Source: a virus (lineage: Duplodnaviria > Heunggongvirae > Uroviricota > Caudoviricetes). From it: a stretch of DNA of 64,000 nt. Under the pieces are notes generated by a model. That model was not told where the DNA came from. It worked only from the letters and a program-made list of their open reading frames with translations, and ran no database searches. The stretch is taken from the IMG/VR virus record IMGVR_UViG_3300045988_147305. One strand, given 5' to 3'. The translations under genes and the position numbers were made by a program. Of this stretch, positions 1 through 64,000 are shown piece after piece. Numbering within the stretch: the first letter of the stretch is position 1; each line of letters opens with the position of its first letter.

Positions 1-12602: not shown

Positions 12603-12765
12603 AATAATAAATTAATTAGTGCATGTGCGCTCTTTGTGGTAGTGCACTTTAACATCGGGAGAATAATCGTGTCATCCAAGGTTAATTATGAGTCGCTGGC
12701 ATCGGTCATGCCGCGTAATGAACAGGAAACAGATGCTGTAGTGGACCCTGTAATCGCTGAAATGA

Positions 12766-13428
12766 ATGCTCGCCTGGAGGCTGAATTTGCAGCTGAGAAT
12801 GAACATACCACCCAGGGCGACTAGGACTGTTTTTTGTGTCGGTAGCGGTCCGTCACTCACTCGTGAGGACTGTGCTGCTATAGAAAAAACTGGCTGTTCA
12901 ATCATCGCGGTTAACAATTCCTGGCAGATGTTCGATGACATTTATGCCTTATACGCCGGTGATTTGTCATGGTGGAAGCAATACGGTTCCACCATACCGG
13001 GAGGGAGGTTCCGCAAAGTGACAGCCAACCTGGCGGCGGCGAAATCATTTTCGTTGGAGTACAGGCGATATTGTGGACCGGCGGAAGGGGTAAATAGCGG
13101 CGCGCAGGCTATCAGTCTGGCTGCTGAATCAGGGGCTGAAGTAGTGGTATTAGTCGGCTATGACTGTTCTCTGCAAAACGGCCTTCATTGGCATGGCGCG
13201 CACCCTCAAGCCCTACGGAATCCAACGCAGGTGTCTATTTCAAAATGGCAACAGCAGTTCCTGGATACCCGCAAAAAACACGCAGATTTACATATTTTGA
13301 ATGCAAGTAGGAGCAGTGCAATTCAATGTTTCCCAAGAATAAATTTAGAGGCAGTGATCGCGTTATTATCGTCGGCAGTGGCCCAAGCGCCGCAAACTTT
13401 GTTGCGCCGCGCGGAGTGCCGATTATAG
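12766..13428 (+). CDS. Rossmann-like protein with VGSGPS motif, paralog A (possibly DUF115/MAF-like); start may be ATG 12799
   Basis: N-terminal TVFCVGSGPS...IIAVNN; paralogous to the next gene. Confidence 0.5.
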   Translation: MLAWRLNLQLRMNIPPRATRTVFCVGSGPSLTREDCAAIEKTGCSIIAVNNSWQMFDDIYALYAGDLSWWKQYGSTIPGGRFRKVTANLAAAKSFSLEYRRYCGPAEGVNSGAQAISLAAESGAEVVVLVGYDCSLQNGLHWHGAHPQALRNPTQVSISKWQQQFLDTRKKHADLHILNASRSSAIQCFPRINLEAVIALLSSAVAQAPQTLLRRAECRL

Positions 13429-13952
13429 CGGTCAATGGGGCCATCGACTGGCTGAACCGCGCTTCTTATTTTTTCACCCTTGATCCATCCCCAGACAATA
13501 TGCGGCGCGTTGGTCGTGGCCGCCGTCGCCGTGGTGTTTGTTATTGCATGGCACTACCCGATGTTAAAGAACGTGAAGTCAGAGATGGCGTTCTGTGCTT
13601 CCGTCGTGTGGCTGAACGCGGCATGGAGCCAAAAAATACGAATTCTCCCGAGTGGTGGGCGTGGCGCTGGTCCGCACATTTCGGCCTTTGCGAAGATGAG
13701 AATGAAATTGCCAGCGGCAATAGTGCATATGGTGCTCTGAACCTGGCTTTCCATATCGGATTCAAACATGTAGCTCTGGTGGGCGTTGACGCTACGCAAG
13801 AACTACGCGTTCACTCCGGCGGCACGCCAAAAAATCTAAGTCACCTGCCTTTGTTATTCCAGTCTGCGCGTGAACAGATTGACGTTGTTTCATGCGGGAA
13901 AATGGGAGGTATTCCGCAGATGACTCTTAAAGAATGGCTGAAGAATACATGA
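13326..13952 (+). CDS. Rossmann-like protein with VGSGPS motif, paralog B
   Basis: N-terminal [10 protein letters not shown]...IIAVNG; ~100 nt overlap with paralog A. Confidence 0.5.
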
Positions 13953-14626
13953 TGGCACCCACAATTTATCACCGTATCGACGGTACCAAATACAGGAATG
14001 TCTGGGTTGTTGGTGATCTGCATGGTTGCTACACCAGACTGATGTCCGAACTCCATCGTGTGGATTTTGACCCGGCGCAGGATTTACTGATATCGGTCGG
14101 CGACCTTATCGATCGCGGTACTGAAAATGTCGAATGTCTGGAACTATTGCAGATGCCCTGGTTCAGGGCAGTGATGGGGAACCATGAGCGGCTGATGATT
14201 GATGCGTTAAGTCCAGATGGCAACGTGAATAACTGGCTAATGAATGGCGGACAATGGTTCTTCATGCTGGACACTGATCAGGAAATATTAGCCTGGGCGC
14301 TGGTGGAGCTGGTAAAGCGTCTGCCCTATATCATTGAGTTGAACACCGGGCAAGAAACTATCGTTATAGCCCATGCCGACTATCCGGATAATGAATACCA
14401 ATTCGGTAAGGAGGTGCCGCTTTTCAACGTTGTCTGGGCGCGCGAGCGTATCAGTGATTCGATGGATGATATTGGTGGCGAAATTTCGGGCGCAGATCGT
14501 TTTATCTTTGGTCACACTCCGGTGAAAAGCCCGAAGACATTCTGGAATCAGCAGTATATCGACACTGGTGCCGTATTTTGCGGAAACCTGACATTGATGA
14601 AAGTGAAAGGTGATGGTGCAGCATGA
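13949..14626 (+). CDS. ppp: lambda-type Ser/Thr protein phosphatase (calcineurin-like metallophosphoesterase)
   Basis: GDLHGCY, GDLIDRG and GNHE motifs; N-terminus parallels lambda PPase ([17 protein letters not shown]). Confidence 0.85.
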
Positions 14627-15324
14627 AGATTGCTTTAGTTTTTCGCTCTGGTGGTGACTATAACGCTTCCGATGTGCAGTGGCTGGTTAATCAACTGCCA
14701 AAAGACTATGAAATTATTTGCCTGACAGACCTGAAGTGTTTACATGTACCTGGCGTCAAAGTTATCCCATTGATCAACCAGTGGCAAAAGTGCCGTGGCT
14801 GGTGGGCGAAAATCGAGTTGTTCCGACCGGATATAACCGATGATCTGTTCTATCTGGATTTGGACACGGTTATTGCCGGTGATATACGCCCAATCCTAGA
14901 GCATCCACCAACCAGCTTCACCATGCTTAGGGATTTTTACCATCCACAATATCGTGGCAGCGGTGCCCTGTGGATACCAAATAGTGTTAAAGCGCATATC
15001 TGGAGTTCATTCTGGCAAGATCCGGAAGGTTGGATTTCTCGTTGTGTCACTACTGAGTGCTGGGGTGACCAGGGGTTCTTACGAAAGGTTATGGGCGATG
15101 ATACACCAGCATTTCAGGATCTGTATCCAGGATGGTTTGTAAGTTACAAGGCCGATGTTGTGGAACCTGGTTCAAAATATGCGAGCGCGCGTTACTCCAG
15201 GGGGAATGGGACATTACCAAAAGACTGCCGAATAATCTTTTTCCACGGCAAACCGCGACCTCGCGAAGTGTCAGAGGATTGGCTTCCCCTTATCAGCTCA
15301 TTTTTTGAGCGAGAATCAGAATAA
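14623..15324 (+). CDS. putative GT-A fold glycosyltransferase, 233 aa
   Basis: ATGA-coupled start; N-terminal Rossmann-like [13 protein letters not shown] and a DxD motif ([11 protein letters not shown]). Confidence 0.45.
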
Positions 15325-15325
15325 T

Positions 15326-15391
15326 ATTGCTCTAATAATTCCATATTTTTAAAACGTGATGTACACTCATCACGTTTTTTATTAGAGCAAT
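15326..15391. promoter_or_regulatory. two inverted C1-operator-like sites (15326-15342, 15375-15391) flanking a terminator hairpin (15351-15380)
   Basis: ATTGCTCTAATAATTCC and reverse-complement ATTGCTCTAATAAAAAA; hairpin AAAACGTGATG-tacact-CATCACGTTTT. Confidence 0.6.
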
Positions 15392-15405
15392 CTACAAGGT
15401 GCACT

Positions 15406-15624
15406 ATGTGGCCATTCCGACGGAAATATCACTACTGGCTGATCGCCTTTGTTACGCCGACCGGCGGTATCAGGCATGTCATCACCAGGTATCGCAACAA
15501 GAGACTCACCTTAGCCAGAATTTTACAGGCTGCCATAGGTGAGGGACTGGATACAAATTGCGTAGTCCTTCCTCCTTCATACTTAGGAAAAATGACCGAA
15601 GCACAAGCTAATACGGAACTTTGA
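15406..15624 (+). CDS. hypothetical protein, 72 aa
   Basis: ORF with RBS-like AAGGTG; its stop abuts the next start. Confidence 0.35.
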   Translation: MWPFRRKYHYWLIAFVTPTGGIRHVITRYRNKRLTLARILQAAIGEGLDTNCVVLPPSYLGKMTEAQANTEL

Positions 15625-15625
15625 A

Positions 15626-16888
15626 ATGAGCACTTCAGCACAAAACCAATCAATCGAAAATGTATGTATCCCTGATGTCCTGAATGCCGGTATCCCGGCC
15701 ATTATCCAGAACATCCGGGCCGCGCAACGCCGCGTTAGTTGTGATGACCTCACAGCACGTTTTTTTGATAATGCGGTTCAGTCAGCGGAGATGCTTCACG
15801 CACAGCTTATTGATGTTTATAACGCAGAAGCTGATAGCCATAACTCCCTGGTAGATGCAGCTGAAAATATGCAGTTGGATCTCGGTCTGAAGGGTAAAGA
15901 AATTGAAGAGCTTCAGCTGGAAATTGAACATTTGAAACGCCAGCAACAGGACGCGATCGACGATGCGACGCATGACGCCAACCAGCGTGCTGATAATGCC
16001 GAACGTATAAGCATTGAGCTGGAAACAAAACTCAATGAAATGACCGCGATGGTTGAACTGCGGAACTCACAGATTTCAACGCTAAAATCTCAATATAAAG
16101 AGATCATGAAACTTGATCCTTTTAACCTTGAGAAACGCTATAACAAAGCTAAAAGCGAGCGACAGGAACTGCGTAAGCAGGTCGCCGACCTTAACCAACA
16201 GCTCAAAAAAACTATTAAAGATGCAAGCGAGGCGCGCGTGGCATTTGCTAATAAAAAAGCAGAGGTTACCGCGCTGGTTAATGAGAATGCCAAATTTGCG
16301 ACGCTCAAGAAGGAAATGTATGGCATTACTGAGCGCCGTTTCCCTGCAAGCAAACTTCATCCGACGTTAGGGCAAATCTCCTTCTTCCCGCGCCTCCTGG
16401 CTTATGGGATCTCATCGCCTAAAGAGTTCAATAACGAGCGTCCTTATATCGTTTCTAAGCTGGACTTTGCTTATCAGTTCTGCTGCGACATGGGCTATGC
16501 CATTGATATCCGAATCAACGAATGGTTGATGCCAAACTTCCAGCCGTTGGCAATTTTCCGCGAGTTCCAGCCGGAAGGTTGGGTAGAGTTCTTCCATGAA
16601 TTGATCTGTAAAGAGATGGAAAGCCGTCGCCCGGAATTGGTCCGTCGAGTTGAGTGGGCGCAAGAGGTTATGTTGGCAGATGCAGAGCTGCCGTTCGAAC
16701 CGGAATTCATTGATGATCTGGCAACTAAAGGGCTGCATACCCTGTTTGATGTGGTTACCCGCCGTCATGAGCAGTTGGTTGTCGAATTGGGTTTAGAGGA
16801 AACTGCGGCAAGAAGACTTCTCGATGTTTGCTATGCACGTAGCGATGCATGGGAAAAAGAGAACGGCGGCACTATTTACGTTCGCTGA
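15626..16888 (+). CDS. coiled-coil protein, 420 aa, unknown function
   Basis: Long heptad-rich region in residues ~70-230. Confidence 0.5.
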   Translation: MSTSAQNQSIENVCIPDVLNAGIPAIIQNIRAAQRRVSCDDLTARFFDNAVQSAEMLHAQLIDVYNAEADSHNSLVDAAENMQLDLGLKGKEIEELQLEIEHLKRQQQDAIDDATHDANQRADNAERISIELETKLNEMTAMVELRNSQISTLKSQYKEIMKLDPFNLEKRYNKAKSERQELRKQVADLNQQLKKTIKDASEARVAFANKKAEVTALVNENAKFATLKKEMYGITERRFPASKLHPTLGQISFFPRLLAYGISSPKEFNNERPYIVSKLDFAYQFCCDMGYAIDIRINEWLMPNFQPLAIFREFQPEGWVEFFHELICKEMESRRPELVRRVEWAQEVMLADAELPFEPEFIDDLATKGLHTLFDVVTRRHEQLVVELGLEETAARRLLDVCYARSDAWEKENGGTIYVR

Positions 16889-16910
16889 TAGTTACAGTGT
16901 CACTTTTAAT

Positions 16911-16941
16911 GCTGGTGGAGTGCTCCCACCAGCATTTTTTT
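16911..16941 (+). terminator. Rho-independent terminator
   Basis: Hairpin GCTGGTGG-agtgctc-CCACCAGC followed by ATTTTTTT. Confidence 0.65.
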
Positions 16942-16960
16942 CGTCCAATGAGGAGGGCAT

Positions 16961-17467
16961 TTGAGTATTTTCAATAAACACGCACACCAGGAACGTCCGT
17001 ACATCGTCATAGTAGATATTGATGGGACGATATCAGAGGCAACGGAAGACAGGCTGCATTTACTTCCACCACCTGGCAAAGGTGCATTAACAGAGCACTG
17101 GAACGAGTTTAACCTTGCCTGTGACACTGATGCTCCCATCACTCCAGTTATTGATATGGTGCGCCAGTTGTCCGGCATTTACACCCTCTGGTTTGTAACC
17201 GGGCGCTGTGAGATAGCCAGGGATAAAACACGAGCCTGGTTGCGTAAGCACGTAACAAATGGGGCGGAGCCTTTGCTATCTATGCGTCCTGCCACCGATG
17301 ACAGAAATGACGGTCCAGCAAAGATTGATCTCCTGAAGAAAATTGGTCTAAGTAAAATTGCGTTCGCGCTGGAAGATAAGATTGAAGTGGCGCGTGTTTT
17401 CAGGAGTCACGGCGTACTTACGTTAATGGTCAGGGAGTATGAAAACGCGCTTCTCCATCAACAATAA
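16961..17467 (+). CDS. HAD-superfamily phosphatase, 168 aa (PNK-phosphatase-like)
   Basis: HAD motif I DIDGT, motif II FVTGR; TTG start with RBS GGAGGG. Confidence 0.65.
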   Translation: MSIFNKHAHQERPYIVIVDIDGTISEATEDRLHLLPPPGKGALTEHWNEFNLACDTDAPITPVIDMVRQLSGIYTLWFVTGRCEIARDKTRAWLRKHVTNGAEPLLSMRPATDDRNDGPAKIDLLKKIGLSKIAFALEDKIEVARVFRSHGVLTLMVREYENALLHQQ

Positions 17468-17483
17468 TTGCTCTAATAAATCT
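17467..17483 (+). promoter_or_regulatory. C1 operator (ATTGCTCTAATAAATCT)
   Basis: 15/17 match to operator consensus; upstream of the 17.5-25.6 kb gene block. Confidence 0.6.
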
Positions 17484-17565
17484 TGATTTTTAAAACAGAG
17501 AAAGTGAAAATAAAAACATGCCGTAAGGCGCGGCATGTATCCAATCAATCACAGGAGCTGAAAAT

Positions 17566-17652
17566 ATGAACACGGCATTCAAAATCATTATGGCCGCGAT
17601 CTATTTCTGGCTGTTCTCTATCACTTTTGGCGGCATCGTCGCACATGGGTAA
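17566..17652 (+). CDS. 28-aa hydrophobic peptide (MNTAFKIIMAAIYFWLFSITFGGIVAHG)
   Basis: ATG with RBS AGGAG 8 nt upstream; single predicted TM helix; below the 60-aa ORF-track cutoff, found by hand. Confidence 0.4.
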   Translation: MNTAFKIIMAAIYFWLFSITFGGIVAHG

Positions 17653-17661
17653 GGGGGATGC

Positions 17662-18369
17662 ATGAAAGGCGAAGTGAAAGAGCGCGGCATGATTTTCAAC
17701 GATGAGATGGTCCGGGCCATCCTCGAAGGAAGGAAAACGCAGACGCGGCGGATAATGAAAAATCAGCCTGCGGAAGTTGGTCCAGAAGCACCAGTGATGG
17801 TTAGAAAAATTGGTGCAGGTTTTCAGTGGTACGGGGCTGATGGTGTAAGCAGTGTTTTCAATTGCCCATTTGGTATCGTCGGCGATCGAATTTGGGTTCG
17901 TGAAACATGGGCGATATTAGGCAATGAGGATGGTTGCAGTGTGGACTGGAACGACAACCTTTGTCGTGGCGATGAGAAGAACGCAGCAAGGATTTATCGG
18001 GCCAGTTGCGAGCAAAAACCTGGTGATTACGGCTTATGGTCGATACCCGATGATGCCGACTGGAAACCTCACACTGTGAATGAAAAGTTTGATGGTGGGT
18101 GGCGTCCATCAATTCACATGCCGCGATGGGCATCACGCATTCTGTTGGAAATTACCAACGTGCGCGTTGAACGGTTGAACGATATCAGCGAATGCGATGC
18201 AAGGGCTGAGGGCGTTCCGCCTGCTGGAAGTTTGCTTCCTGATCACCCGGGAACATTCCTTACTCCCAAGGGGGATTTCGCAATGGCCAAGGTTGCGTTC
18301 CAGCGCCTGTGGGAATCCATCTATGGTGAAGAAAGCTGGAACGCTAATCCCTGGGTGTGGGTACCGTGA
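17662..18369 (+). CDS. ASCH/PUA-like domain protein, 235 aa
   Basis: N-terminal IFNDEMVRAILEGRKTQTRR motif typical of phage ASCH-like proteins; RBS AGGGGG. Confidence 0.5.
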   Translation: MKGEVKERGMIFNDEMVRAILEGRKTQTRRIMKNQPAEVGPEAPVMVRKIGAGFQWYGADGVSSVFNCPFGIVGDRIWVRETWAILGNEDGCSVDWNDNLCRGDEKNAARIYRASCEQKPGDYGLWSIPDDADWKPHTVNEKFDGGWRPSIHMPRWASRILLEITNVRVERLNDISECDARAEGVPPAGSLLPDHPGTFLTPKGDFAMAKVAFQRLWESIYGEESWNANPWVWVP

Positions 18370-18531
18370 TCACCAAAGATGGCCCGAAGGTAAAAAAACT
18401 GCACCAAACAGAGCGGATGTGGGTCGTTGGCAAAAACGAGTTTTACCACAAAGAAACTGGACGCCGCCATTTTGCAGAAAATACGCGCCGCCGACTGCTG
18501 TTAGACACCATCAAGCCTATCGAGGTGAAGC

Positions 18532-18771
18532 ATGTTTAAACAGAACGAAAAAGCTATCGCTCAAATTGCTGATTATATCCCGCGTGCGTGCCGGGGTATG
18601 CAGTTGCAGGAAGCCAAAGCGCGCCTGGAGAAAAAAATTGCGCTCTATATTGATGACGGCTGTGATTCCGCCGTTCTTAACGCGGCGTTCGCACCAGCTC
18701 TTAACTGTCACACTCGGGAGTCTTTTTTTTCGTGCATCGCAGCGCAACTCCGCCAAGGAGGCAACCAGTGA
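18532..18771 (+). CDS. hypothetical protein, 79 aa; C-terminal tail LRQGGNQ shared with the Ea22-like protein at 19409
   Basis: ATG with RBS GAGGTG. Confidence 0.45.
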   Translation: MFKQNEKAIAQIADYIPRACRGMQLQEAKARLEKKIALYIDDGCDSAVLNAAFAPALNCHTRESFFSCIAAQLRQGGNQ

Positions 18772-19412
18772 GTAACCGTTTTTACATGATGTGCTTGCGT
18801 GAAACTGTGGGTAATAACGCCTCATTCCATTGCCATAACGGCAATGGTTACAGTTCTGATATCGATCGCGCTCATGTTTACACGCTGGAAGAAGCCCAAA
18901 AAGCCTGGAATTGTGGGCGAGATATCGATCAGCCTGTTTGTGCCGATAGTGTGGATGCAATGGCTGTGTGGCACGTTGATTGCCAGTACATCCCTACAGA
19001 AAGCCTGATTGAGTCAGATTGCACTGCGTATGTGGCCTACAAAAAAGGTAGCTGGAACGGCAACGATGTTTACTGGCTTCAACACGGTGGATTGCCAACA
19101 GATGACTTCAGTAAAGCGACCATCTTTAGCGTCGCCAACAAAAACGAACCAGGAATAGTTTGGTTGCCATTTTCCATTGCTGATGCAGCAAAGCGCCGGA
19201 CGTTCAATATCAATAAATTTAACCGCAGAACAATGGTTCAGGGCGCAGGTTTGGTCATGCCTGACTGGTTGAAAAAGCAGAACAGAAGAAAGAAGTCGCG
19301 AAGCGGGAAGGTGCGTTGGAATTGTCCGCATTGCGGAAAAATCACCTGGCAGTACAGCCCATATGATTTTGAAGGCTGTCGTGATTACAACTGTGAAGGA
19401 TGGCGAGAATGA
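18768..19412 (+). CDS. Cys-rich hypothetical protein, ~214 aa
   Basis: GTG start overlapping upstream stop (GGAGGCAACCAGTGA); C-terminal CxxC...CxxC. Confidence 0.45.
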   Translation: MSNRFYMMCLRETVGNNASFHCHNGNGYSSDIDRAHVYTLEEAQKAWNCGRDIDQPVCADSVDAMAVWHVDCQYIPTESLIESDCTAYVAYKKGSWNGNDVYWLQHGGLPTDDFSKATIFSVANKNEPGIVWLPFSIADAAKRRTFNINKFNRRTMVQGAGLVMPDWLKKQNRRKKSRSGKVRWNCPHCGKITWQYSPYDFEGCRDYNCEGWRE

Positions 19413-20131
19413 CAATTGACTATCAGGTACTGCGTGAGGCGGCAGAAAAGGCAACACCAGACGAATGGGTCGCATTTATTTCGCCGGGTACTGGTACATA
19501 TGCGGTGCATACACCCGGTGATAAACGATGTGGAGACGTTATCAAATGGCCCGGCTTTGATGGACAGGAAAACGCAGAGAATAACGCTCGTTATGTTGCC
19601 GCGTTCAACCCAAAGGTTGCACTGGAGCTGCTTGGTGAAATTAAGCGCCTGGAGGACACAAATATTGATGCTATGTGTCGAATTGCAGAGCTTGAGACTA
19701 ATCTCGCGGCGCTGGTGGCGGAGAATGCGGGGCTTAAGGCCTTCAAAACCGCCGTTTATCAGCAGATGGGCGTCGGATGTGATGCTCCTGAATTCTCCAT
19801 TACGGTAGGTTTGAGTAACTTACGTCGTTTTGCTGACACACTCCACGCCATTGAGCGTGAGTTCTTTACCAAAGAGCTACCTGATGAAGAGCACGAAGGC
19901 GAAACATTCAATGAATGTCCACTTAGCTGGGGAATGAGCGTCGAACAGTACGTTTCCGAGTTTCGCAAATGCCTGGCTGAAGTGCGGGCGCAGGGATTGG
20001 AGATGTTTGCACAGAAATGTAACTCAAAATCCGAACAGTCATTTGCATCTGATATACGCGATAACTGGAAACTACTCGGTGAACATGCCACTGACTTTGC
20101 CGCAGAGCTTCGAAAAGGAGGCAACCAGTGA
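19409..20131 (+). CDS. Ead/Ea22-like family protein (from memory), paralog A
   Basis: N-terminal IDYQVLREAAEKATP...NARYVAAFNP..ALELLGEI plus coiled coil; ATGA coupling. Confidence 0.45.
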   Translation: MTIDYQVLREAAEKATPDEWVAFISPGTGTYAVHTPGDKRCGDVIKWPGFDGQENAENNARYVAAFNPKVALELLGEIKRLEDTNIDAMCRIAELETNLAALVAENAGLKAFKTAVYQQMGVGCDAPEFSITVGLSNLRRFADTLHAIEREFFTKELPDEEHEGETFNECPLSWGMSVEQYVSEFRKCLAEVRAQGLEMFAQKCNSKSEQSFASDIRDNWKLLGEHATDFAAELRKGGNQ

Positions 20132-20880
20132 GCAAGATTGACTATCAGGCACTGCGTGAGGCGGCAGAGCGTGCAATTCCGGCAATGGAACGCCTGTTAA
20201 TGTTGCCAGTTGATGATGATCTGATAAGTGAACAGGAACTTAAAGATTACGGCGTGGATATTGATGCGCTCAACGCCTTCAAATTTCTGACCGGACCAGA
20301 AACCGTGCTGGCGCTGCTGGATGAACGGGAAAGAAACCAGCAATACATAAAACGCCGCGATCAGGAGAACGAGGATATTGCGCTAACGGTAGGGAAGCTG
20401 AGAGTTGAGCTTGAGGAAGTAAAACAACACGCTGAAGAATTATCCGAAACCAAGGCTGTTCGTAACCAATGGCGGCCAGATATTTGCCCAATAACCGGAC
20501 GTGCATTTTTCATGTGGATTGAGCATCCAACATTGGGAAATGTGCCGACATATGGTGGCCCATTAGATAGTTACACCATTCCAACAAAGGACGGTGACGG
20601 TGAGTTTTCATGTGAGCGTTACGATCATGATTTTGGCGGTTGGGTAGAAAGCGAATGTCTTGGGGTATATCTGATTGATGATAGAGAACAATGCAGGGTC
20701 TACGAACTGGAGGAACGCGTTAAGGAACTGGATGCTCGGGAAATATCGCTCCCGGAACGTAGCAGCATGCTTCATCGAACAGATTTTCACGATGATTACC
20801 AAACGGTAATGGCATACAAAGTTTCTGAAGTCATCGCTGCAATCCGCGCCGCAGGCATTCGCATCAAAGGAGGTGAGTAA
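20128..20880 (+). CDS. Ead/Ea22-like family protein, paralog B
   Basis: N-terminal IDYQALREAAERA...; GTG start in repeated junction AAGGAGGCAACCAGTGAG. Confidence 0.45.
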   Translation: MSKIDYQALREAAERAIPAMERLLMLPVDDDLISEQELKDYGVDIDALNAFKFLTGPETVLALLDERERNQQYIKRRDQENEDIALTVGKLRVELEEVKQHAEELSETKAVRNQWRPDICPITGRAFFMWIEHPTLGNVPTYGGPLDSYTIPTKDGDGEFSCERYDHDFGGWVESECLGVYLIDDREQCRVYELEERVKELDAREISLPERSSMLHRTDFHDDYQTVMAYKVSEVIAAIRAAGIRIKGGE

Positions 20881-21056
20881 TGCGTGTGGCATGTATCGGC
20901 TTGTTACCGTACCCGACTCGTTTTTGGGCTTCTGCGCTAATTGCGAAGCCGTATGTCCTGATGGCTGACAACATCATCCCGGCACCAAAGCGCCGCCATA
21001 CCGGTATTGCAGCGGCACGACGAGCAGCAAAGAGACGCAGGAGAGCAAAGCGATGA
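20880..21056 (+). CDS. 58-aa Arg/Lys-rich small protein
   Basis: ATG overlapping upstream stop (TAATG); C-terminal RRAAKRRRRAKR; below the ORF-track cutoff. Confidence 0.3.
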   Translation: MRVACIGLLPYPTRFWASALIAKPYVLMADNIIPAPKRRHTGIAAARRAAKRRRRAKR

Positions 21057-21226
21057 AAAACCGTAAGGCAAAACGACTTTTTTTTACAGCGACCTGTGCG
21101 TGTGGTGGAGCTGGTTATTAGCAACCATAAGATAGCGGTACTCCATCCATTTGGTCAGGTGGCTTTTGCCGCAAAGCGTAAGCCTACTGCGTCACAGAAC
21201 AGGCGGAAGAAAGGGTACGCTGTAAG

Positions 21227-21415
21227 ATGAAAAACCGTAAAGCAAAGATTCTGTTAGTTCGTAGAAACGCTCCTGGCGTCTGGCAGTGGGTGAGACTCAG
21301 CAACCGACGGATGGGGTTGATGAAATATTACGGGATGATGGATTGTGGTTTTTGCAAAAAGCCCAGCGCGGCGCAAAACCGCTGGAAAAACCACTTGCGC
21401 ACTAAAGGAGAGTGA
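21227..21415 (+). CDS. 62-aa small protein starting MKNRKAK; a truncated 22-codon duplicate lies at 21053-21121
   Basis: Direct repeat ATGAAAAACCGTAA(G/A)GCAAA at 21053 and 21227. Confidence 0.35.
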   Translation: MKNRKAKILLVRRNAPGVWQWVRLSNRRMGLMKYYGMMDCGFCKKPSAAQNRWKNHLRTKGE

Positions 21416-21416
21416 T

Positions 21417-21932
21417 ATGGCGTTAACACACCGCGAACTCTGTCAGATTGCGTACAAGTTCCTTAAGCGCAACGGGTTCAAGGTTTGTTTTCATGACCGC
21501 TTTATAGCTGTAACCAGTACCGGAGAACAGCCAGATGCTATGGGATTCAGAAATTCAGCATCATGCCTGATAGAGGCGAAGTGTTCTCGTGCTGACTTGT
21601 TGGCAGATAGAAAAAAGCGTTTTCGTAAAAATCCGTCTCTTGGAATGGGCGACTGGCGATTCTTTATTAGTGAGCCGGGAATTATTTCAATTGAGGATTT
21701 ACCACCTGGCTGGGGATTACTTCACGTTGTTAACGGAAGAGTACGGAAAGTACATGGGTGGCCCAAGGGTAATTGCTGTTGGGGTAATCCTGACGATAAG
21801 CCATTTACTGGAAATAAGCAGGTTGAATGCGATTACATGTTATCTGCATTAAGGCGCATGGAGTTGAGAGGGCACCTTAATGAAATATATGACGGTGTAA
21901 TTGTTAATAAGAAAGAAGGAAACGCGGCATGA
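21417..21932 (+). CDS. hypothetical protein with PD-(D/E)XK-like motif, ~171 aa
   Basis: RBS AAAGGAG before ATG 21417; QPDAMGF...LIEAK fits D...ExK. Confidence 0.4.
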   Translation: MALTHRELCQIAYKFLKRNGFKVCFHDRFIAVTSTGEQPDAMGFRNSASCLIEAKCSRADLLADRKKRFRKNPSLGMGDWRFFISEPGIISIEDLPPGWGLLHVVNGRVRKVHGWPKGNCCWGNPDDKPFTGNKQVECDYMLSALRRMELRGHLNEIYDGVIVNKKEGNAA

Positions 21933-22393
21933 CCACTATTACCAATAAGAAACAGTATCCCAGCGAGCAATATCTTAATGAGCTGATCACCAACATAGAG
22001 TTTGCCGCAAGGGCACCAGTTGAAGTCGTGAGAGCAATGGCAGCAGAGCTACAGAAGCGGCGCGAAGCTGATAGTGCAGAACCAGTTGCTTATATTTTCA
22101 AACATCCGGCCGGGAAATTATTCTGGGCTTTAACGGATGAAAGCAATAAAGAGCAAGCGGACGTTATTCCTGTTTATGCTGCCGCGCCTGCGTCGGTTGT
22201 GCCGGATAATGCATCAGAGCCTCTTGCTTATGCTTACAAAGAGCTTACGCCTGAGATTATGCGCAACCATTTAGCTGTATTCGAGCGATATGGAATAGCC
22301 CCAAACGATAGCACTACCACAATTCAGGCACTGCGAATCGCGCTGGATGGTATAGAGCGGAGCGACGCCATGCTTCAGGGTAAAGGAGGGTGA
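21929..22393 (+). CDS. hypothetical protein, 154 aa
   Basis: ATGA-coupled ORF. Confidence 0.4.
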   Translation: MTTITNKKQYPSEQYLNELITNIEFAARAPVEVVRAMAAELQKRREADSAEPVAYIFKHPAGKLFWALTDESNKEQADVIPVYAAAPASVVPDNASEPLAYAYKELTPEIMRNHLAVFERYGIAPNDSTTTIQALRIALDGIERSDAMLQGKGG

Positions 22394-22394
22394 T

Positions 22395-22604
22395 ATGGCT
22401 ATTGCCGCAAGTTACACAATGCATCTCTATTGTGATTGCCTCCAGTGTACAGATGGCAAATATAAGTCGCCAGACTTCGGTGAGTATATCGGTACGTCAT
22501 GGTCTGGTTGTGCAAAAGAGGCCCGTAAAGACGGGTGGCGAATAAGCGCCGACAAAACACGTGCTTTTGCGCCCGGGCATAAAGTTTTGAGGATTAACAA
22601 ATGA
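22395..22604 (+). CDS. Cys-rich small protein, 69 aa
   Basis: CDCLQC motif; coupled to flanking ORFs. Confidence 0.35.
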   Translation: MAIAASYTMHLYCDCLQCTDGKYKSPDFGEYIGTSWSGCAKEARKDGWRISADKTRAFAPGHKVLRINK

Positions 22605-23209
22605 CCACTATTACCAGAGAACAAACTCTGAAAATTATTGAGGCAGCCGATGAGGTTATTAGTGCGCTTGCCGGAACTAACGAGGATGTTCACCCTGGTA
22701 GCGATAACATGCTACGCCTGTGGGATGACCTGAATGACCGTTACGCGCCCCCGGAAGTAGTGCGTGAGCTGGCACGAATTGTGCTGGCATCGCTGGAAGC
22801 CGAACCTGTAAGCCAAACTTACAACTTGCCAGAATTAATCGAGGGCATGGAAGTTTCCATTGATGTAAGCACTTGTGATGCTGATTTAGGTAATCGCTAT
22901 TTCGGCACCGTCACCGAGGCGTCAGAACTTGATACTGCCAAGAATGGTTACATCCTCCTGGTTCAGGACGCAGAGCCAAACTTCGATGTAAATGGCAACT
23001 CTCCGGTAACTCCGGATAGTTGGATAAGCTGTAGTGAGCGAATGCCCGCTCAAGATGATTGGATTTTAATTTATTCAAAGCACGGCGAGTATATGGCAGG
23101 CCAGGTGCAAGGGGAATACGTGGAGTTGAGCGACGGCACTTTATCGTGGTTAGGGAACGCCTTGTTCTGGATGCCGCTACCAGAACCGCCGCAGGAGGTG
23201 AATCAATGA
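22601..23209 (+). CDS. hypothetical protein with DUF551-like C-terminus, 202 aa
   Basis: C-terminal W.S.SERMP...W...MPLPEPP pattern. Confidence 0.4.
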   Translation: MTTITREQTLKIIEAADEVISALAGTNEDVHPGSDNMLRLWDDLNDRYAPPEVVRELARIVLASLEAEPVSQTYNLPELIEGMEVSIDVSTCDADLGNRYFGTVTEASELDTAKNGYILLVQDAEPNFDVNGNSPVTPDSWISCSERMPAQDDWILIYSKHGEYMAGQVQGEYVELSDGTLSWLGNALFWMPLPEPPQEVNQ

Positions 23210-23273
23210 GCTGGCCTGAAGCATTCACCACGGTAGGAATTGTGATGGCGGCAGCACTGGGTTTGTATTCAAT

Positions 23274-23525
23274 TTGTCGCTGGTGGTAACGATGGGAAAA
23301 ATAACTTTTGTAGTCGAATTTGAGGATGGCAAAGAGCCACCTGTTAGCGCCAATCTTGATGTTGCTGGTGGCAGGCTTGTTTCGGTTCTATTTGGTGACT
23401 ACCGAGATGACTTCTTCCAACCAGAAGAAGTTGATGTAGTGCGAGAGGCATTAAACGAGTTAAGTGTTGATAACGATGATGCTCATGCGGAAATCATCCA
23501 AAAAATGGAACTGCTAACTCACTAA
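23274..23525 (+). CDS. acidic hypothetical protein, 83 aa
   Basis: ORF only. Confidence 0.35.
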   Translation: MSLVVTMGKITFVVEFEDGKEPPVSANLDVAGGRLVSVLFGDYRDDFFQPEEVDVVREALNELSVDNDDAHAEIIQKMELLTH

Positions 23526-23573
23526 ATTATCAATTATGGTGCTATCACCTACGACACCGAGAGAAAATTTATA

Positions 23574-23696
23574 ATGTCAAAAGTAAATGTTTTGATTTTT
23601 TCAGCAATTGTTGGCTTTGGTTTTACTGCCGGAGTGCAGATTTATATTACGTGGGAAAAAATCATCAACTACGCATGGAGTTGTTTTATTAAGTGA
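23574..23696 (+). CDS. 40-aa hydrophobic peptide (MSKVNVLIFSAIVGFGFTAGVQIYITWEKIINYAWSCFIK)
   Basis: Single predicted TM helix; next gene's RBS GAGGTAAG follows immediately; found by hand. Confidence 0.35.
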   Translation: MSKVNVLIFSAIVGFGFTAGVQIYITWEKIINYAWSCFIK

Positions 23697-23703
23697 GGTA
23701 AGT

Positions 23704-23997
23704 ATGTGGAGAGGTAATAGTCATGGCAAAAGCCAGATGATACTTACCGAATATCAGTTTGACCATAAAACCAATAAATCACGTTCAGTATATTTGCTTC
23801 GGCACAATAGCCGCGTAATGAATACCGTGCTGGAGCAAAATCTGACTGTTGAAATAGATAGTTACGGGGGCTTCAAGCCAACAATTTCGCTTGATGATTT
23901 TCCTCGTGGTTTAAGCGAAAGAGAAGCAATGCTGAAATTAGCAGAATGGCTACAAAGATTAAGCATTGCTATTGAAGATAACTGGTCTGAACCTTAA
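23704..23997 (+). CDS. hypothetical protein, ~97 aa
   Basis: ATG 23704 with RBS GAGGTAAG, in frame within track ORF 23608..23997. Confidence 0.4.
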   Translation: MWRGNSHGKSQMILTEYQFDHKTNKSRSVYLLRHNSRVMNTVLEQNLTVEIDSYGGFKPTISLDDFPRGLSEREAMLKLAEWLQRLSIAIEDNWSEP

Positions 23998-24003
23998 ATT
24001 TAT

Positions 24004-24378
24004 ATGATGACACTAAAACATTTTCTTGACCGCCCATTATGGGCGGCAGCCGCAGGCTATGACTTTAATTATATGGATTGCATGTCTTATACCGCCAATG
24101 CATACGACTATTCCTTCAGTCTGCTGCTTAATTCTTTAAGAATATTGCCGCAAACAGAAGTTGGAGAGCTTCATTTATGGCTATTGGGCTTTATCGCGGC
24201 TGGAGTTGGTATTGCTGTATGGCCTTTTATTTTCTGGCTGGTGGCTGTTGTAGTGTGGTTTAAGTGCAAGACGTACCGGAGAAAGTATTTCTTAGGTGAT
24301 GGAATGACTGATATTGCCAAAATGAACATTGAAAAATGGACTAAGGAATGTGAAAAGAAATGGCGCAAAAAGAAATGA
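24004..24378 (+). CDS. membrane protein, 124 aa
   Basis: Hydrophobic stretch LWLLGFIAAGVGIAVWPFIFWLVAVVVWF; Lys-rich C-terminus. Confidence 0.45.
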   Translation: MMTLKHFLDRPLWAAAAGYDFNYMDCMSYTANAYDYSFSLLLNSLRILPQTEVGELHLWLLGFIAAGVGIAVWPFIFWLVAVVVWFKCKTYRRKYFLGDGMTDIAKMNIEKWTKECEKKWRKKK

Positions 24379-25268
24379 CCAGAATCACTGAAGAGCGTAT
24401 ATCAGAGATTATTTCCCGTATCGAAATGTATGGTCACGGTGCTGGATATACGGCAGATGAAGTATTGGCACTTGCCCAAATGGCTTTGGCGGCTTGCAAA
24501 GATGATAAAAAAATGAAGTTTATCGACTTGTTAGTGAAGGAACTGCCTAAGTGCGGCGGGTGGCCTGATGGAATGAGTTATTGTTACCTACCCAGTGTCA
24601 ATTTAATGGCACCATGCGCGACTTTTGCTTTTGGCTCAGACCACAAAAAAGACACTTTCTTTGGGCGCAATTTTTGTTGTGAGATTGAGCTTCCAATTGG
24701 TGACCTTGATAGCGATGAATACCAGTCAGTTGTCACTCGCGAACAATACGAATCAGCTCTCATAGCGTCGCAGAAAGTCGAGTTCAATGGTGATGAACTT
24801 GAAAGTAAGACTTACAGGTTGGATTTTGGGCAATGGCTGGAACAGCAACGCGGGAAAATCGATGTGGACTGTGGTTGTGTGTCCACTGAAACATTCATGC
24901 ACTGGCTGCGGGTAGCTTACGAGGCTGGCAACTATCCGGATATTCCGGATAGTTCGGTGCCAGCACCAGGAAAGGGCGTCACCGGTGAACGTATCCGAAT
25001 TAAGCCGCATGTTTATCGCGAACTGGTTAACCGTCTCCACGATACAGCGATCAAGTGTGCTGGCACCCAGCAATTACGAGAAAGAATTAGCCGTGTTTTG
25101 GGCGACGTTATTACACCAGATCATCATAAACAAGCCGAGAAAAGCGGTCTGGAAAGGAGTCATCTTGAAGCGGCATTAAACATTAAACCGGGGCATACGC
25201 TAGGTGTCATTGATGCCATGTTGGTTCATGAAATGGCTAAGGCGTTATTGCCACTGGAGGCTGATTAA
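24360..25268 (+). CDS. hypothetical protein, 302 aa
   Basis: ORF only. Confidence 0.45.
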   Translation: MAQKEMTRITEERISEIISRIEMYGHGAGYTADEVLALAQMALAACKDDKKMKFIDLLVKELPKCGGWPDGMSYCYLPSVNLMAPCATFAFGSDHKKDTFFGRNFCCEIELPIGDLDSDEYQSVVTREQYESALIASQKVEFNGDELESKTYRLDFGQWLEQQRGKIDVDCGCVSTETFMHWLRVAYEAGNYPDIPDSSVPAPGKGVTGERIRIKPHVYRELVNRLHDTAIKCAGTQQLRERISRVLGDVITPDHHKQAEKSGLERSHLEAALNIKPGHTLGVIDAMLVHEMAKALLPLEAD

Positions 25269-25331
25269 ATTCCGGATAAAGCTGATATCTGATCACCATG
25301 CTAAAATCCCCTCAATTCACAGAGGGGATTT

Positions 25332-25604
25332 TTGTATATGTTGCGTAGATTTTTAGGTAAAAGCGTTATTGTCGGTGCGATGTTGGCTATGTCTGGGTGT
25401 GCTATGGTGCAATACAATGACGGAGAAAAGGTTAGCATCCAGTCAGATGGTTGGTATGGCCTGGATAGCCTGCAAAAAACAGCGGATAAAGCCTGCCAGC
25501 AATACGGAAAGTCTAAAGCCGTATATCAGCATAGCGCGAACGCTAACCCTCATCTTGCGCCCGGTTCGGGTGTTCAGAATACCATCTGGAAATGTGAGCC
25601 TTAA
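25332..25604 (+). CDS. small lipoprotein, ~90 aa
   Basis: Signal peptide ending in lipobox-like AMSGC. Confidence 0.45.
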
Positions 25605-25606
25605 AC

Positions 25607-25855
25607 ATGAGCGACTGGAATATTGCAGCCAAAAGTCAGGAAGAACGGGATAAGGTTAACGTAGATCTGGCTGCCAGCGGTGTGGCGTACAAAGAGCGAT
25701 TGAACATACCAGTCATAGCGGAACAGGTGGCCAGGGAACAACCTGAGCACTTGCGTGCATGTTTCATGGAAAGACTACGTTATTACCGCGAGCAGAGCGT
25801 GAAACTACCAAAAGGAAGTGATCCGGTATATCAAAAGGCAGATCCACAAAAATAA
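25607..25855 (+). CDS. hot: homolog of DNA polymerase III theta subunit (HolE)
   Basis: [35 protein letters not shown] closely parallels E. coli HolE. Confidence 0.8.
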
Positions 25856-25930
25856 GCCTTTTCAATAAGCTATATCACCACCAGCTAAAAAATACATTCT
25901 GACTTGCATGAAATGCGCCCTTTAGCGATA

Positions 25931-25950
25931 TACTGTATATAAACACAGTA
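25931..25950 (+). promoter_or_regulatory. LexA box (SOS operator) upstream of humD
   Basis: TACTGTATATAAACACAGTA = CTGT-N8-ACAG palindrome; RBS AGGAGGG follows. Confidence 0.8.
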
Positions 25951-25966
25951 TTTAGGAGGGCGTATA

Positions 25967-26359
25967 ATGGGATTCCCATCACCAGCAGCCGATTTTGCTG
26001 AAAGCAGAATTTCGCTTGACGCACAATTCATCAAACGACCAACCGCAACATATTTCATGCGGGCCGCCTGCTCACATCTCCGTGAGGGGATTTTGCAAGG
26101 TGCAATGCTGGTGGTTGATTCATCTCTTCCACCACTGGATGGTTCTCTACTCATATGTGCCGTAGAGGGAGAATTTCGCGTAAAGCGATACCGCAAGCAT
26201 CCTCGCCCACACCTTGAGGATCTGGAAAGCGGAAGACGTGAGTCACTGCCAGATGATGATGACAGCAGCTATTCCGGGAGTCAGGCCATATTCGGGGTAA
26301 TCACATACATCATTAACGATGCCAGGAGTGGGGAATTTGATGATTGCCCGGTGATTTAA
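25967..26359 (+). CDS. humD: UmuD-like SOS mutagenesis protein
   Basis: LexA/UmuD-type S24 peptidase fold, 130 aa, immediately downstream of a LexA box. Confidence 0.8.
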   Translation: MGFPSPAADFAESRISLDAQFIKRPTATYFMRAACSHLREGILQGAMLVVDSSLPPLDGSLLICAVEGEFRVKRYRKHPRPHLEDLESGRRESLPDDDDSSYSGSQAIFGVITYIINDARSGEFDDCPVI

Positions 26360-26431
26360 GCTGCAAAGAGCTGGTGCTTTATGCTTGTGAAGTTTATACT
26401 TGTGTACACATAACGAGTACACGAGGTGTTT

Positions 26432-26653
26432 ATGCAATCCATTAACTTCCGTACCGCGCGTGGCAACCTTTCTGAAGTGCTCAACAATGTTGAAGCCGGG
26501 GAAGAGGTTGAAATCACCCGCAGAGGCCGTGAGCCAGCAGTAATTGTCAGCAAGGCTACTTTCGAAGCCTACAAAAAAGCGGCGCTGGATGCTGAATTTG
26601 CATCCCTGTTTGACACCCTGGACTCCACCAACAAGGAACTGGTTAACCGATAA
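26432..26653 (+). CDS. phd: Phd antitoxin (prevent host death)
   Basis: [40 protein letters not shown] matches P1 Phd as recalled; 73 aa from ATG 26432. Confidence 0.9.
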
Positions 26654-27033
26654 TGAGGCATATATCACCGGAAGAACTTATTGCGCTTCATGATGCGAAT
26701 ATAAGCCGCTACGGCGGCCTGCCGGGAATGTCTGATCCGGGTAGGGCAGAGGCCATTATCGGGAGAGTTCAGGCCAGAGTTGCCTACGAAGAGATCACCG
26801 ACCTTTTCGAAGTCTCCGCCACCTACCTGGTGGCTACAGCGAGAGGGCATATATTCAATGATGCCAATAAGCGTACCGCGCTAAACAGCGCGCTGCTATT
26901 TCTACGCCGTAACGGGGTGCAGGTATTTGATTCACCTGAACTGGCAGACCTTACTGTAGGGGCTGCGACTGGCGAGATATCTGTATCTTCTGTCGCCGAC
27001 ACGTTACGTAGATTGTATGGTTCTGCGGAGTAG
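26653..27033 (+). CDS. doc: Doc toxin (death on curing), Fic-fold kinase
   Basis: 126 aa; Fic-like motif [11 protein letters not shown]; ATGA-coupled to phd. Confidence 0.9.
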
Positions 27034-27037
27034 ATTA

Positions 27038-27217
27038 ATGGCACGCAAATACAACAAATTGTCCCGTGAAGCGTTAAAGATGCTTCTTGATGGCGTGAGT
27101 CGCCGCAAGGTAAAGCAATACCTGGTTGGTAAGCAAATTGGAGTCAGGACCGCTATTGCTGTGTTATGCCGTCAGGAAATGGTTGTGCTTAAACAGAGAA
27201 TGCCGGGCAGCAGATAA
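27038..27217 (+). CDS. pdcA: post-doc small protein, ~59 aa
   Basis: Position after doc; ATG 27038 in frame within track ORF 27017..27217. Confidence 0.5.
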   Translation: MARKYNKLSREALKMLLDGVSRRKVKQYLVGKQIGVRTAIAVLCRQEMVVLKQRMPGSR

Positions 27218-27244
27218 AGCCCAATCAGTGATTAAAGGTGTGAT

Positions 27245-28288
27245 GTGAAAGCCGTAATTACTCCCTTTGTACAGAAAGAGCTTGGCCTCGCCACGTTCAA
27301 AGTGGATCAGGAGGTCAGAAAGCTGGTGGAGGCTGGCCGTAAATTTATTATGGAGCCGGTGCCGCGTGAGTTAATCGAGCACATGGAAGACGGCCTCGTT
27401 GTTACCGAGCAAACCATGGCAACAAATGAGGCGTTGCAGCCGTTTTTTAACAGCGATGAACTGTTTCGCCGTATTGGTGGAATTGACGCGCTGGTGGCGT
27501 GGTTGCGTAGGAAAGAGGGTCAATGCCAGGCCGCAGATCGTAGTTGGTGTGACAACCATATTGTCCACGCTGAACGAGACAATAGCGCGGTGTTGTTGTG
27601 CTGGCATCACGATAACCATTACCGGATGCGTGGTTTTAATGAGCTGAAAGAAACGCTGCACAATAATCGCGTTAACTGGATACTGGATGTCGCCCGTCAG
27701 GAAATGGGCCTTTCAAATAGCCATGATTTAAGTATTCAGGAGCTGTGCTGGTGGGCTTTCATGCGCAACATGATGCACCTGATGCCGGAAGAAGTCTGCC
27801 GCATATCAATAAATAAGATGAAGGCTACTCCGCAGGATAGCGGACCTCTGAAAGAGGCGGATATTCGCCCGTATGACGATCGCGCTACAGCATATGTTCA
27901 GATGATGGAAGAACGCGCCGCGCCGATGCGTGCAAAAGTATGCCCTGTGGATGTTGACGCCGACCCTGGCATGGCGCATTTCAAAATACCAAAACTTCAA
28001 TCGCTAAAATTGCCCGAGTACATGGATTTTGTGGCTTCCCGTCCATGCTGTGGCTGTGGAGCTGCGGGAGCTGGCGCTCACATTACGCCTTATATCGTTC
28101 GTCATAGTCGATTATGCGCGCATGACATTTATGCTATTCCTCTGTGCCAGTCATGCCAGCGTGATATTGAGCGTGACCGCGATAATTGGGAGAAGACGCA
28201 CGGTAGGCTGGCGATGCATCAACGATTGTTCTTTGATTACGCGCTTGGAGTCGGCGCTATCACAAGTCATTCGTCGAGCGTTAGATAA
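27245..28288 (+). CDS. pdcB: post-doc protein, 347 aa, Cys/His-rich
   Basis: Synteny; C-terminal [12 protein letters not shown] and CQSCQRD clusters. Confidence 0.55.
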
Positions 28289-28289
28289 A

Positions 28290-28306
28290 ATTGCTCTAAT
28301 GTATTG
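28290..28306 (+). promoter_or_regulatory. C1 operator upstream of lpa (ATTGCTCTAATGTATTG), overlapping a candidate promoter (-35 TTGCTA, -10 TATTAT ~28326)
   Basis: Operator-like 17-mer with promoter hexamers at 17-bp spacing. Confidence 0.55.
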
Positions 28307-28376
28307 CTATTTCTTTAATCGAGGGTATTATATTCGACGTTGATTAGTTGACATGGGCTAATCAGTAGGTGACAGG

Positions 28377-28829
28377 ATGTTACTTAACTGGCAGGGACGC
28401 CACTTCATGGAAATAAATCACTCACGAATAACATCGTACGAGATTGCGGATTACATGATCCGCACTAAATCTCTTCTATCAGCGAAAGATCTCGCAGCAA
28501 TTCTTGAAAAGGAATACCCGCATCTGGATGTCGATAAGCGCGATGTTTATCTGCGCTTAAAGGCTATCGCTGTGTCTAAGTATTCGTCTGTTTTGATTGA
28601 TGACAGTACACGCCCACGTAGATTTCAGATCCACTCTCTGAATCCTGAATTCTTTCGCCGCAGCCGCGCTCCGCGCCGGTTTGATGAAAAACTCCAGAAC
28701 GAACTCTATATGACGCAGGACGAAAAGGAACGCCGGGAGCACCAGCCTTGGGTGATGGCGCGTCAACTTTTCAATAAGGTGGTCCGTCAGCACCGTCATT
28801 ACGGTAATGCCACATCCGCACGTATCTGA
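28377..28829 (+). CDS. lpa: late promoter activator
   Basis: 150 aa; position between pdcB and pacA with an upstream C1 operator, as in P1. Confidence 0.6.
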   Translation: MLLNWQGRHFMEINHSRITSYEIADYMIRTKSLLSAKDLAAILEKEYPHLDVDKRDVYLRLKAIAVSKYSSVLIDDSTRPRRFQIHSLNPEFFRRSRAPRRFDEKLQNELYMTQDEKERREHQPWVMARQLFNKVVRQHRHYGNATSARI

Positions 28830-28915
28830 TTGATTGCTTGCCCGTTCCGGGCCTTTTGACATGTGACTTTCGTTACCCTCGCGTCAAAAAGAGTTTTATA
28901 CGAAAGGAAGCATAA

Positions 28916-30109
28916 GTGACCTGGGACGATCACAAGAAGAATTTTGCTCGCCTGGCGCGAGATGGTGGTTACACCATCGCACAATATGCCGCCGAGTTTA
29001 ATCTCAACCCAAACACCGCACGTCGTTATCTCCGTGCATTCAAAGAAGACACCGGAACAGCGGACAGCCGTAAGCCAAATAAGCCTGTCAGAAAACCACT
29101 AAAAAGCATGATCATTGATCACGATAATGATCAACGTGCAGGTGATCACGTTGTGGCTGAAATGGTTGAAAAACAAAGAGTTAATGCTGTTGTCAGTGCC
29201 GCAGTCGAGAACGCGAAGCGCCAGAATAAGCGCATAAATGATCGTTCTGATGATCATGACGTGATCACCCGCGCCCACCGGACCTTACGTGATCGCCTGG
29301 AACGCGACACCCTGGATGATGATGGTGAACGCTTTGAATTCGAAGCTGGCGATTACCTGATAGATAACGTTGAAGCGCGGAAGGCCGCGCGCGCTATGTT
29401 GCGTCGGTCCGGGGCTGATGTTCTGGAAACCACTCTTCTGGAAAAGTCTCTTTCTCATCTCCTTATGCTGGAGAACGCCAGGGATACGTGTATTCGCCTG
29501 GTGCAGGAAATGCGCGATCAGCAAAAAGACGATGATGAAGGTACTCCGCCTGAATACCGTATCGCGAGCATGCTAAACAGCTGTTCCGCGCAGATAAGCA
29601 GTCTGATCAACACCATTTACAGCATCCGGAATAACTATCGAAAAGAAAGCCGGGAGGCGGAAAAGCACGCTTTGTCTATGGGGCAAGCTGGCATTGTTAA
29701 GCTGGCATACGAACGAAAGCGTGAAAACAACTGGTCAGTGCTGGAGGCAGCTGAATTCATCGAGGCGCATGGAGGGAAAGTACCGCCCCTGATGCTGGAG
29801 CAAATCAAAGCCGATCTGCGTGCTCCTAAGACCAATACCGATGATGAGGAAAGGCAAACAGCCGTCGGTGGCCCTTCTCTTGAAGATCTGGACAAAGTTG
29901 CGCGAGAACGGGCCGCCAACCGCCGCGCCGATGCCGCATTGTGGATTGAGCAGCGTAGGGAAGAAATCGCCGATATCGTTGATACAGGCGGTTATGGAGA
30001 TGTTGATACTGAAGGTGTATCAAACGACCCATGGCTGGAACAAGACCTGGACGAAGACGAGGAGGAAGACGAAGAAGTTACCCGCAAGCTATACGGGGAT
30101 GATGATTAA
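28916..30109 (+). CDS. pacA: terminase small (pac-recognition) subunit PacA
   Basis: 397 aa; contains the pac hexamer cluster; acidic C-terminus; GTG start. Confidence 0.75.
29109..29295 (+). other. pac packaging site: two clusters of TGATCA/G hexamers (4 at 29109-29148; 4 at 29239-29295), each containing a Dam GATC
   Basis: Hexamers counted directly in the sequence; matches the recalled P1 pac architecture. Confidence 0.75.
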
Positions 30110-31593
30110 TGGCCAGAAGTTGCGTAACGGATCCACGTTGGCGCGAGCTGGTGGCGCTATATCGTTATGACTGGATTGCGGCCGCTGATGTTTTGTTCGG
30201 CAAAACACCTACCTGGCAGCAGGATCTGATTATTGAGTCTGTGCAGGAACAGGGTAGCAAGACATCTGTTTCGTCTGGTCACGGTACCGGGAAATCAGAC
30301 ATGACTTCTATCATGATCATGTTGTTCATAATCATGTATCCCGGTGCCCGCGCCATTATCGTTGCGAACAAAATTCAGCAGGTAATGACCGGTATATTCA
30401 AGTACATCAAGATAAACTGGGCTACTGCCACCAGCCGTTTCCCATGGCTTGCTGATTATTTTGTTCTGACAGAAACCGCTTTCTATGAGGTTACTGGTAA
30501 AGGTGTATGGACTGTAGTACCGAAGGGCTTTCGTCTGGGAAGTGAAGAAGCTCTCGCCGGTGAACACGCAGATCATCTTCTGTATATTATCGATGAAGCC
30601 TCCGGTGTCAGTGATAGAGCTTTCGGTATCATCACCGGTGCTCTTACCGGACAGGATAACCGCATCTTATTACTGTCACAGCCTACACGCCCAAGCGGCT
30701 ATTTCTACGATACTCATCATAAACTGGCCAAGCGTCCTGGTAACCCTGATGGCGTTTATACGGCGATCACGCTTAACAGTGAGGAATCACCGCTGGTAAC
30801 GCCAGCATTTATCAAAATGAAGCTGGCGGAGTACGGCGGGCGTGATAACCCTATGTACATGATTAAGGTACGCGGACTATTCCCTAAATCACAGGATGGC
30901 TTCCTTCTTGGACGTGATGAGGTTGAACGTGCGACGCGGCGGAAAGTCAAGATTGCCAAAGGATGGGGCTGGCTTGCATGTGTGGACGTTGCTGGTGGTA
31001 CGGGACGGGATAAGTCCGTTATCAATATCATGATGGTGTCCGGCCAGCGAAATAAACGCCGTGTAATCAACTATCGAATGCTGGAATACACAGACGTTAC
31101 AGAAACGCAGCTTGCCGCCAAAATTTTCGCAGAATGTAATCCTGAGCGATTCCCAAATATCACCATAGCGATAGACGGCGATGGCCTGGGTAAAGCAACG
31201 GCGGATCTGATGTACGAGTATTATGGTATTACCGTACAGCGTATACGCTGGGGTAAAAAGATGCATAGCCGTGAAGATAAGAGCCTGTACTTTGATAAAC
31301 GTGCTTATGCCAACGTTCAAGCCGCAGAGGCCGTAAAATCTGGTCGTATGAGACTGGATAAGGGTAATGAAACTATTGAGGAAGCGTCGAAAATCCCTGT
31401 AGGGATTAACTCCGCAGGTCAATGGAAGGTGATGAGTAAGGAGGATATGAAGAAAAAACTCAACCTGCACTCACCAGACCATTGGGATACATATTGTTTC
31501 GCTATGCTGGCGGATTATGTTCCCCAGGATGAAGTGCTTAGCATCGAAGACGAAGCGCAGGTTGATGAAGCCTTGGCATGGCTTAATGAATAA
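30109..31593 (+). CDS. pacB: terminase large subunit PacB
   Basis: 494 aa; Walker A SGHGTGKS, Walker [11 protein letters not shown]-terminal nuclease-like region. Confidence 0.8.
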
Positions 31594-31617
31594 CTCATTG
31601 ACCATGCCGGATAGAAA

Positions 31618-32469
31618 CTATTGCGCGCTTTCGGGGTTGTCGTTTACCGGCTGCCCCTTCTTAGTTTTACGGCTGCGCGTAACTGATGCGGCTGATTTGA
31701 CCTTTTTCTCTTCGCGAGTGATGGCAATTTGTTTTTTTACATTTTCAATATCTGCCAGGCGATATATTTTTGCCTGCGGCCAGCGGTCGCAGATGATCGG
31801 TTCTATAGAGTCATAAAGGCTAAATTTTGCTTTCTCGAATTCACCGTTGATGATGATTCCATCACGGAGAGTTTCATCGCAGATAAACACACCACACAGC
31901 GGCACATGGTAACTAACTGATTTACCATCATTGTAGTTAGGGCTACTGGAAATGTAGTGGACGCGCAGCATTGTTTCGCTAAAGCCGTGTACACGCATAC
32001 GGAATTTTTCATCCTCCGGGTACTGCTTCATTAGCTCTTTTGTTGCTTCCAGGTTCTCTATGTATTTCGCACTGTGCTCATTGATCCCCGCGCTTTTCTG
32101 GATGCGAATGTCCTTATCAATCAGATGAATAATGCGGCCAGCGGTCATGTTGACGCTGTTCACAGCTTCTGTCTGATAAGTTGTAACCTTACGCACACCG
32201 CGAAGGATGTTAGGCACTGGATATAAAATAGTCTTTGGGATATTGAGGTCTGGGTACTGTTCCAGTTCCCGCGCCATTAAAGTCCATTTATCAATTTCAG
32301 CCTGAATGCTGTCCGTTTCTTTGAACGGCAGAACGACAACCGGGCGAACAGGACGACCGTCGCTGGCGGCATCAACGTGTTGGGCGCGTGCAACAGCTTT
32401 TTTTAGAAAGAGATCCCTGAAGCTGACGAACTCCTGGTACAGTTGTTCGCCGTAGACATAATTTATCAT
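31618..32469 (-). CDS. c1: C1 immunity repressor
   Basis: 283 aa (P1 C1 length as recalled); between pacB and coi-loxP; operator-like sites cluster upstream. Confidence 0.75.
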   Translation of the reverse strand: MINYVYGEQLYQEFVSFRDLFLKKAVARAQHVDAASDGRPVRPVVVLPFKETDSIQAEIDKWTLMARELEQYPDLNIPKTILYPVPNILRGVRKVTTYQTEAVNSVNMTAGRIIHLIDKDIRIQKSAGINEHSAKYIENLEATKELMKQYPEDEKFRMRVHGFSETMLRVHYISSSPNYNDGKSVSYHVPLCGVFICDETLRDGIIINGEFEKAKFSLYDSIEPIICDRWPQAKIYRLADIENVKKQIAITREEKKVKSAASVTRSRKTKKGQPVNDNPESAQ

Positions 32470-32563
32470 TGATCCTCCTCCAGAATTGACATGGCCAACA
32501 ACTCACAGCGGATTACACTGGGAGTTGTTGGCCACCATTATAGAAGGATCCAACGAAAATAAT

Positions 32564-32580
32564 AGATTTATTAGTGCATT
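32564..32580 (-). promoter_or_regulatory. C1-operator-like site between coi and c1
   Basis: Reverse-complement 17-mer AATGCACTAATAAATCT (3 mismatches); a 12-bp perfect inverted repeat lies at 32493-32533. Confidence 0.45.
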
Positions 32581-32789
32581 TATTGTGAGTCTGGCTGGTT
32601 AGTGGCCATGAGATATTCGATTGTGTCAGTGAGATCATCCAGGTCGTCTTGGGTGATGCGGTACTCCTGATTGGATATCTTTGAGTAGTGTTCAGCAATG
32701 GCGCGGGCAGCGTCGGTTTCGGCGGGGTCTACAGATAAAGCGTTAGAGCAATGTCTAACGTCGTCGATGGTTGGTGGAATGAAAGCCAT
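32580..32789 (-). CDS. coi: C1 inactivator Coi
   Basis: 69-aa ORF immediately upstream of c1 on the same strand. Confidence 0.65.
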   Translation of the reverse strand: MAFIPPTIDDVRHCSNALSVDPAETDAARAIAEHYSKISNQEYRITQDDLDDLTDTIEYLMATNQPDSQ

Positions 32790-33027
32790 AATTATGCCTC
32801 ACTGTATTGACAACACAGAGCCTGAAGCTCTGACCTACTGTTTCACCCATGATCCATGCTGGGGTAATCTAACAACATTGCGCTGTGTGTAAGATGAGCA
32901 ATGCATAGCTGTAATGCCGTTGTATAAGGTTTCCCTGTTTGCTCATTTCCTTCTGAGCCGCTCTACAACGCTGAAGACACATTAAATAGTGAATCCAAAG
33001 TCGTATTACGAAACGGCGGCAAAACTA

Positions 33028-33127
33028 TAATTTATTAGAGCAATTGTCAAACAACTATGAAAAACAATCCAGTTTTTGGCTGGTGGAGTGGGATTTTTCT
33101 CTCAAAATTTATTGCTCTAATAATTCT
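33028..33127. promoter_or_regulatory. pair of C1 operators in opposite orientation (33028-33044 minus; 33111-33127 plus) left of loxP
   Basis: TAATTTATTAGAGCAAT and ATTGCTCTAATAATTCT. Confidence 0.6.
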
Positions 33128-33168
33128 TGATTTTTATGCGCAGCTGGACGTAAACTCCTCTTCAGACC

Positions 33169-33202
33169 TAATAACTTCGTATAGCATACATTATACGAAG
33201 TT
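33169..33202 (+). other. loxP site
   Basis: Exact ATAACTTCGTATA-GCATACAT-TATACGAAGTTAT. Confidence 0.98.
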
Positions 33203-33276
33203 ATCTTAAGGGTTATTGAACATGATCAATTTACCTGTAAATCCATACAGTTCAATACCTTATCAGGTCAAATAGT

Positions 33277-33296
33277 GATCACTTGATCATTTGATC
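33277..33296. promoter_or_regulatory. cluster of three Dam GATC sites between loxP and cre
   Basis: GTGATCACTTGATCATTTGATCAA; Dam regulation of a cre promoter in P1 is recalled. Confidence 0.5.
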
Positions 33297-33393
33297 AAGG
33301 TTGCGCTACGTAAAATCTGTGAAATGTTGGCAGTGTTAGTGCTCCAGATTTCGCGTAGCGCACTTAGCACCACCAATCAATCAGAGGTGAAAA

Positions 33394-33615
33394 ATGGGAT
33401 ATTCAGCTGCTAAAGTGTCCACTCATATTGAGCTTGAGAAAAACCGTGGTTACTGGCGGGCAAAAGGGTTTGATCGTGATAGTTGTCAACTGTCATTATC
33501 GCGCGGTGAAGAGAAAATAGAACGCACGCGCGGTCGCTGGCGTTTCTATGACGAGAACCATAAACAGGTAAAGGCAGAGCCGATCCTGTACACTTTACTT
33601 AAAACCATTATCTGA
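33394..33615 (+). CDS. small basic ORF (73 aa) between loxP and cre
   Basis: Good RBS GAGGTG; not a P1 gene I recall. Confidence 0.3.
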   Translation: MGYSAAKVSTHIELEKNRGYWRAKGFDRDSCQLSLSRGEEKIERTRGRWRFYDENHKQVKAEPILYTLLKTII

Positions 33616-33622
33616 GTGTTAA

Positions 33623-34654
33623 ATGTCCAATTTACTGACCGTACACCAAAATTTGCCTGCATTACCGGTCGATGCAACGAGTGATGAGGTTCGCAAGAAC
33701 CTGATGGACATGTTCAGGGATCGCCAGGCGTTTTCTGAGCATACCTGGAAAATGCTTCTGTCCGTTTGCCGATCGTGGGCGGCATGGTGCAAGTTGAATA
33801 ACCGGAAATGGTTTCCCGCAGAACCTGAAGATGTTCGCGATTATCTTCTATATCTTCAGGCGCGCGGTCTGGCAGTGAAAACTATCCAGCAACATTTGGG
33901 CCAGCTAAATATGCTTCATCGTCGGTCCGGGCTGCCACGACCAAGTGACAGCAATGCTGTTTCACTGGTCATGCGACGGATCCGAAAAGAAAACGTTGAT
34001 GCCGGTGAGCGTGCAAAACAGGCGCTGGCGTTCGAACGCACTGATTTCGACCAGGTTCGTTCACTCATGGAAAATAGCGATCGCTGCCAGGATATACGTA
34101 ATCTGGCATTTCTGGGGATTGCTTATAACACCCTGTTACGTATAGCCGAAATTTCTAGGATCAGAGTTAAAGATATCTCACGTACTGACGGTGGGAGAAT
34201 GTTAATCCATATTGGCAGAACGAAAACGCTGGTTAGCACCGCTGGTGTAGAGAAGGCACTTAGTCTGGGGGTAACTAAACTGGTTGAGCGATGGATTTCT
34301 GTCTCTGGTGTGGCTGATGATCCGAATAACTACTTGTTTTGCCGTGTCAGAAAAAATGGTGTTGCCGCGCCATCTGCCACCAGCCAGCTATCAACTCGCG
34401 CCCTGGAAGGGATTTTTGAAGCAACTCACCGATTGATTTACGGGGCTAAGGATGACTCTGGCCAGAGGTACCTGGCCTGGTCTGGACACAGTGCCCGTGT
34501 CGGAGCCGCGCGAGATATGGCCCGCGCCGGAGTTTCAATACCGGAGATCATGCAAGCTGGTGGCTGGACCAACGTAAATATTGTCATGAACTACATTCGT
34601 AACCTGGATAGTGAAACGGGGGCAATGGTGCGCCTGCTGGAAGATGGCGATTAG
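33623..34654 (+). CDS. cre: Cre tyrosine recombinase
   Basis: 343 aa beginning MSNLLTVHQNLPALPVDATSDEVRKNLMDMFRDRQAFSEHTWKMLLSVCRSWAAWCKLNN; catalytic region ...GHSARVGAARDMARAG...W.... Confidence 0.98.
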   Translation: MSNLLTVHQNLPALPVDATSDEVRKNLMDMFRDRQAFSEHTWKMLLSVCRSWAAWCKLNNRKWFPAEPEDVRDYLLYLQARGLAVKTIQQHLGQLNMLHRRSGLPRPSDSNAVSLVMRRIRKENVDAGERAKQALAFERTDFDQVRSLMENSDRCQDIRNLAFLGIAYNTLLRIAEISRIRVKDISRTDGGRMLIHIGRTKTLVSTAGVEKALSLGVTKLVERWISVSGVADDPNNYLFCRVRKNGVAAPSATSQLSTRALEGIFEATHRLIYGAKDDSGQRYLAWSGHSARVGAARDMARAGVSIPEIMQAGGWTNVNIVMNYIRNLDSETGAMVRLLEDGD

Positions 34655-34671
34655 CCGTTCATTTGCGCAAG

Positions 34672-34688
34672 ATTGCTCTAATTATTTG
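34672..34688 (+). promoter_or_regulatory. C1 operator downstream of cre (ATTGCTCTAATTATTTG)
   Basis: 14/17 match to consensus. Confidence 0.55.
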
Positions 34689-34704
34689 ATATTTATGGTG
34701 ACAC

Positions 34705-35016
34705 ATGCGGAAGGATTTCAAAATAGACGGAAAATATGTGGTGCTGTCTGTAAGCTCTCAAATTCAGTCACCATCTGTCATTGTCACCGTAAAGTTGAGC
34801 GATAGGATGCCTGATATCGACTCGATATCTGTTGCGTTCCCCGTTAAAAGCATGCGGAGTGCTGAACATTTTGTGATGAATGCAACGGAGGAGGAAGCGC
34901 GGCGCGGGCTTACTAGAGTGATGGCGGAATTTGGCGAACTCCTGGGTAAGGTAAACAATGCCCTTTCAATCAGTTCAGCAAGATCCAAAGCGTTAACAGC
35001 TTCCATGATGAAATAA
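34705..35016 (+). CDS. cra: cre-associated small protein, 103 aa
   Basis: Synteny; a bidirectional terminator hairpin follows at 35021-35041. Confidence 0.45.
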   Translation: MRKDFKIDGKYVVLSVSSQIQSPSVIVTVKLSDRMPDIDSISVAFPVKSMRSAEHFVMNATEEEARRGLTRVMAEFGELLGKVNNALSISSARSKALTASMMK

Positions 35017-35147
35017 AAAAAGCCTGGCAAGGAGCCAGGCTGCACAAAAGAGCGGGTTTGTATTCCGCATCCAATCAATCAAGAAGGAGTATAGCACACA
35101 GGTACTGAAGTGAAAAAATGTGATTCGCGATTAACAAAATATCTACC

Positions 35148-35177
35148 ATTGCTCTAATTGATTGCTATAATTAAGCC
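35148..35177 (+). promoter_or_regulatory. tandem overlapping C1 operators upstream of ref
   Basis: ATTGCTCTAATTGATTG and ATTGCTATAATTAAGCC. Confidence 0.6.
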
Positions 35178-35263
35178 GCAGTTTTTGTCAACTACGAAGA
35201 CGTTGCCATTACTTAACTCCTTGACATCATTGGCGGCCATTAGGCCGCCTTTTTTTTTGCCAT

Positions 35264-35824
35264 ATGAAAACAATCGAACAAAAACTTGAACAGCGCCGCG
35301 AGTGGCAGAAGGCAGCCAGAGAACGAGCGATCGCTCGGCAACGGGAAAAGTTGGCTGACCCCGCCTGGCGAGAATCGCAATATCAGAAAATGCGGGATTC
35401 TATCGACCGCCGTATCGCTAAACAGAAAGAGCGCCCACCAGCCAGCAAAACGCGGAAAAGTGCGGTAAAGATAAAATCTCGTGGCTTGAAGGGGCGAACA
35501 TCGACAGCGGAGGAACGGAGCATCGCCAATGCTCTTGGCGCTCTCCCCTGCATTGCCTGCTACATGCATGGAGTAATATCTGAAGAGGTATCTCTGCACC
35601 ATATCTCCGGTCGTACCGCGCCGGGTTGTCACAAAAAGCAATTGCCCCTTTGTAGATGGCACCACCAGCATGCAGCACCGGCTGAAGTAAGAGAAAAATA
35701 CCCCTGGCTGGTCCCTGTTCATGCCGATGGTGTGGTTGGAGGCAAGAAAGAATTCACCTTGCTGAACAAGTCAGAGATGGAGTTGCTGGCTGACGCCTAT
35801 GAGATGGCAAACATCATGCACTAA
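35264..35824 (+). CDS. ref: Ref HNH endonuclease (recombination enhancement function)
   Basis: 186 aa; basic N-terminus; HNH region CIACYMHGVISEEVSLHHISGR...CRWHHQH. Confidence 0.8.
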   Translation: MKTIEQKLEQRREWQKAARERAIARQREKLADPAWRESQYQKMRDSIDRRIAKQKERPPASKTRKSAVKIKSRGLKGRTSTAEERSIANALGALPCIACYMHGVISEEVSLHHISGRTAPGCHKKQLPLCRWHHQHAAPAEVREKYPWLVPVHADGVVGGKKEFTLLNKSEMELLADAYEMANIMH

Positions 35825-36013
35825 TAAATATATTATTTTTAACCTGAAATAATTGACAACTGACAAGTGACTTCAGTCAGAATCATCACATGCCCGGTAC
35901 GGATGGATCCCTTTTCAAATATTCCATGGACGGCACAGTCTGAGTACCGGGCGCTACCTTCAGTTGTATTGCTAAGCCGCCGCTGGTGGCTTTTCTTTTT
36001 TGTAGGGGGCGCT

Positions 36014-36655
36014 ATGGATAAGAAAATATGCGTTGTTTCGATGAGCGTCGGCAAACCGGCGTCAATGACTGCCGCATGGATCAACAATGAGCTAATAATG
36101 GCTGAGCGGACCAGCTACCCTGAACGCCGCCGCGATATGGAACTCCAGCTGCTGCGCGAATTGCGAGAAAAAGAGGAAAAGGGTTTTATCGTGCTGGTGG
36201 AAGAGGAAAACAGCTTTATTACTGGTCGAGTTGGCCAGCGTGTAAGGTTGCGCGATCCCTTCATGAACGGCAGGCCGGTACTGATTGAAGCAATGCAGAT
36301 TTACAAGGAGCTGGAACGCCAGAAAGCGATCAAGTTACCGCGCAAGGAATCCGGCAAATACATCCTCCACCAAAGCATCTTCGATTCCGAACACGATAAA
36401 AAAGGCGATGAATTTTTCAACATCAACTGGAGTGAAATAACGACAGAGCATGTTCTGACGTTACTATGTTGCTTTGCGACGGAATACAACAACGTTGCCA
36501 GCGCCGACTACATCAGGGCAATGGCTGGAGAAGTTGAGGCCCGCCAGGAACCATCGTTACTAAGCCCTCTGATTAACATAATTCGCGGAACCCAAACACT
36601 GGCGCAAAAACAAGTACCACGAGGGGAATTGACGGGTAAAGGTAATTATCTCTGA
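36014..36655 (+). CDS. mat: Mat-like protein (particle maturation), ~213 aa
   Basis: Synteny after ref; ATG 36014 with RBS AGGGGG, in frame within track ORF 35867..36655. Confidence 0.5.
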   Translation: MDKKICVVSMSVGKPASMTAAWINNELIMAERTSYPERRRDMELQLLRELREKEEKGFIVLVEEENSFITGRVGQRVRLRDPFMNGRPVLIEAMQIYKELERQKAIKLPRKESGKYILHQSIFDSEHDKKGDEFFNINWSEITTEHVLTLLCCFATEYNNVASADYIRAMAGEVEARQEPSLLSPLINIIRGTQTLAQKQVPRGELTGKGNYL

Positions 36656-36694
36656 AAGATGCCCGGCGACAGACCGGGCAAAAGGGCGGAAAGT

Positions 36695-36943
36695 TTAATC
36701 AGCATTCAGGAGCAATGCGTTATCTATGATGATCTGCTCCCATTCTTCGAATGCCCGATCGCGGACGCCCTGGGGAACACTGTTAGTTTTGAAATCGACG
36801 ACCGTACGCCATTTCCCGTCCGGACGGTACATGCGCAGAGCTTTACTTCCCCCTTCCCTGCGCACCTCAACGTTATGCTTGTCAGCAAACTCTTGTAATG
36901 CTCGTAGCGTCCCATGCTTTACTGTGTAGTATCGCTTTTTCAA
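36695..36943 (-). CDS. lxc: Lxc-like protein, 82 aa
   Basis: Synteny upstream of ulx-darB on the minus strand. Confidence 0.5.
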   Translation of the reverse strand: MKKRYYTVKHGTLRALQEFADKHNVEVRREGGSKALRMYRPDGKWRTVVDFKTNSVPQGVRDRAFEEWEQIIIDNALLLNAD

Positions 36944-37380
36944 GTTTTCTCTCCAGCCTGTGCCAAGGCTTCAACTTCCAAATCGTAAGACTCAAACTCA
37001 TAGTCCTGGTCGTCAACTTCTTCAGGCACTGGCAGTAAATGCCAGGCTGAGTATATCTGACCATTATCAAAACGCTCCTGGCTGTAGAGCGTCGCGGCTA
37101 TGAGTGTTAGCGCCGGGCGGTCATAACGGTAAATTTTGCGAACGTCACGGTCAACGAGACGACCGAAATTACCATAACCGCGCTCCAGTAATAATTTTTT
37201 AATTTCCGGCCAGTATGGACCATAGCTGCGGTACAGGCGGGGATTTTTCAGTAATCGCCTGCGTAGCCCTGACAGGAAGAAATCAACGTATTCGTCTTCT
37301 GTCTTTCCTAACAACGCTGTACGGAGTACCGCCTCAAGATATGTTTTATTCGGTTTTATTGTATCAGATAGTGTGGCCAT
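36940..37380 (-). CDS. ulx: Ulx-like protein, 146 aa (Dar antirestriction operon)
   Basis: Coupled between darB and lxc. Confidence 0.5.
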   Translation of the reverse strand: MATLSDTIKPNKTYLEAVLRTALLGKTEDEYVDFFLSGLRRRLLKNPRLYRSYGPYWPEIKKLLLERGYGNFGRLVDRDVRKIYRYDRPALTLIAATLYSQERFDNGQIYSAWHLLPVPEEVDDQDYEFESYDLEVEALAQAGEKT

Positions 37381-37413
37381 ATTATGCGACGCCCGGCGAA
37401 CCGGGCGCTCCTG

Positions 37414-40400
37414 TTATGCGTATTGTTGGATGACGGCCAGAACGTCCGCCACGTTGTGTTTTGTCTCGATAATCCACCAGTTACCCGGGAAATCGCTGTT
37501 CTTCGCCTTCGCTGGCAGCCAGCGAGCGCCGAATTTCGCCTTGATTGCGTCTTTCGCACGGAAAAGAACGCCTTTCATGCCTGAGGCTTCCTGAAGCCCA
37601 AATACCTCGCCAGCGGCGAATTTTGGTGCGTACATCATCTTCAGGTCGGCGGTGGATACGCGATAATTCAGACCAAGAGACTGAGCTATGCTGGTGGCAT
37701 CACCCTGTATTGATGATAACTCTTCTTGTTTCTCGTTTCTGGCGGCAATCTCTTCCTCCGTGATGTTGCCAAGGGCCAGGTTTATCCGATCAGCGTCGGC
37801 CTGTTTCTCTTCATCGGTGCGCCCGGCAAGAACCGTGTTAATTCTCTGCAATATCTCCACATGATTCTTGCGCATGCTGAGCAATTCCGGCGTAACCTCG
37901 TTAAGATCCACCATCCCAAGGATGGCAAGGTCGGAAAACATTGATACCAGGTTGTAGGTCATGCGATAGCTGAGTTGACCATAGGCTGATGGCAACTTCA
38001 CCGCATCCATTTGATAGGCATCCATAAATTTAGAGCCGTCGTTTACGACATCCGCTATTGCAGGTGTGATTTTCCCTGTGGTGGCGGCCTCCCTGATTGC
38101 TGTTACCCACGATTGAGTCAGCGCGGCGACTGCATGATTCAGATTGGCTTCCCGTTCTGCTGCGATGCGCGCGCTTGCTGCGTCCATTGCCTGCTTGATC
38201 TCGGCTTTATTGCTGTAAATGCCAATGGTGCCAAACTGTGCTGTGGTGATCTCATAATCTGACGCCCGGAACTCATGGGTACCGAAAATAGCATTGGTGA
38301 CTTCAAGTTCAGAATCCCCGTTACGAGTAGCCCCCTGGCTTGTTTTTTCCGGCATTCTGGCGATCGCATCCGCTATTTTCTCCTGAATTGCTTCAGGGGA
38401 TAGCGTATCTCCGTATGACGCGATTACATCGCCATAATTGGAGCCAAACAATTCAACCAGGAATGTTTCTGCCGAACGGATCTGGCGGTTATTCCCTTCC
38501 GACATCATACCAAGCACCCATTTTGCAATTGACGACTTCAGCGCGCCGTCACGGCGATCCGGGTAAACCGCATGCTTCAGTGGGGCCGTATAAGAACCAA
38601 CAAAATCAATGCTATAGCCTGACTCTGTAGTCTGAACGCCGTATGAGTCAGTGATTTTGATCATACCGCGCTGCTGGAAACGGTAGAAATCGTCACAGGA
38701 AATGATGTCGTTAATCCCGGCGATGGAGACGCCACCACTGATTTTCTGCATAACAGCATCTTCATCGGGAGTTACATCAACCTGTTTATCCAGCGTCTTC
38801 ACATCCCAGTTACCCGATTTGGTGCCTTTGAAGGTAAAGATGATCTCCACGTCTGCGCGCTGGCTGTCGAAGTCCAGCGACTTAATGCGAACGATATCAC
38901 CGGCACAATCATAGTATTGGCCTACACGCCATGAGCGATCGCCGATAACAAGGAACTCATTCGCATGGTTAACCAGATCAGGATCAACATCCAGAATGCC
39001 TTTATTTATTGCATCCTCCACCAGCGGGCGCAGGCGTTTGATATCCGTCGCGGCCTTCTGAGTACGGTTCAATAATTTCTCATAGCGGGAGATGGCCTGA
39101 GAGATATTAGCCTTGCGCTGAATGGCGCTTTTCAACGACGCGCGATACTGTGCTAACAACATACGGTCTGTGTGATGGACGCTACCCCAGCGGGCTTTCC
39201 AGTCTGCGTTATCCGCTGCTTTGGCCATTACCGCCTGTTTGAATTTGGCGACGTCGGCGGTGGTCTTTTCAAGTTCCGCTTTGCTTCGCTCCAATTCAGC
39301 GGTAAGTACCTCCACATCCTCACCAGCTGCGTGCTGCGCCTTGATGTAGTTCTGAAGGTCGATAGTAGCCTGTTCTTTCTGGCGAGCGCGTTTCGCAGCT
39401 TTCGCCTTATCCATTTGAACCTGCATCATTGCCAGACGTTCGCCGTCATCCTTCGCGGTATACATCTGCATTTCGATCATGTCATTGGCGTCGGCGTTCT
39501 CCATTTCTGACTTATCTGAACGGAGGATATCGGAGATCCAGCCTGCTTTACGCTTCAGCGTCTTCAGTCGGTATTCATCGAAAGACCCCTTGCCGCAGTA
39601 GTAGTGAACGCGAACGCTTGCACGGTTGGAGCCAACTCGTGCACCGCGACCGTTACGTTGTGCGATACTGGCTGGTGTCCACGGCAACGTCAGGTGGTGG
39701 ATATCCGTCGTTCCTCGATGCAGGTTGATACCCACCTCTGCCTTTTTGTTGCAGATGATGATCGGAGTCCGGCCCTCCTGGAAGTCGGCTGCAATCTTTT
39801 CCAGACCGCCCAACGACATTTCATTTTGCTGCGCGATATAGGCGTCATACAGAGCCATTTGCTCGTTGTATTTCGCTATCTGTGCATCTGTTGGTTCATC
39901 CGGTAGCTCTTTCGGCGGTTTAACCGCTTTCAGTTTCTTACCGGTTTTACCTGCCTCGGCAACCGTCTGAGCATTCAGGATCCCCACCTTTGAAGGTTCA
40001 AGGTTAAGAGCATTGCAGATAATGCGCTTGAGCTTCTGGTGTTGCGTTTTTTCATCGGTGAAGATGATTTGCTTACCTTCCGGGAAAAACTCCTTCAGCG
40101 TGGCAATCAGCTTCGCGTATTTGGGCGTAACGGGGTGAGTTACGGTCTGTTCGTCAATGCCAAACCTGGCCAGGCGCTTATTCACTTCCTGCTCGAACGC
40201 TTCCGGAACCTGCAACTGAATAAACTCGCCCTTATCTATCAGGGAGTATTGCGATTGCTGCGTGATTGAATCATCACTGTCGTCGTCTTCGCTGGTGGCT
40301 TGTTTAGGCAAACTGTCCGCCAGCTGCTGCACCGCATCGGCGTACTCCGGCAGGAAACGATAGGTGATCCGGCGATAGTACAGGTCCATGTCAGTACATA

Positions 40401-43400
40401 CGCGGTCCATATCCCTGATTATTGAGAAGATCGGACGGGCTTTCTCGTGCTCAATCACGCCGTCTTCATTGACCGAGGTCGTTACGCCATTGTTGGCTTT
40501 GGCTGCCGCTTCCGCCTGCTGACGCAATTCTTCATACGCCGCCAGTTGTTCTTCCGTAAGTGGTGCATCCTGCTGGTGTTCGTCCAGTTCCGGGATCTCC
40601 ACGGTATCCTTAACGTCTTCCGCCGTTTTAAGCGTTGTCCAGCGATGGAATATGCCGCGCAGCGCATCAAGGTTTTCAAAGCCCACCAGCGCCATTTTTT
40701 CTTCAACTTCACCGCTGATTTTCTGTACCGTTTCCAGCCTGGTCTTGCCGAAGAATTTAACGAAGTCATCAGGACCGTAGATCCCCATCTTCTGCCAGTA
40801 TTCTTTCGGCAGAACATGAGAAAGCATGTTGTATGCATCGATCGGGGTGTTAACGACTGGCGTTGCAGTCAGGAGAACCGGTCCGCGCCCGCCATTCTTT
40901 TTCATCAGGTACGCGTTTTTGATTGCCATATCTCGCGCCGATTGCGCCACCGCGCTGGTGGGCAGATAGGCCAGCTGTGACGCTTCGCGACCATTTTTAT
41001 AGCTATTGCGGTAGTTGTGGCCTTCGTCGGCGATCACGCTGTCGAAGCCCATATCCTCAAAGTACGGATACTTCTCTGCTTTTTCGGTACCGGTATCTGA
41101 ATACTCCGACAATACCCGGCGACGCGCCGCCTCTTTGCGATGGGAATCGGAATCCATTGCGCCGGCCACACGTCCGGCAGCAACGAAGTCATAAAGCATG
41201 TCTTGTGCATGCTCATCTACGGTGTCATCACGTAGCGGAATGCGGGCGTATTGTTCTTTGGTAAACACGACTGCACGGTAATTTGAGTGCGGGATCGCAT
41301 TCATCCGCGCCGTGATAGTGGCTTCATCTGCCAGCTTAAGAGCATCACGCATAACTGGAGTGCCATCAGTACCAAGAACAGGTTTACCGTTCTCATCGAG
41401 CACCGGCACCTGGCGAATCTGATCGCCATCCATCAGCACATCAAGACCGACGAACAAATAGTTACTGAATGCCTCTTCACTCAGGAATTCTTTAGCTTCG
41501 TAATACCAATTTTCCAGCACTGATTTAGGCACTACATACGCAGTACGGGTGGAGCGACCGTTCTCATAGTTGAACGCCTCAAGCGCCAGCGCGGTCGTAG
41601 TTTTACCCAGCCCAGTGCCGAAGCCCAGGATGCCGCGCCCATCTTCGGACAGTCGGCGCACTTCGCTATTCTGGTAATCAAATGGCTGGCGCTTACCGCT
41701 TAATCCCTTCAACCCAAGCGGATCGCCAGAGTGTTCATACGGGATATTGCTATTGAACACATCGTTGTATTTGGCAACCAGTTCATCGTAGCGATCGTGC
41801 GTCTTGATCCACTTATTGAACTGGTCCTCAAGCAGTGCCATCTGCTCGCGGTAGCCGTTCGCCGTCGCGCTATCTTTGCCACCGATACGCGCACCATTGA
41901 GATACTTTTCCAGCTGTGCCGGGAACCCGGTCGCGTTTTCACCTGATTTACGATCCCACTCGTAGCGGATCTCGCCTGTTTCTTTATCCTTGCGCTGGAC
42001 GACACCGTATCGGTGCCCGACGAACAGACCATCACCACCGTGATAGGTGTCAGAAACCATTTCGTCGCCTTCCAGCTGCACTGACTGCACATAGCGAAGA
42101 TCCGGATAGCCGTTTTCCTGCAAAAATTCCAGAATGACGGAACGGTCGAACCAACGGCTATTGAGCTTAAAGCGGATATTCTCTGCTGGCGTCTTGATGC
42201 GCTTCTCTTCGATCGCTGCCAGCTGATTAAGGACGTTGTTCTTTACTGGACCGTCGGGGAGTGTGGCAAGGAATTCCTGTTTTGGTGCCACTATCTCGTT
42301 AATGTCGCCGCTGGTGGCGCGGGCGAACGGAACAATCCCGCCATACGGTGAAACCGCAATGCCAGGGGTGCTGGCCAATAAATTAAGCAACTCGTCATCA
42401 CTGGCTGGCAGTTCGCCGGTAAACGCAAGGCGGAAATCATCGAGCTGGATTGGATCGCGAGTGAGATCACTGTAGAGATAACGCAGGGTGTCCTGATAGC
42501 TGGTGGAGTCATAACTGGCGCTGGAATCATGCGTAACCAGTTTTCCTGTCAGCTCGTCAGAAATAGTGCCATCCAGCTTAATTGCACCACGGAAAGCAAA
42601 CCAGGCGCGCGCACCGCTCCCCGATAATTTCGCTATCGGACCGCGACCGGGGTTACCAAAACGGTCAATCTCTGCCTGCAAACGGGATACCAGAGAAAGG
42701 CGCTGCTGTTCGATTTGTTCAGCACTATGCCCGGCGGCCTTCATGTCCTGATATTCAATTAACATCCGGCCAATCATCGCCCCGCGATACAAGCGTTCAC
42801 GGTATTTTTCAGGCTGGCTGTTAATCCAGTCCACCAGCTGCACCATATCGTCGCTGATTGATGTGGTGTACTTATCGCGGACATTTGCCATCTGGGTAAA
42901 TGTCATACCGAGACGGCCTTCTGTTGTAGTCAGGTTACGCTGAAGAGCCTCCCAGCTGTCCGCGCCATAACTGGCAACATCAATCTTCAGCTCCTTCCCT
43001 GCATCAGATTCAATCCAGCGACCACCAGCATATTTTTGCCATACGCCATTAATCAGGCGCATTTCCCCTTCATCAACAACGTCTGCGGTCGGTGACGGTT
43101 CAGCCATATTGAGCAAAGACCAGTCGATACGACTTTCGAAACGATGAATCAGCTTCGCTTTAAGAGCCTGGTTATCAATCTGCCCGTCGGCACGAACCTC
43201 AATACGCCCCTGGAATCCCTTCTCCTGGGTGCCATGAACAAACCGGCGACCGTCCTTTTCAAACCACTTGCCAGAAATAAACGTTGGCCAAAGCACATTT
43301 GCCGATTCAAGAGTGCCTTCATCCACCAGGGGGATTTTCTCAGCCATCTCCGCCGGATGTTTGCGCATCAGCACCACGTCAACGACCGTACTGGTCCCGT

Positions 43401-44181
43401 TTGCGTCAAAAGTACCGGTAGGCAAGCGGTGGGCACCAAGAAATTCAGCTTTCCGTGATAGGCGCAGGCGTAACCGCTTCATGTTTGAACCTGAAACAAT
43501 GGACGGCGGCACAATCACGCACATGAATCCGCCTGGCTTTATCTTGTCCAGCATGCGGAGCATGAAGTAAGAACCCATGTCCGTTTCTTCTGCGTAAGGC
43601 TTATCGATGTTGCGTGTGTTATCACGACCACCGAACGGAACGTTACCCACAACATGGTCGAATGAATCGTTAGGCGTGCTTACAGCCAGCTGTTCGAACG
43701 GGGAAATCTGTACGCTGTCTTCCGGGTGTAACAGCTGGTTTATACGACCGGAAACACTGCTGATCTCAGTCGCAGTCATCACCGTACCAACCGGTTTTGT
43801 CTCATTAAAAACGCCGGTGCCCGCCGATGGTTCCAGAGTGTTACCTACGTCCGCGCCGTAGAGCTTCATGATCTCCCAGACACCTTCAGCGATCGGCTTT
43901 GGTGTGTAATATTCGGAGACGGACCCGCCAATGCCGCCTTCACCGGTGTACCCAGCCAGGATCTGGCGCTGTTCATCTGTCAGTGTCGCGCCGTCCACCA
44001 GCGAATTAAGCAAATCTATCGCCTTCTGATTCGCCTCCCGGCGCAGTCGGTCATAGCTTTTGCCTTCCACCTTTTCCACGCCGTATTTAATCGGCGCTCG
44101 GTGAGATGTTATTGCCCTAATGTATTTCAATATTTCGCTGACACTTGAACAGCGAAACACCCCCATAGATAGCTTGTTCAT
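37414..44181 (-). CDS. darB: DarB antirestriction protein (2255 aa) with N6-adenine MTase and SF2 helicase domains
   Basis: MTase motif EPSAGTGVF...GNVPFGG; helicase Walker A GFGTGLGKTT and motif II VIADEGHNYRN; length equals P1 DarB as recalled. Confidence 0.85.
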   Translation of the reverse strand: MNKLSMGVFRCSSVSEILKYIRAITSHRAPIKYGVEKVEGKSYDRLRREANQKAIDLLNSLVDGATLTDEQRQILAGYTGEGGIGGSVSEYYTPKPIAEGVWEIMKLYGADVGNTLEPSAGTGVFNETKPVGTVMTATEISSVSGRINQLLHPEDSVQISPFEQLAVSTPNDSFDHVVGNVPFGGRDNTRNIDKPYAEETDMGSYFMLRMLDKIKPGGFMCVIVPPSIVSGSNMKRLRLRLSRKAEFLGAHRLPTGTFDANGTSTVVDVVLMRKHPAEMAEKIPLVDEGTLESANVLWPTFISGKWFEKDGRRFVHGTQEKGFQGRIEVRADGQIDNQALKAKLIHRFESRIDWSLLNMAEPSPTADVVDEGEMRLINGVWQKYAGGRWIESDAGKELKIDVASYGADSWEALQRNLTTTEGRLGMTFTQMANVRDKYTTSISDDMVQLVDWINSQPEKYRERLYRGAMIGRMLIEYQDMKAAGHSAEQIEQQRLSLVSRLQAEIDRFGNPGRGPIAKLSGSGARAWFAFRGAIKLDGTISDELTGKLVTHDSSASYDSTSYQDTLRYLYSDLTRDPIQLDDFRLAFTGELPASDDELLNLLASTPGIAVSPYGGIVPFARATSGDINEIVAPKQEFLATLPDGPVKNNVLNQLAAIEEKRIKTPAENIRFKLNSRWFDRSVILEFLQENGYPDLRYVQSVQLEGDEMVSDTYHGGDGLFVGHRYGVVQRKDKETGEIRYEWDRKSGENATGFPAQLEKYLNGARIGGKDSATANGYREQMALLEDQFNKWIKTHDRYDELVAKYNDVFNSNIPYEHSGDPLGLKGLSGKRQPFDYQNSEVRRLSEDGRGILGFGTGLGKTTTALALEAFNYENGRSTRTAYVVPKSVLENWYYEAKEFLSEEAFSNYLFVGLDVLMDGDQIRQVPVLDENGKPVLGTDGTPVMRDALKLADEATITARMNAIPHSNYRAVVFTKEQYARIPLRDDTVDEHAQDMLYDFVAAGRVAGAMDSDSHRKEAARRRVLSEYSDTGTEKAEKYPYFEDMGFDSVIADEGHNYRNSYKNGREASQLAYLPTSAVAQSARDMAIKNAYLMKKNGGRGPVLLTATPVVNTPIDAYNMLSHVLPKEYWQKMGIYGPDDFVKFFGKTRLETVQKISGEVEEKMALVGFENLDALRGIFHRWTTLKTAEDVKDTVEIPELDEHQQDAPLTEEQLAAYEELRQQAEAAAKANNGVTTSVNEDGVIEHEKARPIFSIIRDMDRVCTDMDLYYRRITYRFLPEYADAVQQLADSLPKQATSEDDDSDDSITQQSQYSLIDKGEFIQLQVPEAFEQEVNKRLARFGIDEQTVTHPVTPKYAKLIATLKEFFPEGKQIIFTDEKTQHQKLKRIICNALNLEPSKVGILNAQTVAEAGKTGKKLKAVKPPKELPDEPTDAQIAKYNEQMALYDAYIAQQNEMSLGGLEKIAADFQEGRTPIIICNKKAEVGINLHRGTTDIHHLTLPWTPASIAQRNGRGARVGSNRASVRVHYYCGKGSFDEYRLKTLKRKAGWISDILRSDKSEMENADANDMIEMQMYTAKDDGERLAMMQVQMDKAKAAKRARQKEQATIDLQNYIKAQHAAGEDVEVLTAELERSKAELEKTTADVAKFKQAVMAKAADNADWKARWGSVHHTDRMLLAQYRASLKSAIQRKANISQAISRYEKLLNRTQKAATDIKRLRPLVEDAINKGILDVDPDLVNHANEFLVIGDRSWRVGQYYDCAGDIVRIKSLDFDSQRADVEIIFTFKGTKSGNWDVKTLDKQVDVTPDEDAVMQKISGGVSIAGINDIISCDDFYRFQQRGMIKITDSYGVQTTESGYSIDFVGSYTAPLKHAVYPDRRDGALKSSIAKWVLGMMSEGNNRQIRSAETFLVELFGSNYGDVIASYGDTLSPEAIQEKIADAIARMPEKTSQGATRNGDSELEVTNAIFGTHEFRASDYEITTAQFGTIGIYSNKAEIKQAMDAASARIAAEREANLNHAVAALTQSWVTAIREAATTGKITPAIADVVNDGSKFMDAYQMDAVKLPSAYGQLSYRMTYNLVSMFSDLAILGMVDLNEVTPELLSMRKNHVEILQRINTVLAGRTDEEKQADADRINLALGNITEEEIAARNEKQEELSSIQGDATSIAQSLGLNYRVSTADLKMMYAPKFAAGEVFGLQEASGMKGVLFRAKDAIKAKFGARWLPAKAKNSDFPGNWWIIETKHNVADVLAVIQQYA

Positions 44182-44247
44182 TGGTAATCCTTAACAAGTG
44201 ACTAGTGTTAAATTCCGTTCAAACACGATGTGAATTATTCTAATTAA

Positions 44248-46978
<2,731 letters not shown>

Positions 46979-46983
46979 CCATC

Positions 46984-47010
46984 AAAAATAACCCCGGCGG
47001 CTGCCGGGGT
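46984..47010. terminator. bidirectional terminator between convergent pro and lyz operons
   Basis: Perfect 9-bp stem AACCCCGGC-ggct-GCCGGGGTT; T-run on the minus-strand side. Confidence 0.6.
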
Positions 47011-47022
47011 TCTCGTTAACTA

Positions 47023-47277
47023 TTATCGCCTTCGTCTGCGTGCCATATATTTTCGCACCGCGCGACGTGGGCAATCTGAAGCGGTTTCTTTCTGCTGCAT
47101 CAATCTTGCAGCCATGCTCAAAAATGTCAGGCACAGCCGAAGCCCGGCATATAATAGCGGTTCCAGTGGCCACGTCTCATTGAGCACATATACCGCCATG
47201 AAAATCGAGTCAAAAACTATCGCCGCCAGCGATAACTTCATTGTCGAAAGTCGGCGGAGCTGCCGGAGTTTATTCAT
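47023..47277 (-). CDS. small membrane protein (84 aa) downstream of lyz
   Basis: Two hydrophobic segments; basic C-terminus; lies between lyz and the terminator. Confidence 0.4.
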   Translation of the reverse strand: MNKLRQLRRLSTMKLSLAAIVFDSIFMAVYVLNETWPLEPLLYAGLRLCLTFLSMAARLMQQKETASDCPRRAVRKYMARRRRR

Positions 47278-47827
47278 TGACCAGTCCCGTCAGGCAAAGC
47301 TGGCGTTCTTTTTCACGGCGAATCTTTAAACCTCGCAGGGGCACGCCGTTACTGTTCACGAAATCAGGGAGATGGTTACACATATTCACCCATTCCCCTT
47401 TCTGCGCCCACTTGTGGATGGACGTTTCTACTCGCATGCCTCGCGCTTTGCTGTAGTAGGTCCGTAAACTATTGCATCCCATATTGAATGCCGCGCTTGT
47501 CATTGCGCTAAAGGCATTATCGGGCATGTCTTTGCCCCGGAAGTGCTGGTTAATACAGCGTTCAGCGATCAGGATATTCTTTTCCCAATCAGCGGCGATT
47601 TGCTGGTCGGTTTTTCGCACGCCCGGCGTTACCCCGTGTGTATTACCAATCCCGTCAGTCCATACACCCGCCGGGCACATGTATGGGTCACGTCGGCAAC
47701 CTTCAGCGTTTCCGATAAGCTCAAGCCCCGCCTGGTTGGTTCGCACATTGCCATTACCCATCACGATGGTAATCATCACCGCGATAGCGCAAATTGCACC
47801 GCCTCCTGCGGCTGTTTTTCCCTTCAT
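47270..47827 (-). CDS. lyz: SAR endolysin (T4-type lysozyme with N-terminal signal-anchor-release domain)
   Basis: 185 aa; Gly/Ala-rich weakly hydrophobic N-terminus then lysozyme core (E...D...T). Confidence 0.85.
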   Translation of the reverse strand: MKGKTAAGGGAICAIAVMITIVMGNGNVRTNQAGLELIGNAEGCRRDPYMCPAGVWTDGIGNTHGVTPGVRKTDQQIAADWEKNILIAERCINQHFRGKDMPDNAFSAMTSAAFNMGCNSLRTYYSKARGMRVETSIHKWAQKGEWVNMCNHLPDFVNSNGVPLRGLKIRREKERQLCLTGLVNE

Positions 47828-47959
47828 AAAGACCTCATAAGCGAATTTTTACGCTCCAGGACAAACACCCATTCACAGCCAATACCGACTGACTCGATCC
47901 CTTTAGAAGACACAGGATAATGCAAATCACTTGTTAGCTACGTTTCAAAGATATACATT

Positions 47960-47976
47960 ATTGCTCTAATTAATTT
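47960..47976 (+). promoter_or_regulatory. C1 operator upstream of ssb (ATTGCTCTAATTAATTT)
   Basis: 16/17 match to consensus. Confidence 0.65.
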
Positions 47977-47995
47977 ATTTTATTAGGTAAGATAA

Positions 47996-48484
47996 GTGGC
48001 ACAACGCGGTGTAAACAAAGTCATCCTGATTGGTACCCTGGGGCAAGACCCGGAGATCAGGTATATACCAAATGGCGGCGCGGTCGGAAGACTCAGCATC
48101 GCAACGAATGAATCATGGCGCGACAAGCAAACGGGCCAACAGAAAGAGCAAACAGAATGGCATAAAGTCGTTTTGTTCGGAAAACTTGCTGAAATTGCGA
48201 GTGAGTATTTACGAAAAGGTTCTCAGGTCTACATCGAAGGGAAACTTAAAACCCGTAAGTGGACAGATGACGCCGGTGTAGAACGTTACACGACGGAAAT
48301 TATCGTCAGCCAGGGCGGCACCATGCAAATGATCGGCGCTCGCCGCGACGATTCACAGTCCTCAAATGGCTGGGGGCAGTCAAACCAACCTCAAAACCAC
48401 CAGCAATACAGCGGTGGTGGCAAACCTCAGAGCAGCGCCAATAACGAACCTCCAATGGACTTTGAAGACGATATTCCGTTTTAG
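47996..48484 (+). CDS. ssb: single-stranded DNA-binding protein
   Basis: OB-fold N-terminus, Gly/Gln-rich linker, acidic tail DFEDDIPF. Confidence 0.92.
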
Positions 48485-48566
48485 AGTTTATGAGTAAAAA
48501 ACGACTGAAAGAAAAGCGGTGGTCCAAACGCCAACAAAAGCACGAACTCGCTAAAAAACGCCAAAG

Positions 48567-49475
48567 TTGGCAATGGAACGCGTTTTTAACGAACAGAACA
48601 CCCCGAGATATTGCTTTCGCTGGTGGGAAAACATTCCTGACCCACCTGAAGGCGCAATACATCAGTTTTTAAGCAGAGAAAAGACTATGGCAGCACAAAA
48701 TACTAAAACAATTCAATACCGCCTGCGTAATGGCCAGAGTGTCGAAGTGACCATCAATAATGATGGTGTACCTGGCGAAAAGGTTTCTATCTCCGATCTG
48801 GCTATCGAAAAAACCATCATGTGCCACCTTGGCTTTACTGAAGAAGTGAGCAAAAAGCATGGTGTAGCAATCTGGAGCGCAATGGATACTGGTATGCGCA
48901 GATTCATTACTGCTCGTACTCCAGGGATGACCATGATGGACCTCATGCAGATTGCGCCGCTGTTTGAATGTGAGCCTTTAGATGTATTCAGCAATCCAGC
49001 TATCTGCCAGCAGCTATATGGTGAGATGAAACTCGCGGTTACCCCCATTGTGCTGCATGAAGGATCGCTTGCTGGCGTGTGGAAAGTGGAGCGTATTTCA
49101 AGCTACATGCCTTTCCATGTCAACGGCGTAATCACTGGTGAAAATCAACCTGTTTCCGTTATAAAGTCAGACCTCAAGCGCGCAATTCTTGAAGCAAGTT
49201 GTCGAGTTGTCGGCCTGGGCAAACAGTCTTATGTTTCCTTCCCGGCTGGCCCTGAAGGCCCGGCAGAAATTCTGATTATGGATGCCGATCTGCTATGGCA
49301 AATACAGTTTCTGATTGGCAAAAGCATCATCCGCGCTGAAGAACTCGATCAGTACATTACCTGCACGATGACGGATGAAGTCAAAAGTGTGGCTATAGCC
49401 AATGCCCGGAACCTATGTCGTGCTGCATTAACAGAACTGCAAGAAAACACCACGGAAGAGGTGGAAAGTGATTAA
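48567..49475 (+). CDS. hypothetical protein (P1 isaA position), 302 aa; true start may be ATG ~48687
   Basis: Synteny only. Confidence 0.45.
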   Translation: MAMERVFNEQNTPRYCFRWWENIPDPPEGAIHQFLSREKTMAAQNTKTIQYRLRNGQSVEVTINNDGVPGEKVSISDLAIEKTIMCHLGFTEEVSKKHGVAIWSAMDTGMRRFITARTPGMTMMDLMQIAPLFECEPLDVFSNPAICQQLYGEMKLAVTPIVLHEGSLAGVWKVERISSYMPFHVNGVITGENQPVSVIKSDLKRAILEASCRVVGLGKQSYVSFPAGPEGPAEILIMDADLLWQIQFLIGKSIIRAEELDQYITCTMTDEVKSVAIANARNLCRAALTELQENTTEEVESD

Positions 49476-50562
49476 TCGTATACAGAATGAATCTGCCTGG
49501 TTAGCACTGATAGAACGGTATAAAGACAATTGGGAACTGGCAGCAAAAGAGTTGCTTGATATTGAGTTAACACCTCATCAAGCAAAAATTATTAACGCGA
49601 TAAAGAACACCGGAGCCAAAGTCACTGCCACCACACCACATGGTATTGGGGAAACCTCTATTGTGGCAGTGATTAGCATCCTGCAAACAATACTGTATTC
49701 GTGTTCCCGTACAGTGGTTGTTTCTCCTGCGATTAACGATAGTCGAAAAACAATAATTGACTATATGTTCCGTTATTGGGAGCGAGTTACCCAAAAACAC
49801 CCTTTTCTTGGCAATTATTTCAGAATACACCCTGACAAAGGGTTGGTGCATATCAGTGAAACATGGGGATGCGTCTATATAACCTATTGTCTGAATAACG
49901 AAGAGTCTCTGGCTGGTTTTACTGGACCGCACGATCTTTTCATCGTTATTAACTCGGCGGAAATCAGCGATCGCGCTCATGCAGTGATAACTGGCAATTT
50001 AACCAATTATGACTCGCGCCTGCTGTTGCTGTCGAAACCATCGGAACGCGAGAAAGGGTACTTTTATGATTCGCATCACCGGTTGGCCCATAGTAAAAAC
50101 AATCCTGCTGGTTTTTTCACGGCGATAACTCTAAACACAGAGGATTCACCTCTCGTTTCTGAAGCATATCTTGAATTCAAAGCCAAAGAGTTTGGTGGGC
50201 GCAATAGCGATGAATATCGCCGATTGATCTTGGGGAAATTCCCCGGGATTCGGGAGTTGATGGAAAAGTCATCTGTTCCCCGTAATATGCACTTCACAAT
50301 GACTGACGGTAGTAAATGGGTAGTGCCTACGATCGTGATCGCCAAACACCATGCGAAACATCACGCTCAAAAACACAACTCCAGCACATTAGACTGGCTG
50401 AAGGCCTATACAATACCGTTATTCTCGGCAAACCATAACGCTATAACTGAATGGGCTAAACAAATCCCCTGGCAGGATGTGGCTGAAGAGGCATTTGTCG
50501 AAAAACCACCAAGAGATTTGCACGAGCACTGTTGGCTGACATCAGAAAAAAGCTTCTCGTGA
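49468..50562 (+). CDS. paralog of the PacB terminase ATPase domain with degenerate Walker A/B, 364 aa
   Basis: Aligns by eye to PacB residues ~10-260 ([36 protein letters not shown]); Walker A GTGKS becomes GIGET, Walker B IIDEAS becomes VINSAE; no nuclease domain. Confidence 0.6.
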   Translation: MINRIQNESAWLALIERYKDNWELAAKELLDIELTPHQAKIINAIKNTGAKVTATTPHGIGETSIVAVISILQTILYSCSRTVVVSPAINDSRKTIIDYMFRYWERVTQKHPFLGNYFRIHPDKGLVHISETWGCVYITYCLNNEESLAGFTGPHDLFIVINSAEISDRAHAVITGNLTNYDSRLLLLSKPSEREKGYFYDSHHRLAHSKNNPAGFFTAITLNTEDSPLVSEAYLEFKAKEFGGRNSDEYRRLILGKFPGIRELMEKSSVPRNMHFTMTDGSKWVVPTIVIAKHHAKHHAQKHNSSTLDWLKAYTIPLFSANHNAITEWAKQIPWQDVAEEAFVEKPPRDLHEHCWLTSEKSFS

Positions 50563-50593
50563 GGTAAAAATCCCGCCGATTGGCGGGATTTCT

Positions 50594-50902
50594 TCAATAT
50601 ACGATCTGGTCTACATGATCACCAAAATCATCGTCGTCGTCCTCATCGCCACCATCTACTGCTGGCCAATCAACAAACCAGCCAGCGTAAAGATGCAGCG
50701 TTCGGAGAACATCACTTGCGGGAGCATCAAGGGTGTTAACGAATCCCATATAGCTATTGGGATTTGCCCCAGCTATGGCTTCAGCGATCATGTCCTCGGT
50801 AATGTCACCGGAGATAATGCTTAAACGCCCGGAAACTTCTTCATTATCATCAAATTCGATAATGGCATCTCCACCTAATGGCGCTGCGATTTTAATCTGC
50901 AT
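50594..50902 (-). CDS. acidic small protein, 102 aa
   Basis: Last ORF of the dar operon; poly-Asp tract. Confidence 0.4.
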   Translation of the reverse strand: MQIKIAAPLGGDAIIEFDDNEEVSGRLSIISGDITEDMIAEAIAGANPNSYMGFVNTLDAPASDVLRTLHLYAGWFVDWPAVDGGDEDDDDDFGDHVDQIVY

Positions 50903-53879
50903 TATTTAGCTCCTTTGCCACACCTAATAACAGTTCCAGCAATCCGTCACCATTCATCAGTGATGCGGCAGCGGCCTCTTTGTCATGATACAACTGAAGA
51001 GCCATAGAGAATACTTCCGTTGCTGACGTTTTGGAAATAGTCGGTGATTTCTGCCGAATTTTCCCGGTGTTACTTACTGAGGCTGGCGGGTATACCTTCG
51101 CCATATAAATATTACTCAATCGAGATCTGAAGCACCATTCAGGCTTGCCACGCCCACCGATATTGACGAAAGATGGCTTATCCCCTTCAACATTGGCCTT
51201 CAGGAATGACCGGGCTTTCTCTAACAAACCAGGGTTACTGTACTCAAGATGATGACCCAGCTCGTGCCACAGTGCACTTGCATTTTCATCGTTCAAATTG
51301 ACAGCAACAACACCATTTAGATTTGCATATGCCCTTCCCTGGTGGTGAACTACCTTTGATAAGGTCGATATTTTCCCGCCAGTCAGGCGATAAATATCAG
51401 CAAGTTCCTTGCGCAGGTCTATCCCACCATTCTGTCCAGCGCGGGCTTCTTCCACTTCTTCTGTGATAAAAGAGTCGGCCCACTCAAGAGCTTTTTCTTC
51501 AGATACGGATGAGTTTGCGATCGCACTGTTCATGGCAGATAACACTTTCTCGTGGACCGAACCCATACTTCGCTGATTCATTTGCCAGCGTGTCTGCGGG
51601 TTATATGAGAATCGCTTAAGTAGTTGGTCAAGCTGCTCAAGTTCTTCTTCACTGACATACTTTTTAGCCTCACCAATAATGCCAGGGAGAATATTGCCGT
51701 TAGGATTAAACGCTCGCGAAAGGAAGAGTTTCAGCGCCCCCATGCCCTCCGATGCTTCAATATCACCAATAACCCGGTTAACAATGGCCGCACTCTTCGG
51801 ATTAGCATCTGCCAACGCTCTGGCTACGATTTGCAGGGACGATACGACCTCACGCTGCATATCAGTCCTGATCTCATCAATAAACTCTGGCGTTATGCCG
51901 TGCTCTTTAAGGATATCCCGGCCTTCCGCCGTTACCCCATCGATATCACCGACATGTTTATTAACACGACTTTGCAATGCCTTAAATGCCTTCAGAATTC
52001 CACGGGCATCATCCGCTTTACTAACGGCCTTCCTGAATGCTGGCAAGAAGTCTGAGTTAACCTCATTTTGTTGATCGGCCCACTGAATGGAGGCTTCTTT
52101 CATCTCGTCCAGAGTCAGATCACCCAACGCGGTATGGTCTGTGAATATGAGCGACAACCTCTGAACCATTTCTGCCAATGGTGATGCCGAATGCGCCGCG
52201 CTAAGGAATGCTTTCACCCTGGTTGGGCGAATGGAAAACCAGTCAATAGCTGGTGGCATATCTCCGTTTTTTATCGCCTGCGCTATCTCGTCAAAGCCAT
52301 CGCGCCCAAGGGAGGATGCGTGATTTAACAAGCCGCGAAGTAACGAATTGCTGATACCGAATAATCGGCACCATTTTTTCACGTCGGCAACAGGCATTCG
52401 AACAAAATGCGCAAGCACTTGTACAAGCTGTTCATCCTGGGGATCTGTGCGGGAAAGCAGCCTGATCAGATGAATAATGTCTTTGATGCCGGATGCCCGA
52501 TGTAATAGCAAACTGGTATACGGAGCAACACCGTTGTAACTACCGCCGGAAACGGACTCGAAAAGACCGCCGGATATCCCTTGCATGCCTTCGTTTTCCA
52601 GTTCCTGAGACACCTGGCGAAGGATATCCTGTAACGACACATCACCACCGCCAAACATATCCCCCAGCGCCTGGCCCTGGTGCTGTAACTCATCATTGAT
52701 ACGTTGAGCCATCAATTTAAAGGCGGTGGCCATACGCTTCGCGCTACGGTTATTCGCGACGATGAACAACGCGAGAGCTTTCACTTCCGGGGCTGTTTCG
52801 CTGAACATATCCCCCTGAGCAATAACATCGGTAATATGTTGGCCTGACTCCTTCGATTGCCTTACCAGGTCTACCGCATCTTTCAATGCCGCCAGCGCCT
52901 TTTTATCGAGACTATCCGCTGTCTCAATACCATCAACAATAGTTGTCACAGCCTGCTTGTGCGCTTCTCCTGATAAAGCCTGCATCTGGACAAAATCATT
53001 GGCTGCCGCATTAAGCGCCGTCAGAACATTACGCATATCCGGATCAGGTTCTTCTGCAACCATTCTTACCAGGCGCGCATCCTTATATGCCTTGGCAAAG
53101 ATCGCGTTTTGTATACGGTCAACAAGTTGCCGTGTTGGTCGCCCATCTTCCGTTACAAGGCCAGCAGCCTGTGTGGCACCAACTTGCGTCATGAATCCGC
53201 GAATAAACGCGTCATTACTGCGGCTAAGCAGATCTCCGCTTTCTGATGGGTTAAACAGCGCCATCATCGCCGGAGTTATGCTGTCGGCATCAACAAAAGC
53301 CTTTTCACTGGCTGCCATTTCCTGGAGATCAGAAATATTTGAGTCCTTGGCAAACTGAACACGGTCAACCTTCGTTAACCGGCGGCGCACCAGTACCGGA
53401 GCCGTCATTGATTCAACCTTTTCAGGTCGTATTCCGAATTCGGTCGCATGTTCAATCAGGTACTCACGATACCGATCCGCATTGCCGTCCTGATAGGCTT
53501 TGATGATCCCCATGGTCCGTCCATTACCTGACTCAATGGCATTGTCCTCACCAATTATCGGCGCGCCATGGCTGGATAAACCGGAATCGGTAAGCTGGGC
53601 AGGACGCAAATCCTTGGATATCTGGTTGACCTGAAGAAGGCTGGATGCGCGGGTCCGGTCGCGCGGCTGAAGTTCCTGGGGATAGTCTGGATTAATTTTC
53701 CCATCCAGAGTATTGGATACCAAAAGAGCTGAGGCATCGACGATATCAAACGCTGTTTTTACCTCGTCTCCCTTCGCTGTCACCACATACGAAACCCGCC
53801 CGTAATCGGGCAGGTTTTTTAGCAGCTCGATCAGCGTTTCTATGCTGGTGGCCATCACCACCTGATCGCTTAAGCTCAT
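50892..53879 (-). CDS. ddrB: DdrB-like protein (Dar system), 995 aa
   Basis: Large ORF in operon order hdf-darA-ddrA-ddrB. Confidence 0.6.
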   Translation of the reverse strand: MSLSDQVVMATSIETLIELLKNLPDYGRVSYVVTAKGDEVKTAFDIVDASALLVSNTLDGKINPDYPQELQPRDRTRASSLLQVNQISKDLRPAQLTDSGLSSHGAPIIGEDNAIESGNGRTMGIIKAYQDGNADRYREYLIEHATEFGIRPEKVESMTAPVLVRRRLTKVDRVQFAKDSNISDLQEMAASEKAFVDADSITPAMMALFNPSESGDLLSRSNDAFIRGFMTQVGATQAAGLVTEDGRPTRQLVDRIQNAIFAKAYKDARLVRMVAEEPDPDMRNVLTALNAAANDFVQMQALSGEAHKQAVTTIVDGIETADSLDKKALAALKDAVDLVRQSKESGQHITDVIAQGDMFSETAPEVKALALFIVANNRSAKRMATAFKLMAQRINDELQHQGQALGDMFGGGDVSLQDILRQVSQELENEGMQGISGGLFESVSGGSYNGVAPYTSLLLHRASGIKDIIHLIRLLSRTDPQDEQLVQVLAHFVRMPVADVKKWCRLFGISNSLLRGLLNHASSLGRDGFDEIAQAIKNGDMPPAIDWFSIRPTRVKAFLSAAHSASPLAEMVQRLSLIFTDHTALGDLTLDEMKEASIQWADQQNEVNSDFLPAFRKAVSKADDARGILKAFKALQSRVNKHVGDIDGVTAEGRDILKEHGITPEFIDEIRTDMQREVVSSLQIVARALADANPKSAAIVNRVIGDIEASEGMGALKLFLSRAFNPNGNILPGIIGEAKKYVSEEELEQLDQLLKRFSYNPQTRWQMNQRSMGSVHEKVLSAMNSAIANSSVSEEKALEWADSFITEEVEEARAGQNGGIDLRKELADIYRLTGGKISTLSKVVHHQGRAYANLNGVVAVNLNDENASALWHELGHHLEYSNPGLLEKARSFLKANVEGDKPSFVNIGGRGKPEWCFRSRLSNIYMAKVYPPASVSNTGKIRQKSPTISKTSATEVFSMALQLYHDKEAAAASLMNGDGLLELLLGVAKELNNAD

Positions 53880-53891
53880 CCCTGTTACGCC

Positions 53892-54257
53892 TTATGCTGC
53901 CTCTTTAATGTTGGCGGCTATCCATGCCGCCGTGTGCTGTTTAACCTGGTCCAGGTCGATGTATGTGCCAACATATTGACTCAAATCCTGCAAGGTACCG
54001 ATAAATGCATCGGTGCTCTGATCGACGAATTTATCAGCCAGGAAATCAGCAACCAGTTTTGGCACACCATCATGTACCGAAGGTTGTTTTTCCTCGCCAC
54101 TACTGCCGCCGGACACACCGTACCCCATCTGTTGCATGATCTGGTCAATTTCATCGCTGATATCCAGCAACTCCATGCCACTCGCGGTAGCCGCTTTGGA
54201 CATCAGAGCATCCAACTTATCGCTGAGATCCATTAACTCAATAGCTGATAGTGTCAT
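53892..54257 (-). CDS. ddrA: DdrA-like protein, 121 aa
   Basis: Internal duplicated motif (IELMDLSDKLDALM / MELLDISDEIDQIM); coupled to darA. Confidence 0.55.
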   Translation of the reverse strand: MTLSAIELMDLSDKLDALMSKAATASGMELLDISDEIDQIMQQMGYGVSGGSSGEEKQPSVHDGVPKLVADFLADKFVDQSTDAFIGTLQDLSQYVGTYIDLDQVKQHTAAWIAANIKEAA

Positions 54258-56173
54258 GCCGCTACCCCCGCTTTCTGGATTGCTACCAACAGATCAGCCA
54301 GGTGGCGAGCTGCGCCGTTAACCAGCTCTTCGTTTTCCTCAAAACGTCCGGCAGCCTGAAGGGCTGCAATCGCTTCCCGGACATTGCCCCGAGCGTTACG
54401 GATCTCCGCCATGTCAGTGCTTTGCATATCCATCACGTTATTGAGATATTCAATGGCTTTATTAGCCTCTGCATCTGCTTCGCTAACCGTTTCATCAGGC
54501 TGTGCCGGGGCCGGTTCTGGCTGAGTAATCTCACCGACTTCGGCCTGCAATGCATTGATCATGCTCTGCACCATTTTCTCGGTGCCAGCGCCCCCAGGAA
54601 ACGCAATATTGGGGAAAGTTTTTTGAAACTGAGTTTTCAGCATTACGCGGAACTCGTCTGGTGAGCTGGTGGCCAGCTCCAGAGCTTTTTGTGCATATTT
54701 GCCAAACGGACCATTAGTAAGTGTCTTCGCCAGGAAGTCGAAAGAATCCTCGCGAGGCAATAACTTCAGGTCGTACTCACTCATTTGCTGATCAGAAATC
54801 GGGGTATCGTAAGTAGCAATGCCGTAGCGTGCATATTCATAATACGGGTCACCTTCATCAGGGCGCGGCAGAATTGCTTTATTACCTTCAGGTATTGCGC
54901 CAGGGGCCGCCGGACGCATTTGCAGGGCATATCGATATGCACCTACAGAGACTTCTGGTTCAGGCGAAGAGCTACCGGTATCCTCCGCTGGTTCAGGTTC
55001 GACCTTTTCCGGTTTATGTTCTTCTGTTTGGACCAGGTATTCCGATACATTACCCGCTTTATAGGCTTTAAACAGCTTGCCGATCGCATCTGCCATGTCC
55101 ACGCCCTGTATGGATTTAGCCTTGATCATGTACACGCTGCCATCCGAATCGGTTAACTGGATATACCCTTCACCGTCCTCAATGAATTGCTTCATTGATG
55201 CACCATTACTGAGCGTCACTTCCCCGTTCATATGCATACGATTTTTGATACTTGCAAGGCGATCCGTCATCGCGCGAGAGTGTCCACCAGTCATCCCCGC
55301 AGGAGCAATGGTTTCGCGCCCACCAGTGCGATTGAGCTGATCAATCTCCGTCTGCAAACGCTCATTCTCTTCATAAAGAGAATCCGCTTCCGATGCAACA
55401 GCGTTAATTTTCTGCTCCAAATCTACCTTCTGCCCTTCTACCGCTGCCACCTGATCCGCGAGGTCGCTCATGGCATCCTCTTTCTGGTCACTGTCAGCCT
55501 GTAGTTGGGTTATTTCATCAACCAGGGCTTTTTTCTTCTTCTGCGCACGCTGGAATTTTGCCGAGTTTTTCTCTGCAAGGTTGGCAAGTTTCATGGTGAC
55601 CTGCGCCAGCGTCATATCACGTCCACTCATCGGAGCAACGGTATGAGTAACGTCTTTTTTATTCAGTAAGAACTGGAAAGCAATCAGCGTATCGCTATTG
55701 GTGATCCGGTTTTCCGCTGTCGGGCTATGAAACAGAATGCTGATAGTCTGACCATCACTGAGCGGAATAATGGCTGGCAGAACCGGCAGCCCGTTAACGT
55801 TACGTGCCCGGCCAATTTCAGCCCCGCCGATCGCGCGTGCACCGTTCTGGGCCACATCCCCCGTTTTATCACTCCCCGCAGAGATTCCGGTACCATTCAG
55901 CTTCTGGTTCAATGCCCGGACAAATGCCTGCATGGTCCGGTGTAGCTGCAAACGAGTAGAACTAATCGCCTCCAGTAAATCCGTAGCACACCAGTGGATC
56001 GGCGTGTCATAGAAGAACGTAGCCTCGATTTCTTCCAGGGTGTTGGATTCCGTCATCAGATAGCGGTCCTCACCGGCCATTAATGCGCGATATTCATCAT
56101 CAGTCACTGGCGGGGGAAGCACGTCAAGCCCAGGCTTGATCGTCACCCCTTTATTGATATTGAACTGTTCCAT
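54254..56173 (-). CDS. darA: DarA antirestriction/head protein, 639 aa
   Basis: Length and operon position as recalled for P1 DarA. Confidence 0.65.
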   Translation of the reverse strand: MEQFNINKGVTIKPGLDVLPPPVTDDEYRALMAGEDRYLMTESNTLEEIEATFFYDTPIHWCATDLLEAISSTRLQLHRTMQAFVRALNQKLNGTGISAGSDKTGDVAQNGARAIGGAEIGRARNVNGLPVLPAIIPLSDGQTISILFHSPTAENRITNSDTLIAFQFLLNKKDVTHTVAPMSGRDMTLAQVTMKLANLAEKNSAKFQRAQKKKKALVDEITQLQADSDQKEDAMSDLADQVAAVEGQKVDLEQKINAVASEADSLYEENERLQTEIDQLNRTGGRETIAPAGMTGGHSRAMTDRLASIKNRMHMNGEVTLSNGASMKQFIEDGEGYIQLTDSDGSVYMIKAKSIQGVDMADAIGKLFKAYKAGNVSEYLVQTEEHKPEKVEPEPAEDTGSSSPEPEVSVGAYRYALQMRPAAPGAIPEGNKAILPRPDEGDPYYEYARYGIATYDTPISDQQMSEYDLKLLPREDSFDFLAKTLTNGPFGKYAQKALELATSSPDEFRVMLKTQFQKTFPNIAFPGGAGTEKMVQSMINALQAEVGEITQPEPAPAQPDETVSEADAEANKAIEYLNNVMDMQSTDMAEIRNARGNVREAIAALQAAGRFEENEELVNGAARHLADLLVAIQKAGVAA

Positions 56174-56174
56174 G

Positions 56175-56786
56175 TTAATTTCCTGCTTTCAGTTGCTTAA
56201 GACGGCGTTTGAGTTCGCCATTTCGGGCCTTTTCGTTATTGAGTCGGCCTGTCTCCTTATCCAGCTTCGCCCGCAAATCAGTGATCTGCTGTTGATTGAA
56301 AGACACCGAGTTCTGCGCTGATTTATAAGCGGCAACCACCTGAGCATTCCGCTGTTTTGCCTCTTGCAGGCGCTGAAAGTTGGATTTTACTGCCGGTTTC
56401 TTGTCTACCGGATTGGCAACACGTTTCGCTTTGGCGATCAGTGATTTCTGGAATTTTGCGGAGTTTTTGCGGGCCGCTTGCCCCATGACGGTACCAAGCG
56501 TCTTGATATCCGGCGACTGAGCGTTAGGAATAGCTTTTCCATTCAGCCTCACAGACGATATATCGCCAGTATCGTTTACCTGTATGGCAAGAATTTGTCC
56601 GTCGTTAAGAACCAGCTTTGCGGTTTTAACTTTAACGCCATCTTTCGTTGTTGCGCGGTTGCTGGAGTCAACCTCAATTACCGTAACACCGGTTTTATTG
56701 ATCGCCGCGATAAGGGATTTCAGCCCCTTTTCATTAACCTGGTCAAAATCGACCGTTGCATACTTATTTTTCGTCATCTGACACAT
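56175..56786 (-). CDS. hdf: Hdf-like protein, 203 aa
   Basis: Immediately upstream of darA. Confidence 0.55.
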   Translation of the reverse strand: MCQMTKNKYATVDFDQVNEKGLKSLIAAINKTGVTVIEVDSSNRATTKDGVKVKTAKLVLNDGQILAIQVNDTGDISSVRLNGKAIPNAQSPDIKTLGTVMGQAARKNSAKFQKSLIAKAKRVANPVDKKPAVKSNFQRLQEAKQRNAQVVAAYKSAQNSVSFNQQQITDLRAKLDKETGRLNNEKARNGELKRRLKQLKAGN

Positions 56787-57207
56787 CCTGTGCGAGATTT
56801 ATTACGTAACTTCTGCGGATTTGCTGAGTAACAGGGAAAATCCGATACAACGGGTTAATGAACGAGTCGCCATGCGTAACCATGACGTTGAAATGCCACA
56901 GTCGCTCTCCTTTACCCATATATTCAGTGGGTATGTACAACCATTCACTGTTTTCGCCCTGTTCAGCCGACGTCAAACAACGTTGTTCGCCTTCAATCAC
57001 TGTCGTCGGTTTCTGAACATCGCGGATCCAATATCTGACCGTTGCGCCGCGCAAAAACGGGAATTTAGACCGGTATTTGAACGGCACCCGGATGAAACCC
57101 GGTTTAATTTCCACATCACCAAGTTCTAAATGCGTGATGTCCTTGCGTTTTAGCAAATAGCGATCGGCTAAGGCTAACGCAAGAGCGCATACACCCCAGC
57201 CAATCAT
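56764..57207 (-). CDS. lydB: LydB-like antiholin, 147 aa
   Basis: Downstream of and coupled to the holin-like gene. Confidence 0.55.
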   Translation of the reverse strand: MIGWGVCALALALADRYLLKRKDITHLELGDVEIKPGFIRVPFKYRSKFPFLRGATVRYWIRDVQKPTTVIEGEQRCLTSAEQGENSEWLYIPTEYMGKGERLWHFNVMVTHGDSFINPLYRIFPVTQQIRRSYVINLAQDVSDDEK

Positions 57208-57533
57208 TTCCCACCTCCCTTTTTCACCAAACTTGTAAGAACATTCAGAATGCTATCGATATTCACTCGTTTCATCCCTGAAATCACCTCATGACCGTTA
57301 TTGCTGGCTATCGTTACCATTAAGTACGTAATTGATAACTCCCAGCCCTCGTGTTGCCCCAATAGGTACGCCACCGCGCCAGCTGTCACTGCAACAAAGA
57401 TCTCCGTAACCAATCCCAACAAATTGCCAGACTGGCGACCGTCTCGGACATCCATCAGGAACGTGCCTATCCCACCAATTACTGAAAGCAGGAGCGCAAT
57501 AGCAACTGGAGCTAATTCCTGTGTGTCAAGCAC
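57204..57533 (-). CDS. lydA: LydA-like holin, 109 aa
   Basis: Multiple predicted TM helices; charged C-terminus; first gene of the lyd-dar operon. Confidence 0.6.
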   Translation of the reverse strand: MLDTQELAPVAIALLLSVIGGIGTFLMDVRDGRQSGNLLGLVTEIFVAVTAGAVAYLLGQHEGWELSITYLMVTIASNNGHEVISGMKRVNIDSILNVLTSLVKKGGGK

Positions 57534-57607
57534 AAGTTCCCTCCTACGTTGTCAGGAGGTAATGGTATGCAAAGTAACTTCTCAACCGGTTATGTTGCAT
57601 AAGAGAC

Positions 57608-57871
57608 TTACCTATTCAACCGACTTTTGGAACCTTCAATAATAAGCCTGCTATTGGCGCTGAAAATAAGAACCATGCAGCTCTGAAGGCTTTCATTCAT
57701 ATCCTTATATTCCGCGAGATACATGCCAATAAAGCCAGCAAGTACGGCGGAAATACATTCGGCCAGCAATTTCTTGCATGAAGACTCGTAACGGTTTTCA
57801 CATAGCCCACTCAAATACGAATACACCCCACCAAGAAGGGATAACATCACGATATGTACATAAAATGTCAT
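57608..57871 (-). CDS. small holin-like membrane protein, 87 aa
   Basis: Two hydrophobic segments; upstream of lydA. Confidence 0.4.
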   Translation of the reverse strand: MTFYVHIVMLSLLGGVYSYLSGLCENRYESSCKKLLAECISAVLAGFIGMYLAEYKDMNESLQSCMVLIFSANSRLIIEGSKSRLNR

Positions 57872-57998
57872 TTTTTACCTATACAACAGTAAGTTGAACA
57901 ACATCTGAGAACGGTATGCACTTTGTGATTTCCACACACACTGGTTTTGTTAATTAAAACCTGTAGCTTGCAATAAATAACGATAGTGGGCAGAAAAT

Positions 57999-58183
57999 AT
58001 GCTAATAGGCTATGTACGCATATAGACAAATGAACAAAACACAGCTATGCAGTGAAAAGCACTTGAAAGCGCAGGATGTGAGCTAATTTTTGCGAATAAG
58101 GCGAGCAGCAAAAAGGCTGGGCACCCTGGGTTAAAAAAGGTTCTGCGTATGCTTTCCAGAGGTGATACCCTAGTCTCGGGCTA
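57999..58183 (+). pseudogene. remnant of a serine-invertase (Cin/Gin/Hin-like) N-terminus with in-frame stops
   Basis: Reads MLIGYVRI*TNEQNTAMQ*KALESAGCELIFANKASSKKAGHPGLKKVLRMLSRGDTLVSG*, colinear with the first ~60 residues of the cin product on the opposite strand. Confidence 0.6.
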
Positions 58184-58306
58184 GGGACAACATTTCGAGG
58201 ACAGTTTTCATTAGCGGTCAGCAGGCGCTAGATACATCGAATTGATGTGCCGCGCGATAAATGTACCTATTCTATCAAGATAAATTACACCGACGCGGCA
58301 TTAGAA

Positions 58307-58879
58307 TTACAGCTCAGATTGAGTTTGGCGCTTCTCTACAGGATGATAACGATAAATCGTCGATACACCGATATCGTAAATAATTGCCAACTGTTTCCTG
58401 CTGTAGCCATTTTCGATCAACCTCGCTATTTGCTCATGTTGTTCTTTTGTCAACTTCGGGCGACGTCCGCCAATGCGTCCCTGTTCGCGTGCAGCTGCCA
58501 GTCCGGCCAGTGTTCTCTCAACAATTAATTCACGTTCCATTTCTGCTAAAGCCCCCATGACGTGAAAAAAGAAACGCCCCATGGGTGTTGATGTGTCAAT
58601 ACTGTCTGTCAGACTACGGAAATTAACACCTTTTTCCCGCAACTCCTCTATAAGCGTGATAAGGTGTTTCATACTTCTGCCAAGCCTATCCAGCTTCCAG
58701 ACAACCAGCGTATCTCCTTCTGATAACGTTCTGAGCAGCTTTTTCAAGCCTGGTCTGGCTGACTTTGTTCCGCTTATTTTATCTTCAAAAATCAGTTCAC
58801 ATCCTGCGCAGTTCAGTGCATTTCTTTGTAAATCTGTGTTTTGGTCATTTGTTGACACACGAATGTAGCCAATTTGCAT
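58307..58879 (-). CDS. cin: Cin DNA invertase (serine recombinase)
   Basis: MQIGYIRVSTNDQNTDLQRNAL..., catalytic Ser in YIRVST, C-terminal HTH; ATG 58877-58879 preferred over track TTG 58888. Confidence 0.9.
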   Translation of the reverse strand: MQIGYIRVSTNDQNTDLQRNALNCAGCELIFEDKISGTKSARPGLKKLLRTLSEGDTLVVWKLDRLGRSMKHLITLIEELREKGVNFRSLTDSIDTSTPMGRFFFHVMGALAEMERELIVERTLAGLAAAREQGRIGGRRPKLTKEQHEQIARLIENGYSRKQLAIIYDIGVSTIYRYHPVEKRQTQSEL

Positions 58880-58933
58880 GAAAAACAACCTCTTTGTTTA
58901 GTTAAAAATACATCGTTGGTATAGGTAGGGATT

Positions 58934-58959
58934 AAGACTAAAACGTTGGTTTGGGAGAA
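58934..58959. other. cix-like crossover site (left) at the outer edge of a ~240-bp inverted repeat
   Basis: AAGACTAAAACG-TT-GGTTTGGGAGAA; inner half resembles the Gin/Cin half-site GGTTTTGGATAA. Confidence 0.5.
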
Positions 58960-59409
58960 GGCTCGGCGCTGCCCGTTGGTGTACCTGTTCCATGGCCCTC
59001 AGCCACACCTCCAACGGGGTGGCTGAAATGCAATGGTGCAGCATTTTCTTCTGAAAAGTACCCAAATCTGGCAAAGGTTTACCCAACGTTAAAATTACCT
59101 GATTTACGCGGTGAGTTTATCCGTGGTTGGGATGATGGGCGAGGTGTGGATGCGGGAAGGGTCATCTTAAGCATACAGGGGTGGTTAACAGGAAGTCATT
59201 ATCATAATATTCGGTCATGGGACGCGTGGGATAACACGGTATTGGTGCCAAATGACAGAGGGGGGGATAGTCTGTTGTCGACAGATAACGCCGTCCAAGA
59301 AGGAGCGATTAATGGTAAATTTACCAGTCAATACAGAACGGAGTTATCTGGGGGGAATGAAACCCGCCCACGTAACATTGCCTTCAATTATATTGTGAGA
59401 GCAGCATAA
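58951..59409 (+). CDS. alternative tail-fibre C-terminal segment (Sv'), no own start, currently inverted relative to S
   Basis: Begins within the cix repeat (GEGSALPVGVPVPWP...), ends ETRPRNIAFNYIVRAA like the S C-terminus. Confidence 0.7.
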   Translation: MGEGSALPVGVPVPWPSATPPTGWLKCNGAAFSSEKYPNLAKVYPTLKLPDLRGEFIRGWDDGRGVDAGRVILSIQGWLTGSHYHNIRSWDAWDNTVLVPNDRGGDSLLSTDNAVQEGAINGKFTSQYRTELSGGNETRPRNIAFNYIVRAA

Positions 59410-60020
59410 TGGATAATGCGATATTAAATAGCGAACTTATAGCCATACAGGCAGGAAACATTATCGTTTATAACTATGATGGTGGTAATCGGGAATATAT
59501 TTCTGCATCAACTGAATATCTTGCTGTTGGCGTTGGTATTCCGGCACATTCTTGTTTGGATGCTCCAGGCTCACATAAAGCAGGTTATGCGATTCTCCGT
59601 TCAGAGGATTTAAGTTCATGGGAGTATGTGCCAGATCATCGTGGCGAAACTGTCTATAGCATTGACACTGGGAATCCCGAAGAAATCACGGTGTTGGGTG
59701 ACTATCCGGAAAATACAACCACTATCGCCCCGCTAACACCATACGACAAATGGGATGGAGAGAAATGGGTGGTTGATACTGAGGCTCAACATAGTGCAGC
59801 TGTAGAGGCAGCAGAAACAAAACGTCAGTCATTGATTGATACTGCGATGGATTCCATTAGTCTGATTCAGTTGAAATTACGGGCTGGACGGAAGTTGACG
59901 CAGGCAGAAACCACGCAGCTTAACTCCGTGCTAGATTATATAGACGAGCTGAACGCGATGGATTTAACCACGGCACCAGATCTCAACTGGCCTGAAAAAC
60001 AACTTTCTACAGCCAGTTGA
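59409..60020 (+). CDS. tail fibre assembly chaperone (U'/Tfa)
   Basis: Coupled to Sv' (TAATG); conserved Tfa C-terminal region KLRAGRKLTQAETTQLNSVLDYIDELNAMDLT. Confidence 0.7.
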   Translation: MDNAILNSELIAIQAGNIIVYNYDGGNREYISASTEYLAVGVGIPAHSCLDAPGSHKAGYAILRSEDLSSWEYVPDHRGETVYSIDTGNPEEITVLGDYPENTTTIAPLTPYDKWDGEKWVVDTEAQHSAAVEAAETKRQSLIDTAMDSISLIQLKLRAGRKLTQAETTQLNSVLDYIDELNAMDLTTAPDLNWPEKQLSTAS

Positions 60021-60025
60021 TATAA

Positions 60026-61576
60026 TTAATCCGCCCTCACAATATAATTAAATGCAATATTACGAGGGCGGGTTTCTAAGCCAGCAGTACCTAAATTAGC
60101 TACGGACTGTTTATATGTTTTAAAAGTTCCATAATTAGGGGCTGGCAATCCTGCATCGCTTGTGTTCCCCCATCTGATAACTCCCGTATTACCACTAGTA
60201 GCCCATGCCTCGTCAAAGTAGAAATTAATTGAGCTGTCAGTTGCTACGGTTGATTTTGACGGTAATCCGTGAGCATGATCCTCCGTTGCATATCCTTGCT
60301 CGCTTAAAATAGAGCGACCTGGATCAATCCCGCGCCCGTCATCCCAGCCACGAATGAACTCACCACGTAAATCAGGCAATTTATTTGTCGGGTAAGCCTT
60401 TGCCAGTTCCGGGTATTCTTCAGCAGAAAAAGCCGCACCGTTGCATTTCAGCCAGCCAGTAGGCGGTGTGGCTGAAGGCCACGGAACAGGCACACCAACG
60501 GGTAATGCCGAACCTTCTCCCAAACCAAGGTATGCGAGAAGACCAGCAACATCTTTTCCACTCAAATTAGTCAGCGTATTGTCCAGCGGTTGTTTGCCTG
60601 ACAGCGCATTAAGCATTGTTGTGGCAAAGTTCGGATCATTCCCCAGTGCCGCCGCCAGTTCATTCAATGTATCCAGTGCAGCAGGTGCAGAACCCACCAT
60701 TGCTGCAATCGCCGATTTCACAAAAGCCGTAGTGGCAATCTGTGTATTGTTGACCGACTGTGCCGCAGTCGGCGCTGTTGGCGTCCCGGTAAGTGCCGGA
60801 CTTGACAGTGACGCTTTTAGTTCCAGCGCATTGTTAATGGTGGTGCTGAATTTCGGGTCATTGTTTATGGCTGCGGCTATTTCTTTCAGCGTGTCCAGCG
60901 TGGCTGGCGCACCATTAATAAGGGCCTTCAGTGCCGCCTGAACAAACGCGGTGGTCGCAAGTTGCGTGGTATTATTCCCCGCCGCTGGCGTTGGTGCTTT
61001 GGGGGTTCCGGTAAACGTCGGGCTGGCTTTTGGCGCGTACTGTGAATGCGGGTCCAGTGCGGCAAGATGTTTTGCCATCAGATCATCCACGTACACCTTC
61101 AGCTCCAGTGCCTTGTCATCCACATACTTGCGGGTTGCCAGCACAACGGCAGGGTCGATTTTCAGGGTGATATTGTCCGTGCTGCTGGTTATCAGCACCA
61201 TGCGCACGGTCTGGGTGCGCCCGCTGCCTTCAGCCAGTCGCGGTTTATAGCTTTCCGGGCAGTTCCCCACGGCAATCAATGCCCCTGACTCATCAAACAG
61301 GCCCACTTCACGTATCCACCAACCGCCCTCGTTTTCAGGGATCACCTGTTCAGCAATAATCTGGCTGCTGTTCTGCGGGTCGATATAGAGCATATTCAGC
61401 GCAGCCCGGCGTTTCTCATTTACCAGTGCAGTCTGCTTTGCGTCCGGCGTCGGCAATACTCCGCCGCCATCGCCCACCGCCATATGGGTAATTTTTAAAG
61501 GCACACCGAGCGCGGCGGCGCTGGCAAGTTTCGCCGCGCCAATATCCGTCAGCAGGGTATAAAATTTTGTGCTCAT
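60026..61576 (-). CDS. S: tail fibre protein S (516 aa): P2 H/Mu S-like N-terminus plus variable tip
   Basis: N-terminus MSTKFYTLLTDIGAAKLA...MAVGDGGG parallels P2 gpH; C-terminal 166 aa follow the cix repeat and end RNIAFNYIVRAD. Confidence 0.8.
   Translation of the reverse strand: MSTKFYTLLTDIGAAKLASAAALGVPLKITHMAVGDGGGVLPTPDAKQTALVNEKRRAALNMLYIDPQNSSQIIAEQVIPENEGGWWIREVGLFDESGALIAVGNCPESYKPRLAEGSGRTQTVRMVLITSSTDNITLKIDPAVVLATRKYVDDKALELKVYVDDLMAKHLAALDPHSQYAPKASPTFTGTPKAPTPAAGNNTTQLATTAFVQAALKALINGAPATLDTLKEIAAAINNDPKFSTTINNALELKASLSSPALTGTPTAPTAAQSVNNTQIATTAFVKSAIAAMVGSAPAALDTLNELAAALGNDPNFATTMLNALSGKQPLDNTLTNLSGKDVAGLLAYLGLGEGSALPVGVPVPWPSATPPTGWLKCNGAAFSAEEYPELAKAYPTNKLPDLRGEFIRGWDDGRGIDPGRSILSEQGYATEDHAHGLPSKSTVATDSSINFYFDEAWATSGNTGVIRWGNTSDAGLPAPNYGTFKTYKQSVANLGTAGLETRPRNIAFNYIVRAD
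60515..60540. other. cix-like crossover site (right), inside S at the constant/variable junction
   Basis: Inverted copy of the left site (TTCTCCCAAACC-AA-GGTATGCGAGAA). Confidence 0.5.
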
Positions 61577-62178
61577 GGATTCACTCTCATTGTGTCAATA
61601 ACATGGACCGCCCCGCCTTCATGCGCGGTGCCGCCGGAAATAATTGTTTCGTTGATATACGGATAGATCGTGATTTCTTCGCCAAGATAGCTGGCGGCTC
61701 CCACCCAATGCGGGCCGCTGGTCTGCAGGTTGATGGACATGCCGATCATGTGACGGCTACATGGTTTGGCATCGCTTATCAGTCGCTCAAGTTCCAGATA
61801 GGTATCTTCAGTGATGCCCTGGTCCTGCACACCAATGTCCAGGCGAAACGTGCCCGGTGTTTCTCCGGTCTGCCACCACTCAATAATGCGGTTCAGGAAG
61901 CCGAACGGCTCCACCACCCGCCGCACGGCACTGGTGGTTCCTTTATGCTGATGTATATAAAAAGCATCCTTTACCACCTGGCGTTTGACGCTTTCCGTCC
62001 AGCCCTCGTCCCATCGATCCACAGAGAACGCCCAGGCGAGATAAGGCAGGAAACTGACCGGACAGGTTGCCGGATTCCACAAGTCACGAAGCGGCACCTG
62101 CAGATCAGAAATCCCGCTGCAGGTTTGCGCCAGTCGGCGCTCCAGTGGTGTTGAACCCGGTGGCAGCAGACTATTCAT
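61573..62178 (-). CDS. baseplate protein, P2 gpI-like (P1 R position)
   Basis: 201 aa; N-terminus LLPPGSTPLERRLA...YLAWAFSVD resembles P2 gpI. Confidence 0.6.
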   Translation of the reverse strand: MNSLLPPGSTPLERRLAQTCSGISDLQVPLRDLWNPATCPVSFLPYLAWAFSVDRWDEGWTESVKRQVVKDAFYIHQHKGTTSAVRRVVEPFGFLNRIIEWWQTGETPGTFRLDIGVQDQGITEDTYLELERLISDAKPCSRHMIGMSINLQTSGPHWVGAASYLGEEITIYPYINETIISGGTAHEGGAVHVIDTMRVNP

Positions 62179-63079
62179 CCGTTCCTCCGTTGGTTACGCT
62201 CCACTGCGTACATGATGCCGCCTGTGTTTTGTTCAGGACCACATCCGCCAGCGGTGAAGCCAGCTCCACACGCTGCACACCCTCAACATGCAGGGCGGCA
62301 AAGATGGCACTACGGCGAATATCCCGACCAAGCCGCGTCTGACTGGCGATGTACTTCTGCAGGCTGGCTTTTGCCGCTGCCATTACCGGCTCTGCTTCCG
62401 GCCCCGGATAGAGAAAAATGGTAGCTTCCACGCGGTACGGGATGATTTCTGCGCTGCGAACCGTCAGACGGTCAGCCACCGGGCGGACGTTCTCACTGTT
62501 CAGGGCTTTCTCCACCACATCCAGCAGGTCTTTTTCTGCTGTTCCATCGCCTTCGCGGCTAAGGACAGTCAGCACCACCTCTGCAGGTGCCGGACTGGTT
62601 GCACTGGCATCCGCCACCCGACCGTCGGCGCTTCGTGCATGAAATTCATAAGCGGCAGTTGGCCCCGCAACTGAAAGTCCTTCAAAGGCTGCAGGCACAC
62701 GCAGGCGTAACGCTTCATCGCTTTCCATCACAGCCGCAACGGGCGGCACAGCGTCATTATCAGCAGGCGTCACCGTCAGGCGTTTCACGTTGTAGTTGGC
62801 AGCGAGCTGGTCCAGATCGCCGCCCATCGCATAAGCCACCATCACCGCCTGCGCGGCTTCGTTAATACGCTGGCGCAGAAGCAACTCACGATAAGCGTTC
62901 TCCTGCAATAATTTGGTGACGGGTTCAGATTCCAGTTCCAGCGTGCGGATCACTGCTTCCTGCTCATCTTTCGGATGAAGCGCCACAAATTCTGCCTTGC
63001 GTTCGGCAAGCAGCGTCTCAAAGTCCGGCACATCCACAATCTGCGGCGCAGATAACTGCGAAAGGTCAATCACTGCCAT
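62171..63079 (-). CDS. baseplate protein, P2 gpJ-like (P1 gene 16 position)
   Basis: Strong by-eye match to P2 gpJ along the whole length (MAVIDLSQLSAP..., ...GRDIRRSAIFAALHVEGVQRVELASPLADVVLN...); start placed at the internal ATG. Confidence 0.75.
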   Translation of the reverse strand: MAVIDLSQLSAPQIVDVPDFETLLAERKAEFVALHPKDEQEAVIRTLELESEPVTKLLQENAYRELLLRQRINEAAQAVMVAYAMGGDLDQLAANYNVKRLTVTPADNDAVPPVAAVMESDEALRLRVPAAFEGLSVAGPTAAYEFHARSADGRVADASATSPAPAEVVLTVLSREGDGTAEKDLLDVVEKALNSENVRPVADRLTVRSAEIIPYRVEATIFLYPGPEAEPVMAAAKASLQKYIASQTRLGRDIRRSAIFAALHVEGVQRVELASPLADVVLNKTQAASCTQWSVTNGGTDE

Positions 63080-63425
63080 TCTCTGCTCCTGTTGATACGG
63101 AAAGGGACACAGGCACACCGTTATTCCGCCGCCCGGTCAGCTCCACCACCATAGAACCGTCAAAGTTGCTGTTGATGGTGATGGAATCCAGCGTCAGCCG
63201 TGGCTCCCAGCGACTCAGCGCCACATACACTGCCGACATGACCTGCAGGCGTAATGCCGGATTTTGTGGCTGATCTATTAAAACCGACAGGAGGGAACCA
63301 TATTCCCGGCGGGCAATGCGGCTACCCTGCGGTGTCAGCAGAATGTCCCGCACCGACTGGCGCAGATGATCAATATCAGTAATGACTTTGCCGCTGGTAT
63401 TGTTCATCCCGCTATAAAGCGTCAT
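63066..63425 (-). CDS. baseplate wedge protein, P2 gpW/gp25-like
   Basis: 119 aa, size and position between gpV-like and gpJ-like genes. Confidence 0.55.
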   Translation of the reverse strand: MTLYSGMNNTSGKVITDIDHLRQSVRDILLTPQGSRIARREYGSLLSVLIDQPQNPALRLQVMSAVYVALSRWEPRLTLDSITINSNFDGSMVVELTGRRNNGVPVSLSVSTGAENGSD

Positions 63426-64000
63426 ACCGGGCCTCCGGTTGTATCGCCGCCTTTCAGGACGCCAGTATGCTGATGTGCATCAACCACAATCCCGTTAGAA
63501 CTCATCGCTCCGCCGCCCTGGGTAACGCCACCATTGATCACCACTTCGCTGTTAATGCGCGTGCGGTCAGCCTCCAGTACAAACTCACTGGTTTTCATGG
63601 TGATGTTATCAGCGGCCTCAATGACCATTGATTTGATGCCCCTGACATACCAGCGCCCGGTGGCGGGTTCATATTCAAACCAGCCACCGTCAGGATGTTC
63701 TGTCACGCAGGCGTCCGCCGACGTCGACGGTGGTGCGAACTGATTCGAATAGACAGCGGGCAGCGCAAAGGCAGTCTCCAGATTGCCGCCCAGACTCAGC
63801 AGCACCACCTGCTCACCTTCCGATGGTCGCCACCATGTGCGGGCATTCCCGGCACGCAGCGTCAGCCAACTGATCCAGTTAGTTTCAAGGTCGCCCGTTT
63901 TCACCCGGCAAAGCCAGTTCTCCCGGTCCACTTCGGTAACTACACCTGTGCGGATCAGGTTGGTGATAAGGCGCATGATTTCGGTTAATTGTGCGTTCAT
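63422..64000 (-). CDS. baseplate spike protein, P2 gpV-like; start codon is the last 3 nt of the window
   Basis: Matches P2 gpV (LIRTGVVTEVD...RTWWRPSEGEQVVLLSLGG...). Upstream region is outside the window. Confidence 0.7.
   Translation of the reverse strand: MNAQLTEIMRLITNLIRTGVVTEVDRENWLCRVKTGDLETNWISWLTLRAGNARTWWRPSEGEQVVLLSLGGNLETAFALPAVYSNQFAPPSTSADACVTEHPDGGWFEYEPATGRWYVRGIKSMVIEAADNITMKTSEFVLEADRTRINSEVVINGGVTQGGGAMSSNGIVVDAHQHTGVLKGGDTTGGPV

Follow-up and report, generated by a model that had tools for sequence, protein, structure and literature searches.

The classic phage P1 carries three adjacent genes, pmgO, pmgP and pmgQ, that have long gone uncharacterised; what do they encode, and what would their products modify? 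The window, a 64,000-nucleotide stretch of viral DNA (IMGVR_UViG_3300045988_147305), is a P1-type phage-plasmid with 98.9% identity to P1 and 99.5% to JL22. The original prediction, made by eye, was a cluster of glycosyl- and phospho-transfer enzymes, and this run corresponds to the annotated P1 genes pmgO, pmgP, ppp, pmgQ, pmgR, pmgS and pap. All ORFs claimed are present on the plus strand where they had been placed, every motif picked out is genuine, and structure prediction agreed with the fold guesses. Our analysis suggests that the three genes encode sugar-transferring enzymes.

The first two members of this core cassette are pmgO (12799..13428, plus strand; annotated from 12766) and pmgP (13326..13952, plus strand). 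The true start of pmgO is probably the ATG at 12799 and not 12766, since homologues begin at this codon and the model shows disorder over residues 1-15. The 3' end of pmgN (12669..12824, plus strand), an ORF of the P1 annotation encoding a 51-aa acidic protein, lies in this region. Both PmgO and PmgP carry the glycine loop (FCVGSGPSL and IIVGSGPSA, respectively), and the proposed paralogy of the two VGSGPS proteins was borne out by profile-profile comparison (hhalign probability 99.6%, E 1e-24). Invariant residues comprise the GPSL loop, N50, D66, N110-S-G, G131-Y-D133 and H141/H143/H146 in PmgO, and N37-G, D53, G131-N-S, D155 and H173 in PmgP. Modelling supports a Maf/MptE/Cst-I sialyltransferase-like fold for the pair (AlphaFold2 pLDDT of 86.7 for PmgO). 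The best structural match of PmgO was Maf, a protein (flagellin) glycosyltransferase, with an aligned length of 163 residues vs 128, and GT29 and sialyltransferase proteins were among the viral structural neighbours. Furthermore, the PmgO profile places the GPSL loop and the SG...G-x-D strand in register with two motifs of Cst-II. The sole Pfam family found was the MptE-like PF01973, for which the P1 proteins scored 23.4 and 20.9 bits, below the cut-off of 34.6. The Maf/GT42/GT73-like fold is the one serving CMP-activated ulosonic acids (sialic, pseudaminic and legionaminic acid, Kdo).

The third member, pmgQ (14623..15324, plus strand), had been read as GT-A-like with a DxD motif. This reading held and could be narrowed to GT8, the family of glycogenin and LgtC. 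A Pfam search of PmgQ returned no match, while its AlphaFold2 model (pLDDT 94.5) retrieved from the PDB by Foldseek best matches that were all GT8 (6mw5 at 1.4e-8; AgtA, glycogenin, WbbM, LgtC, GlyE), with E values of about 1e-8 to 1e-7. YLDLDTVI supplies the DxD (D79, D81), which is invariant across 29 homologues, as are G148-D149, S174/K176 and H208-G-x-P-x-P213 (FHGxPRP). Given the supported folds of the three proteins, a glycan-building function with an ulosonic-acid-type donor, as in the nonulosonate-type pathway originally proposed, is plausible; the extension of one pathway to the whole run did not hold, as discussed below.

The conserved unit consists of pmgO, pmgP and pmgQ alone, which recur as a group in hundreds of unrelated phages, usually amid head and tail genes. 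At E<=1e-3, 553 cluster representatives match PmgP, and clustering was seen in 47 PmgP lineages (<=90% identity) across Proteobacteria and Bacteroidota; all identifiable hosts are Gram-negative. Among diverse viral contigs, PmgP and PmgQ were both found in 41/41 and PmgO in 33/41, and the triad forms a cluster in L003, L005, L097, L098, L102, L103 and nearly all remaining loci. In the 38 non-P1 lineages togetherness is kept by these three proteins only, and Ppp, PmgR, PmgS, Pap, PmgL and PmgM co-occur with them in P1 relatives only. Gene fusions also occur, joining O::P (P0051), P::Q (P0219, P0284), Q::P (P0300), Q::P::methyltransferase (P0269) and methyltransferase::P (P0304). Sugar-type methyltransferases and extra glycosyltransferases are frequent companions, and the accessory genes within cassettes include FkbM-type and other SAM methyltransferases, extra GT-A genes and a sulfotransferase.

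The setting of the triad is also informative. In P1, a late promoter directs transcription of pmgO, pmgP and pmgQ, which are under C1 repression. According to the P1 annotation (AF234172), the late promoter LPpmgL (11669..11687, plus strand), whose -22 box is common to the divergent LP26, transcribes pmgL through pmgQ. Positions 11649-11744 of the window are 100% identical to P1, and the C1 operators and the annotated Lpa-dependent late promoter of the operon are 100% conserved. A scan of the window with the operator consensus gave 14 matches vs 0.2 expected. The annotated operator O26 (11702..11718, minus strand) deviates from the consensus by 2 mismatches, and the diverged Oppp (12609..12625, minus strand; transferred P1 annotation), which overlaps the predicted sigma-70 promoter PpmgN, by 4. 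Outside P1, the triad is mostly packed tightly between capsid and head-tail connector genes: 18 of the 38 non-P1 lineages have a portal, protease, major-capsid, head-tail-adaptor, head-closure or tail-terminator gene within four genes, and 3 further ones adjoin terminase or portal. In Pfam-annotated examples the cassette lies between head-closure and HK97-gp10-like genes (L220) or adjoins a Gp13-like capsid gene (L222, L223). Median gaps to neighbours on the same strand are 8 and -12 nt, too small for separate promoters. About six lineages adjoin lysis genes instead of structural ones.

Our preferred explanation, held tentatively and at somewhat under even chances, is that pmgO, pmgP and pmgQ form a late-expressed cassette that glycosylates virion proteins with host nucleotide sugars; P1 particles may thus be sugar-coated. 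The three enzymes would work in the cytoplasm, and no hydrophobic (membrane) segment was found in the cassette proteins. PmgO and PmgP, as paralogous Maf/GT42/GT73-like transferases, would most likely act as a pair, while PmgQ would be a metal-dependent (DxD), probably retaining GT8-like enzyme with a UDP-hexose donor. The phage carries no gene for sugar-nucleotide synthesis or sugar activation, and the cassette would therefore depend on the host, the obvious donors in E. coli K-12 being CMP-Kdo and UDP-Glc/Gal. Jointly the enzymes may assemble a short glycan, O-methylated too in many relatives, on a late-phase product, most probably virion proteins of the head, connector or tail. Such a modification would act outside the cell, e.g., by affecting how stable the particles are, masking their surface, or changing their immune and adsorption properties. 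Knockouts or knock-downs of pmgO, pmgP and pmgQ form plaques without defect (PMC10695390; PMC9024508). It appears that the modification would be dispensable for laboratory plaque formation. Several points count against this explanation: the P1 proteins stay below the PF01973 cut-off and PmgQ lacks a Pfam match, the two enzyme families are those of the E. coli LPS core, about six lineages adjoin lysis genes and two cassettes (L103, XacN1) ribonucleotide reductase genes, we know of no precedent for a Kdo-glycosylated protein, and host-acting morons also occur within structural operons.

DNA, virion or host envelope had originally been named as targets; of these, the virion is favoured by gene neighbourhood, with DNA unlikely and the envelope a live rival. 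The main alternative, unlikely in our view, is that the cassette remodels the LPS core or another envelope glycolipid of the host while the phage grows lytically: an additional, WaaZ-like Kdo and a GT8 hexose would mask or truncate P1's own receptor. This would mean less superinfection and fewer progeny lost on cell debris. The E. coli LPS core is made by the same two families (WaaZ, GT73; WaaO and WaaJ, GT8) and is the P1 receptor, which keeps the envelope hypothesis alive. LgtC is a GT8 enzyme, as are the outer-core WaaO and WaaJ, PmgO and PmgP are basic, as is WaaZ, and every identifiable host has a Gram-negative envelope. A faint precomputed Pfam WaaZ_KDO_III match exists in the PmgP half of P0051, and a WaaZ alignment is collinear with the PmgP profile over 184 columns, with SGPxS, AVNG, TLD and G-x-D in register; however, the statistics behind this likeness are weak (hhalign probability 36-55%). 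Accessory genes with weak matches to Capsule_synth (KpsC/KpsS, Kdo transferase) and the lysis genes adjoining several cassettes also point to the envelope. On the other hand, C1 repression and the late promoter keep the P1 operon off in lysogens, other phages embed the cassette in late structural operons with no room for a promoter of its own, LPS newly made minutes before lysis would hardly alter the existing outer membrane, and membrane or flippase components are absent. A non-virion protein as target, for example a host protein that is exposed on the surface, secreted, or involved in defence or regulation, is less probable still. Chromosomal triads, present in Serratia and five species of Pseudescherichia, are interleaved with Big_1/inverse-autotransporter adhesin genes, consistent with protein substrates and hence also with the preferred explanation, and the Maf match of PmgO likewise speaks for a protein acceptor; but a Big_1 domain protein was found neither in the P1 window nor in the phage loci, and phage copies sit mostly among head and connector genes.

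It is improbable that PmgO and PmgP are instead MptE/thiamin-pyrophosphokinase-like pyrophosphokinases with a small-molecule or nucleotide substrate, with PmgQ using the product. PF01973 is the only Pfam family detected and the invariant Asp residues could bind Mg-ATP, but the longest alignment is to Maf, the motifs line up with the CMP-sugar-binding motifs of Cst-II, GT29 and sialyltransferase proteins are structural neighbours, and the constant partners, at times fused, are a GT-A glycosyltransferase and sugar-type methyltransferases. Glycosylation of phage DNA (hypermodified bases) with an anti-restriction role seems highly improbable. Phage DNA glycosyltransferases are an established class (bioRxiv 10.1101/2023.12.21.572611), and the L103 and XacN1 cassettes adjoin ribonucleotide reductase and DNA polymerase genes. 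However, P1 DNA is not known to carry any but methyl marks and is cut and sequenced normally, a hydroxymethylase, TET-like or base-modifying gene lay beside the triad in none of the loci examined, and structural operons hold most copies. In addition, anti-restriction is unchanged in the P1 knockouts (PMC9024508).

Equally remote is a single sugar-nucleotide or phospho-transfer pathway spanning pmgL/pmgM, pmgO/pmgP, ppp, pmgQ, pmgS, pap and Dbn, which gene distribution largely refutes: ppp, pmgR, pmgS, pap, pmgL, pmgM and dbn are neighbours with separate functions. In its favour, the genes are contiguous on a single strand in P1, Pap and Ppp belong to the HAD phosphatases and the phosphoesterases, respectively, and in the metagenomic cassette L224 a Metallophos gene lies close by on the other strand. 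The GT-B-like C-terminus proposed for Dbn gained weak support from a Glycos_transf_1 match (23.8 bits, under the cut-off of 26.4). Against it, no gene for sugar-nucleotide synthesis is present, and Ppp, PmgS, Pap, PmgR, PmgL and PmgM join the triad in P1-like elements only. Ppp (13934..14626, plus strand) is indeed a lambda-type Ser/Thr protein phosphatase (Metallophos E 9e-16; PRK11439 272 bits; PrpA/PrpB-like; structure prediction agrees), inserted between pmgP and pmgQ specifically in the P1/P7 clade. The P-Q interval is without ppp in L119, L121, L125, L131, L140 and all non-P1 loci, and ppp is lacking at the equivalent position even from more distant P1-like elements. Between pmgQ and pmgR, the promoter PpmgR is flanked by the annotated C1 operators OpmgRa (15326-15342, plus strand) and OpmgRb (15375-15391, minus strand), both operator matches. 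Pap (16961..17467, plus strand) forms its own transcription unit beyond a terminator-like hairpin (16908..16946, plus strand; 11-bp stem and T-run, between pmgS and pap). The DIDGT reading was correct, Pap being a stand-alone HAD phosphatase of the polynucleotide kinase-phosphatase (PNKP) type (PF25109 HAD_PNKP 44.1 bits vs cut-off 27.6; phrog_415 5.7e-56; structure prediction agrees; weak PDB match to Pnkp1 4xrp), in a family of polynucleotide 3'-phosphatase type. The annotated C1 operator OpmgT (17467..17483, plus strand) follows, with 1 mismatch to the consensus.

Both upstream assignments were recovered outside the conserved cassette: PmgL (11776..12021, plus strand) is a DksA/TraR-type zinc-finger protein (phrog_54 at 1.6e-12), and PmgM (12024..12602, plus strand) is a VRR-NUC-type nuclease (PF08774 21.2 bits, under the cut-off of 23.8; phrog_5702 Holliday-junction resolvase 4.8e-27). 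Downstream, pmgR (15406..15624, plus strand) is known from the P1 annotation and has a knockout phenotype in PMC9024508. The 420-aa PmgS (15626..16888, plus strand), restricted to P1-like elements, is non-essential (PMC10695390). The size given for PmgS was right and its coiled-coil segment found partial support, with weak coiled-coil-type matches (SMC, TPR) at about residues 60-235; a further match is to phrog_1660 (name only).

The segment 12600-17600 (5 kb) shares 98.9% identity with phage P1 (AF234172, 79426-84426) and 99.5% with the P1-like phage-plasmid JL22. Its genes are annotated P1 genes, namely pmgO (12766-13428), pmgP (13326-13952), ppp (13934-14626), pmgQ (14623-15324), pmgR (15406-15624), pmgS (15626-16888) and pap (16961-17467), as are pmgL, pmgM and pmgN upstream of pmgO. 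Although P1 is described in every textbook and has long served E. coli genetics as a standard tool, a fifth of its genes are without a function. In the original P1 annotation most of the genes in question were given a 'putative morphogenetic function' solely from their location in a late operon, and in the RefSeq re-annotation and PHROGs PmgO is named 'alpha-2,3-sialyltransferase' and PmgQ 'glycosyltransferase'. The 'sialyltransferase' label is a fold-level transfer. The misspelling 'norphogenetic protein', which originated in a note on P1 pmgM, is now present in the names of hundreds of PmgO/PmgP homologues.

The original prediction had joined the whole block 12766-17467, together with Dbn, into a single pathway of sugar and phospho transfer. 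All the features that it listed were confirmed in the sequence. Scans with a PmgP profile returned 17 loci when one genome per species was used and 41 diverse loci among viral contigs; in the latter scan a distant sequence was placed first in the alignment, and an alignment headed by P1 retrieved only P1 clones. According to profile searches with the three proteins, PmgP and PmgQ co-occur at every one of the 41 viral loci, and 33 of these have PmgO as well. The triad was also found in Zhongshania, Commensalibacter, Brevundimonas, Methylophilaceae and Sinomicrobium (Bacteroidota), while a lambdoid prophage of Citrobacter rodentium carries O-P-Q between the lysis genes and the small terminase. 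At 90% identity 47 PmgP lineages were distinguished, nine of them P1-like, and an exhaustive search of 1.84 billion representatives yielded 553 PmgP-family clusters at E<=1e-3. Furthermore, the three genes are repeatedly fused. In an unrelated phage a 376-aa PmgO homologue (P0051) that adjoins the lysis cassette is a PmgO::PmgP fusion with a PmgQ homologue directly after it, and other proteins have the architectures P::Q (P0219, P0284), Q::P (P0300), Q::P::methyltransferase (P0269) and methyltransferase::P (P0304). Ppp, PmgS, PmgR, Pap, PmgL and PmgM adjoin the triad solely in P1-like elements, the more distant of which have the order M-O-P-Q-R-S without ppp, and C1 operators and a promoter lie between pmgQ and pmgR. 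Because the triad is kept together, the other genes accompany it only in P1-like elements and a terminator and operators intervene, the functional unit is considered to be pmgO, pmgP and pmgQ. Our analysis thus shows one conserved, often fused cassette of predicted glycosyltransferases, located near head and connector genes in numerous unrelated phages, and the wider membership proposed for the block was wrong, since only these three genes stay together outside P1-like elements.

Two neighbours of the triad, a 213-aa gene in the Citrobacter prophage and a 192-aa gene in another locus (L003), have no P1 homologues. The accessory genes of cassettes in other phages include FkbM-type methyltransferases (Methyltransf_21, 43-50 bits against a cut-off of 22.7), further SAM methyltransferases, additional weak GT-A, GT2, GT8 and Nucleotid_trans genes, weak Capsule_synth (KpsC/KpsS-like) genes, a PHROG 'glucosyltransferase' and, in one case, a sulfotransferase. 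This gene make-up is that of a glycan-assembly cassette. Enlarged cassettes beside a Gp13-like capsid gene were observed in two metagenomic phages (L222, 4900-10100; L223, 1400-5800). Their products include an FkbM methyltransferase, a sulfotransferase, several 190-280-aa proteins without an assigned family and a PmgP fused to a second domain of about 200 aa, also without assignment; such cassettes hint at more elaborate virion glycans.

Regarding the genes now placed outside the cassette, Ppp is a lambda/PrpA-type metallophosphatase, in agreement with the by-eye assignment. It combines a Metallophos domain (PF00149, 59.3 bits against a cut-off of 21.5) with the PrpA/PrpB similarity of lambda-type PPP Ser/Thr phosphatases, scores 272.5 bits with NCBIfam PRK11439, under the equivalog cut-off of 326, and matches the NinI-like phrog_246 (5e-113). 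As a cassette member ppp was rejected, being an insertion specific to one clade. Pap, predicted to be a HAD phosphatase from its DIDGT motif, also passes its Pfam threshold (PF25109 HAD_PNKP, 44.1 bits against 27.6); the motif, at residues 20-24, is the N-terminal DxDxT of PNKP-type HAD enzymes, and phrog_415 'polynucleotide kinase' is matched at 5.7e-56. Downstream of the pmgS stop codon, and ahead of pap, there is a strong intrinsic-terminator-like hairpin with an 11-bp stem (16908-16936; 16908-16946 with its T-run), and therefore pap is a separate transcription unit. A role for Pap as a sugar-phosphate (KdsC-like) phosphatase was rejected on account of its PNKP-type family and its transcriptional separation. 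The 'phospho-transfer' part of the proposed pathway is hence not supported, given that ppp and pap accompany the triad in P1-like elements only and pap lies behind the terminator. The VRR-NUC-like PmgM and the DksA/TraR-type zinc finger protein PmgL are present upstream, as predicted. The GT-B-like C-terminus attributed to Dbn does exist as a match of its C-terminal third to 'Glycos_transf_1', but at a sub-threshold 23.8 bits against 26.4; dbn (5833-6831) belongs to a different operon, adjoins ban, and could not be connected with the pmgOPQ cassette. With both phosphatases, the VRR-NUC nuclease and the coiled-coil PmgS placed outside the pathway, a false lead is removed.

PmgQ was predicted to be GT-A-like from its DxD motif, and this guess is borne out. 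The AlphaFold2 model, built with 29 homologues, has a pLDDT of 94.5, and its top 48 Foldseek matches in the PDB are all GT8 enzymes, the best (E 1e-8 to 1e-7, TM 0.5-0.6) being the retaining UDP-hexose transferases AgtA, glycogenin, WbbM (C-domain), LgtC and GlyE. The GT-A fold is accompanied by the metal-binding DxD of GT8, with D79 and D81 of YLDLDTVI invariant in the 29 homologues. Other invariant residues are G148-D149, S174/K176 and H208-G-x-P-x-P213, and across H208-G209-x-P211-R212-P213 all named positions are invariant or near-invariant. Judged by sequence, this C-terminal H-G-x-P-R/K-P may correspond to the HxxGxxKPW motif with which GT8 enzymes complete their metal site. However, PmgQ is shorter (233 aa) than GT8 enzymes and only 12-18% identical to them. 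No Pfam family was matched at E<=0.1, Glyco_transf_8 (PF01501) included, and phmmer against the PDB gave AgtA (6mw5) only, at E 0.089, across the DxD region.

PmgO and PmgP both carry the VGSGPS loop noted in the original prediction, and a comparison with hhalign identifies them as genuine paralogues (probability 99.6%, E 1e-24). With PF01973 (MptE-like/DUF115) they score 23.4 and 20.9 bits, respectively, both below the gathering threshold of 34.6, which is cleared by the family relative P0255 (44.1 bits); a precomputed PF01973 label is attached to many of their homologues. Their three-dimensional fold is common with the solved Maf and MptE members. A direct sequence search of PmgO against the PDB gave chance matches only, the PmgP profile had no match there, NCBIfam holds no family for PmgO, PmgP or PmgQ, and a BFVD fold search returned mostly unnamed phage proteins. 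Overall, the folds assigned by eye were right.

Maf (e.g. from Magnetospirillum, PDB 5mu5) has the MptE-like/DUF115 core and GxGPS loop in common with PmgO and PmgP. It is a cytoplasmic enzyme that O-glycosylates a protein later assembled outside the cell, with CMP-nonulosonic acids as donors. Maf is about 630 aa long and has additional domains at both termini, presumed to hold flagellin, whereas PmgO (about 209 aa) and PmgP (208 aa) are a paralogous pair of bare central catalytic cores, lacking the flanking substrate-binding domains of the Maf-type architecture of about 600 aa, and sequence identity is 16%. E. coli K-12 is not known to produce either pseudaminic or legionaminic acid, and therefore the donor must differ from that of Maf. 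As for the GT42 enzymes of Campylobacter (Cst-I, Cst-II) and the GT29 sialyltransferases, the loop and strand motifs of PmgO align with segments of Cst-II; in the comparison of the PmgO profile with Cst-II (2drj, 1ro8) the GPSL loop and the S-G...G-x-D strand are in register, at a non-significant E of about 0.1. These residues are invariant or near-invariant in the PmgO and PmgP families, and invariant Asn, Asp and His are located at equivalent places in both paralogues. Invariant His residues follow the G-x-D strand (PmgO H141/H143/H146, PmgP H173) and are candidates for the counterpart of the catalytic His188 of Cst-II. The acceptor of the Cst enzymes is lipooligosaccharide, and we know of no sialic acid source in K-12. 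Since the fold is also that of pyrophosphokinases, glycosyltransferase chemistry, with transfer from a CMP-activated sugar, is what we infer for PmgO and PmgP, and pyrophosphokinase chemistry is a minor rival.

A further comparison concerns WaaZ, the GT73 KdoIII transferase of the K-12 LPS inner core. An eight-sequence WaaZ alignment matched PmgP in hhalign with a probability of 36% (E 3.7e-4, 184 collinear columns) and PmgO with 55%, in the C-terminal half only, and a faint match to PF27901 (WaaZ_KDO_III) is recorded on the O::P fusion. WaaZ and PmgP have the same full-length motif order (SGPxS, AVNG, TLD, G-x-D-x-T), although WaaZ has 283 aa and an insertion. A 'variant fold' has been predicted for GT73 (PMC8476585), a family with no solved structure for comparison. 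No sugar-activation genes are present in the cassettes, and all identifiable triad hosts are Gram-negative, in every one of which the WaaZ donor, CMP-Kdo, is on hand. From what we know of LPS biosynthesis, CMP-Kdo is the sole universal CMP-ulosonic acid of such hosts. For these reasons Kdo is the most economical guess for the donor, and the collinear, statistically weak similarity to WaaZ may speak slightly in its favor.

LPpmgL, annotated as an Lpa-dependent late promoter, heads the pmgL-pmgQ operon of P1; it is divergent from baseplate gene 26 and has C1 operators nearby. The window matches P1 at 100% identity here, so that the cassette is silent in lysogens and expressed during lytic growth. 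Of the 38 non-P1 lineages, 18 have head/tail-type structural genes (portal, protease, major capsid, head-tail adaptor, head-closure, tail-terminator) no more than four genes away, another three are next to terminase or portal, and about six adjoin lysis genes. For example, at one locus (L097) O, P, a methyltransferase and Q are inserted between portal, protease and major capsid on one side and the head-tail adaptor on the other, and at another (L220) the order is connector, head closure, P::Q, HK97 gp10-like, tail completion and tail tube. Median gaps between the cassettes and their same-strand neighbors are 8 and -12 nt, leaving no room for independent promoters. No protein of the block exceeds 1.4 in maximal Kyte-Doolittle hydropathy over 19 residues, i.e., there is no membrane segment; the isoelectric point was uninformative in separating membrane-associated LPS enzymes from soluble ones.

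If these observations are combined, PmgO and PmgP would form a complex, which is probable because of the fusions, and would move an ulosonic acid from a host CMP-sugar, and PmgQ would add a hexose from a UDP-sugar. Given the location in late and structural operons, which is the positional evidence for virion glycosylation, and the resemblance to Maf, virion proteins are favored as acceptors, with slightly less than an even chance in our estimation; a non-virion protein target is a minor rival. The main rival is remodelling of the LPS core, which is the receptor of P1. Its appeal is that GT73 and GT8 are both families of the E. coli core, but such a role fits poorly with late-only expression, and we regard it as rather unlikely. 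It would resemble lysogenic conversion of the gtrABC or oac type, in which phage enzymes alter a host surface glycan serving as phage receptor. Those systems, however, are expressed from the repressed prophage and include membrane proteins acting in the periplasm, whereas the P1 cassette is C1-repressed, late and devoid of membrane segments. Glycosylation of DNA, which had also been suggested, is unlikely, since a search for base-modifying genes as partners was negative, the modification of P1 DNA is conventional and P1 knockouts showed no anti-restriction change (PMC9024508, the source of the existing single-gene P1 knockouts).

Returning to virion proteins as acceptors, the most extended form of this reading is that the particles of P1 and of several hundred Gram-negative phage lineages are covered by a short O-linked glycan, which the Maf-like pair begins or lengthens with Kdo (or another CMP-ulosonic acid of the host) and the GT8 hexosyltransferase completes, and that some enterobacteria reuse the triad on inverse-autotransporter adhesins. 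We put this forward as a speculation with a low probability of being correct. In five Pseudescherichia species and Serratia plymuthica the chromosomal triad is interleaved with Big_1/inverse-autotransporter adhesin genes, and these loci may represent an adhesin-glycosylation island. They were located in Pseudescherichia MAGs (L091-L095, about 200-16500) and S. plymuthica (L006, 4500-17800), and their Big_1 proteins include an inverse autotransporter of 1178 aa with IAT_beta and seven Big_1 domains. The Big_1 domain, considered as a common target, is absent from the P1 window and from every phage locus.

Our literature search found no paper that gives pmgO, pmgP or pmgQ a function or describes the triad, nor any report of glycosylated virions in Gram-negative phages or of relevant phage DUF115/Maf enzymes. 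Glycosyltransferases of actinobacteriophages (mycobacteriophage Che8 type) have been experimentally shown to glycosylate virions, as cited in PMC11256854. Like the triad, they are phage-encoded and dispensable for growth, and in both cases decoration of capsid/tail proteins via host nucleotide sugars is proposed; they differ in enzyme families and in having Gram-positive or mycolate hosts, and glycosylation by the triad is a proposal. Virion glycosylation by phage enzymes is therefore already known in kind, and what would be new, if borne out, is the enzyme set, the host range and possibly the sugar. The genes themselves are known P1 genes with fold-level RefSeq labels, but we found no earlier description of the conserved triad, with its fusions, or of its context in structural operons. 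The vague 'pmg' annotation is thereby turned into a concrete, cheaply testable hypothesis of host sugars on the virions of Gram-negative phages. Should this hypothesis be true, it would matter to phage therapy through immune recognition and particle clearance, to phage stability and adsorption, and to glycobiology because enzymes of the Maf/sialyltransferase fold would have a new use, possibly with Kdo. A Kdo-glycan coat, if real, would be without precedent both as virion glycosylation in Gram-negative phages and as protein glycosylation with Kdo. If the target is instead the LPS core, a new receptor-masking mechanism would emerge in a phage using that core as receptor.

Some additional observations were made. 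In a Xanthomonas jumbo phage (XacN1, 385 kb; L182, 5300-7950) and a Bacteroidota phage (L103, 6800-12100) the PmgP-family gene lies beside ribonucleotide reductase and not structural genes. The C1 operator consensus has 14 matches across the window against 0.2 expected, including those at 1268-1295, 28290-28306, 32564-35164, 44111-44127 and 47960-47976, as is consistent with P1 having a C1 regulon known to be dispersed. With its annotated start (ATG 12766), pmgO overlaps pmgN (12669-12824) by 59 nt; since homologues begin about 11 residues downstream and the structure model shows disorder over residues 1-15, the real start is probably ATG 12799. pmgN appears essential by CRISPRi but not by knockout (table in PMC10695390), a discrepancy that may reflect a polar effect. 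Finally, 17500-23500 is not colinear with P1 c1.100 (pmgT/pmgU/pmgV region) and is a mosaic common to P7 upf86-89 and Ea22/EaA-like genes of Stx-converting lambdoid phages, of which the best single phage record covers no more than 54%.

Follow-up and report, generated by a model that had tools for sequence, protein, structure and literature searches.

Layout of the block and its operator

In the window, the 64,000-nucleotide stretch of DNA that was analysed, 8.1 kb between pap (end at 17467) and hot (start at 25607) harbour 20 co-directional ORFs, 19 of them intact and one frameshifted, with all features of the block on the + strand. An earlier note on this DNA had described a dense run of about 17 small genes; the dense run is found again, but the count has to be corrected to 20 ORFs in 17566–25604, the frameshifted p09 included. 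Of the 19 gene junctions between p02 and hot, 11 are overlaps of 1–13 nt, five are gaps of 1–7 nt and three are gaps of 48–82 nt. With the exception of the 28-aa peptide p01, which showed no PHROG match, each ORF matches a PHROG family with an E value between 1e-14 and 1e-123, identifying them as real, recurrent phage genes. In a Pfam search, a domain was absent in 17 of the 20 block proteins.

The block follows a C1 repressor operator at 17467–17483 (+ strand, ATTGCTCTAATAAATCT) that matches the annotated P1 operator OpmgT, formerly Op88, at every position. It deviates from the C1 consensus at one position, and two predicted sigma-70 promoters, P2pmgT and P1pmgT (17468–17511), overlap with it. 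The window contains 14 C1-operator-like sites (0.2 expected by chance), and between 15375 and 28290 this is the only one. A single C1 operator implies an operon that is repressed in the lysogen. The operator identity and the mostly overlapping ORFs thus bear out the co-directional, coupled gene run downstream of a C1 operator that had been noted before.

Genes of the block

The left-hand part begins with p01 (17566–17652), a conserved hydrophobic leader peptide of 28 aa (hydropathy 2.1) with an AGGAG Shine-Dalgarno sequence, which is kept in P1, P7 and pR15_MCR-1. The next gene, p02 (17662–18369), encodes a 235-aa PmgT-core protein (phrog_874) and is 98.7% identical at the nucleotide level to codons 1–231 of P1 pmgT. 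An ASCH-like protein had been proposed in the earlier note. The p02 relatives comprise 51,239 clusters (50% identity, E≤0.001). Among 55 diverse relatives, ASCH is the sole Pfam family encountered, matched by 11 of them with a best E value of 1.3e-4, but p02 itself has no Pfam match; a divergent ASCH-like identity is therefore only weakly suggested. Three further genes follow: p03 (18357–18539), a 60-aa basic protein with uncertain start codon (phrog_1226, E 2e-36) that RefSeq annotates in the near-identical record pCRKP-59-KPC; p04 (18532–18771), a 79-aa protein (phrog_1344, E 3e-52); and p05 (18768–19412), a Cys-rich 214-aa homolog of P7 Upf87.6 (phrog_2457, E 5e-119; 98% nucleotide identity to P7) with ten Cys and a C-terminal CxxC...C..C motif.

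In the middle of the block, p06 (19409–20131, 240 aa) and p07 (20128–20880, 250 aa, very acidic with a net charge of −21) match the Pfam family Ead/Ea22 (PF13935) with E values of 8e-20 and 3e-29, respectively, in agreement with the two Ea22-like paralogs assigned earlier. They are followed by a very basic 58-aa protein, p08 (20880–21056; phrog_13831, E 1e-41), and by two paralogs, the frameshifted p09 (21053–21230), the 3' part of which matches phrog_1380, and the basic 62-aa protein p10 (21227–21415; phrog_1380, E 1e-40). RCS47, a chromosomal prophage and a further plasmid locus have an intact 58-aa ORF as the counterpart of p09. As p09 carries a T8 run where the relatives have T7, a pseudogene or a sequencing error is the probable explanation.

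The 171-aa product of p11 (21417–21932) is predicted to be a PD-(D/E)XK protein with an MmcB-like nuclease fold. Its nearest relatives, MmcB-like proteins and SPO1766 (PDB 3dnx), have the alpha-beta-beta-beta-alpha-beta core and the motif D...E-x-K-S-R-x-D in common with p11, which differs from them by an extra C-terminal region. No significant sequence match was obtained for p11 in Pfam (negative at E 0.01) or with PDB profiles (E value 0.24). In Salmonella, fusions of the p11-type domain with an Ea22 N-terminus occur in some cases. The 154-aa protein p12 (21929–22393; phrog_6847 and phrog_60) shares an N-terminal MTTIT... module with p14 according to alignment (repeat D8). Between them lies p13 (22395–22604), a 69-aa protein with four Cys (phrog_926, E 7e-36). 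The very acidic p14 (22601–23209, 202 aa, net charge −26) was confirmed as the DUF551-like protein expected from the earlier note (PF04448, E 2.6e-10).

With p15 (23292–23525), an acidic 77-aa protein (phrog_3876, GC 0.42), an AT-rich right-hand part begins that is common to many natural P1-like plasmids, several of which carry the identical RefSeq protein WP_000516537.1. It continues with the hydrophobic 40-aa peptide p16 (23574–23696; phrog_5525, E 1e-24; hydropathy 1.83), the 97-aa protein p17 (23704–23997; phrog_1258) and the 124-aa membrane protein p18 (24004–24378; phrog_2638), whose hydropathy reaches 2.38 around residues 68–86. For both hydrophobic peptides and for p18 these values are consistent with the earlier description. 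The 297-aa product of p19 (24375–25268) combines a variable N-terminus with a conserved PmgU-like C-terminal domain; the match to phrog_21459 comprises residues 188–301 of a 302-aa ORF starting at 24360.

Downstream of p19, a terminator-like hairpin at 25298–25337 (repeat I11) has a stem of 11 bp with a T run after it, and the Shine-Dalgarno sequence of p20 lies within the 3' arm of this hairpin. This last gene (25338–25604; phrog_7757) encodes an 88-aa predicted lipoprotein, an assignment backed by the invariant lipobox G-C across the family, in which two further Cys are conserved. It adjoins hot in more than 150 plasmids and is coupled to it here by a 2-nt gap. The right flank is formed by hot (25607–25855, + strand; NF008207 of NCBIfam, E 2e-30), a divergent allele of the DNA polymerase III theta homolog with 83.6% nucleotide identity to P1 hot, and by humD (25967–26359) downstream of a LexA box at 25931–25950 (+ strand, TACTGTATATAAACACAGTA). 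The P1 gene lxr is absent from the window at hot-humD.

Comparison with P1, P1-like phage-plasmids and lambdoid prophages

The corresponding P1 interval comprises six genes (pmgT, pmgU, pmgV, upfM, upfN and upfO) in 2.27 kb compared to 8.1 kb here, in agreement with the far lower gene number given for P1 in the earlier note, and P1 covers 21% of window positions 17000–26000. A one-to-one correspondence to pmgT-upfO, named there as the outcome that would refute its reading, was not seen on alignment. Both loci have the same flanking genes, with pmgS and pap to the left and hot, humD and phd-doc to the right, and an identical Op88 operator and leader, whereas P1 carries pmgV-upfO at the place of the lipoprotein gene p20 and contains lxr. 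The 6.56 kb of the window that are absent from P1 (18357–24916) fall on one point inside pmgT, window positions 14500–18356 and 24917–25263 being contiguous in P1. P1 PmgT consists of p02 residues 1–231 and 78 aa from an out-of-frame reading of p19-like DNA, while PmgU is the C-terminus of p19 in frame (24917–25263, 90.8% identical to P1).

The earlier note had suggested that part of the block may be accessory cargo. On a corresponding reading, foreign cargo would have been inserted recently into an ancestral short interval of the P1 type. The single position of the extra DNA relative to P1 and the near identity of its middle to lambdoid prophage DNA fit this reading, but it is very unlikely in view of the P1 side of the joint, which is the aberrant one: PmgT lacks the C-terminal WVWV(I)EF strand that is conserved in its family and runs on out of frame, and PmgU is a p19 truncated at its N-terminus. 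Furthermore, the P1-type junction was found in only five of 138 plasmid records matching either half, compared to 655 P1-like plasmid records with pap, and DNA of the right-hand genes missing from P1 (p15–p18) is widespread, with p17–p18 DNA in 310 plasmid records. The accessory nature of the genes is retained, and the insertion into a P1-type backbone is not. The short arrangement of P1 appears to be a rare deletion or fusion derivative; as a recombination joint would yield the same P1 sequence, the deletion reading rests on parsimony. Reference P1 would then be a deletion remnant, with pmgT and pmgU as products of fusion or truncation. The last ~6–10 residues of the family consensus are missing from p02, indicating that it ends at a recombination joint as well.

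Versions of the interval with 6–10 kb occur in P7, RCS47 and many natural P1-like plasmids. The P7 hea operon (upf86.8 to upf91.7) and its RCS47 equivalent are long versions behind the same operator and share p05, parts of the Ea22 genes, p11, p13, the DUF551 end, p17–p18 and the p19 C-terminus with the block. In contrast to the block, they show another order and content of cassettes and cover 34–38% of window positions 17000–26000, and P7 additionally has IS903 at the right-hand end. A type I R-M system takes the place of the entire interval in pR15_MCR-1; homology to the window stops directly after the p01 stop codon and restarts at phd-doc. Type IC hsd loci with P1 DNA on either side, of which pR15_MCR-1 is an example, were reportedly described by Tyndall et al. 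(1997; cited in PMC12707154), and the P1 record gives the same flanks for EcoDXXI and R124/3. In the same replaceable slot, such hsd elements carry a genuine defence system, which is encoded on the opposite strand, whereas the block contains no R-M or other recognised defence genes. The block is the documented hypervariable region of P1-like phage-plasmids and as such no unusual cargo; the variability of the interval has been published as region 8 (PMC9603915) and as a region of difference (PMC6906374).

Window positions 18752–22381 are 94–98% identical to an Stx2c phage and to a chromosomal prophage of O145:H28, where this DNA is located between kil/erf/abc and xis/int, that is, in the exo-xis (ea) region. 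Parts of 18700–23300 were found in 3300 of 5426 E. coli genomes, chiefly in the chromosome, and p02 (PmgT) homologs occur in the exo-xis region of Klebsiella prophages between exo/recT/Dam and DUF1382-TraR-xis-int. Similar to the block, the lambdoid regions (lambda orf60a-orf63-orf61-ea22-ea8.5, Stx phage 24B, P22 ea genes) are repressor-controlled early operons of small, overlapping and dispensable genes with Ead/Ea22 and DUF551 proteins, the N-terminal domains of which are conserved and the C-terminal ones variable. They differ from it in being driven by pL with N antitermination and in lying next to int/xis or recombination genes, whereas the block uses a C1-controlled P1 promoter on a plasmid prophage.

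This relationship also bears on the historical pmg names, according to which the genes would be morphogenetic. Such a role is hardly credible: it is backed by the P1 annotation names only, from which RCS47 and some UniRef entries copied the label 'morphogenetic protein', but the homologs occur in early-left operons of lambdoid siphoviruses and podoviruses with unrelated virions, and pR15_MCR-1 carries the R-M system in place of the interval. Moreover, pmgT, pmgU and pmgV proved non-essential in CRISPRi and deletion surveys, with non-essentiality reported in P1 and lambda (PMC10695390).

Proposed role and diversification of the operon

We consider it probable (roughly 0.8) that the block represents the early accessory operon, under C1 repression, of a P1-like (IncY) phage-plasmid, that it is the counterpart of the P1 pmgT and P7 hea operons, and that it is present here in the long form found in nature. 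A conserved left frame (operator Op88, leader p01 and the PmgT-core gene p02) and a conserved right frame (p15–p18 and the PmgU-like end of p19) would enclose small genes of the lambdoid exo-xis (ea) early-left kind, arranged as a shuffled array. In the lysogen the operon would be kept off by C1, and upon infection or induction one transcript would run from the Op88 promoters through the tightly coupled genes, ending probably at the hairpin 25298–25337 or continuing into p20-hot; early timing and transcript extent we infer solely from the operator and the gene coupling, as opposed to the anatomy, homology, mosaicism and P1 junction, which the sequence comparisons show. The products would be dispensable for plaque formation and most likely tune early host-phage physiology. 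Candidate roles are a bias between lysis and lysogeny as shown for lambda Ea22, whose mosaicism and prolysogenic role are published, and DNA metabolism or repair, in which the p11 nuclease and hot would take part; counter-defence is a further possibility.

The earlier note had also suggested anti-defence or superinfection exclusion. Nothing pointing specifically to either was found: the 20 block proteins gave no PADLOC match to defence HMMs and no Pfam match to anti-restriction families, and the NCBIfam search was empty as well. That some early genes form a counter-defence island inhibiting host anti-phage systems can be entertained tentatively. The acidic p06, p07, p14 and p15 might serve as decoys or mimics, while the p11 nuclease might target DNA or signalling molecules of the host. 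An apparently early, repressor-controlled operon, its extreme variability with rapid cassette exchange and the strong acidity of several products are in accordance with this, as is the presence of a PAPS-reductase-family protein, a dATP/dGTP pyrophosphohydrolase and a methyltransferase in the slot of relatives. DUF551 is also found on a phage dATP/dGTP pyrophosphohydrolase described as an inhibitor of host restriction enzymes (PMC10834534). However, acidity is common among early phage proteins, no block protein matched a known anti-restriction Pfam family, and the lambda homologs studied to date act on the lysis-lysogeny balance, not on defence.

Lysogenic conversion or superinfection exclusion, with p16, p18 and p20 made in the lysogen and blocking incoming phage or DNA, is less probable and must be regarded as unlikely. 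These products do resemble a transmembrane peptide, a membrane protein and a lipoprotein, this part of the block is AT-rich, the hairpin sets p20-hot apart from the upstream genes, and some relatives hold a true defence system (type I R-M) in the slot. Yet PADLOC was negative, similarity of block proteins to known exclusion lipoproteins was not detected, and no promoter-like site was found on the + strand of the p15–p20 part (23210–25338), the sole operator-controlled promoter being located upstream. The repression in the lysogen implied by the single C1 operator speaks against a role in exclusion for the greater part of the operon.

For the accessory operon, diversification would proceed through homologous recombination with lambdoid prophages residing in the same host, with short sequences conserved at gene junctions and in domain linkers as the putative exchange points. 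Homology endpoints lie within 25 nt of a gene boundary in 20 of 46 cases compared to 6.7 expected, a number reached in none of 10,000 simulations. The repeats D1, D2, D5, D6 and D8 are positioned at gene junctions or gene starts, and repeat D3 is an intragenic linker adjoining the P1 junction.

Flanks, operator and gene inventory of the block

On sequence grounds the window is assigned to a P1-like phage-plasmid. The block is flanked on the left by the P1 backbone genes ppp, pmgQ, pmgR, pmgS and pap and on the right by hot, humD, phd-doc and pdcB. With pmgS-pap on one side and hot-humD-phd-doc on the other, in the same orientation as in P1, it occupies the pap-hot variable interval. Directly after pap, the 17-mer ATTGCTCTAATAAATCT (17467-17483) is identical, with no mismatch, to the annotated P1 operator OpmgT (formerly Op88), overlaps both sigma-70 promoters predicted in the P1 record and is the sole C1-operator-like site between 15375 and 28290. 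Over the window 14 such sites (1268-47976) were found compared to 0.2 by chance, as would be expected if the P1-type immunity circuit is intact. The closest record to 17000-26000 is the Klebsiella pneumoniae plasmid pCRKP-59-KPC (NZ_KX928752.1; IncY and IncF replicons), differing over this range by two homopolymer indels and one substitution. At ~18265, ~20921 and ~21328 the window has an extra C, an extra T and a T/A substitution, respectively; p02, p08 and p10 are intact in the window, whereas they are broken in pCRKP-59-KPC and absent from its protein table.

Behind the operator 20 ORFs were counted (p01-p20, 17566-25604), all on the + strand. Among the 19 junctions from p02 to hot, 11 overlap by 1-13 nt, five leave gaps of 1-7 nt and three leave gaps of 48-82 nt. 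PHROG matches were obtained for all ORFs except the 28-aa p01, every matched family being of unknown function. These findings confirm that the block is real. ORF calls together with PHROG and Pfam matches bear out the inventory of the earlier note, a co-directional run behind a C1 operator, in its essentials. The dense run stands, whereas the count of about 17 genes has to be corrected to 20, one of which (p09) is frameshifted. The two Ea22-like proteins and the DUF551 protein named there were recovered by Pfam, with matches above gathering scores for p06 and p07 (Ead_Ea22, PF13935) as well as p14 (DUF551, PF04448). An NCBIfam scan of all ORFs gave no name for any block gene and recognised only hot and HumD. 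Hydrophobic products are p01, p16 and p18, strongly acidic ones p14, p07, p06 and p15 (net charge -26, -21, -15 and -12); p08, p09 and p10 are short, highly basic products. On the minus strand, ORFs reach up to 153 aa but were dismissed, as they lie wholly within + strand genes.

In p09 (21053-21230) a T8 run at ~21078-21085 leads to a frameshift; the corresponding run is T7 in RCS47, a chromosomal prophage and another plasmid, all of which carry p09 as an intact 58-aa ORF paralogous to p10. The frameshift could represent a real pseudogene or a sequencing error. Between p19 and p20 a strong hairpin followed by a T run is located at 25298-25337, the 3' arm of which includes the p20 Shine-Dalgarno sequence GAGGGG; it could serve as a terminator and/or control p20-hot at the level of translation. 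With Rfam (E<=0.1), no match was obtained in 16800-26500. No site in the window fits a pattern built from the P1 late promoter LPhot, a result that is uninformative. The earlier note had also proposed a comparison of GC content with the neighbouring backbone. With 0.47-0.51 the block resembles its flanks and is not set apart from them; only 23250-24500 is AT-rich (0.37-0.42), and the idea that GC content marks the block as foreign was rejected.

Short P1 arrangement, long array and the lambdoid exo-xis region

In P1, 2.27 kb separate pap from hot and accommodate pmgT, pmgU, pmgV, upfM, upfN and upfO, compared to 8.1 kb in the window; the far smaller gene number given for P1 in the earlier note is thus correct. 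The first large gene, p02 (17662-18369), is homologous to PmgT (98.7% nucleotide identity) and the last array gene, p19 (24375-25268), has a PmgU-like end (90.8%), reading frames having been checked. In local BLAST, window 14500-18356 aligns to P1 with 98.7% identity, and the P1 bases that follow directly align to window 24917-25263 with 90.8%. As both segments are contiguous in P1, the extra 6.56 kb of the window correspond to a single point inside pmgT. P1 PmgT (309 aa) comprises p02 residues 1-231 and 78 residues read out of frame from the DNA of the p19 C-terminus, and P1 PmgU represents the in-frame C-terminal ~100 residues of p19. Members of the p02 family usually end with ...NPWVWVIEFKR at a length of 230-250 aa, and P1 PmgT breaks within this conserved end. 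The comparison identifies P1 pmgT as a putative fusion and pmgU as a putative truncation, left by a 6.5-kb deletion or a recombination joint.

With a 136-nt probe of the P1 junction, 138 plasmid records matched either half, but the complete junction was present in only five of these. The corresponding numbers of plasmid records are 655 for pap and 310 for p17-p18, and in an evenly spaced sample of plasmid matches spanning the interval its length was mostly 6.4-9.1 kb. Because the junction is that rare and long intervals are common, we regard the short P1 arrangement as a rare derived form, arisen by deletion or an illegitimate joint, and the long array as the usual natural state. The five junction records are natural isolates; the P1 form is thus no laboratory artefact. 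On the right side, pmgV-upfO of P1 (~1.05 kb) is replaced by the single lipoprotein gene p20 (25338-25604). The window carries a divergent hot allele with 83.6% identity to P1 hot, and lxr, in P1 a 573-bp gene on the minus strand separating hot from humD, is absent, ~110 bp being left at 25856-25966. Directly upstream of humD a perfect LexA box, TACTGTATATAAACACAGTA (25931-25950), overlaps a promoter-like site.

Homology breakpoints are significantly concentrated at gene junctions. Comparison with ten related loci yielded 46 distinct homology endpoints. For 20 of these a gene boundary is at most 25 nt away (6.7 expected), and in 10,000 random placements such a number was never reached. The longest internal direct repeats coincide with the breakpoint places. 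The repeat GGAGGCAACCAGTGA at the p04/p05 and p06/p07 junctions acts as Shine-Dalgarno sequence and start/stop overlap; further repeats are found at the gene starts in the pairs p06/p07, p09/p10 and p12/p14 as well as at the p10/p11 and p12/p13 junctions. A 29-nt linker repeat is found inside p14 and p19 and adjoins the right-hand P1 junction. Some relatives do not carry p09, which is missing exactly between the repeated p09 and p10 starts. In Salmonella, the p11 domain is also found fused to the Ea22 N-terminus. This fits the published modularity, according to which Ea22 joins exchangeable C-terminal domains to a conserved N-terminal coiled coil, and DUF551 is a portable domain (PMC10834534).

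Window 18752-22381 shares 94-98% identity with Stx2c-converting phages and with a chromosomal prophage of E. coli O145:H28 (L006). In this prophage the stretch is part of the early-left operon, after kil, erf and an anti-RecBCD gene and before xis and int, and the interval is the lambdoid exo-xis (ea) region. Of 5426 complete E. coli genomes, 3300 contain pieces of 18700-23300, located at 7251 sites on chromosomes and 723 on plasmids. In Klebsiella prophages (L013-L015) a p02 homolog with 74% identity has exo/recT/Dam on one side and, on the other, DUF1382 (the family of lambda orf63 in Pfam), a TraR-like gene, xis and int. The shared DNA and the placement of this homolog argue that the P1-like Op88 operon and the lambdoid exo-xis region draw on one common cassette pool, PmgT included. 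Similar to the lambdoid region, the block contains Ead/Ea22 genes and associated small genes (DUF551); in contrast, its control element is the P1 C1 operator with a predicted promoter and not lambda CI/pL.

Predicted nuclease, PmgT-core protein and lipoprotein

The best-supported functional assignment in the block is that of p11 (171 aa, 21417-21932), for which a PD-(D/E)XK nuclease fold is predicted. D40, E53 and K55 are invariant in 24 homologs (motif PD...LIEAKCSRxD). An AlphaFold model of moderate quality (pLDDT 69) exhibits an alpha-beta-beta-beta-alpha-beta core of restriction-endonuclease-like fold, with the catalytic motif at strands 41-45 and 48-54, in accordance with the PD-(D/E)XK-like protein listed in the earlier note. 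Its structural neighbours among viral proteins carry the names MmcB-like DNA repair protein and VRR-NUC. In the comparison of the sequence profile with the PDB, 3dnx_A ranked first and aligned over the catalytic segment, albeit with a non-significant E of 0.24. PDB sequence searches with p02, p05, p07 and p11 revealed no significant match, nor did PDB profile searches with the alignments A3 and A8, the latter being the deep p02 alignment.

The family of p02, the PmgT-core protein, comprises 51,239 clusters at 50% identity (E<=0.001) and is not represented by its own Pfam model. A variable insert lies between conserved N- and C-terminal halves (p02 and relatives P0306-P0455). The description as ASCH-like is weakly supported and below threshold: p02 itself does not match ASCH (PF04266, gathering score 21.2 bits) and its close homologs reach 12-16 bits, whereas 11 of 55 diverse relatives do match (best E 1.3e-4), ASCH being the sole Pfam family found among them. 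With a pLDDT of 48, the AlphaFold model from a shallow alignment is too poor for a fold reading (PUA-like beta-barrel). The lipoprotein p20 has a signal peptide lipobox, ...[LIV]x-G-C-A, with a Cys invariant in 12 aligned relatives, two further conserved cysteines and a varying N-terminal region. A tblastn search with p20 against the phage collection gave no match despite the existing PHROG family; p20 is common on plasmids instead.

Possible function and other occupants of the slot

The best-supported reading is that of a C1-repressed, dispensable early operon which would modulate early host-phage physiology. P1 genes from pmgT to humD score as non-essential, and likewise lambda ea22, ea8.5, orf61, orf63 and orf60a (PMC10695390). 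According to studies on lambda and Stx phages, exo-xis genes modulate the lysis-lysogeny decision, Ea22 being prolysogenic.

A counter-defence role for some block members is plausible. The slot is hypervariable and in relatives is filled by a methyltransferase, a dATP/dGTP pyrophosphohydrolase, a PAPS-reductase-family protein or, in certain elements, a restriction-modification (R-M) system. Direct evidence for such a role was not found. The scan with defence models proposed in the earlier note came out negative, PADLOC giving 0 matches at E<=0.01 among all 20 proteins. Pfam families of anti-restriction and anti-defence proteins include ArdA, KlcA/ArdB, Ocr, Ral and Gam; none of this kind was matched by the block proteins, for which Pfam returned only Ead_Ea22 and DUF551. 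Exclusion functions are conceivable for p16, p18 and p20, but would require promoter activity in the lysogen, and no such promoter was found for these genes. We consider it rather unlikely that the Op88 operon of natural P1-like phage-plasmids is an early counter-defence and host-takeover hotspot, built on the exo-xis cassette pool and lost by reference P1. If it were, the uncharacterised families would represent novel means of inhibiting or evading host immunity, with the PmgT-core ASCH-like family (>50,000 clusters), the MmcB-like p11 and the acidic Ea22/DUF551 proteins as candidates, and work on P1 would have missed them owing to the pmgT-pmgU deletion.

The label 'putative morphogenetic' appears misleading, because pmgT and pmgU would be a fusion and a truncation, and the natural locus a long array of exo-xis type. 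The block is a documented variable locus of known families with unknown function. The view of the earlier note that it is accessory and richer than P1 persists, but it is not a novel system; the importance is modest, as no new kind of system is involved. Small new points are the proposed pmgT/pmgU fusion and truncation, the probable sharing of a pool, including PmgT, with the exo-xis region and the concentration of breakpoints at gene junctions. The P1-like variable region is thereby joined to the lambdoid exo-xis region, both being large sets of unexplained phage genes, and the shared pool may point to where accessory functions of the clinically common P1-like plasmids might be found.

Variability of the locus has been described before. 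In JL22, pmgT is reported as 'replaced' by a gene cluster including an Ea22 gene and a methyltransferase (PMC9603915), and Venturini et al. list the area as a region of difference common to three elements (PMC6906374). Like the window, P7 has a long 'hea operon' annotated behind the same operator (Op88/OpmgT), and RCS47 carries another version of the Op88 interval. In pR15_MCR-1, homology to the window ends right after the p01 stop codon, and a type I hsdR-S-M system extends up to phd-doc. The notes in the P1 record on the flanks of EcoDXXI and R124/3 agree with this arrangement, as does Tyndall et al. 1997, so far as cited in PMC12707154, for a type I R-M system in the P1-flanked slot. Other P1-like plasmids carry in this slot a PAPS-reductase-family gene (L009, 2040-2912), a gene with a dATP/dGTP pyrophosphohydrolase domain (L010, 4161-4847) or a complete type I R-M system (L008, 11772-17771). 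The 84-bp p01-coding segment (17573-17656) recurs with 98.8% identity, unannotated, in many large IncF-type plasmids and, as noted in the P1 record, downstream of hsdR in R124/3 and EcoDXXI. The segment looks like a trace left by P1-derived DNA that moves together with type IC R-M loci.

Follow-up and report, generated by a model that had tools for sequence, protein, structure and literature searches.

The mat-lxc locus and its counterpart in P1

The stretch of DNA analysed here (the window, 64 kb; a further ~30 kb of the same replicon falls outside it) is colinear with phage P1, with blastn blocks at 95–98% identity and protein identities of 94.6–100%. The order of the P1 genes is kept on both sides of the locus under study, as lox-cre-c8-ref-mat on the left, with an exact loxP at 33171–33204, and as lxc-ulx-darB on the right (Table 1). 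The assignments of mat, lxc and ulx made in the initial annotation were right, as judged by the identities of their products to those of P1. That annotation also gave correctly the end of mat and the short gap before lxc, but not that lxc starts there: mat and lxc are convergent, and it is therefore the 3' end of lxc that adjoins mat. The 213-aa form of mat follows the annotation of phage RCS47; the longest open reading frame begins with a GTG at 35867. A 79-aa open reading frame at 36659–36898 on the plus strand, antisense to lxc, was judged to be spurious, because the sequence is ~95% identical to that of P1, where the same Lxc is encoded and no such gene is annotated.

In P1 (NC_005856) mat (2716–3468) is followed by res (3544–6456, minus strand), an IS5-interrupted mod, and lxc (9750–9998, minus strand), and P7 likewise has the order mat-res-mod-lxc; the P1 order given in the initial annotation is therefore right. 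The region P1 3469–9749 (res-mod) has been named RD-1 and termed a hot-spot (Venturini 2019, PMC6906374), and elsewhere res-mod is counted as variable region 1 of P1-like plasmids (PMC9603915). The published locus is bounded by mat and lxc, as in the window.

Table 1. Features of the window at and around the mat-lxc junction, and the Dar genes
Feature	Position	Strand	Remarks
mat (maturation control)	36014–36655	+	95.8% aa identity to P1 Mat
window-specific part of RD-1 ('empty allele' haplotype)	36585–36694		divergent mat 3' end and spacer
spacer between convergent mat and lxc stops	36656–36694		39 nt, non-coding, read directly
GC-rich hairpin	36660–36680		core GCCCGG-CGACAGA-CCGGGC; candidate bidirectional stop for transcription of mat and lxc
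lxc (modulator of C1 repressor)	36695–36943	-	100% aa identity to P1 Lxc
ulx (Ulx-like protein)	36940–37380	-	97.9% aa identity to P1 Ulx
darB (methyltransferase-helicase, defence against restriction)	37414–44181	-	99.1% aa identity to P1 DarB
ddrB	50892–53879		in 96.6% block matching P1 24246–31836
ddrA	53892–54257		in 96.6% block matching P1 24246–31836
darA	54254–56173		in 96.6% block matching P1 24246–31836
hdf	56175–56786		in 96.6% block matching P1 24246–31836

The mat-lxc interval of the P1 reference, which houses res and mod of the type III system, spans 6.28 kb, or 5.08 kb without the IS5. Comparison by blastn aligned window positions 33188–36610 with P1 1–3423, and 36688–49476 with P1 9743–22532. 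Only 77 nt (36611–36687) were left unmatched to P1, and roughly 6.3 kb of P1 are therefore missing from the window. This agrees with the initial proposal that no res or mod gene lies between mat and lxc, and tblastn searches of the 64-kb window with P1 Res (best E 0.19) and with IS5-repaired P1 Mod (best E 1.1) likewise gave no match; on these searches a move of res-mod to another place within the window was rejected. The window has in common with the EcoP1I-type (type III) res-mod cassette of P1 and P7 its flanking genes and colinear backbone, but Res and Mod are wholly missing, and the mat 3' end represents another allele, with 64–84% identity to P1 in the 50-nt bins from 36560 and 36585 between flanks at 90–100%. 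Downstream of lxc, P1 has the mod promoters, where the window has a hairpin.

Restriction and antirestriction genes in the window

When the 68 open reading frames of the window were submitted to PADLOC, all 34 families matched were traced to the Dmt fragment, DarB (which matches both MTase and SNF2-helicase families), the Ban helicase and Doc, and there was no REase family among these matches. The Dmt fragment and DarB are the only methyltransferases in the window. The segments without counterpart in P1 (3010–4097, 18357–24916 and 49477–50595) gave no PADLOC matches and contain SPFH, Ead/Ea22 or DUF551 domains or have no Pfam match, and the presence of another defence system in them was rejected on both counts. 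No restriction endonuclease is annotated in pXJW9B263-2, the closest of the complete relatives. The view that the element has no resident restriction-modification (R-M) system is supported for the 64-kb window, within which neither res/mod nor any complete defence system was detected by tblastn and PADLOC. The Dar antirestriction operon is retained, as had been suggested, with all of hdf, darA, ddrA, ddrB and darB found. The accompanying suggestion that the Dmt methylase is also kept holds for its C-terminal 411 aa (42–1277), the rest lying beyond the edge of the window, which cuts the gene.

A lysogen of such an element would be expected to gain no EcoP1I-type restriction from the prophage, and the phage DNA would carry no EcoP1I modification. 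Addiction would depend on Phd/Doc and not on an R-M module, while antirestriction at the time of infection, through the Dar proteins and Dmt, would be kept. As a P1-like phage-plasmid of the RCS47 type without EcoP1I, the element should not be assumed to have the restriction phenotype of P1. The significance for the window itself is small, and mainly a matter of annotation.

The empty junction and its distribution

The 39-nt spacer is the same in phage RCS47, and is present with one substitution in pE6474.2. Its hairpin has a minimum free energy of -17.4 kcal/mol on the plus strand and -16.0 kcal/mol on the minus strand, with z-scores of -2.2 and -2.5, respectively, against shuffled sequence. 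Only a weak U-tract follows on the lxc strand (AUCUUUC), and none on the mat strand; a scan for consensus terminators made no call at 36660–36680, and an Rfam scan returned three tRNAs only, with no match at the junction. By inference, this single structure most likely stops both convergent transcripts.

The junction is 100% identical in RCS47 and in pXJW9B263-2. Escherichia phage RCS47 (NC_042128 / FO818745) aligns in one piece with window positions 34000–40000 at 98.7%, and in it mat ends at 3467 and lxc occupies 3507–3755, with the same 139 nt between the flank anchors as in the window; it is a separate isolate of 115 kb that differs from the window outside the junction region. The empty junction was found in 31 of the 691 PLSDB plasmids that have the flanks (about 5%), and in 35 of the 691 complete E. 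coli genomes with them. Its hosts are E. coli, E. fergusonii and Salmonella, and identity over the 111-nt junction is 96.4–100%. Of complete E. coli genomes, about 13% contain P1-like elements. One divergent Salmonella relative, considered as an outgroup for the polarity of the change, differs in gene order, with no mat or lxc annotated in the stretch examined, and did not serve as one. An assembly artefact, in which res-mod was collapsed or lost, has no specific support and is extremely improbable, given that RCS47, 31 complete and independent plasmids and 35 complete genomes of E. coli all have the junction at 96–100% identity.

P1-type res-mod accounts for 48 PLSDB records at at least 99% identity, and both it and the empty state are in the minority among RD-1 alleles. 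In the passages on RD-1 in PMC6906374, PMC9603915 and PMC10865808 (Fig. 5), res-mod is missing or replaced, and content varies between conserved flanks. The cases described there are replacements of res-mod by other ORFs, whereas the window is fully empty; neither the 39-nt empty junction nor its frequency of about 5% is explicitly described in those passages. The same junction is present in RCS47 and in about 5% of P1-like plasmids, and the site is published; the finding is therefore correct but ordinary. The idea that the junction is a hotspot for exchange of cargo is likewise right, the same flanks enclosing differing cargo across P1-like plasmids, but the variability of RD-1 was already known.

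Probable exchange of alleles at RD-1

The RD-1 slot of P1-like elements is highly polymorphic. Among the seven alleles compared, divergence runs from the mat 3' end to the lxc stop and no further, between flanks that are 94–100% identical. Identity across alleles decays inside mat from about 36510–36585, and the mat 3' end differs from allele to allele, its last 50–150 nt being allele-specific. Identity returns to 92–100% exactly at the lxc stop codon, which forms a sharp right boundary of RD-1. Every cargo allele examined has its own distinct hairpin adjoining that stop. A tract of seven SNPs within mat (36451–36499) is common only to P1, which carries res-mod, and pE6474.2, which is empty, and this indicates gene conversion within mat.

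It is very probable that the window carries a cargo-free (null) allele of RD-1, and that such alleles are swapped whole by homologous recombination, with no recent deletion involved. The near-identical flanks and the mosaic SNP tract in mat both argue for allele replacement of this kind, the recombination being read from mosaic patterns in seven sequences. On this proposal the empty, res-mod, SIR2, RelA/SpoT, PIN and other alleles would be exchanged as entire haplotypes through the cre-ref-mat flank on the left and the lxc-ulx-darB flank on the right, and neither transposition nor site-specific integration would take part. In the empty haplotype, the one hairpin in the spacer would serve to end both transcripts.

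That a P1- or P7-type ancestor has instead recently lost res-mod, for instance through illegitimate recombination or following IS5 activity, is unlikely. Both of those phages do have res-mod at this site, the mod of the P1 reference holds an IS5, and the bases just before the lxc stop are alike (GAAAGTTTAAT in the window and GGAAGTTTAAT in P1). Such a loss, however, sits poorly with the low identity of the mat 3' end to P1 between well-conserved flanks, with a spacer hairpin that P1 does not have, with the absence from the window of any remnant of res, mod or IS5 (blastn, tblastn), and with the minority status of P1-type res-mod itself. In addition, the empty haplotype is widespread and internally diversified. 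In PLSDB its 111-nt segment (36590–36700) turned up only whole, in the 31 plasmids, and never beside cargo; a search for remnants of the empty-allele spacer beside cargo, as a test of recent deletion, found none, the partial matches (80–85%) being confined to the 3' end of the mat coding sequence. The empty allele has a mat 3' end and a hairpin of its own and lacks both cargo remnants and flanking repeats; on its sequence it is best read as a discrete, stable circulating haplotype and not as a fresh deletion of P1 res-mod.

A different route to the same arrangement would be site-specific capture, with RD-1 as an integron- or att-like site in which the hairpin beside lxc would be the place of recombination, and the empty allele an acceptor without a cassette. 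An imperfect palindrome does lie directly beside the lxc stop in every allele examined, the right boundary is sharp to a few bases, and the tyrosine recombinase gene cre is only 2 kb upstream. The hairpins, however, have no common sequence and no conserved core; selection on lxc would also account for the sharp edge at its stop codon; and the left boundary is graded within coding sequence, as homologous exchange predicts. There are neither direct repeats nor target duplications at the cassette borders among the alleles compared, and no lox-like site in the window besides that at 33171–33204. Capture of this kind is accordingly very unlikely, and a transposon or site-specific origin for the cassettes was rejected for want of border repeats and of a lox-like site at the junction.

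Besides SIR2, RelA/SpoT (relAP1), PIN and res-mod, the RD-1 content of other P1-like plasmids includes an icd/KilAC/HTH/DUF3944 (icd/antirepressor) module between the same flanks, and DUF2971, YaaC and EAL genes are annotated there in sampled plasmids. The SIR2 cargo matches PDC-S25 and is ThsA-like, the RelA/SpoT cargo matches PDC-S33, and the PIN cargo is PDC-S34-like. Much of the cargo examined thus matches candidate single-gene defence families, so that RD-1 is a sensible locus in which to search for new defence genes. Prophages of the P2/P4 type and their satellites carry defence-gene hotspots, in which there is likewise a fixed slot with conserved neighbours and interchangeable, mostly single-gene, candidate defence cargo; they belong to another family of elements, and the RD-1 of the window is without cargo. 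A stronger version, that RD-1 is a dedicated slot for single-gene anti-phage cassettes with dozens of alleles, that the empty allele is a 'no-defence' state kept stably or an acceptor site, and that the hairpins take part in capture, is decidedly unlikely; if it were true, the cassette-proximal hairpins would do more than terminate transcription. In an experimental study of relAP1, this gene was assayed solely for its influence on the fitness cost imposed by a beta-lactamase. The SIR2 and RelA/SpoT cassettes were found on plasmids of differing replicon typings.

Gene order at the mat-lxc junction

As judged from its sequence, the window is a P1-like phage-plasmid. The proteins encoded around the mat-lxc junction (Cre, Ref, Mat, Lxc, Ulx and DarB; see Table) share 94.6-100% identity with those of P1, and the mat, lxc and ulx assignments of the initial annotation are therefore right. 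An exact 34-bp loxP lies at 33171-33204. The P1 gene order given in that annotation, mat-res-mod-lxc, is also correct: in NC_005856 mat (2716-3468) is followed by res (3544-6456, minus strand), by mod, which is broken up by IS5 at 7652-8846, and by lxc (9750-9998, minus strand), and P7 has the same order. Blastn of the entire window against the full P1 genome gave colinear blocks, and between the two that flank the junction only 77 nt (36611-36687) were unmatched. Where P1 has 6.28 kb from the mat stop codon to that of lxc, the window thus has 39 non-coding nt (36656-36694). Neither P1 Res (best E 0.19) nor IS5-repaired P1 Mod (best E 1.1) had a tblastn match in the 64-kb window, and no remnant of res, mod or IS5 was found at its junction. 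The absence of res-mod is confirmed by the alignment gap and these searches. The statement that lxc starts 40 bp after mat does not hold: the genes are convergent, so across the 39-nt spacer mat faces the 3' end of lxc.

Table. Features of the window and of RD-1 in other P1-like plasmids (L005, L006, L007, L014)
Feature	Coordinates	Strand	Remarks
cre	33623-34654	+	ORF; Cre 99.7% protein identity to P1
c8-like gene	34705-35016	+	ORF
ref	35264-35824	+	ORF; Ref 94.6% protein identity to P1
mat	36014-36655	+	ORF; longest form from GTG 35867; Mat 95.8% protein identity to P1
lxc	36695-36943	-	ORF; Lxc 100% protein identity to P1
ulx	36940-37380	-	ORF; Ulx 97.9% protein identity to P1
darB	37414-44181	-	ORF; DarB 99.1% protein identity to P1
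Colinear blastn block	33188-36610		P1 1-3423
Colinear blastn block	36688-49476		P1 9743-22532
Segments without P1 match	3010-4097, 18357-24916, 25264-25611, 49477-50595, 58176 onward		blastn
SIR2-like gene, 434 aa	L005 3712-5016		between same mat-lxc flanks
RelA/SpoT-domain genes, 373-376 aa	L006 3768-4889		between same flanks; published relAP1 type
PIN-domain gene, 316 aa	L007 3698-4648		between same flanks
3.5-kb module: hypothetical, Icd-like, KilAC antirepressor, HTH, DUF3944 genes	L014 7190-10648		same flanks
P1-type res-mod			between same flanks in other P1-like plasmids

The lxc stop comes directly after the spacer, whose sequence is AAGAT-GCCCGG-CGACAGA-CCGGGC-AAAAGGGCGGAAAGT. Its hairpin (36660-36680; -17.4 kcal/mol on the plus strand and -16.0 on the minus strand, with z-scores against shuffles of -2.2 and -2.5) lacks a U-tract on the mat strand, has only a weak one on the lxc strand, and was not called by a consensus terminator scan; it is a putative terminator that would probably act in both directions on the convergent genes. 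In P1 the mod promoters follow lxc, whereas in the window lxc is followed by the hairpin, at which its transcription would most likely end.

Cargo and allele frequencies of RD-1

The mat-lxc interval is variable region 1 (RD-1) of P1-like plasmids, and its variability is already published: Venturini et al. 2019 describe RD-1 (P1 3,469-9,749, res-mod) as one of five hot-spots, with res-mod absent from all three of their plasmids (PMC6906374), and in a survey covering 54 P1-like phage-plasmids res-mod is given as highly variable region 1 (PMC9603915). The feature is thus known and ordinary for the family. Phage RCS47, a reference genome, has an empty junction identical to that of the window, in one aligned piece (98.7% over 6 kb; mat end 3467, lxc 3507-3755). 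The suggestion that the junction is a cargo-exchange hotspot is supported by the SIR2, RelA/SpoT, PIN, icd-module or res-mod genes found between the same flanks. In PADLOC the SIR2 protein lies nearest to PDC-S25 and ThsA-type SIR2 models, the RelA/SpoT protein belongs to PDC-S33 (7e-87), and the PIN protein has a weak match to PDC-S34; for the most part, the cargo examined is therefore candidate single-gene defence. DUF2971, YaaC-family and EAL-domain genes were listed anywhere within the matched span in a spread sample of 60 of the 718 PLSDB records with a match.

Frequencies of the empty junction were obtained with a 301-nt junction query against PLSDB and complete RefSeq E. coli genomes. 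In PLSDB a flank was matched in 691 plasmids, 31 of which (4.5%) matched across the junction; P1-type res-mod was present in 48 records at ≥99% identity, the SIR2 cassette in 65 at ≥80% coverage with a further 57 carrying a divergent SIR2, and one RelA/SpoT allele in 21 at ≥80% coverage. The P1-like mat/lxc flank occurred in 691 of 5,426 E. coli genomes (12.7%), and the empty junction in 35 of those 691 (5.1%); 20 of 1,034 matching places were chromosomal, not plasmid-borne. RD-1 is highly polymorphic, and res-mod, its textbook state, is a minority allele, as is the empty state. Allele frequencies, the empty junction's haplotype structure and the mosaic evidence for homologous exchange were not found in those parts of the RD-1 literature that were examined, and are increments on the known picture.

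Origin and exchange of RD-1 alleles

The last ~60-150 nt of mat differ from one RD-1 allele to the next (the window's Mat ends ...RGTQTLAQKQVPRGELTGKGNYL, against ...RGTQRLAEKSVPHGILTGKGNYF in P1, although the proteins stay similar), and each allele has a separate, unrelated hairpin directly adjoining the lxc stop. A junction-specific 111-nt segment (36590-36700) was only ever found whole: 31 plasmids, from E. coli, E. fergusonii and Salmonella, carry it at 96.4-100% identity, and one more copy is cut by a record end. It was never found adjoining cargo, partial matches (80-85%) being the mat coding 3' end of SIR2 alleles. A fresh deletion of the P1 cassette is rejected on these grounds together with the lack of any res, mod or IS5 remnant, and the evidence argues that the empty RD-1 is a discrete circulating haplotype. 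In a divergent Salmonella relative the gene order differs, which provides no outgroup for deciding between an ancestral empty allele and an old clean deletion. In several plasmids that otherwise have the empty allele, pE6474.2 (TnpB at L008 13012-14142) and its relatives, an IS200/IS605-type TnpB gene has inserted between prt (portal) and pro.

In a comparison of seven elements that represent five different states of RD-1, flank identity was 94-100%. Within the mat 3' end it declines gradually, beginning at about 36510-36585 according to the allele, and precisely at the lxc stop it is back at 92-100%. A 7-SNP tract in mat (36451-36499), common only to pE6474.2 (empty) and P1 (res-mod), resembles a gene-conversion mosaic patch, and plasmids carrying the SIR2 and RelA/SpoT cassettes have different replicon typings. 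There is no support for transposition or site-specific capture: neither direct repeats nor target duplications were found on either side of the cassettes, and a lox scan of the window (≤3 mismatches) returned only the genuine loxP. Homologous recombination in the conserved flanks, by which one whole allele replaces another, is the best-supported mechanism, and selection keeping lxc intact would suffice to explain the sharp right boundary.

Defence content of the visible replicon

PADLOC analysis of 68 non-overlapping ORFs spanning the window returned 34 families, all traced to four genes: the C-terminal Dmt fragment (42-1277; 24 orphan or type II methyltransferase families), DarB (8), the Ban helicase (mad8) and the Doc ORF (26653-27033; PDC-M59B). 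No restriction endonuclease or complete defence system was detected in these 64 kb, some 30 kb of the replicon lying beyond. Together with the tblastn results, this upholds the view that the visible part lacks an R-M system. The Dar genes are retained as proposed, in a 96.6%-identity block matching P1 24246-31836, and Dmt is seen as its C-terminal fragment. The prophage would accordingly confer no EcoP1I-type restriction on its host, its DNA would not be EcoP1I-modified, and any addiction effect added by an R-M module would be missing while phd/doc is kept; infection-time counter-defence by the Dar proteins and Dmt would be preserved.

Some main ORFs of the segments without P1 match have SPFH, Ead/Ea22 or DUF551 domains and the others have none in Pfam; no PADLOC match was obtained for any of them. 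The 6.5-kb stretch at 18357-24916, in place of the P1 pmgT-to-upfO region, has among its ORFs two for Ead/Ea22-like proteins, at 19400-20131 and 20128-20880, and one for a DUF551 protein, at 22601-23209; all its ORFs are PADLOC-negative. An SPFH/Band-7 protein gene (3252-4079, plus strand; Pfam 9.7e-31) occupies the position of P1 tciA/tciB/tciC, and a 364-aa ORF (49468-50562, plus strand) without Pfam or PADLOC match replaces the IS1/isaB region, the published RD-2. The tail-fibre/invertible-segment region (58176-64000) is divergent, most of 58880-64000 having no P1 match and the cin-like recombinase ORF (58307-58888) only ~70% DNA identity. Three tRNA genes (1953-2025, 2031-2103, 4107-4179) are as in P1.

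The closest complete plasmid, pXJW9B263-2 (NZ_CP067401.1), is ~98-99% identical to the window over the main blocks (55 kb aligned in all, 92-99% per block) and 100% identical at the junction; its annotation lists no restriction enzyme, and includes the SPFH/Band-7 gene. It carries an extra ~1.7 kb between c1 and pacB (L010 6140-7866), with a KilAC antirepressor fragment, Icd-like and Ash-family content, that is absent from the window at ~31591-31619.

What the first reader, a model, noticed from the sequence alone, without database searches (positions are those of the whole stretch)
49468..50562. Catalytically degenerate paralog of the PacB terminase ATPase domain in the isa/dar region
This 364-aa protein aligns colinearly with the N-terminal ~260 residues of PacB from the same window, but the Walker A lysine is replaced (GTGKS to GIGET) and the Walker B acidic pair is lost (IIDEAS to VINSAE). 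The C-terminal nuclease domain is absent and replaced by an unrelated His/Lys-rich tail. A full-length ORF with exactly the catalytic residues removed suggests a non-enzymatic role, such as a packaging regulator, a decoy, or interference with another element's terminase. It is translationally coupled to the upstream isaA-like gene.
Basis: seen in the sequence. Interest (0 to 1): 0.6.

Follow-up and report, generated by a model that had tools for sequence, protein, structure and literature searches.

The report
Dead terminase-ATPase paralog fused to phage domain
A P1-like phage-plasmid carries, besides its working DNA-packaging enzyme PacB, a conserved second copy of PacB's motor domain that has lost every ATP-handling residue and its nuclease half and has gained a small, widespread phage domain of unknown function; it almost certainly acts by binding something rather than by catalysis, and what it binds is unknown.

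Summary
ORF 49468-50562 (364 aa) aligns with the N-terminal 266 residues of the window's PacB at 35% identity (E 9e-55). Walker A is GIGET instead of GTGKS, and Walker B is VINSAE instead of IIDEAS. The predicted fold matches large-terminase ATPase domains. The degenerate motifs are not an artefact: six orthologs keep them, and dN/dS is 0.1-0.36.

New findings:
- The ORF belongs to a family of PacB-derived proteins without a nuclease domain that have lost both Walker motifs. I found every one whose context I examined in a P1-like element that also has a normal pacB.
- The "His/Lys-rich tail" is a folded domain. It belongs to a large family (at least 1327 clusters) of about 100-aa acidic proteins from the early regions of phages. 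This family has no Pfam entry and no structural relative.
- An isaA homolog directly precedes the gene in distant lineages too, so the two form a mobile pair.
- The gene fills a sharply bounded cargo slot that is occupied in 119 of 489 related plasmids.
- It lies in the C1-repressed ssb operon, so it is probably expressed early.

The function is untested. My best guess is a non-catalytic mimic of PacB's ATPase domain that competes for a PacB partner. It could instead be a decoy for host terminase sensors.

The parts
47960..47976 (+). C1 repressor operator (Op21/Ossb-like) upstream of ssb. It puts the ssb-isaA-ORF364 transcription unit under lysogenic repression.
   Evidence: One mismatch to ATTGCTCTAATAAATTT. 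The window has 14 such sites against 0.2 expected. The position matches the Ossb/P2ssb annotation of reference P1.
47996..48484 (+). ssb, the first gene of the presumed operon
   Evidence: ORF. Annotated as single-stranded DNA-binding protein in matching records.
48687..49475 (+). isaA-like gene (262 aa from the annotated ATG; the longest ORF starts at 48567). It is the conserved upstream partner of the dead paralog.
   Evidence: PHROG 2326, E 5e-149, unknown function. PGAP start taken. An isaA homolog also directly precedes the tailed paralog in L042, L044 and L089.
49458..49463 (+). Shine-Dalgarno sequence GAGGTG, 4 nt upstream of the GTG start
   Evidence: Read from the sequence. The empty-site allele has GAAGTG and no GTG start.
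49468..50562 (+). ORF364: PacB-derived pseudo-ATPase with a C-terminal phage domain
   Evidence: Intact in 119 PLSDB plasmids.
49468..50253 (+). N-terminal domain (aa 1-262) with the large-terminase ATPase fold
   Evidence: 35% identity to PacB 11-274. AlphaFold2 pLDDT 87, pTM 0.80. Foldseek: Sf6 gp2 at 1.4e-7, P74-26 TerL ATPase domain TM 0.63-0.65.
49633..49656 (+). Degenerate Walker A (aa 56-63, TPHGIGET, against SGHGTGKS in PacB). The P-loop lysine is replaced by glutamate.
   Evidence: Identical in six orthologs.
49936..49962 (+). Degenerate Walker B and catalytic pair (aa 157-165, LFIVINSAE, against LYIIDEASG in PacB)
   Evidence: VINSAE or VINAAE in all orthologs.
50269..50559 (+). C-terminal domain (aa 268-364). 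A divergent, charge-neutral member of a large family of roughly 100-aa acidic early-phage proteins.
50571..50590 (.). Hairpin ATCCCGCC-GATT-GGCGGGAT between the convergent ORF364 and hxr. It is the right edge of the cargo slot and a likely bidirectional terminator.
   Evidence: It is conserved at the empty site and at the HipA-cargo site.
50594..50902 (-). hxr, the conserved right flank
30109..31593 (+). pacB, the catalytically intact large terminase of the same element (the parent family)
   Evidence: GHGTGKS and IIDEAS are present. Annotated as pacB in P1 records.

Best explanation
Shown: ORF364 is a functional, non-catalytic derivative of the P1-type large terminase PacB. It keeps the ATPase fold and the conserved motifs of the C-terminal part of that domain, which I take to be the lid region (GYFYDSHH, SPLV, YGGR). 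It has lost the nuclease domain and essentially every residue that binds or hydrolyses ATP. It has gained a roughly 95-aa domain borrowed from a family of small early-phage proteins. It is under purifying selection. It forms a mobile pair with isaA.

Inferred from context: it sits behind a C1 operator with no terminator before its own, so it is probably made early after induction or infection, before the late genes pacA and pacB.

Inferred mechanism: it works as a molecular mimic of PacB's N-terminal domain. It occupies a partner that normally binds that domain, and its extra C-terminal domain adds a second contact. The most likely partner is the small subunit PacA or the PacA-pac DNA complex. 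The effect would be to hold back or redirect pac recognition and cleavage in its own replication cycle, or in that of a co-resident P1-type element. It would be an accessory modulator, not part of the essential packaging machine.
For: - Homology and fold.
- Loss of all catalytic positions. Walker A K and S, Walker B D and E, the EH after LAG, Q and T of the SQPT motif, R189 and K93 are 87-100% conserved in 15 live PacB-type terminases. Fold and lid-region motifs stay conserved in both sets.
- All double-motif losers among the 150 best cluster representatives lack the nuclease domain.
- Purifying selection: dN/dS is 0.1-0.36 overall and 0.04-0.19 in the tail, and the motifs are identical in six orthologs. 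Full-length orthologs exist at 49-53% identity.
- Every dead paralog whose context I could read lies in a P1-like element that also has a real pacA-pacB. These are L042, L044 and L089 within about 5 kb, L088 with L091, L099 with L073, and L005.
- Early-operon context.
- Dispensable: reference P1 lacks it, and only 119 of 489 related plasmids carry it.
Against: - There is no experimental or interaction evidence of any kind. I could not model complexes.
- Dead paralogs are no more similar to their own element's PacB than to foreign PacBs, so nothing points to co-evolution with the cognate terminase.
- PacA is very divergent between lineages (about 20% identity), while the dead paralog keeps the same conserved motifs. 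That fits a PacA-specific interaction poorly.
- Early expression, patchy distribution and a cargo-slot location are more typical of counter-defence or competition genes than of packaging regulators.
- The partner domain's relatives sit near replication and recombination genes, not packaging genes.
Confidence: 0.35

Rival explanations
1. Counter-defence decoy. Host sensors such as Avs1-3 and Upx recognise the ATPase domain of large terminases. An early-made terminase look-alike that cannot bind ATP could occupy those sensors without letting them assemble into the active oligomer, so the real PacB made later would be shielded. The added C-terminal domain could block sensor oligomerisation.
For: - Avs2 needs only the terminase ATPase domain. 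It contacts the terminase-bound ATP through a bridging ATP. A T4 terminase-ATPase paralog (vs.8, with intact Walker motifs) fits the same pocket and triggers it. The authors suggest such paralogs may be anti-defence proteins (PMC13601566).
- ORF364 lacks the ATP-binding residues.
- It is in an early, C1-repressed operon.
- It occupies a cargo slot with patchy occupancy, next to the Dar anti-restriction genes.
- Standalone relatives of its tail are small, very acidic early proteins in nin or early-left regions, a profile common among anti-defence proteins.
Against: - dN/dS is well below 1 and there is no sign of diversifying selection.
- A look-alike could just as well trigger the sensors.
- The motifs it retains are PacB-lineage-specific rather than generic terminase features.
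- There is no hit in PADLOC.
- No interaction data exist, and no known anti-Avs protein is a terminase mimic.
Confidence: 0.2
2. Repurposed scaffold unrelated to packaging. The dead ATPase fold serves as a binding platform in early DNA metabolism (replication, recombination or host takeover), together with IsaA and through the borrowed C-terminal domain.
For: - It is co-transcribed with ssb.
- The pairing with isaA is conserved across lineages.
- Tail-domain relatives lie downstream of DnaB or Ban helicase genes in P1-like and lambdoid phages. One forms the C-terminus of a coiled-coil protein inside a recombinase/exonuclease/SSB module in Xanthomonas phages.
- The terminase ATPase fold is related to helicase folds, seen as lower-ranked Foldseek hits.
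Against: Synteny in early regions is loose, and most neighbours there have unknown function. Tailless dead paralogs sit in other contexts, between ref and mat, or near lpa. No DNA-binding or replication motif was detected.
Confidence: 0.2
3. Interference with a rival element. The protein acts as a dominant-negative subunit that enters or caps the terminase assembly of a competing P1-type phage or satellite during mixed infection.
For: It retains the lid-region motifs shared with live PacBs and has lost the catalytic residues, so a mixed ring would stall. Ring ATPases are sensitive to inactive subunits (general knowledge, not tested here). It has a patchy, cargo-like distribution.
Against: It is repressed in the lysogen, so it cannot act as prophage-encoded exclusion. 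It is as similar to its own PacB as to foreign ones, so self-poisoning would need an unexplained escape. It lacks the nuclease half.
Confidence: 0.1
4. Decaying duplicate: a pseudogene-like remnant of pacB with no function.
For: Loss of catalytic residues and of half the protein.
Against: The reading frame is intact in 119 plasmids. dN/dS is 0.1-0.36. Full-length orthologs at about 50% identity keep the same architecture. The family has 90% bootstrap support as one clade and an invariant derived arginine. The structure prediction is confident.
Confidence: 0.02

Closest known systems
PacB, large terminase subunit of phage P1 (same window, 30109-31593)
   Same: Same ATPase fold and clear homology: 35% identity over 266 aa. 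Shared lineage-specific motifs: QQ upstream of the P-loop, EExLAG, GYFYDSHH, SPLV, YGGR.
   Different: No Walker A lysine or serine. No Walker B Asp-Glu. No SQPT/R motif. No nuclease domain. It sits in the early ssb operon instead of next to pacA. It has an extra C-terminal domain.
T4 vs.8, a terminase-ATPase-like paralog reported to trigger EcAvs2 (PMC13601566)
   Same: A phage-encoded extra copy of a large-terminase ATPase domain without the nuclease domain. Its function is unknown, and it is restricted to one phage lineage.
   Different: vs.8 is reported to keep its Walker A and B motifs, and ORF364 has lost both. I made no sequence comparison. ORF364 also carries an added domain.
PHROG 5902 / PHROG 20197 (unknown function)
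   Same: ORF364 matches PHROG 5902 end to end at E 1.6e-186, and the tailless relatives match its first 260 positions.
   Different: These families carry no annotation. Their terminase origin and degenerate motifs are not recorded in the family descriptions available here.
PHROG 17928 C-terminal region and the roughly 100-aa standalone early-phage proteins (no Pfam family)
   Same: The ORF364 tail shares the invariant core M-D-S-W-P...T-PLF...W-A...W...W.
   Different: The standalone proteins are very acidic (median pI 4.28). The fused tail is neutral, and its first helix is His-rich (HHAKHHAQKH), replacing the family's R..YY.
Satellite- and island-encoded packaging modulators (SaPI Ppi, PICI Rpp and TerS homologs). 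Recalled from the literature, not tested here.
   Same: Accessory proteins that act on the terminase by binding rather than by catalysis.
   Different: Those act on, or imitate, the small subunit and are encoded by satellites. ORF364 imitates the large subunit and is encoded by the phage itself.

Membership tests
Large terminase subunit (TerL/PacB), as a working enzyme | ASCE ATPase fold of the TerL type | tested here: met
   AlphaFold2 pLDDT 87, pTM 0.80. The top 26 Foldseek PDB hits are all TerL. PHROG 2 at E 3.6e-9.
Large terminase subunit (TerL/PacB), as a working enzyme | Walker A P-loop with Lys-Ser/Thr | tested here: not met
   GIGET replaces GTGKS. Identical in six orthologs.
Large terminase subunit (TerL/PacB), as a working enzyme | Walker B aspartate and the adjacent catalytic glutamate | tested here: not met
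   Ile-Asn replaces Asp-Glu.
Large terminase subunit (TerL/PacB), as a working enzyme | C-terminal RNase H-like nuclease domain | tested here: not met
   No alignment beyond residue 272. hhalign of the tail family against PacB C-terminal domains gives probability 0.7%.
Large terminase subunit (TerL/PacB), as a working enzyme | Encoded next to the small subunit in the late packaging module | tested here: not met
   It lies about 18 kb from pacA-pacB, in the C1-controlled ssb-isaA unit.
PacB-derived dead-ATPase family (PHROG 5902) | Full-length profile match | tested here: met
   E 1.6e-186, residues 1-364 on profile positions 1-359.
PacB-derived dead-ATPase family (PHROG 5902) | Both Walker motifs degenerate, no nuclease domain, derived invariant Arg251 | tested here: met
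   The clade has 90% NJ bootstrap support. Long-branch attraction is not excluded, because pairwise identities to live PacBs are as high as those among dead subgroups.
Roughly 100-aa early-phage protein family (C-terminal region of PHROG 17928) | Conserved core W/P/F pattern and predicted beta-hairpin plus helical fold | tested here: met
   HMM E 1e-44. PHROG 17928 at E 1.4e-13. Alignments. Model pLDDT 88.
P1 IsaB | Sequence similarity to the P1 isaB product | tested here: not met
   Best BLASTP E 0.056 over 57 aa.
T4 vs.8-type terminase ATPase paralogs | Sequence homology to vs.8 and intact Walker motifs | not tested
   The vs.8 sequence was not retrieved. The paper reports intact motifs, and ORF364 lacks them.
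Anti-defence proteins against terminase sensors | Binding to, or inhibition of, Avs- or Upx-type sensors | not testable with these tools
   No complex modelling or assay is available. PADLOC, a library of defence systems and not of anti-defence proteins, gave no hit.

The most novel reading that the evidence does not exclude
ORF364 and its relatives are phage-made terminase decoys. They would be ATP-blind copies of the large-terminase ATPase domain, produced early to saturate or jam host pattern-recognition sensors (Avs1-3, Upx) that detect that domain. The loss of every nucleotide-binding residue would then be the adaptation that separates binding from sensor activation. This would be the first counter-defence that works by mimicking the conserved viral epitope itself.
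Probability: 0.15. Interest if true: 0.85.

Novelty: new variant of a known kind. Interest (0 to 1): 0.55.

Why it matters
Large terminases are among the most conserved and best-studied phage enzymes, and they are now known to be a main target of bacterial innate immune sensors. This finding is a conserved, selected family of terminase-derived pseudoenzymes that sits beside the working enzyme in a well-known model phage group (P1-like phage-plasmids, which also spread resistance genes). It points to an unstudied layer of control over packaging, or of evasion of terminase sensing. It gives a directly testable handle: one non-essential gene in a genetically tractable phage. The same gene also draws attention to a very large uncharacterised family of about 100-aa acidic early-phage proteins.

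Tried and rejected
- Pfam, NCBIfam and PADLOC gave no hits for ORF364, IsaA or the tail family.
- Sequence searches of the PDB gave nothing for ORF364, IsaA or a terminase profile. The tail profile gave only a weak hit to 3ic3 (E 0.33), echoed by a weak DUF5076 hit on relative P0004 (E 0.092). I did not regard either as significant.
- I tested whether the tail descends from the PacB nuclease domain and rejected the idea.
- I tested whether IsaA is a degenerate PacA, which would have made isaA-ORF364 a duplicated pacA-pacB pair. No similarity was found by BLASTP. A profile or structure comparison was not possible.
- I tested for concerted evolution with the cognate PacB and found none.
- The protein look-up for P0002 and the locus searches with P0007 and with a tailless-clade alignment returned nothing usable.
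- Literature searches found no paper on this gene. Comparative papers only list isaA-IS1-isaB as a variable region. One mentions '2 orfs including putative phosphohydrolase' at this place in pJIE250-3, which may or may not be the same gene.
Full report
**Where the finding lies.** The window is a P1-like phage-plasmid. The 2-kb stretch around the finding is 97-99.8% identical to Escherichia phage vB_EcoM-813R1 and to two records named P1. The gene order is darB, prt, pro, lyz, ssb, isaA, ORF364, hxr, ddrB, ddrA, darA, which follows P1. Reference P1 has IS1 and the unrelated isaB where this window has ORF364.

**The observation.** ORF 49468-50562 is 364 aa with a GTG start. BLASTP against the window's PacB (30109-31593) gives 35% identity over 266 colinear residues, E 9e-55. 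PacB GHGTGKS pairs with PHGIGET, and PacB IIDEAS pairs with VINSAE. Nothing in ORF364 aligns with the PacB nuclease half. PHROGs place the protein in family 5902 (unknown function, E 1.6e-186) and, more weakly, in family 2, large terminase (E 3.6e-9). An AlphaFold2 model built on 110 sequences has pLDDT 87 and pTM 0.80. Its 26 best Foldseek matches in the PDB are all large terminases: Sf6 gp2, the P74-26 ATPase domain (TM 0.63-0.65), T4 gp17 and D6E.

**Not an artefact or a decaying copy.** The gene is intact in 119 PLSDB plasmids from Escherichia, Salmonella, Klebsiella and Shigella. Six orthologs that differ by up to 5% in DNA all keep GIGET and VINSAE or VINAAE. Pairwise dN/dS is 0.1-0.36 for the whole gene and 0.04-0.19 for the C-terminal part. 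Relatives with the same architecture exist at 49-53% identity (P0002 and P0004; loci L042-L052, L089 and L095).

**A family of dead PacB derivatives.**
- An exhaustive HMMER search of 1.84 billion representatives gave 746 hits. Among the 150 best, 119 have both Walker motifs.
- About a dozen lack both, and every one of those also lacks the nuclease domain. They are 230-268 aa long, or 364-444 aa with an unrelated C-terminus.
These are Walker A K and S, Walker B D and E, EH after LAG, Q and T of SQPT, R189 and K93.
- The fold-defining and lid-region motifs stay conserved in both sets: the Q upstream of the P-loop, G-x-G, EExLAG, GYFY..H, SPLV, YGG, G-x-F. One arginine (R251) is invariant only in the dead set.
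- The 11 dead sequences form one clade in 90% of NJ bootstraps. Their pairwise identities to live PacBs (32-45%) are as high as those among dead subgroups (26-45%). Long-branch attraction, and hence repeated origin, cannot be excluded.
- Live N-domains are 62-88% identical across the same lineages, so the dead copies evolve faster.

**Always beside a working terminase.** Every dead paralog whose surroundings I could read is in a P1-like element that also has pacA and pacB. These are L042, L044 and L089 (pair about 5 kb downstream of pacAB, c1 and cre), L088 with L091 on one contig, L099 with L073 on one contig (between ref and mat), L005 (near lpa and pacA), and L007 (downstream of prt and pro).

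**The tail is a domain.**
- Residues 268-364 match the C-terminal 100 positions of PHROG 17928.
- Aligned with relatives, they share an invariant core of Trp, Pro and Phe residues.
- A profile search found at least 1327 clusters, nearly all standalone proteins of 96-105 aa with no Pfam domain and no name.
- These occur downstream of the Ban/DnaB helicase gene in P1-like elements (Cronobacter phage JK004 and a Salmonella plasmid). They also occur in the nin region of lambdoid prophages and in the early-left region of a Pragia prophage. In Xanthomonas phages the domain forms the C-terminus of a 471-aa coiled-coil protein inside a recombinase, exonuclease and SSB module.
- One metagenomic protein (P0025) has the domain in front of a dead PacB domain, so the two have been joined more than once.
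- The window has no standalone copy.
- Standalone members are very acidic (median pI 4.28, net charge about -12). The fused versions are neutral, and their first helix carries HHAKHHAQKH in place of the family's R..YY.

**Genomic setting.**
- The start codon overlaps the isaA stop by 8 nt and follows a GAGGTG ribosome-binding site.
- Comparison with plasmids that lack the gene shows a sharply bounded slot. It runs from the isaA stop codon to a conserved hairpin at 50571-50590.
- Of 489 plasmids matching the isaA-hxr stretch, 119 carry ORF364. In the plasmids I inspected, the stretch between ssb and hxr instead held nothing extra, a HipA-family toxin gene, an unrelated minus-strand ORF, or a DUF2829 gene upstream of isaA.
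- Published comparisons list isaA-IS1-isaB as a variable region of P1-like elements but do not discuss this gene.
- A C1 operator with one mismatch lies at 47960-47976, just upstream of ssb, where P1 has the C1-controlled ssb promoter. I found no plus-strand terminator before the hairpin that follows ORF364. I infer, but have not shown, that ssb, isaA and ORF364 are transcribed together early after derepression.
- In the distant lineages L042, L044 and L089, an isaA homolog (47-48% identity) again directly precedes the tailed paralog, although the pair sits elsewhere in the genome. The two genes therefore travel together. Even so, isaA occurs without ORF364 in most E. coli elements. IsaA has no detectable similarity to PacA or to any known family.

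**What it probably does.** The loss of every ATP-handling residue, together with retention of the fold, lineage-specific surface motifs and purifying selection, points to a binding role.
- Favoured reading: a mimic of PacB's N-terminal domain that competes for a PacB partner. PacA or the PacA-pac complex is the obvious candidate. Made early, it would modulate pac recognition or cleavage. Against this, there is no sign of co-evolution with the cognate terminase. PacA is very divergent between lineages that share the paralog. The gene is dispensable.
- Main alternative: a decoy for host sensors. Avs2 needs only the terminase ATPase domain and contacts its bound ATP. A T4 ATPase-domain paralog with intact motifs (vs.8) is predicted to fit the same pocket and triggers the sensor, and the authors suggest such paralogs may be anti-defence proteins (PMC13601566). 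An ATP-blind copy made early in a cargo slot fits that picture. However, the low dN/dS and the lack of any interaction data leave it speculative.
- Third reading: a scaffold in early DNA metabolism, resting on the contexts of the tail family.
- The decaying-duplicate reading is excluded by the conservation data.

**Novelty.** The gene family exists in PHROGs without annotation, and a few records label it 'terminase large subunit' automatically. I found no paper that describes it. Extra terminase-ATPase paralogs are known (vs.8). A selected, catalytically dead, nuclease-less derivative fused to a second phage domain is a new variant of that kind. Its function is open and directly testable in a tractable phage.

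Noticed in passing
window 49476-50590; loci L018-L021, L002: The isaA-hxr interval is a sharply bounded cargo slot, running from the isaA stop codon to the hairpin at 50571-50590. Other P1-like plasmids have different contents: nothing, a HipA-family toxin (YjjJ), an unrelated 292-aa minus-strand ORF, or IS1 plus isaB. In some, a DUF2829 gene sits between ssb and isaA.
   Followed up: partly
proteins P0168-P0285; loci L003 5001-5297, L009 6001-6312, L010-L013: A very large family (at least 1327 clusters) of roughly 100-aa, strongly acidic (median pI 4.28) early-phage proteins. It has no Pfam family, no name and no structural relative. The genes are typically downstream of DnaB/Ban helicase genes or in nin regions.
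   Followed up: partly
L004 3894-5309 (Xanthomonas phage Tenjo): A 471-aa protein with a weak DUF1351 match and a long Ala/Gln/Glu/Arg-rich coiled coil, ending in the same domain as the ORF364 tail. It sits between a DUF2303 gene and a recombinase/exonuclease/SSB module. The record labels it DUF820, and the Pfam scan does not support that label.
   Followed up: partly
protein P0025 (246 aa, metagenomic): The tail-type domain lies N-terminal to a dead PacB-like domain, the reverse of the order in ORF364. This suggests the two modules have been fused independently.
   Followed up: no
L042, L044, L089 (about 9200-11080): In distant P1-like lineages the isaA homolog and the tailed dead paralog are again adjacent and overlapping, but they lie downstream of cre rather than ssb. 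This is a mobile two-gene module.
   Followed up: partly
L005 13433-14239 (Leclercia adecarboxylata plasmid CP042508.1): pacB appears truncated to 268 aa, next to a resolvase and a Tn3-family transposase. This P1-like plasmid has probably lost its packaging ability, yet it keeps a tailless dead paralog.
   Followed up: no
window, 14 sites including 1268, 17467, 33028, 47960: Fourteen matches (up to 3 mismatches) to the P1 C1 operator consensus against 0.2 expected. This maps the immunity regulon of the element.
   Followed up: no
window 50335-50370 (aa 290-301 of ORF364): The helix carrying HHAKHHAQKH puts histidines at positions i, i+1, i+4, i+5 and i+8. It is conserved in the 50%-identical relatives (HHAQHHAKKH) but absent from standalone family members. 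It may be a metal-binding or pH-sensitive face.
   Followed up: no

Follow-up and report, generated by a model that had tools for sequence, protein, structure and literature searches.

The short invertase-like sequence lying between lydC and the DNA invertase gene of this phage-plasmid is very probably a non-functional relic of its resident P1-type cin, a pseudogene stub left in place by a cassette replacement. The stretch of DNA analyzed here (the window, 64,000 nucleotides) is that of a P1-family phage-plasmid; over positions 57600-58320, its identity is 99.9% with phage vB_EcoM-813R1 and reaches 100% with plasmids such as pJIE250-3. The order of features is lydC on the minus strand, a 127-bp intergenic region, the cin stub on the plus strand, a 190-aa serine invertase on the minus strand, and an invertible segment of about 1.6 kb. 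The holin-like gene lydC (57608..57871), an open reading frame annotated as LydC in the 99.9%-identical vB_EcoM-813R1 and alignable with P1 lydC, is the backbone neighbour of cin in P1 and serves as the synteny anchor of the locus. The intergenic region (57872..57998, read on the plus strand) corresponds to the former cin promoter and ribosome-binding region, as delimited by a base-by-base alignment with P1 overlaid with the regulatory features of the P1 GenBank record, and the stub itself follows at 57999..58175 (plus strand), colinear with nt 1-177 (codons 1-59) of P1 cin. By megablast, window positions 57626-58175 align with P1 31289-31836, where lydC, the predicted cin promoters, and the initial 177 nt of cin are ordered and oriented as they are here.

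The conceptual translation of 57999-58178 on the plus strand, MLIGYVRI*TNEQNTAMQ*KALESAGCELIFANKASSKKAGHPGLKKVLRMLSRGDTLV, matches the Pfam Resolvase domain (PF00239, E 4e-9). At the nucleotide level, the stub is identical to P1 cin at 158 of 177 positions (89.3%, gap-free, E 9.8e-64 by blastn), to P7 cin at 87.0% (E 5e-50 by megablast), and to D6 cin at 84.2%, whereas identity to the 5' end of the resident invertase gene is only 67.2% and that to the 5' ends of e14 pin and Mu gin only 64-67%. Chance similarity is ruled out by the E values (1e-63 by blastn and 5e-50 by megablast), as is duplication of the resident invertase gene by an identity of 67% to that gene versus 89% to P1 cin. The degenerate invertase 5' fragment of the preliminary description is therefore real, and alignment to the 5' regions of invertase genes, by which it was to be checked, gave a similarity far beyond chance, with P1 cin as the closest relative. 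The fragment also lies, as had been described, on the opposite strand to the intact invertase and converges with it, the gap being 131 bp from the end of the homology or 128 bp from codon 60. The cin homology terminates at 58175, leaving 59 colinear codons of the 186 in cin; the C-terminal helix-turn-helix domain is absent from the stub, and there is no invertase homology past 58175.

Two nonsense codons interrupt the homologous part, a TAG at 58023..58025 in place of the Ser-9 codon (TCA in P1, P7, and D6 cin) and a TGA at 58053..58055 in place of the Arg-19 codon (CGA in the intact cin genes), both on the plus strand. The three stops originally counted thus reduce to these two, in codons 9 and 19, the third (58182-58184) falling within the non-homologous junction at 58176-58187. 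Ser-9 is the catalytic serine in Gin, Cin, and Hin, and, judged from its sequence, the stub is a cin-lineage pseudogene rather than an invertase gene, which would need Ser-9 and an entire catalytic domain. Of the substitutions, 12 are unique to the stub (at positions where P1, P7, and D6 agree); they are spread 5:4:3 over codon positions 1:2:3, in contrast to a distribution of 10:0:38 when intact cin genes are compared with one another (Fisher p 0.0008). Moreover, the 59 stub codons hold 10 amino-acid changes relative to P1 Cin, against 2-5 between pairs of intact cin genes. Upstream, comparison of the intergenic region with P1 shows that the predicted P1cin -10 hexamer has changed from TAAAAT to TAAAAC and the ribosome-binding site from GAG to GGG; the P2cin region is poorly conserved. 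A sigma-70 consensus scan of 57800-58950, which is insensitive and also misses any min promoter, returned no promoter-like site, and an Rfam search of 57500-59000 gave no match even at E<=1. Terminator-like hairpins, weak ones only, occur at 58072-58059 and 58301-58287 on the minus strand. Most likely, the stub does nothing today. The PGAP annotation of pYJ4-b and further RefSeq plasmids includes lydC and the recombinase but gives no feature for the stub, not even a pseudogene call.

The intact gene next to the stub (58307..58879, minus strand) encodes a 190-aa DNA invertase with Resolvase and HTH_7 domains. It had been named cin in the preliminary description, a name that does not hold: at the amino-acid level, the protein is 81.0% identical to e14 Pin, 74.2% to P1 Cin, and 72.1% to Mu Gin, and is thus of the Min/Pin type; its exact sequence is UniRef entry Q05517_ECOLX. 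In DNA sequence, the gene and the tail-fibre DNA next to it match pin-stfE-tfaE of e14. In line with this assignment, pJIE250-3 is reported to have an invertase in complement orientation that shares 98.5% identity with Min of p15B (PMC6906374); the 100% identity of pJIE250-3 with the window over 57600-58320 takes in only the last 14 nt of the invertase gene. The annotation of vB_EcoM-813R1 divides the invertase between two CDSs, Hin1 and Hin2. The resident invertase gene and the tail-fibre gene share one direction of transcription, with the invertase gene positioned downstream of the invertible segment. The min product is 100% identical at the amino-acid level to that of the D6-like plasmid pEc-050-T5-MAC_3. 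In nucleotides, the two min genes share about 99% identity, compared with only about 80-82% for the spacer and the stub, which suggests that the invertase gene was recently exchanged between the two backbones. The 3' flank of the incoming invertase gene (58188..58306, minus strand), which includes the second of the weak hairpins, is shared at about 82% with the same D6-like plasmid, its remaining matches being confined to P1-like plasmids. No context was found for a donor of the 58176-58306 spacer, the invertases of chromosomal prophages matching only from the stop codon inwards.

Crossover sites were sought over all 64,000 positions with a half-site matrix derived from four sites, P1 cixL and cixR plus two in the window. 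The two best-scoring matches in the window are a mix/cix-like site at 58934..58959, adjoining the 5' end of the invertase gene (score 19.5, second best), and a site at 60515..60540 (22.1, best), which is overlapped by a tail-fibre gene on the minus strand (60026-61576). These two sites are in inverted orientation and bound the invertible tail-fibre segment of about 1.6 kb; the first lies at the outer end of a pair of inverted repeats (58943-59172 and 60302-60531; 230 nt, 80% complementary). Within the window, which ends at 64000 and to which the search applies, only these two crossover sites were found, giving seemingly a single invertible segment. Weak cix-like matches (scores 10-14) at 19739, 19793, and 20440, inside two similar open reading frames (19400-20131 and 20128-20880), are probably due to chance.

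A comparison of P1 cin with related loci by blastn identified five stub-bearing lineages, the window included, each with a 5' piece of cin of a different length. The shortest, in phi456 (3372-3423), retains cin nt 1-52 and is followed by fixed tail-fibre genes and no invertase, as is the stub of pEC21Z083-80K (2862-3062), which retains cin nt 1-212. In pRHB17-C14_2, a stub at 4401-4637 (cin nt 1-236), with a nonsense codon and a 1-nt insertion, is followed by a serine acetyltransferase gene. The longest, in D6-like pEc-050-T5-MAC_3 (2503-2798; cin nt 1-307), is 78.8% identical to P1 cin with several small deletions and, like the 177-nt stub of the window, runs into the min cassette, with the same min gene. 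Truncated cin genes have also been reported in pSvP1 and pTZ20_1P (PMC6906374). Because stub length is variable and some stubs have no accompanying invertase, these sequences are better explained as scars of replacement than as a conserved element. The window stub is present at >=99% identity in 135 plasmid records, a conservation that would be expected from recent common ancestry and with which constraint would also be formally compatible. The fragment is not absent from related genomes: 147 PLSDB plasmids carry a junction of the window type, and a counterpart exists in p15B by quoted coordinates (see below). Among 5426 complete E. coli genomes, 172 contain the spacer together with the invertase 3' end (58179-58500).

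At the junction itself, the 12 nt at 58176..58187 have a homolog neither in P1 nor in the D6-like plasmid, and the 3' flank shared with the latter begins at window position 58188. These 12 nt could be filler inserted at an illegitimate joint, or they could stem from a later deletion. Sharing of both the spacer start at 58188 and a G22 to A substitution would fit a single event for the 177-nt and 307-nt stubs, followed by deletion, and their P1-type and D6-type 5' ends would fit either an origin in situ or later recombination between backbones.

Taken together, these features would be accounted for by an ancestor with the P1 layout of lydC, cin, C segment, and S, in which everything rightward of cin codon 60 would have been replaced by a tail-fibre host-range cassette of the Mu/e14 layout. 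This incoming cassette would have comprised a tail-fibre gene, an invertible segment, and a co-directional invertase gene, its left joint being formed inside cin by illegitimate recombination and its right joint in the tail-fibre gene; both the order of events and the illegitimate nature of the left joint are what we infer from the arrangement. The Mu/e14 layout of the new invertase gene explains why it converges on the 5' end of the old cin. Decay of the truncated gene is seen in the sequence itself, in the conversion of Ser-9 to a stop codon, a second stop at codon 19, substitutions spread evenly over codon positions, and alteration of the predicted -10 hexamer and the ribosome-binding site. 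Present-day inversion would depend on the min gene, the enhancer-equivalent inside min, and the crossover sites at 58934 and 60515.

It has to be considered whether the stub could still serve as a second, auxiliary Fis-dependent enhancer for Min inversion, the nearer crossover site being about 0.75-0.9 kb away. The enhancers of the Gin, Hin, and Cin systems act independently of distance and orientation, so that a weak residual effect of Fis binding is conceivable, and the stub spans the whole equivalent of the P1 recombinational enhancer, 58017..58088 being the positional homolog of P1 31678-31749 (cin nt 19-90, by P1 GenBank coordinates), within the first ~100 nt of the coding sequence. The positions of the two 15-bp Fis cores, cin nt 22-36 and 71-85, were inferred from an alignment of cin, min, pin, and gin and from the presence of G/C at +/-7, the G at +/-7 being the one base contact that is critical for Fis (PMC4784862). 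The inferred core II of the stub (58069-58083, GCGCAGGATGTGAGC) is identical to that of P1 at 15/15 positions. However, the inferred core I (58020-58034) reads ATATAGACAAATGAA in the stub compared with GTATCAACAAATGAA in P1, having lost the -7 G and two more bases; the P1-type core I already lacks the +7 C, and that of the stub is left without any bounding G/C, so that, on these inferred cores, the stub does not present two bounded cores as an enhancer would. Nor is the enhancer-equivalent conserved in excess of its surroundings, with 10/72 positions differing from P1 compared with 9/105 elsewhere in the stub (Fisher p 0.32). In the sister stub of the D6-like plasmid, the -7 G is also lost and a 2-bp deletion between the Fis cores alters their spacing; stubs persist in elements with no invertase; and the resident min carries its own internal enhancer-equivalent, both cores of which are G- and C-bounded. 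The suggestion in the preliminary description that the remnant retains enhancer function is thus unlikely to be correct; we infer that the stub would have lost this activity, and an auxiliary role in Min inversion appears very improbable.

A different role would be one in expression rather than inversion, the 5' part of cin being kept as a control sequence of the divergent lydC or as the origin of antisense RNA running convergently into the 3' end of min. In all five lineages, no less than cin nt 1-52 is retained, together with the entire intergenic region between the lysis gene and cin, a pattern that selection on lydC control sequences, and not chance alone, could explain, although five lineages are a small sample, and P7 has an annotated C1 operator for lydC located 5-21 nt upstream of the cin ATG. 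Unlike in P7, no C1 operator was found near lydC or the stub when the window was scanned, the matches lying elsewhere. The absence of a promoter-like site in the sigma-70 scan, the damage to the predicted P1cin -10 hexamer, and the position of the stub, which begins 128 nt upstream of the lydC start codon, also speak against such a role, which we hold to be very unlikely. With respect to C1 itself, the operator consensus ATTGCTCTAATAAATTT has 14 matches (<=3 mismatches) in the window, between 1268 and 47976, versus 0.2 expected by chance, which would fit a P1-type immunity circuit. More broadly, there is only a slight chance that the stub is not wholly inert, with core II and the lydC-proximal sequence acting as a Fis-bound boundary or control element for lydC or as a weak auxiliary enhancer arm that would tune Min inversion.

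The presence of two invertase-related sequences 131 bp apart could also be taken as a trace of an ancestral arrangement in which both genes were once functional side by side. This is, however, extremely unlikely: the stub occupies the position that the single cin holds in P1, P7, and D6, it is cut off at the very edge of the imported cassette, and none of the five stub-bearing lineages (the window, phi456, pEC21Z083-80K, pRHB17-C14_2, and pEc-050-T5-MAC_3) has an intact cin beside min. Because the stub lies at the single-cin locus and belongs to the cin lineage (89% versus 67%), it represents a truncated resident cin and not a second invertase. Consequently, the proposal that it records an ancestral multi-invertase arrangement stands insofar as an earlier arrangement is recorded, but this arrangement was one of a single resident cin at its own locus.

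Retention of a recombination site, also raised in the preliminary description, finds no support in the crossover-site scans: no cix/mix-like site was detected in the stub, the best scores being 7.9 within 57872-58306 (at 57928, upstream of the stub) and 7.7 for a match overlapping the stub and junction (at 58165), compared with 19.5 and 22.1 for the real sites, and no AAACC-NN-GGTTT core was found inside 57999-58183 at <=2 mismatches. A palindrome, CCCTAG (58168-58173) N7 CTAGGG (58181-58186), is located exactly at the cin homology breakpoint, but the idea that it or the stub is a quasi-cix recombination site, or marks an invertase-mediated flip of the invertase region, is almost certainly wrong, since, even though the junction sequence ATACCCTAGTCTCGGGCTAGGGACAA and the 57928 match rank within the top ~20 of 64,000 positions, both score far below the real sites, the junction lacks the AAACC..GGTTT core, breakpoints differ in the other lineages, and the 3' part that cin has lost does not occur elsewhere in the window region, in which min (at 70%) is the only other invertase-like sequence, which points to replacement and not inversion.

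As a replacement scar of a resident cin, the stub is a clean molecular fossil, minor in itself, and raises no new question on inversion mechanisms. It illustrates that P1-family phage-plasmids exchange tail-fibre host-range cassettes as units, often with the left joint inside cin, and it can be used as a lineage marker. For annotation, the appropriate labels are cin pseudogene for the stub and min/pin-type, not cin, for its neighbour.

The cin genes of P1, P7, and D6 are homologous to the stub over nt 1-177 at 84-89%, and the upstream region and the neighbouring gene are as in P1; on the other hand, these genes are intact and adjoined by cixL, whereas the stub has neither cixL nor the helix-turn-helix domain, ends after codon 59, and contains two stops. 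The layout of the resident invertase is the same as that of Mu Gin and e14 Pin and opposite to that of P1, P7, and D6. The other stubs of P1-like and D6-like elements resemble that of the window in being 5' pieces of cin that remained beside lysis genes once the tail-fibre region had been exchanged or rearranged, all of those examined being disrupted, but differ in breakpoint and downstream content, and only the D6-like plasmid shares both the min cassette and its 3' flank. The closest counterpart is p15B of E. coli 15T-, in which a cin-homologous interval lies between lydC and min and extends to about P1 31832-31836, as in the window. A note in the P1 GenBank record gives p15B X62121 7147..7408 as 89% identical, with 1 gap, to P1 31570..31832, which comprises the cin upstream region and the first 173 nt of cin; over the same P1 interval, the window is 90.5% identical, also with 1 gap. 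A further note matches p15B 6463..6533 to the P1 enhancer. A single offset (window plus p15B position equal to 65318) converts all four coordinates, with 7408 and 7147 mapping to 57910 and 58171, in the region of the stub, and 6533 and 6463 to 58785 and 58855, on the enhancer-equivalent of the resident invertase, and the spacing of 614 bp between the stub and the min enhancer is the same to the base in p15B according to the coordinates quoted in the P1 record. Mapped in this way, through the coordinates quoted in GenBank, p15B has the same stub, breakpoint, and lydC flank and an inverted min at the same distance. Sandmeier et al. are said to have noted a truncated cin-like 5' region in p15B, reportedly under the name "pseudo-cin", and to have regarded Min as the result of a substitution of a Cin-like system by DNA related to e14 Pin. 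The Min region of p15B is reported to have six crossover sites, compared with the two found in the window, which seems to have a reduced invertible region. By the coordinates in the P1 GenBank notes, the stub of the window is the already known scar of the p15B type.

Follow-up and report, generated by a model that had tools for sequence, protein, structure and literature searches.

Two alternative tail-fibre tips and a single assembly-chaperone gene in an invertible segment that is very likely a two-site Min-type shufflon

The window, which is the whole 64,000-nucleotide stretch of viral DNA that was analyzed, harbors a putative invertible tail-fibre segment. Two inverted-repeat arms, 80% complementary in the repeat search, and two crossover sites at their outer ends enclose, on the plus strand, tip2 (Sv') and one tail-fibre assembly gene, tfa, and, on the minus strand, tip3 (Sv), which is fused to S (Table 1). 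The assignment of each arm to a tip is also supported by the Collar domain in Pfam and by the tip alignment. Inverted repeats had been reported here in an earlier reading made from the letters alone (the sequence-only reading); the repeats are real, at 230 nt each, but the coordinates given for the right arm were off by ~6-12 bp. The same reading described cix-like sites at the repeat ends, and these were found. They form a 26-bp inverted pair, imperfectly palindromic, with identical inner half-sites (TTCTCCCAAACC) and the same central dinucleotide (core AA), and both presumably resemble the hix/cix consensus. A 16-nt site pattern matched only these two sites in the window at zero and one mismatch; one more match, with two mismatches, lies at 20440 and is within chance expectation.

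Table 1. Features of the tail-fibre segment and its flanks (window coordinates)
Feature	Position	Strand	Description	Basis
Serine DNA invertase	58307-58888	-	Min/Cin/Pin family	Pfam Resolvase and HTH_7
Left crossover site	58934-58959		cix/mix-like, 26 bp; AAGACTAAAACG TT GGTTTGGGAGAA	Read from sequence; pattern search
Left inverted-repeat arm	58943-59172		230 nt; codes for the conserved N-terminal 'tail collar' half of tip2	Repeat search
tip2 (Sv')	58951-59409	+	Alternative 3' end for S, silent; head-to-tail with tfa	ORF; Pfam Collar
tfa (U')	59409-60020	+	Tail-fibre assembly chaperone, 203 aa	Pfam Caudo_TAP
S tail-fibre gene	60026-61576	-	516 aa	ORF; Pfam Phage_tail_fib and Collar
tip3 (Sv)	60026-60531	-	3' end with which S is now expressed; tail-to-tail with tfa	ORF
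Stem-loop	60028-60074		~15 bp stem, within the last 16 codons of tip3; GUUUCU follows on the tfa-sense strand	
Right inverted-repeat arm	60302-60531		230 nt; collar half of tip3; Min-type/P2-like join falls somewhere within	Repeat search
Right crossover site	60515-60540		26 bp; TTCTCCCAAACC AA GGTATGCGAGAA	Read from sequence; pattern search
Constant part (shaft, Sc) of S	60541-61576	-	P2 gpH type, not P1 S type	Pfam Phage_tail_fib (PF12571), 2e-64
Baseplate genes I, J, W, V	61573-64000	-	P2-like	Pfam Tail_P2_I for the gene I neighbour; precomputed Pfam for J, W, V

The collar-type tips all share the N-terminal collar half and a C-terminal ETRPRNIAFNYIVRA motif, and differ only in the central 50-80 residues. 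The stop codon of tip2 overlaps the start codon of tfa (TAATG). The stop codons of tfa (60020) and S (60026) are separated by 5 bp, rather than the 6 bp counted earlier. ORFs, Pfam and tblastn agree on two tips and one tfa beside a Cin-family invertase, as had been proposed. The stem-loop at the 3' end of tip3 folds with -21.9 kcal/mol (z -3.5) on the plus strand and -24.6 kcal/mol (z -2.8) on the minus strand. Two diverged loci (L016, L017), with a different tip tail-to-tail with tfa, keep the hairpin in a stronger form (z -4.7). Tips in the head-to-tail position lack the hairpin, indicating that it is specific to the position. It is probably a terminator between the convergent tfa and tip3.

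Tfa matches PF02413 (Caudo_TAP) at 3.2e-30 over residues 78-197. Alignment with Tfa proteins of 200 aa and 147 aa revealed that conservation across six sequences is mostly confined to the C-terminal part. In the TFA family, the fibre-binding domain at the N-terminus is variable and the trimerisation domain at the C-terminus is conserved (PMC9608196). With five Tfa proteins as tblastn queries, positions 56000-64000 gave matches only at 59409-60017 on the plus strand, and a second or hidden tfa was not found on either strand. A functional tfa on the minus strand, which the sequence-only reading had named as a finding that would overturn it, is therefore absent from this region. A second tfa elsewhere in plasmids of this kind was ruled out for the 40 best-matching PLSDB records listed, all of which contain a single tfa place; in PLSDB as a whole, 82 records have a best tfa match of at least 99% identity.

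The invertase has the domains of a small serine recombinase (Resolvase, 2.2e-51; HTH_7, 3.5e-15), and its true start likely yields a protein of 190 aa (58307-58879). As a tblastn query it matched eight P1-like plasmid loci over its full 193 residues at 99.5-100% identity. DNA from 57000 to 59157, which spans the gene, is 98.7% identical to pJIE250-3 (H84), whose invertase is 98.5% identical in amino acids to p15B Min (PMC6906374). By this similarity, with pJIE250-3 serving as the intermediate for p15B, the invertase is Min-like and not of the P1 Cin type.

The C segment of P1 with Cin and the G segment of Mu with Gin resemble the window in the adjoining serine invertase, in having 26-bp inverted sites within the tail-fibre gene and in the alternative 3' ends of S, which provide alternative host range. 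However, both are symmetric (Sv-U, Sv'-U'), with two sites only and a separate tfa for each tip, whereas the window has one tfa-like locus, counting both strands, between two convergent units. As a consequence, one tip is never co-transcribed with tfa. P2-like prophages (Peduoviridae) share with the window the V-W-J-I-H shaft and baseplate genes, 96% identical to phage 500465-1. The segments of 500465-1 and H22 are symmetric with two tfa genes, in contrast to the one tfa of the window, and sheath genes follow the invertase where the window has P1-like lysis and dar genes. Pin of e14 belongs to the same invertase family and likewise is associated with tail-fibre tips and tfa genes; we take the e14 layout to be symmetric, stfE-tfaE / tfaP-stfP. 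Sandmeier et al. in 1992 reportedly found Min and part of its invertible DNA to be homologous to Pin/e14. The sequence-only reading was right in setting the segment apart from the symmetric Sv-U/U'-Sv' arrangement of Mu G and P1 C; symmetric P2-like examples were also seen.

The asymmetry is thus real, but it is not peculiar to this sequence. The Min system of p15B and the Min-type P1-like phage-plasmids (pJMK02, pGD27-62, pMTY9975) have in common with the window a Min-like invertase, the crossover sites and collar-type tips of 143-166 aa. The tip2 -> tfa -> <- tip3 core of the Min-type plasmids matches that of the window at 98-100% nucleotide identity, each replicon has a single tfa, and the cin-lydC-lydA-lydB flank is shared. 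As in Min-type segments generally, the single tfa lies in an indivisible central module, flanked by one tip head-to-tail and one tail-to-tail. The window differs in its shaft, which is P2-type instead of P1-type, and in having two sites and two tips where Min-type relatives typically have more than two sites and several tips (from 4 to at least 16). The complete plasmid pGD27-62 is the exception, with two of each. Because multiple sites define the Min family, the two-site state counts against the assignment, as does the chance that the two-tip layout and the S fusion arose by assembly through repeats. Presumably p15B itself also has a single tfa, as its near-identical relatives suggest. Judged from these alignments, the one-chaperone layout is the standard one of the long-known p15B Min type, and dozens of P1-like plasmids carry it almost without a base change.

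Comparison with individual relatives supports this assignment. Many complete P1-like plasmids, whose tips number from 2 to at least 16, carry the module (a tip, then tfa and, 5-6 bp further, a convergent tip) at 98-100% identity, and some P2-like prophages have it too. Positions 1-50000 of the window are collinear with P1-like plasmids at 99%, and 58201-60531 is 98.5% identical to pJMK02. In six P1-like plasmid loci (L002, L004, L012-L015), the tip that precedes tfa matches the variable part of tip2 at 97-100% identity. The variable part of tip3 is 97.8-100% identical to the tail-to-tail tip of P1-like plasmids, and tip3 is tail-to-tail with tfa in the same six loci and in L020. The complete plasmids pGD27-62 and pATCC10729_02 (Salmonella) are in the state of the window, with shaft::tip3 and a convergent tfa. 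Plasmid pHNSHP24-3 is in the flipped state, with tip2 fused to the P1 shaft and tfa directly after. In pMTY9975 and a plasmid of strain FDAARGOS_448, tfa is sense-oriented but further downstream of S. Near-identical modules therefore occur in both orientations relative to S among complete plasmids. Inversion is thereby seen for the family; for the molecule of the window it is predicted. The P2-like chromosomal loci L016 and L017 contain Min-type arrays of 6-7 tips with one tfa; in lineages of this type the Tfa is only 83% identical to that of the window, and the tail-to-tail spacer of 5-6 bp is kept.

The segment as a whole is very likely a two-site shufflon of the p15B Min type, in which the module flips as a unit and one Tfa is common to the tips. 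A Min-like serine invertase would recombine the 26-bp sites at the 5' end of each interchangeable tip. Since sites are located only at the 5' ends of tips, the tip2 -> tfa -> <- tip3 module could not be split and would flip whole. In the present orientation, S is shaft::tip3, with tfa antisense to the S operon and the probable hairpin terminator in the end of tip3 between them. In the inverted state, S would be shaft::tip2 with tfa directly after. One Tfa would then chaperone every tip of this collar type.

The sequence-only reading offered three explanations for the missing second chaperone gene, and they did not fare equally. The best supported is that U' serves both tips. The Tfa proteins of H22 and 500465-1 are 97% identical to each other, yet their tips have unrelated variable regions. 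These proteins are ~75% identical to the window Tfa, and Tfa proteins 75-83% identical to it directly follow unrelated tips, including a homologue of tip3. The occurrence of the same Tfa family behind unrelated tips is better explained by a shared chaperone than by a recent deletion or by a tip that needs no chaperone, and suggests that Tfa of the window also serves tip3. The second explanation, that Sv folds without a chaperone, is disfavored because a tfa follows Sv homologues in P2-like prophages: the P2-like prophages of strains H22 and NC101 have tips 86-88% identical to tip3 in amino acids, with a tfa behind them in the same direction. Loss of a U gene, the third, is unsupported as a recent event; the 5-6 bp spacer and the embedded hairpin are kept across diverged lineages. 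If the segment is a Min-type shufflon and not a damaged Cin/C segment, a special deletion story is unneeded.

The shared-chaperone reading still needs a source of Tfa in the tip3 state, since tfa is not co-transcribable with S in that state, and this counts against it. The sequence-only reading had also suggested that U' is expressed independently. A scan of the plus strand upstream of tfa for a sigma-70 promoter gave nothing convincing: the one sigma-70-like match (59068-59095) scores 9/12, and matches were fewer than in shuffled controls. Read-in from a convergent late operon was considered as another supply and is weakened. The neighbouring genes in the P1-like context all run opposite to tfa in the ORF list, and in L016, where the tail operon points toward the shufflon, a bidirectional terminator with a 12-bp stem is located between gpU and the invertase. 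Flipping of tfa alone between 52-nt inverted repeats (59359-59410 and 60025-60076, the conserved tip C-termini), which would put tfa behind tip3, was rejected. The sequence constructed for this flip was covered to at least 80% in just 1 of 132 PLSDB records (L019), which looks error-rich and has a different tip tail-to-tail with tfa. Two further loci are of note here: L018 has a broken, palindromic tfa, and L020 has the canonical module with another upstream tip. Our preferred guess is that Tfa may be supplied in the tip3 state by low-level, orientation-independent expression.

Alternatively, tip3-state particles may be poorly infective. In the strict form of this alternative, which extends the deletion option of the sequence-only reading to the whole family, the tip3 orientation is dead or weak because shaft::tip3 misfolds, and any Min configuration with an antisense tfa is non-infective or poorly infective. 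P2, Mu and P1 all require their tfa genes. The TAATG overlap would couple translation of tfa to the upstream tip, with a promoter of its own not found in the plus-strand scan. The single tfa per replicon in the best 40 records listed, the failure to see the rescuing tfa-only flip among the 132 plasmid records and the apparent block to read-in from the neighbouring operon in the P2-like L016 also point this way. However, lineages with a Tfa of only 83% identity still have an unbroken tip ORF in the tail-to-tail slot, and the tail-to-tail tips differ between lineages, each with the position-specific embedded hairpin. Intact and diverse tail-to-tail tips with hairpins argue for long-term selection on the tip in this position. 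In addition, all six p15B variants were reportedly taken as host-range alternatives by Sandmeier et al. in 1992. A dead tip3 state is therefore considered unlikely, and a shared Tfa remains the preferred explanation.

The main value of the analysis is the correct classification of the segment as a Min-type tail-fibre shufflon. The classification leaves a family-wide puzzle, touched on by the sequence-only reading, for which an explanation was not found, in that one tip of every Min-type array never shares a transcript with the sole chaperone gene. In multi-tip arrays any tip may land in a configuration with tfa antisense. The infectivity of such configurations bears on the real host-range diversity of shufflons and on the engineering of P1-like vectors with swapped tips.

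The other half of S has a different affiliation. The shaft has a Phage_tail_fib domain and adjoins gene I in a V-W-J-I baseplate operon, as expected of a P2 gpH-type fibre, and shows no similarity to the P1-type shaft of pGD27-62. Positions 60323-64000, which include the shaft, are 96% identical to the Peduoviridae phage 500465-1, whereas similarity to P1-like plasmids stops at the right crossover site. On these alignments, S joins a P2-like shaft to a Min-type segment within the right arm or the cix site. The sequence-only reading did not mention that S combines P2-like and Min-type sequence at what is probably an assembly junction, nor that the two tips may be the remnant of a collapsed four-tip array.

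The window belongs to a low-coverage metagenome contig (NODE_58_length_95259_cov_5.7, ENA assembly ERZ505402) that runs ~300 bp past the window end, ~3.8 kb into the P2-like part. We consider it fairly probable that the assembler passed through the near-identical 230-bp arms, linking the fibre gene of a P2-like prophage with the shufflon that a co-resident P1-like plasmid carried and skipping tips. The 516-aa S and the state with only two tips would then not exist in one molecule. The end of the contig shortly inside the P2-like part and the collinearity of positions 1-50000 with P1-like plasmids fit this explanation, as does the size of the P1-like part, by arithmetic ~91.5 kb, about what a complete plasmid like pGD27-62 (92.4 kb) would measure without its shaft. 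A high-identity record spanning the join was not found in 5,426 E. coli genomes, PLSDB and the phage set. A sister contig (L007) has four sites and four tips, and its excess over the window is exactly 965 bp between two directly repeated sites. Differences between the two contigs are unequal, with 0 in the P2 part and the segment interior, 3 inside the right arm and 11 in 2.7 kb of cin-lyd. PLSDB also contains ~2-kb 'circular plasmids' of tip and tfa alone, indicating that assemblers struggle with the shufflon region. On the other side, the identical join and the 516-aa S are found in two different ENA assemblies (ERZ505402 and ERZ772902), and a P2-type shaft is fused to a tip3-like tip in 35 complete E. 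coli chromosomes. The existence of P2-like prophages with Min-type one-tfa shufflons makes the hybrid architecture biologically plausible. Mapping of the crossover by diagnostic SNPs found arm haplotypes common to several shufflons; the window haplotype also occurs in the natural shufflon L017, so parental haplotypes are unassignable. The one-tfa module is real even if the contig is chimeric, because complete plasmids carry it.

It is possible, though less probable, that homologous or Min-mediated recombination in the shared arm or cix site fused a P1-like plasmid with the fibre gene of a P2-like prophage, giving a cointegrate or a hybrid phage whose P2-type shaft draws on the plasmid tip library. 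The junction occurs in two assemblies that differ in tip number and slightly in their P1-like flanks, and the end of P1-like similarity falls at a crossover site. Exchange would have substrates, given the 89-97% similarity between P1-like and P2-like shufflons in their arms and invertases. However, invertases of the Min/Cin family strongly disfavor intermolecular reactions, the junction was not found in any complete genome searched, and the contigs diverge unequally in their two halves, which fits two separate replicons better than one inherited molecule. The union of P2-like shaft and segment is thus probably an assembly join, with recombination within the shared arm less likely. A bolder proposal takes one of two forms. 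Either the asymmetry is designed, with the tail-to-tail tip functional through orientation-independent chaperone supply or chaperone-free folding and the terminator placed deliberately in its last 16 codons, or the contig is a real fusion of a P1-like phage-plasmid and a P2-like prophage through shared arms; we regard this as rather doubtful. If a real fusion were true, shufflon arms would be portable recombination handles by which unrelated phages share a tip library. With an assembly join, the contig is a warning that metagenome contigs of different phages can be joined at shufflon arms, and the two-tip state of the window may be a four-tip array that was collapsed.

The invertible segment carries two alternative tail-fibre tips and a single tail-fibre assembly gene, tfa. 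The sequence-only reading had claimed this arrangement within inverted repeats, and ORFs, Pfam matches and tblastn bore it out, with slightly offset coordinates. The last ~168 codons of the tail-fibre gene S form tip3 (Sv) and lie inside the segment, and the tfa ATG overlaps the stop codon of tip2 (Sv'). The crossover sites are inverted copies, by sequence and pattern search, that have the inner half-site TTCTCCCAAACC and a central AA in common. With five Tfa proteins as queries, tblastn found one tfa locus, on the plus strand, and neither a second copy nor a tfa ORF on the minus strand. The interest of the segment lies in the unexplained chaperone supply when tip3 is expressed, an embedded putative terminator and a possible P1/P2 join.

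Features of the invertible segment and its surroundings
Feature	Coordinates	Strand	Basis
Serine invertase, 193 aa	58307-58888	-	ORF; Pfam Resolvase+HTH_7
Left crossover site, 26 bp	58934-58959		read from sequence
Arms (inverted repeats), 230 nt, 80% complementary	58943-59172 / 60302-60531		repeat search
tip2 (Sv'), 152 aa	58951-59409	+	ORF; Pfam Collar
tfa, tail-fibre assembly gene, 203 aa	59409-60020	+	ORF; Pfam Caudo_TAP
Spacer between tfa and S, 5 bp	between 60020 and 60026
S tail-fibre gene, 516 aa	60026-61576	-	ORF; Pfam Phage_tail_fib+Collar
Right crossover site	60515-60540		read from sequence

Judged by sequence comparison, the segment is of a known kind, the Min-type shufflon of plasmid p15B, with many near-identical entries in the databases. 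The tail-fibre operon in the p15B Min region reportedly has six 3' ends to choose from (Sandmeier and colleagues, 1991-92, cited in PMC11850598). Positions 58201-60531 are 98.5% identical to P1-like E. coli plasmids. Over 57000-59157, the stretch with the invertase gene, the DNA shares 98.7% identity with pJIE250-3, whose invertase is reported to be 98.5% identical to p15B Min (PMC6906374). All complete replicons inspected have the same central module, a tip followed by tfa and, 5-6 bp further, a convergent tip. In a tblastn map, all the P1-like plasmids examined that were cleanly assembled have tip3 tail-to-tail with tfa. Tfa is at least 99% identical in 82 PLSDB records, and a single tfa place per whole record was found in 40 of the 40 PLSDB records listed. 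P2-like chromosomal prophages of the same design likewise combine several tips, a Min-like invertase and one 203-aa tfa, whose product is 83% identical to the Tfa of the window. Because P1-like plasmids and P2-like prophages carry the same module, the asymmetry is the norm of the family and not a lesion of this element. The earlier interpretation of the segment was right in part.

Since crossover sites occur only at tip 5' ends, tip2, tfa and tip3 are inseparable and flip as a unit. Tfa always comes after tip2, and it is always antisense when tip3 is fused to the shaft. In multi-tip arrays either orientation of the module allows expression of any other tip. This behaviour is a direct consequence of the anatomy and agrees with the configurations found. 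pGD27-62 (two tips, one tfa) is in the state of the window, with S fused to tip3 and tfa convergent, as is Salmonella pATCC10729_02, which has six tips on the other side. pHNSHP24-3 is flipped, its shaft joined to tip2 and followed directly by tfa. In pMTY9975 and the FDAARGOS_448 plasmid, tfa is in sense orientation and lies downstream of S at a distance of several tips. pJMK02, which p10044824_2 resembles, has seven tips and one tfa.

At least 16 tip cassettes, several duplicated, surround a single tfa in the P1-like plasmid pMTY9975_untypable1 (3995-12424); the six sites described for p15B are far fewer. PLSDB also lists "plasmids" of ~2 kb that carry tfa, most with an annotated tip gene beside it (NZ_CP142924.1, 2021 bp; CP088785.1, 2058 bp; NZ_CP148414.1, 2415 bp; NZ_CP148555.1, 1870 bp; NZ_CP148330.1, 1878 bp). 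They represent either excision of circles at sites in direct repeat or shufflon assembly artefacts. pF16EC0211-2, which is devoid of an intact tfa, has a palindrome at 4776-5943 in which tip3 converges on a truncated tfa and a tfa fragment converges on a second tip3, the product of either rearrangement or mis-assembly of mixed orientations.

Deletion of a U gene, one of the explanations offered by the sequence-only reading, was not borne out as a recent event. The tail-to-tail junction and its 5-6 bp spacer are conserved between P1-like plasmids and two diverged P2-like prophage loci with Min-type arrays, L016 and L017. A ~15-bp stem-loop (60028-60074) lies within the final 16 codons of the tip that is tail-to-tail with tfa. 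Its folding energy is -21.9 kcal/mol (z -3.5) on the tfa-sense strand, on which GUUUCU comes next, and -24.6 kcal/mol on the other strand. L016 and L017, whose tip at this position is a different one, have a stronger hairpin (z -4.7). Head-to-tail tips lack it and use other codons for the same amino acids. The hairpin is probably the S-tfa operon terminator, placed inside the convergent tip.

Sequence comparison also favours one chaperone shared by the tips. In an alignment of the seven pJMK02 tips, the two window tips and P2-like prophage tips, the first ~85 residues (the arm-encoded collar half) and the last 16 (ETRPRNIAFNYIVRA) are common to all, and the middle alone differs. Complete E. 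coli chromosomes, 35 in number, contain a P2-type fibre gene that aligns with the window through the junction at 87-89% nucleotide identity. Two of them were inspected, those of strains H22 and NC101; both have a tip 86-88% identical in amino acids to tip3, followed by a co-directional 200-aa tfa, ~75% identical to the window Tfa, which argues against the proposal that tip3 is chaperone-independent. The Tfa of the Peduoviridae phage 500465-1 is 97% identical to that of H22, yet the tip that precedes it has a variable region unrelated to that of the H22 tip; the Min module has a Tfa of this family after tip2. Three unrelated variable regions with one Tfa family in cis favour a shared chaperone, as the earlier suggestion that U' serves both tips had it. 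Tfa proteins are regarded as modular, consistent with one family serving unrelated tips (PMC9608196).

Less readily accommodated in that suggestion is the source of Tfa when tip3 is expressed. A sigma-70 scan for a tfa promoter gave nothing convincing, and a serious rival is that the tip3 orientation is a weak or dead state. The tail-to-tail tips are intact and position-adapted in diverged lineages, which argues that they are used; therefore we lean to a Tfa supply independent of orientation. Two other routes were considered. Flipping of tfa alone between 52-nt C-terminal repeats was rejected, as none of 132 plasmid records showed it. Transcription entering from an adjacent operon is less likely: this path seems to be blocked in L016, and the P1-like context has no operon pointing that way. 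The L016 tail operon FII-E-T-U points at the shufflon, and between it and the invertase gene lies a terminator-like hairpin (3926-3955), bidirectional and with a stem of 12 bp.

Both tips have an HxH motif just past the collar half, HYH in tip2 and HAH in tip3 (59200-59215, 60255-60275), and Pfam weakly matches tip2 to the receptor-binding domain of the T4 short tail fibre gp12. In the gp12 trimer an HxH motif binds a metal ion. A remnant of a second invertase (57996-58172, plus strand; the N-terminal 59 codons, with two stop codons) lies between lydC and the invertase gene in opposite orientation, is 62% identical in amino acids to the intact invertase, and occurs in related plasmids. It may be the scar of a Cin-type system replaced by a Min-type one.

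The window derives from NODE_58 of ENA metagenome assembly ERZ505402 (95,259 bp, coverage 5.7) and ends ~300 bp from the end of NODE_58. Positions 1-50000 are collinear with P1-like plasmids (99%), and P1-type lydC, lydA, lydB, hdf and darA are found left of the invertase. P1-like phage-plasmid sequence reaches as far as the right crossover site, and the rest of the window is P2-like (Peduoviridae; shaft, genes I, J, W and V; 96% identical to 500465-1); similarity to pGD27-62 ends just beyond this site. S thus combines a P2-type shaft with a Min-type tip in one hybrid gene, with the junction zone at 60302-60540. An assembly join through the shared arm is the likelier origin. The P1-like part (~91.5 kb) has about the size of a complete plasmid that lacks only its shaft, NODE_58 stops ~3.8 kb into the P2-like part, and no high-identity record spanning the join was found in three collections (5,426 E. 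coli genomes, PLSDB and a phage set). A real recombinant or cointegrate is ranked lower, though still a fair contender. The exact S protein occurs on two ENA metagenome contigs. The sister contig, from another ENA assembly (L007; 7.3 kb, coverage 2.7), shares the join but has four sites and four tips. Outside the arms, L007 and the window have no differences in the P2 part or segment interior and 11 in 2.7 kb of cin-lyd; the right arm has three differing positions. The crossover is unmappable because arm haplotypes are common to several shufflons. Compared with L007, the window lacks exactly the 965 bp that separate two sites in direct repeat (L007 3654-4632 versus window 58940-59144) and is otherwise its equivalent; the difference could be an invertase deletion, a homologous-recombination deletion or an assembler shortcut. 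Whichever origin the join has, the one-tfa module is genuine, since complete plasmids carry it.
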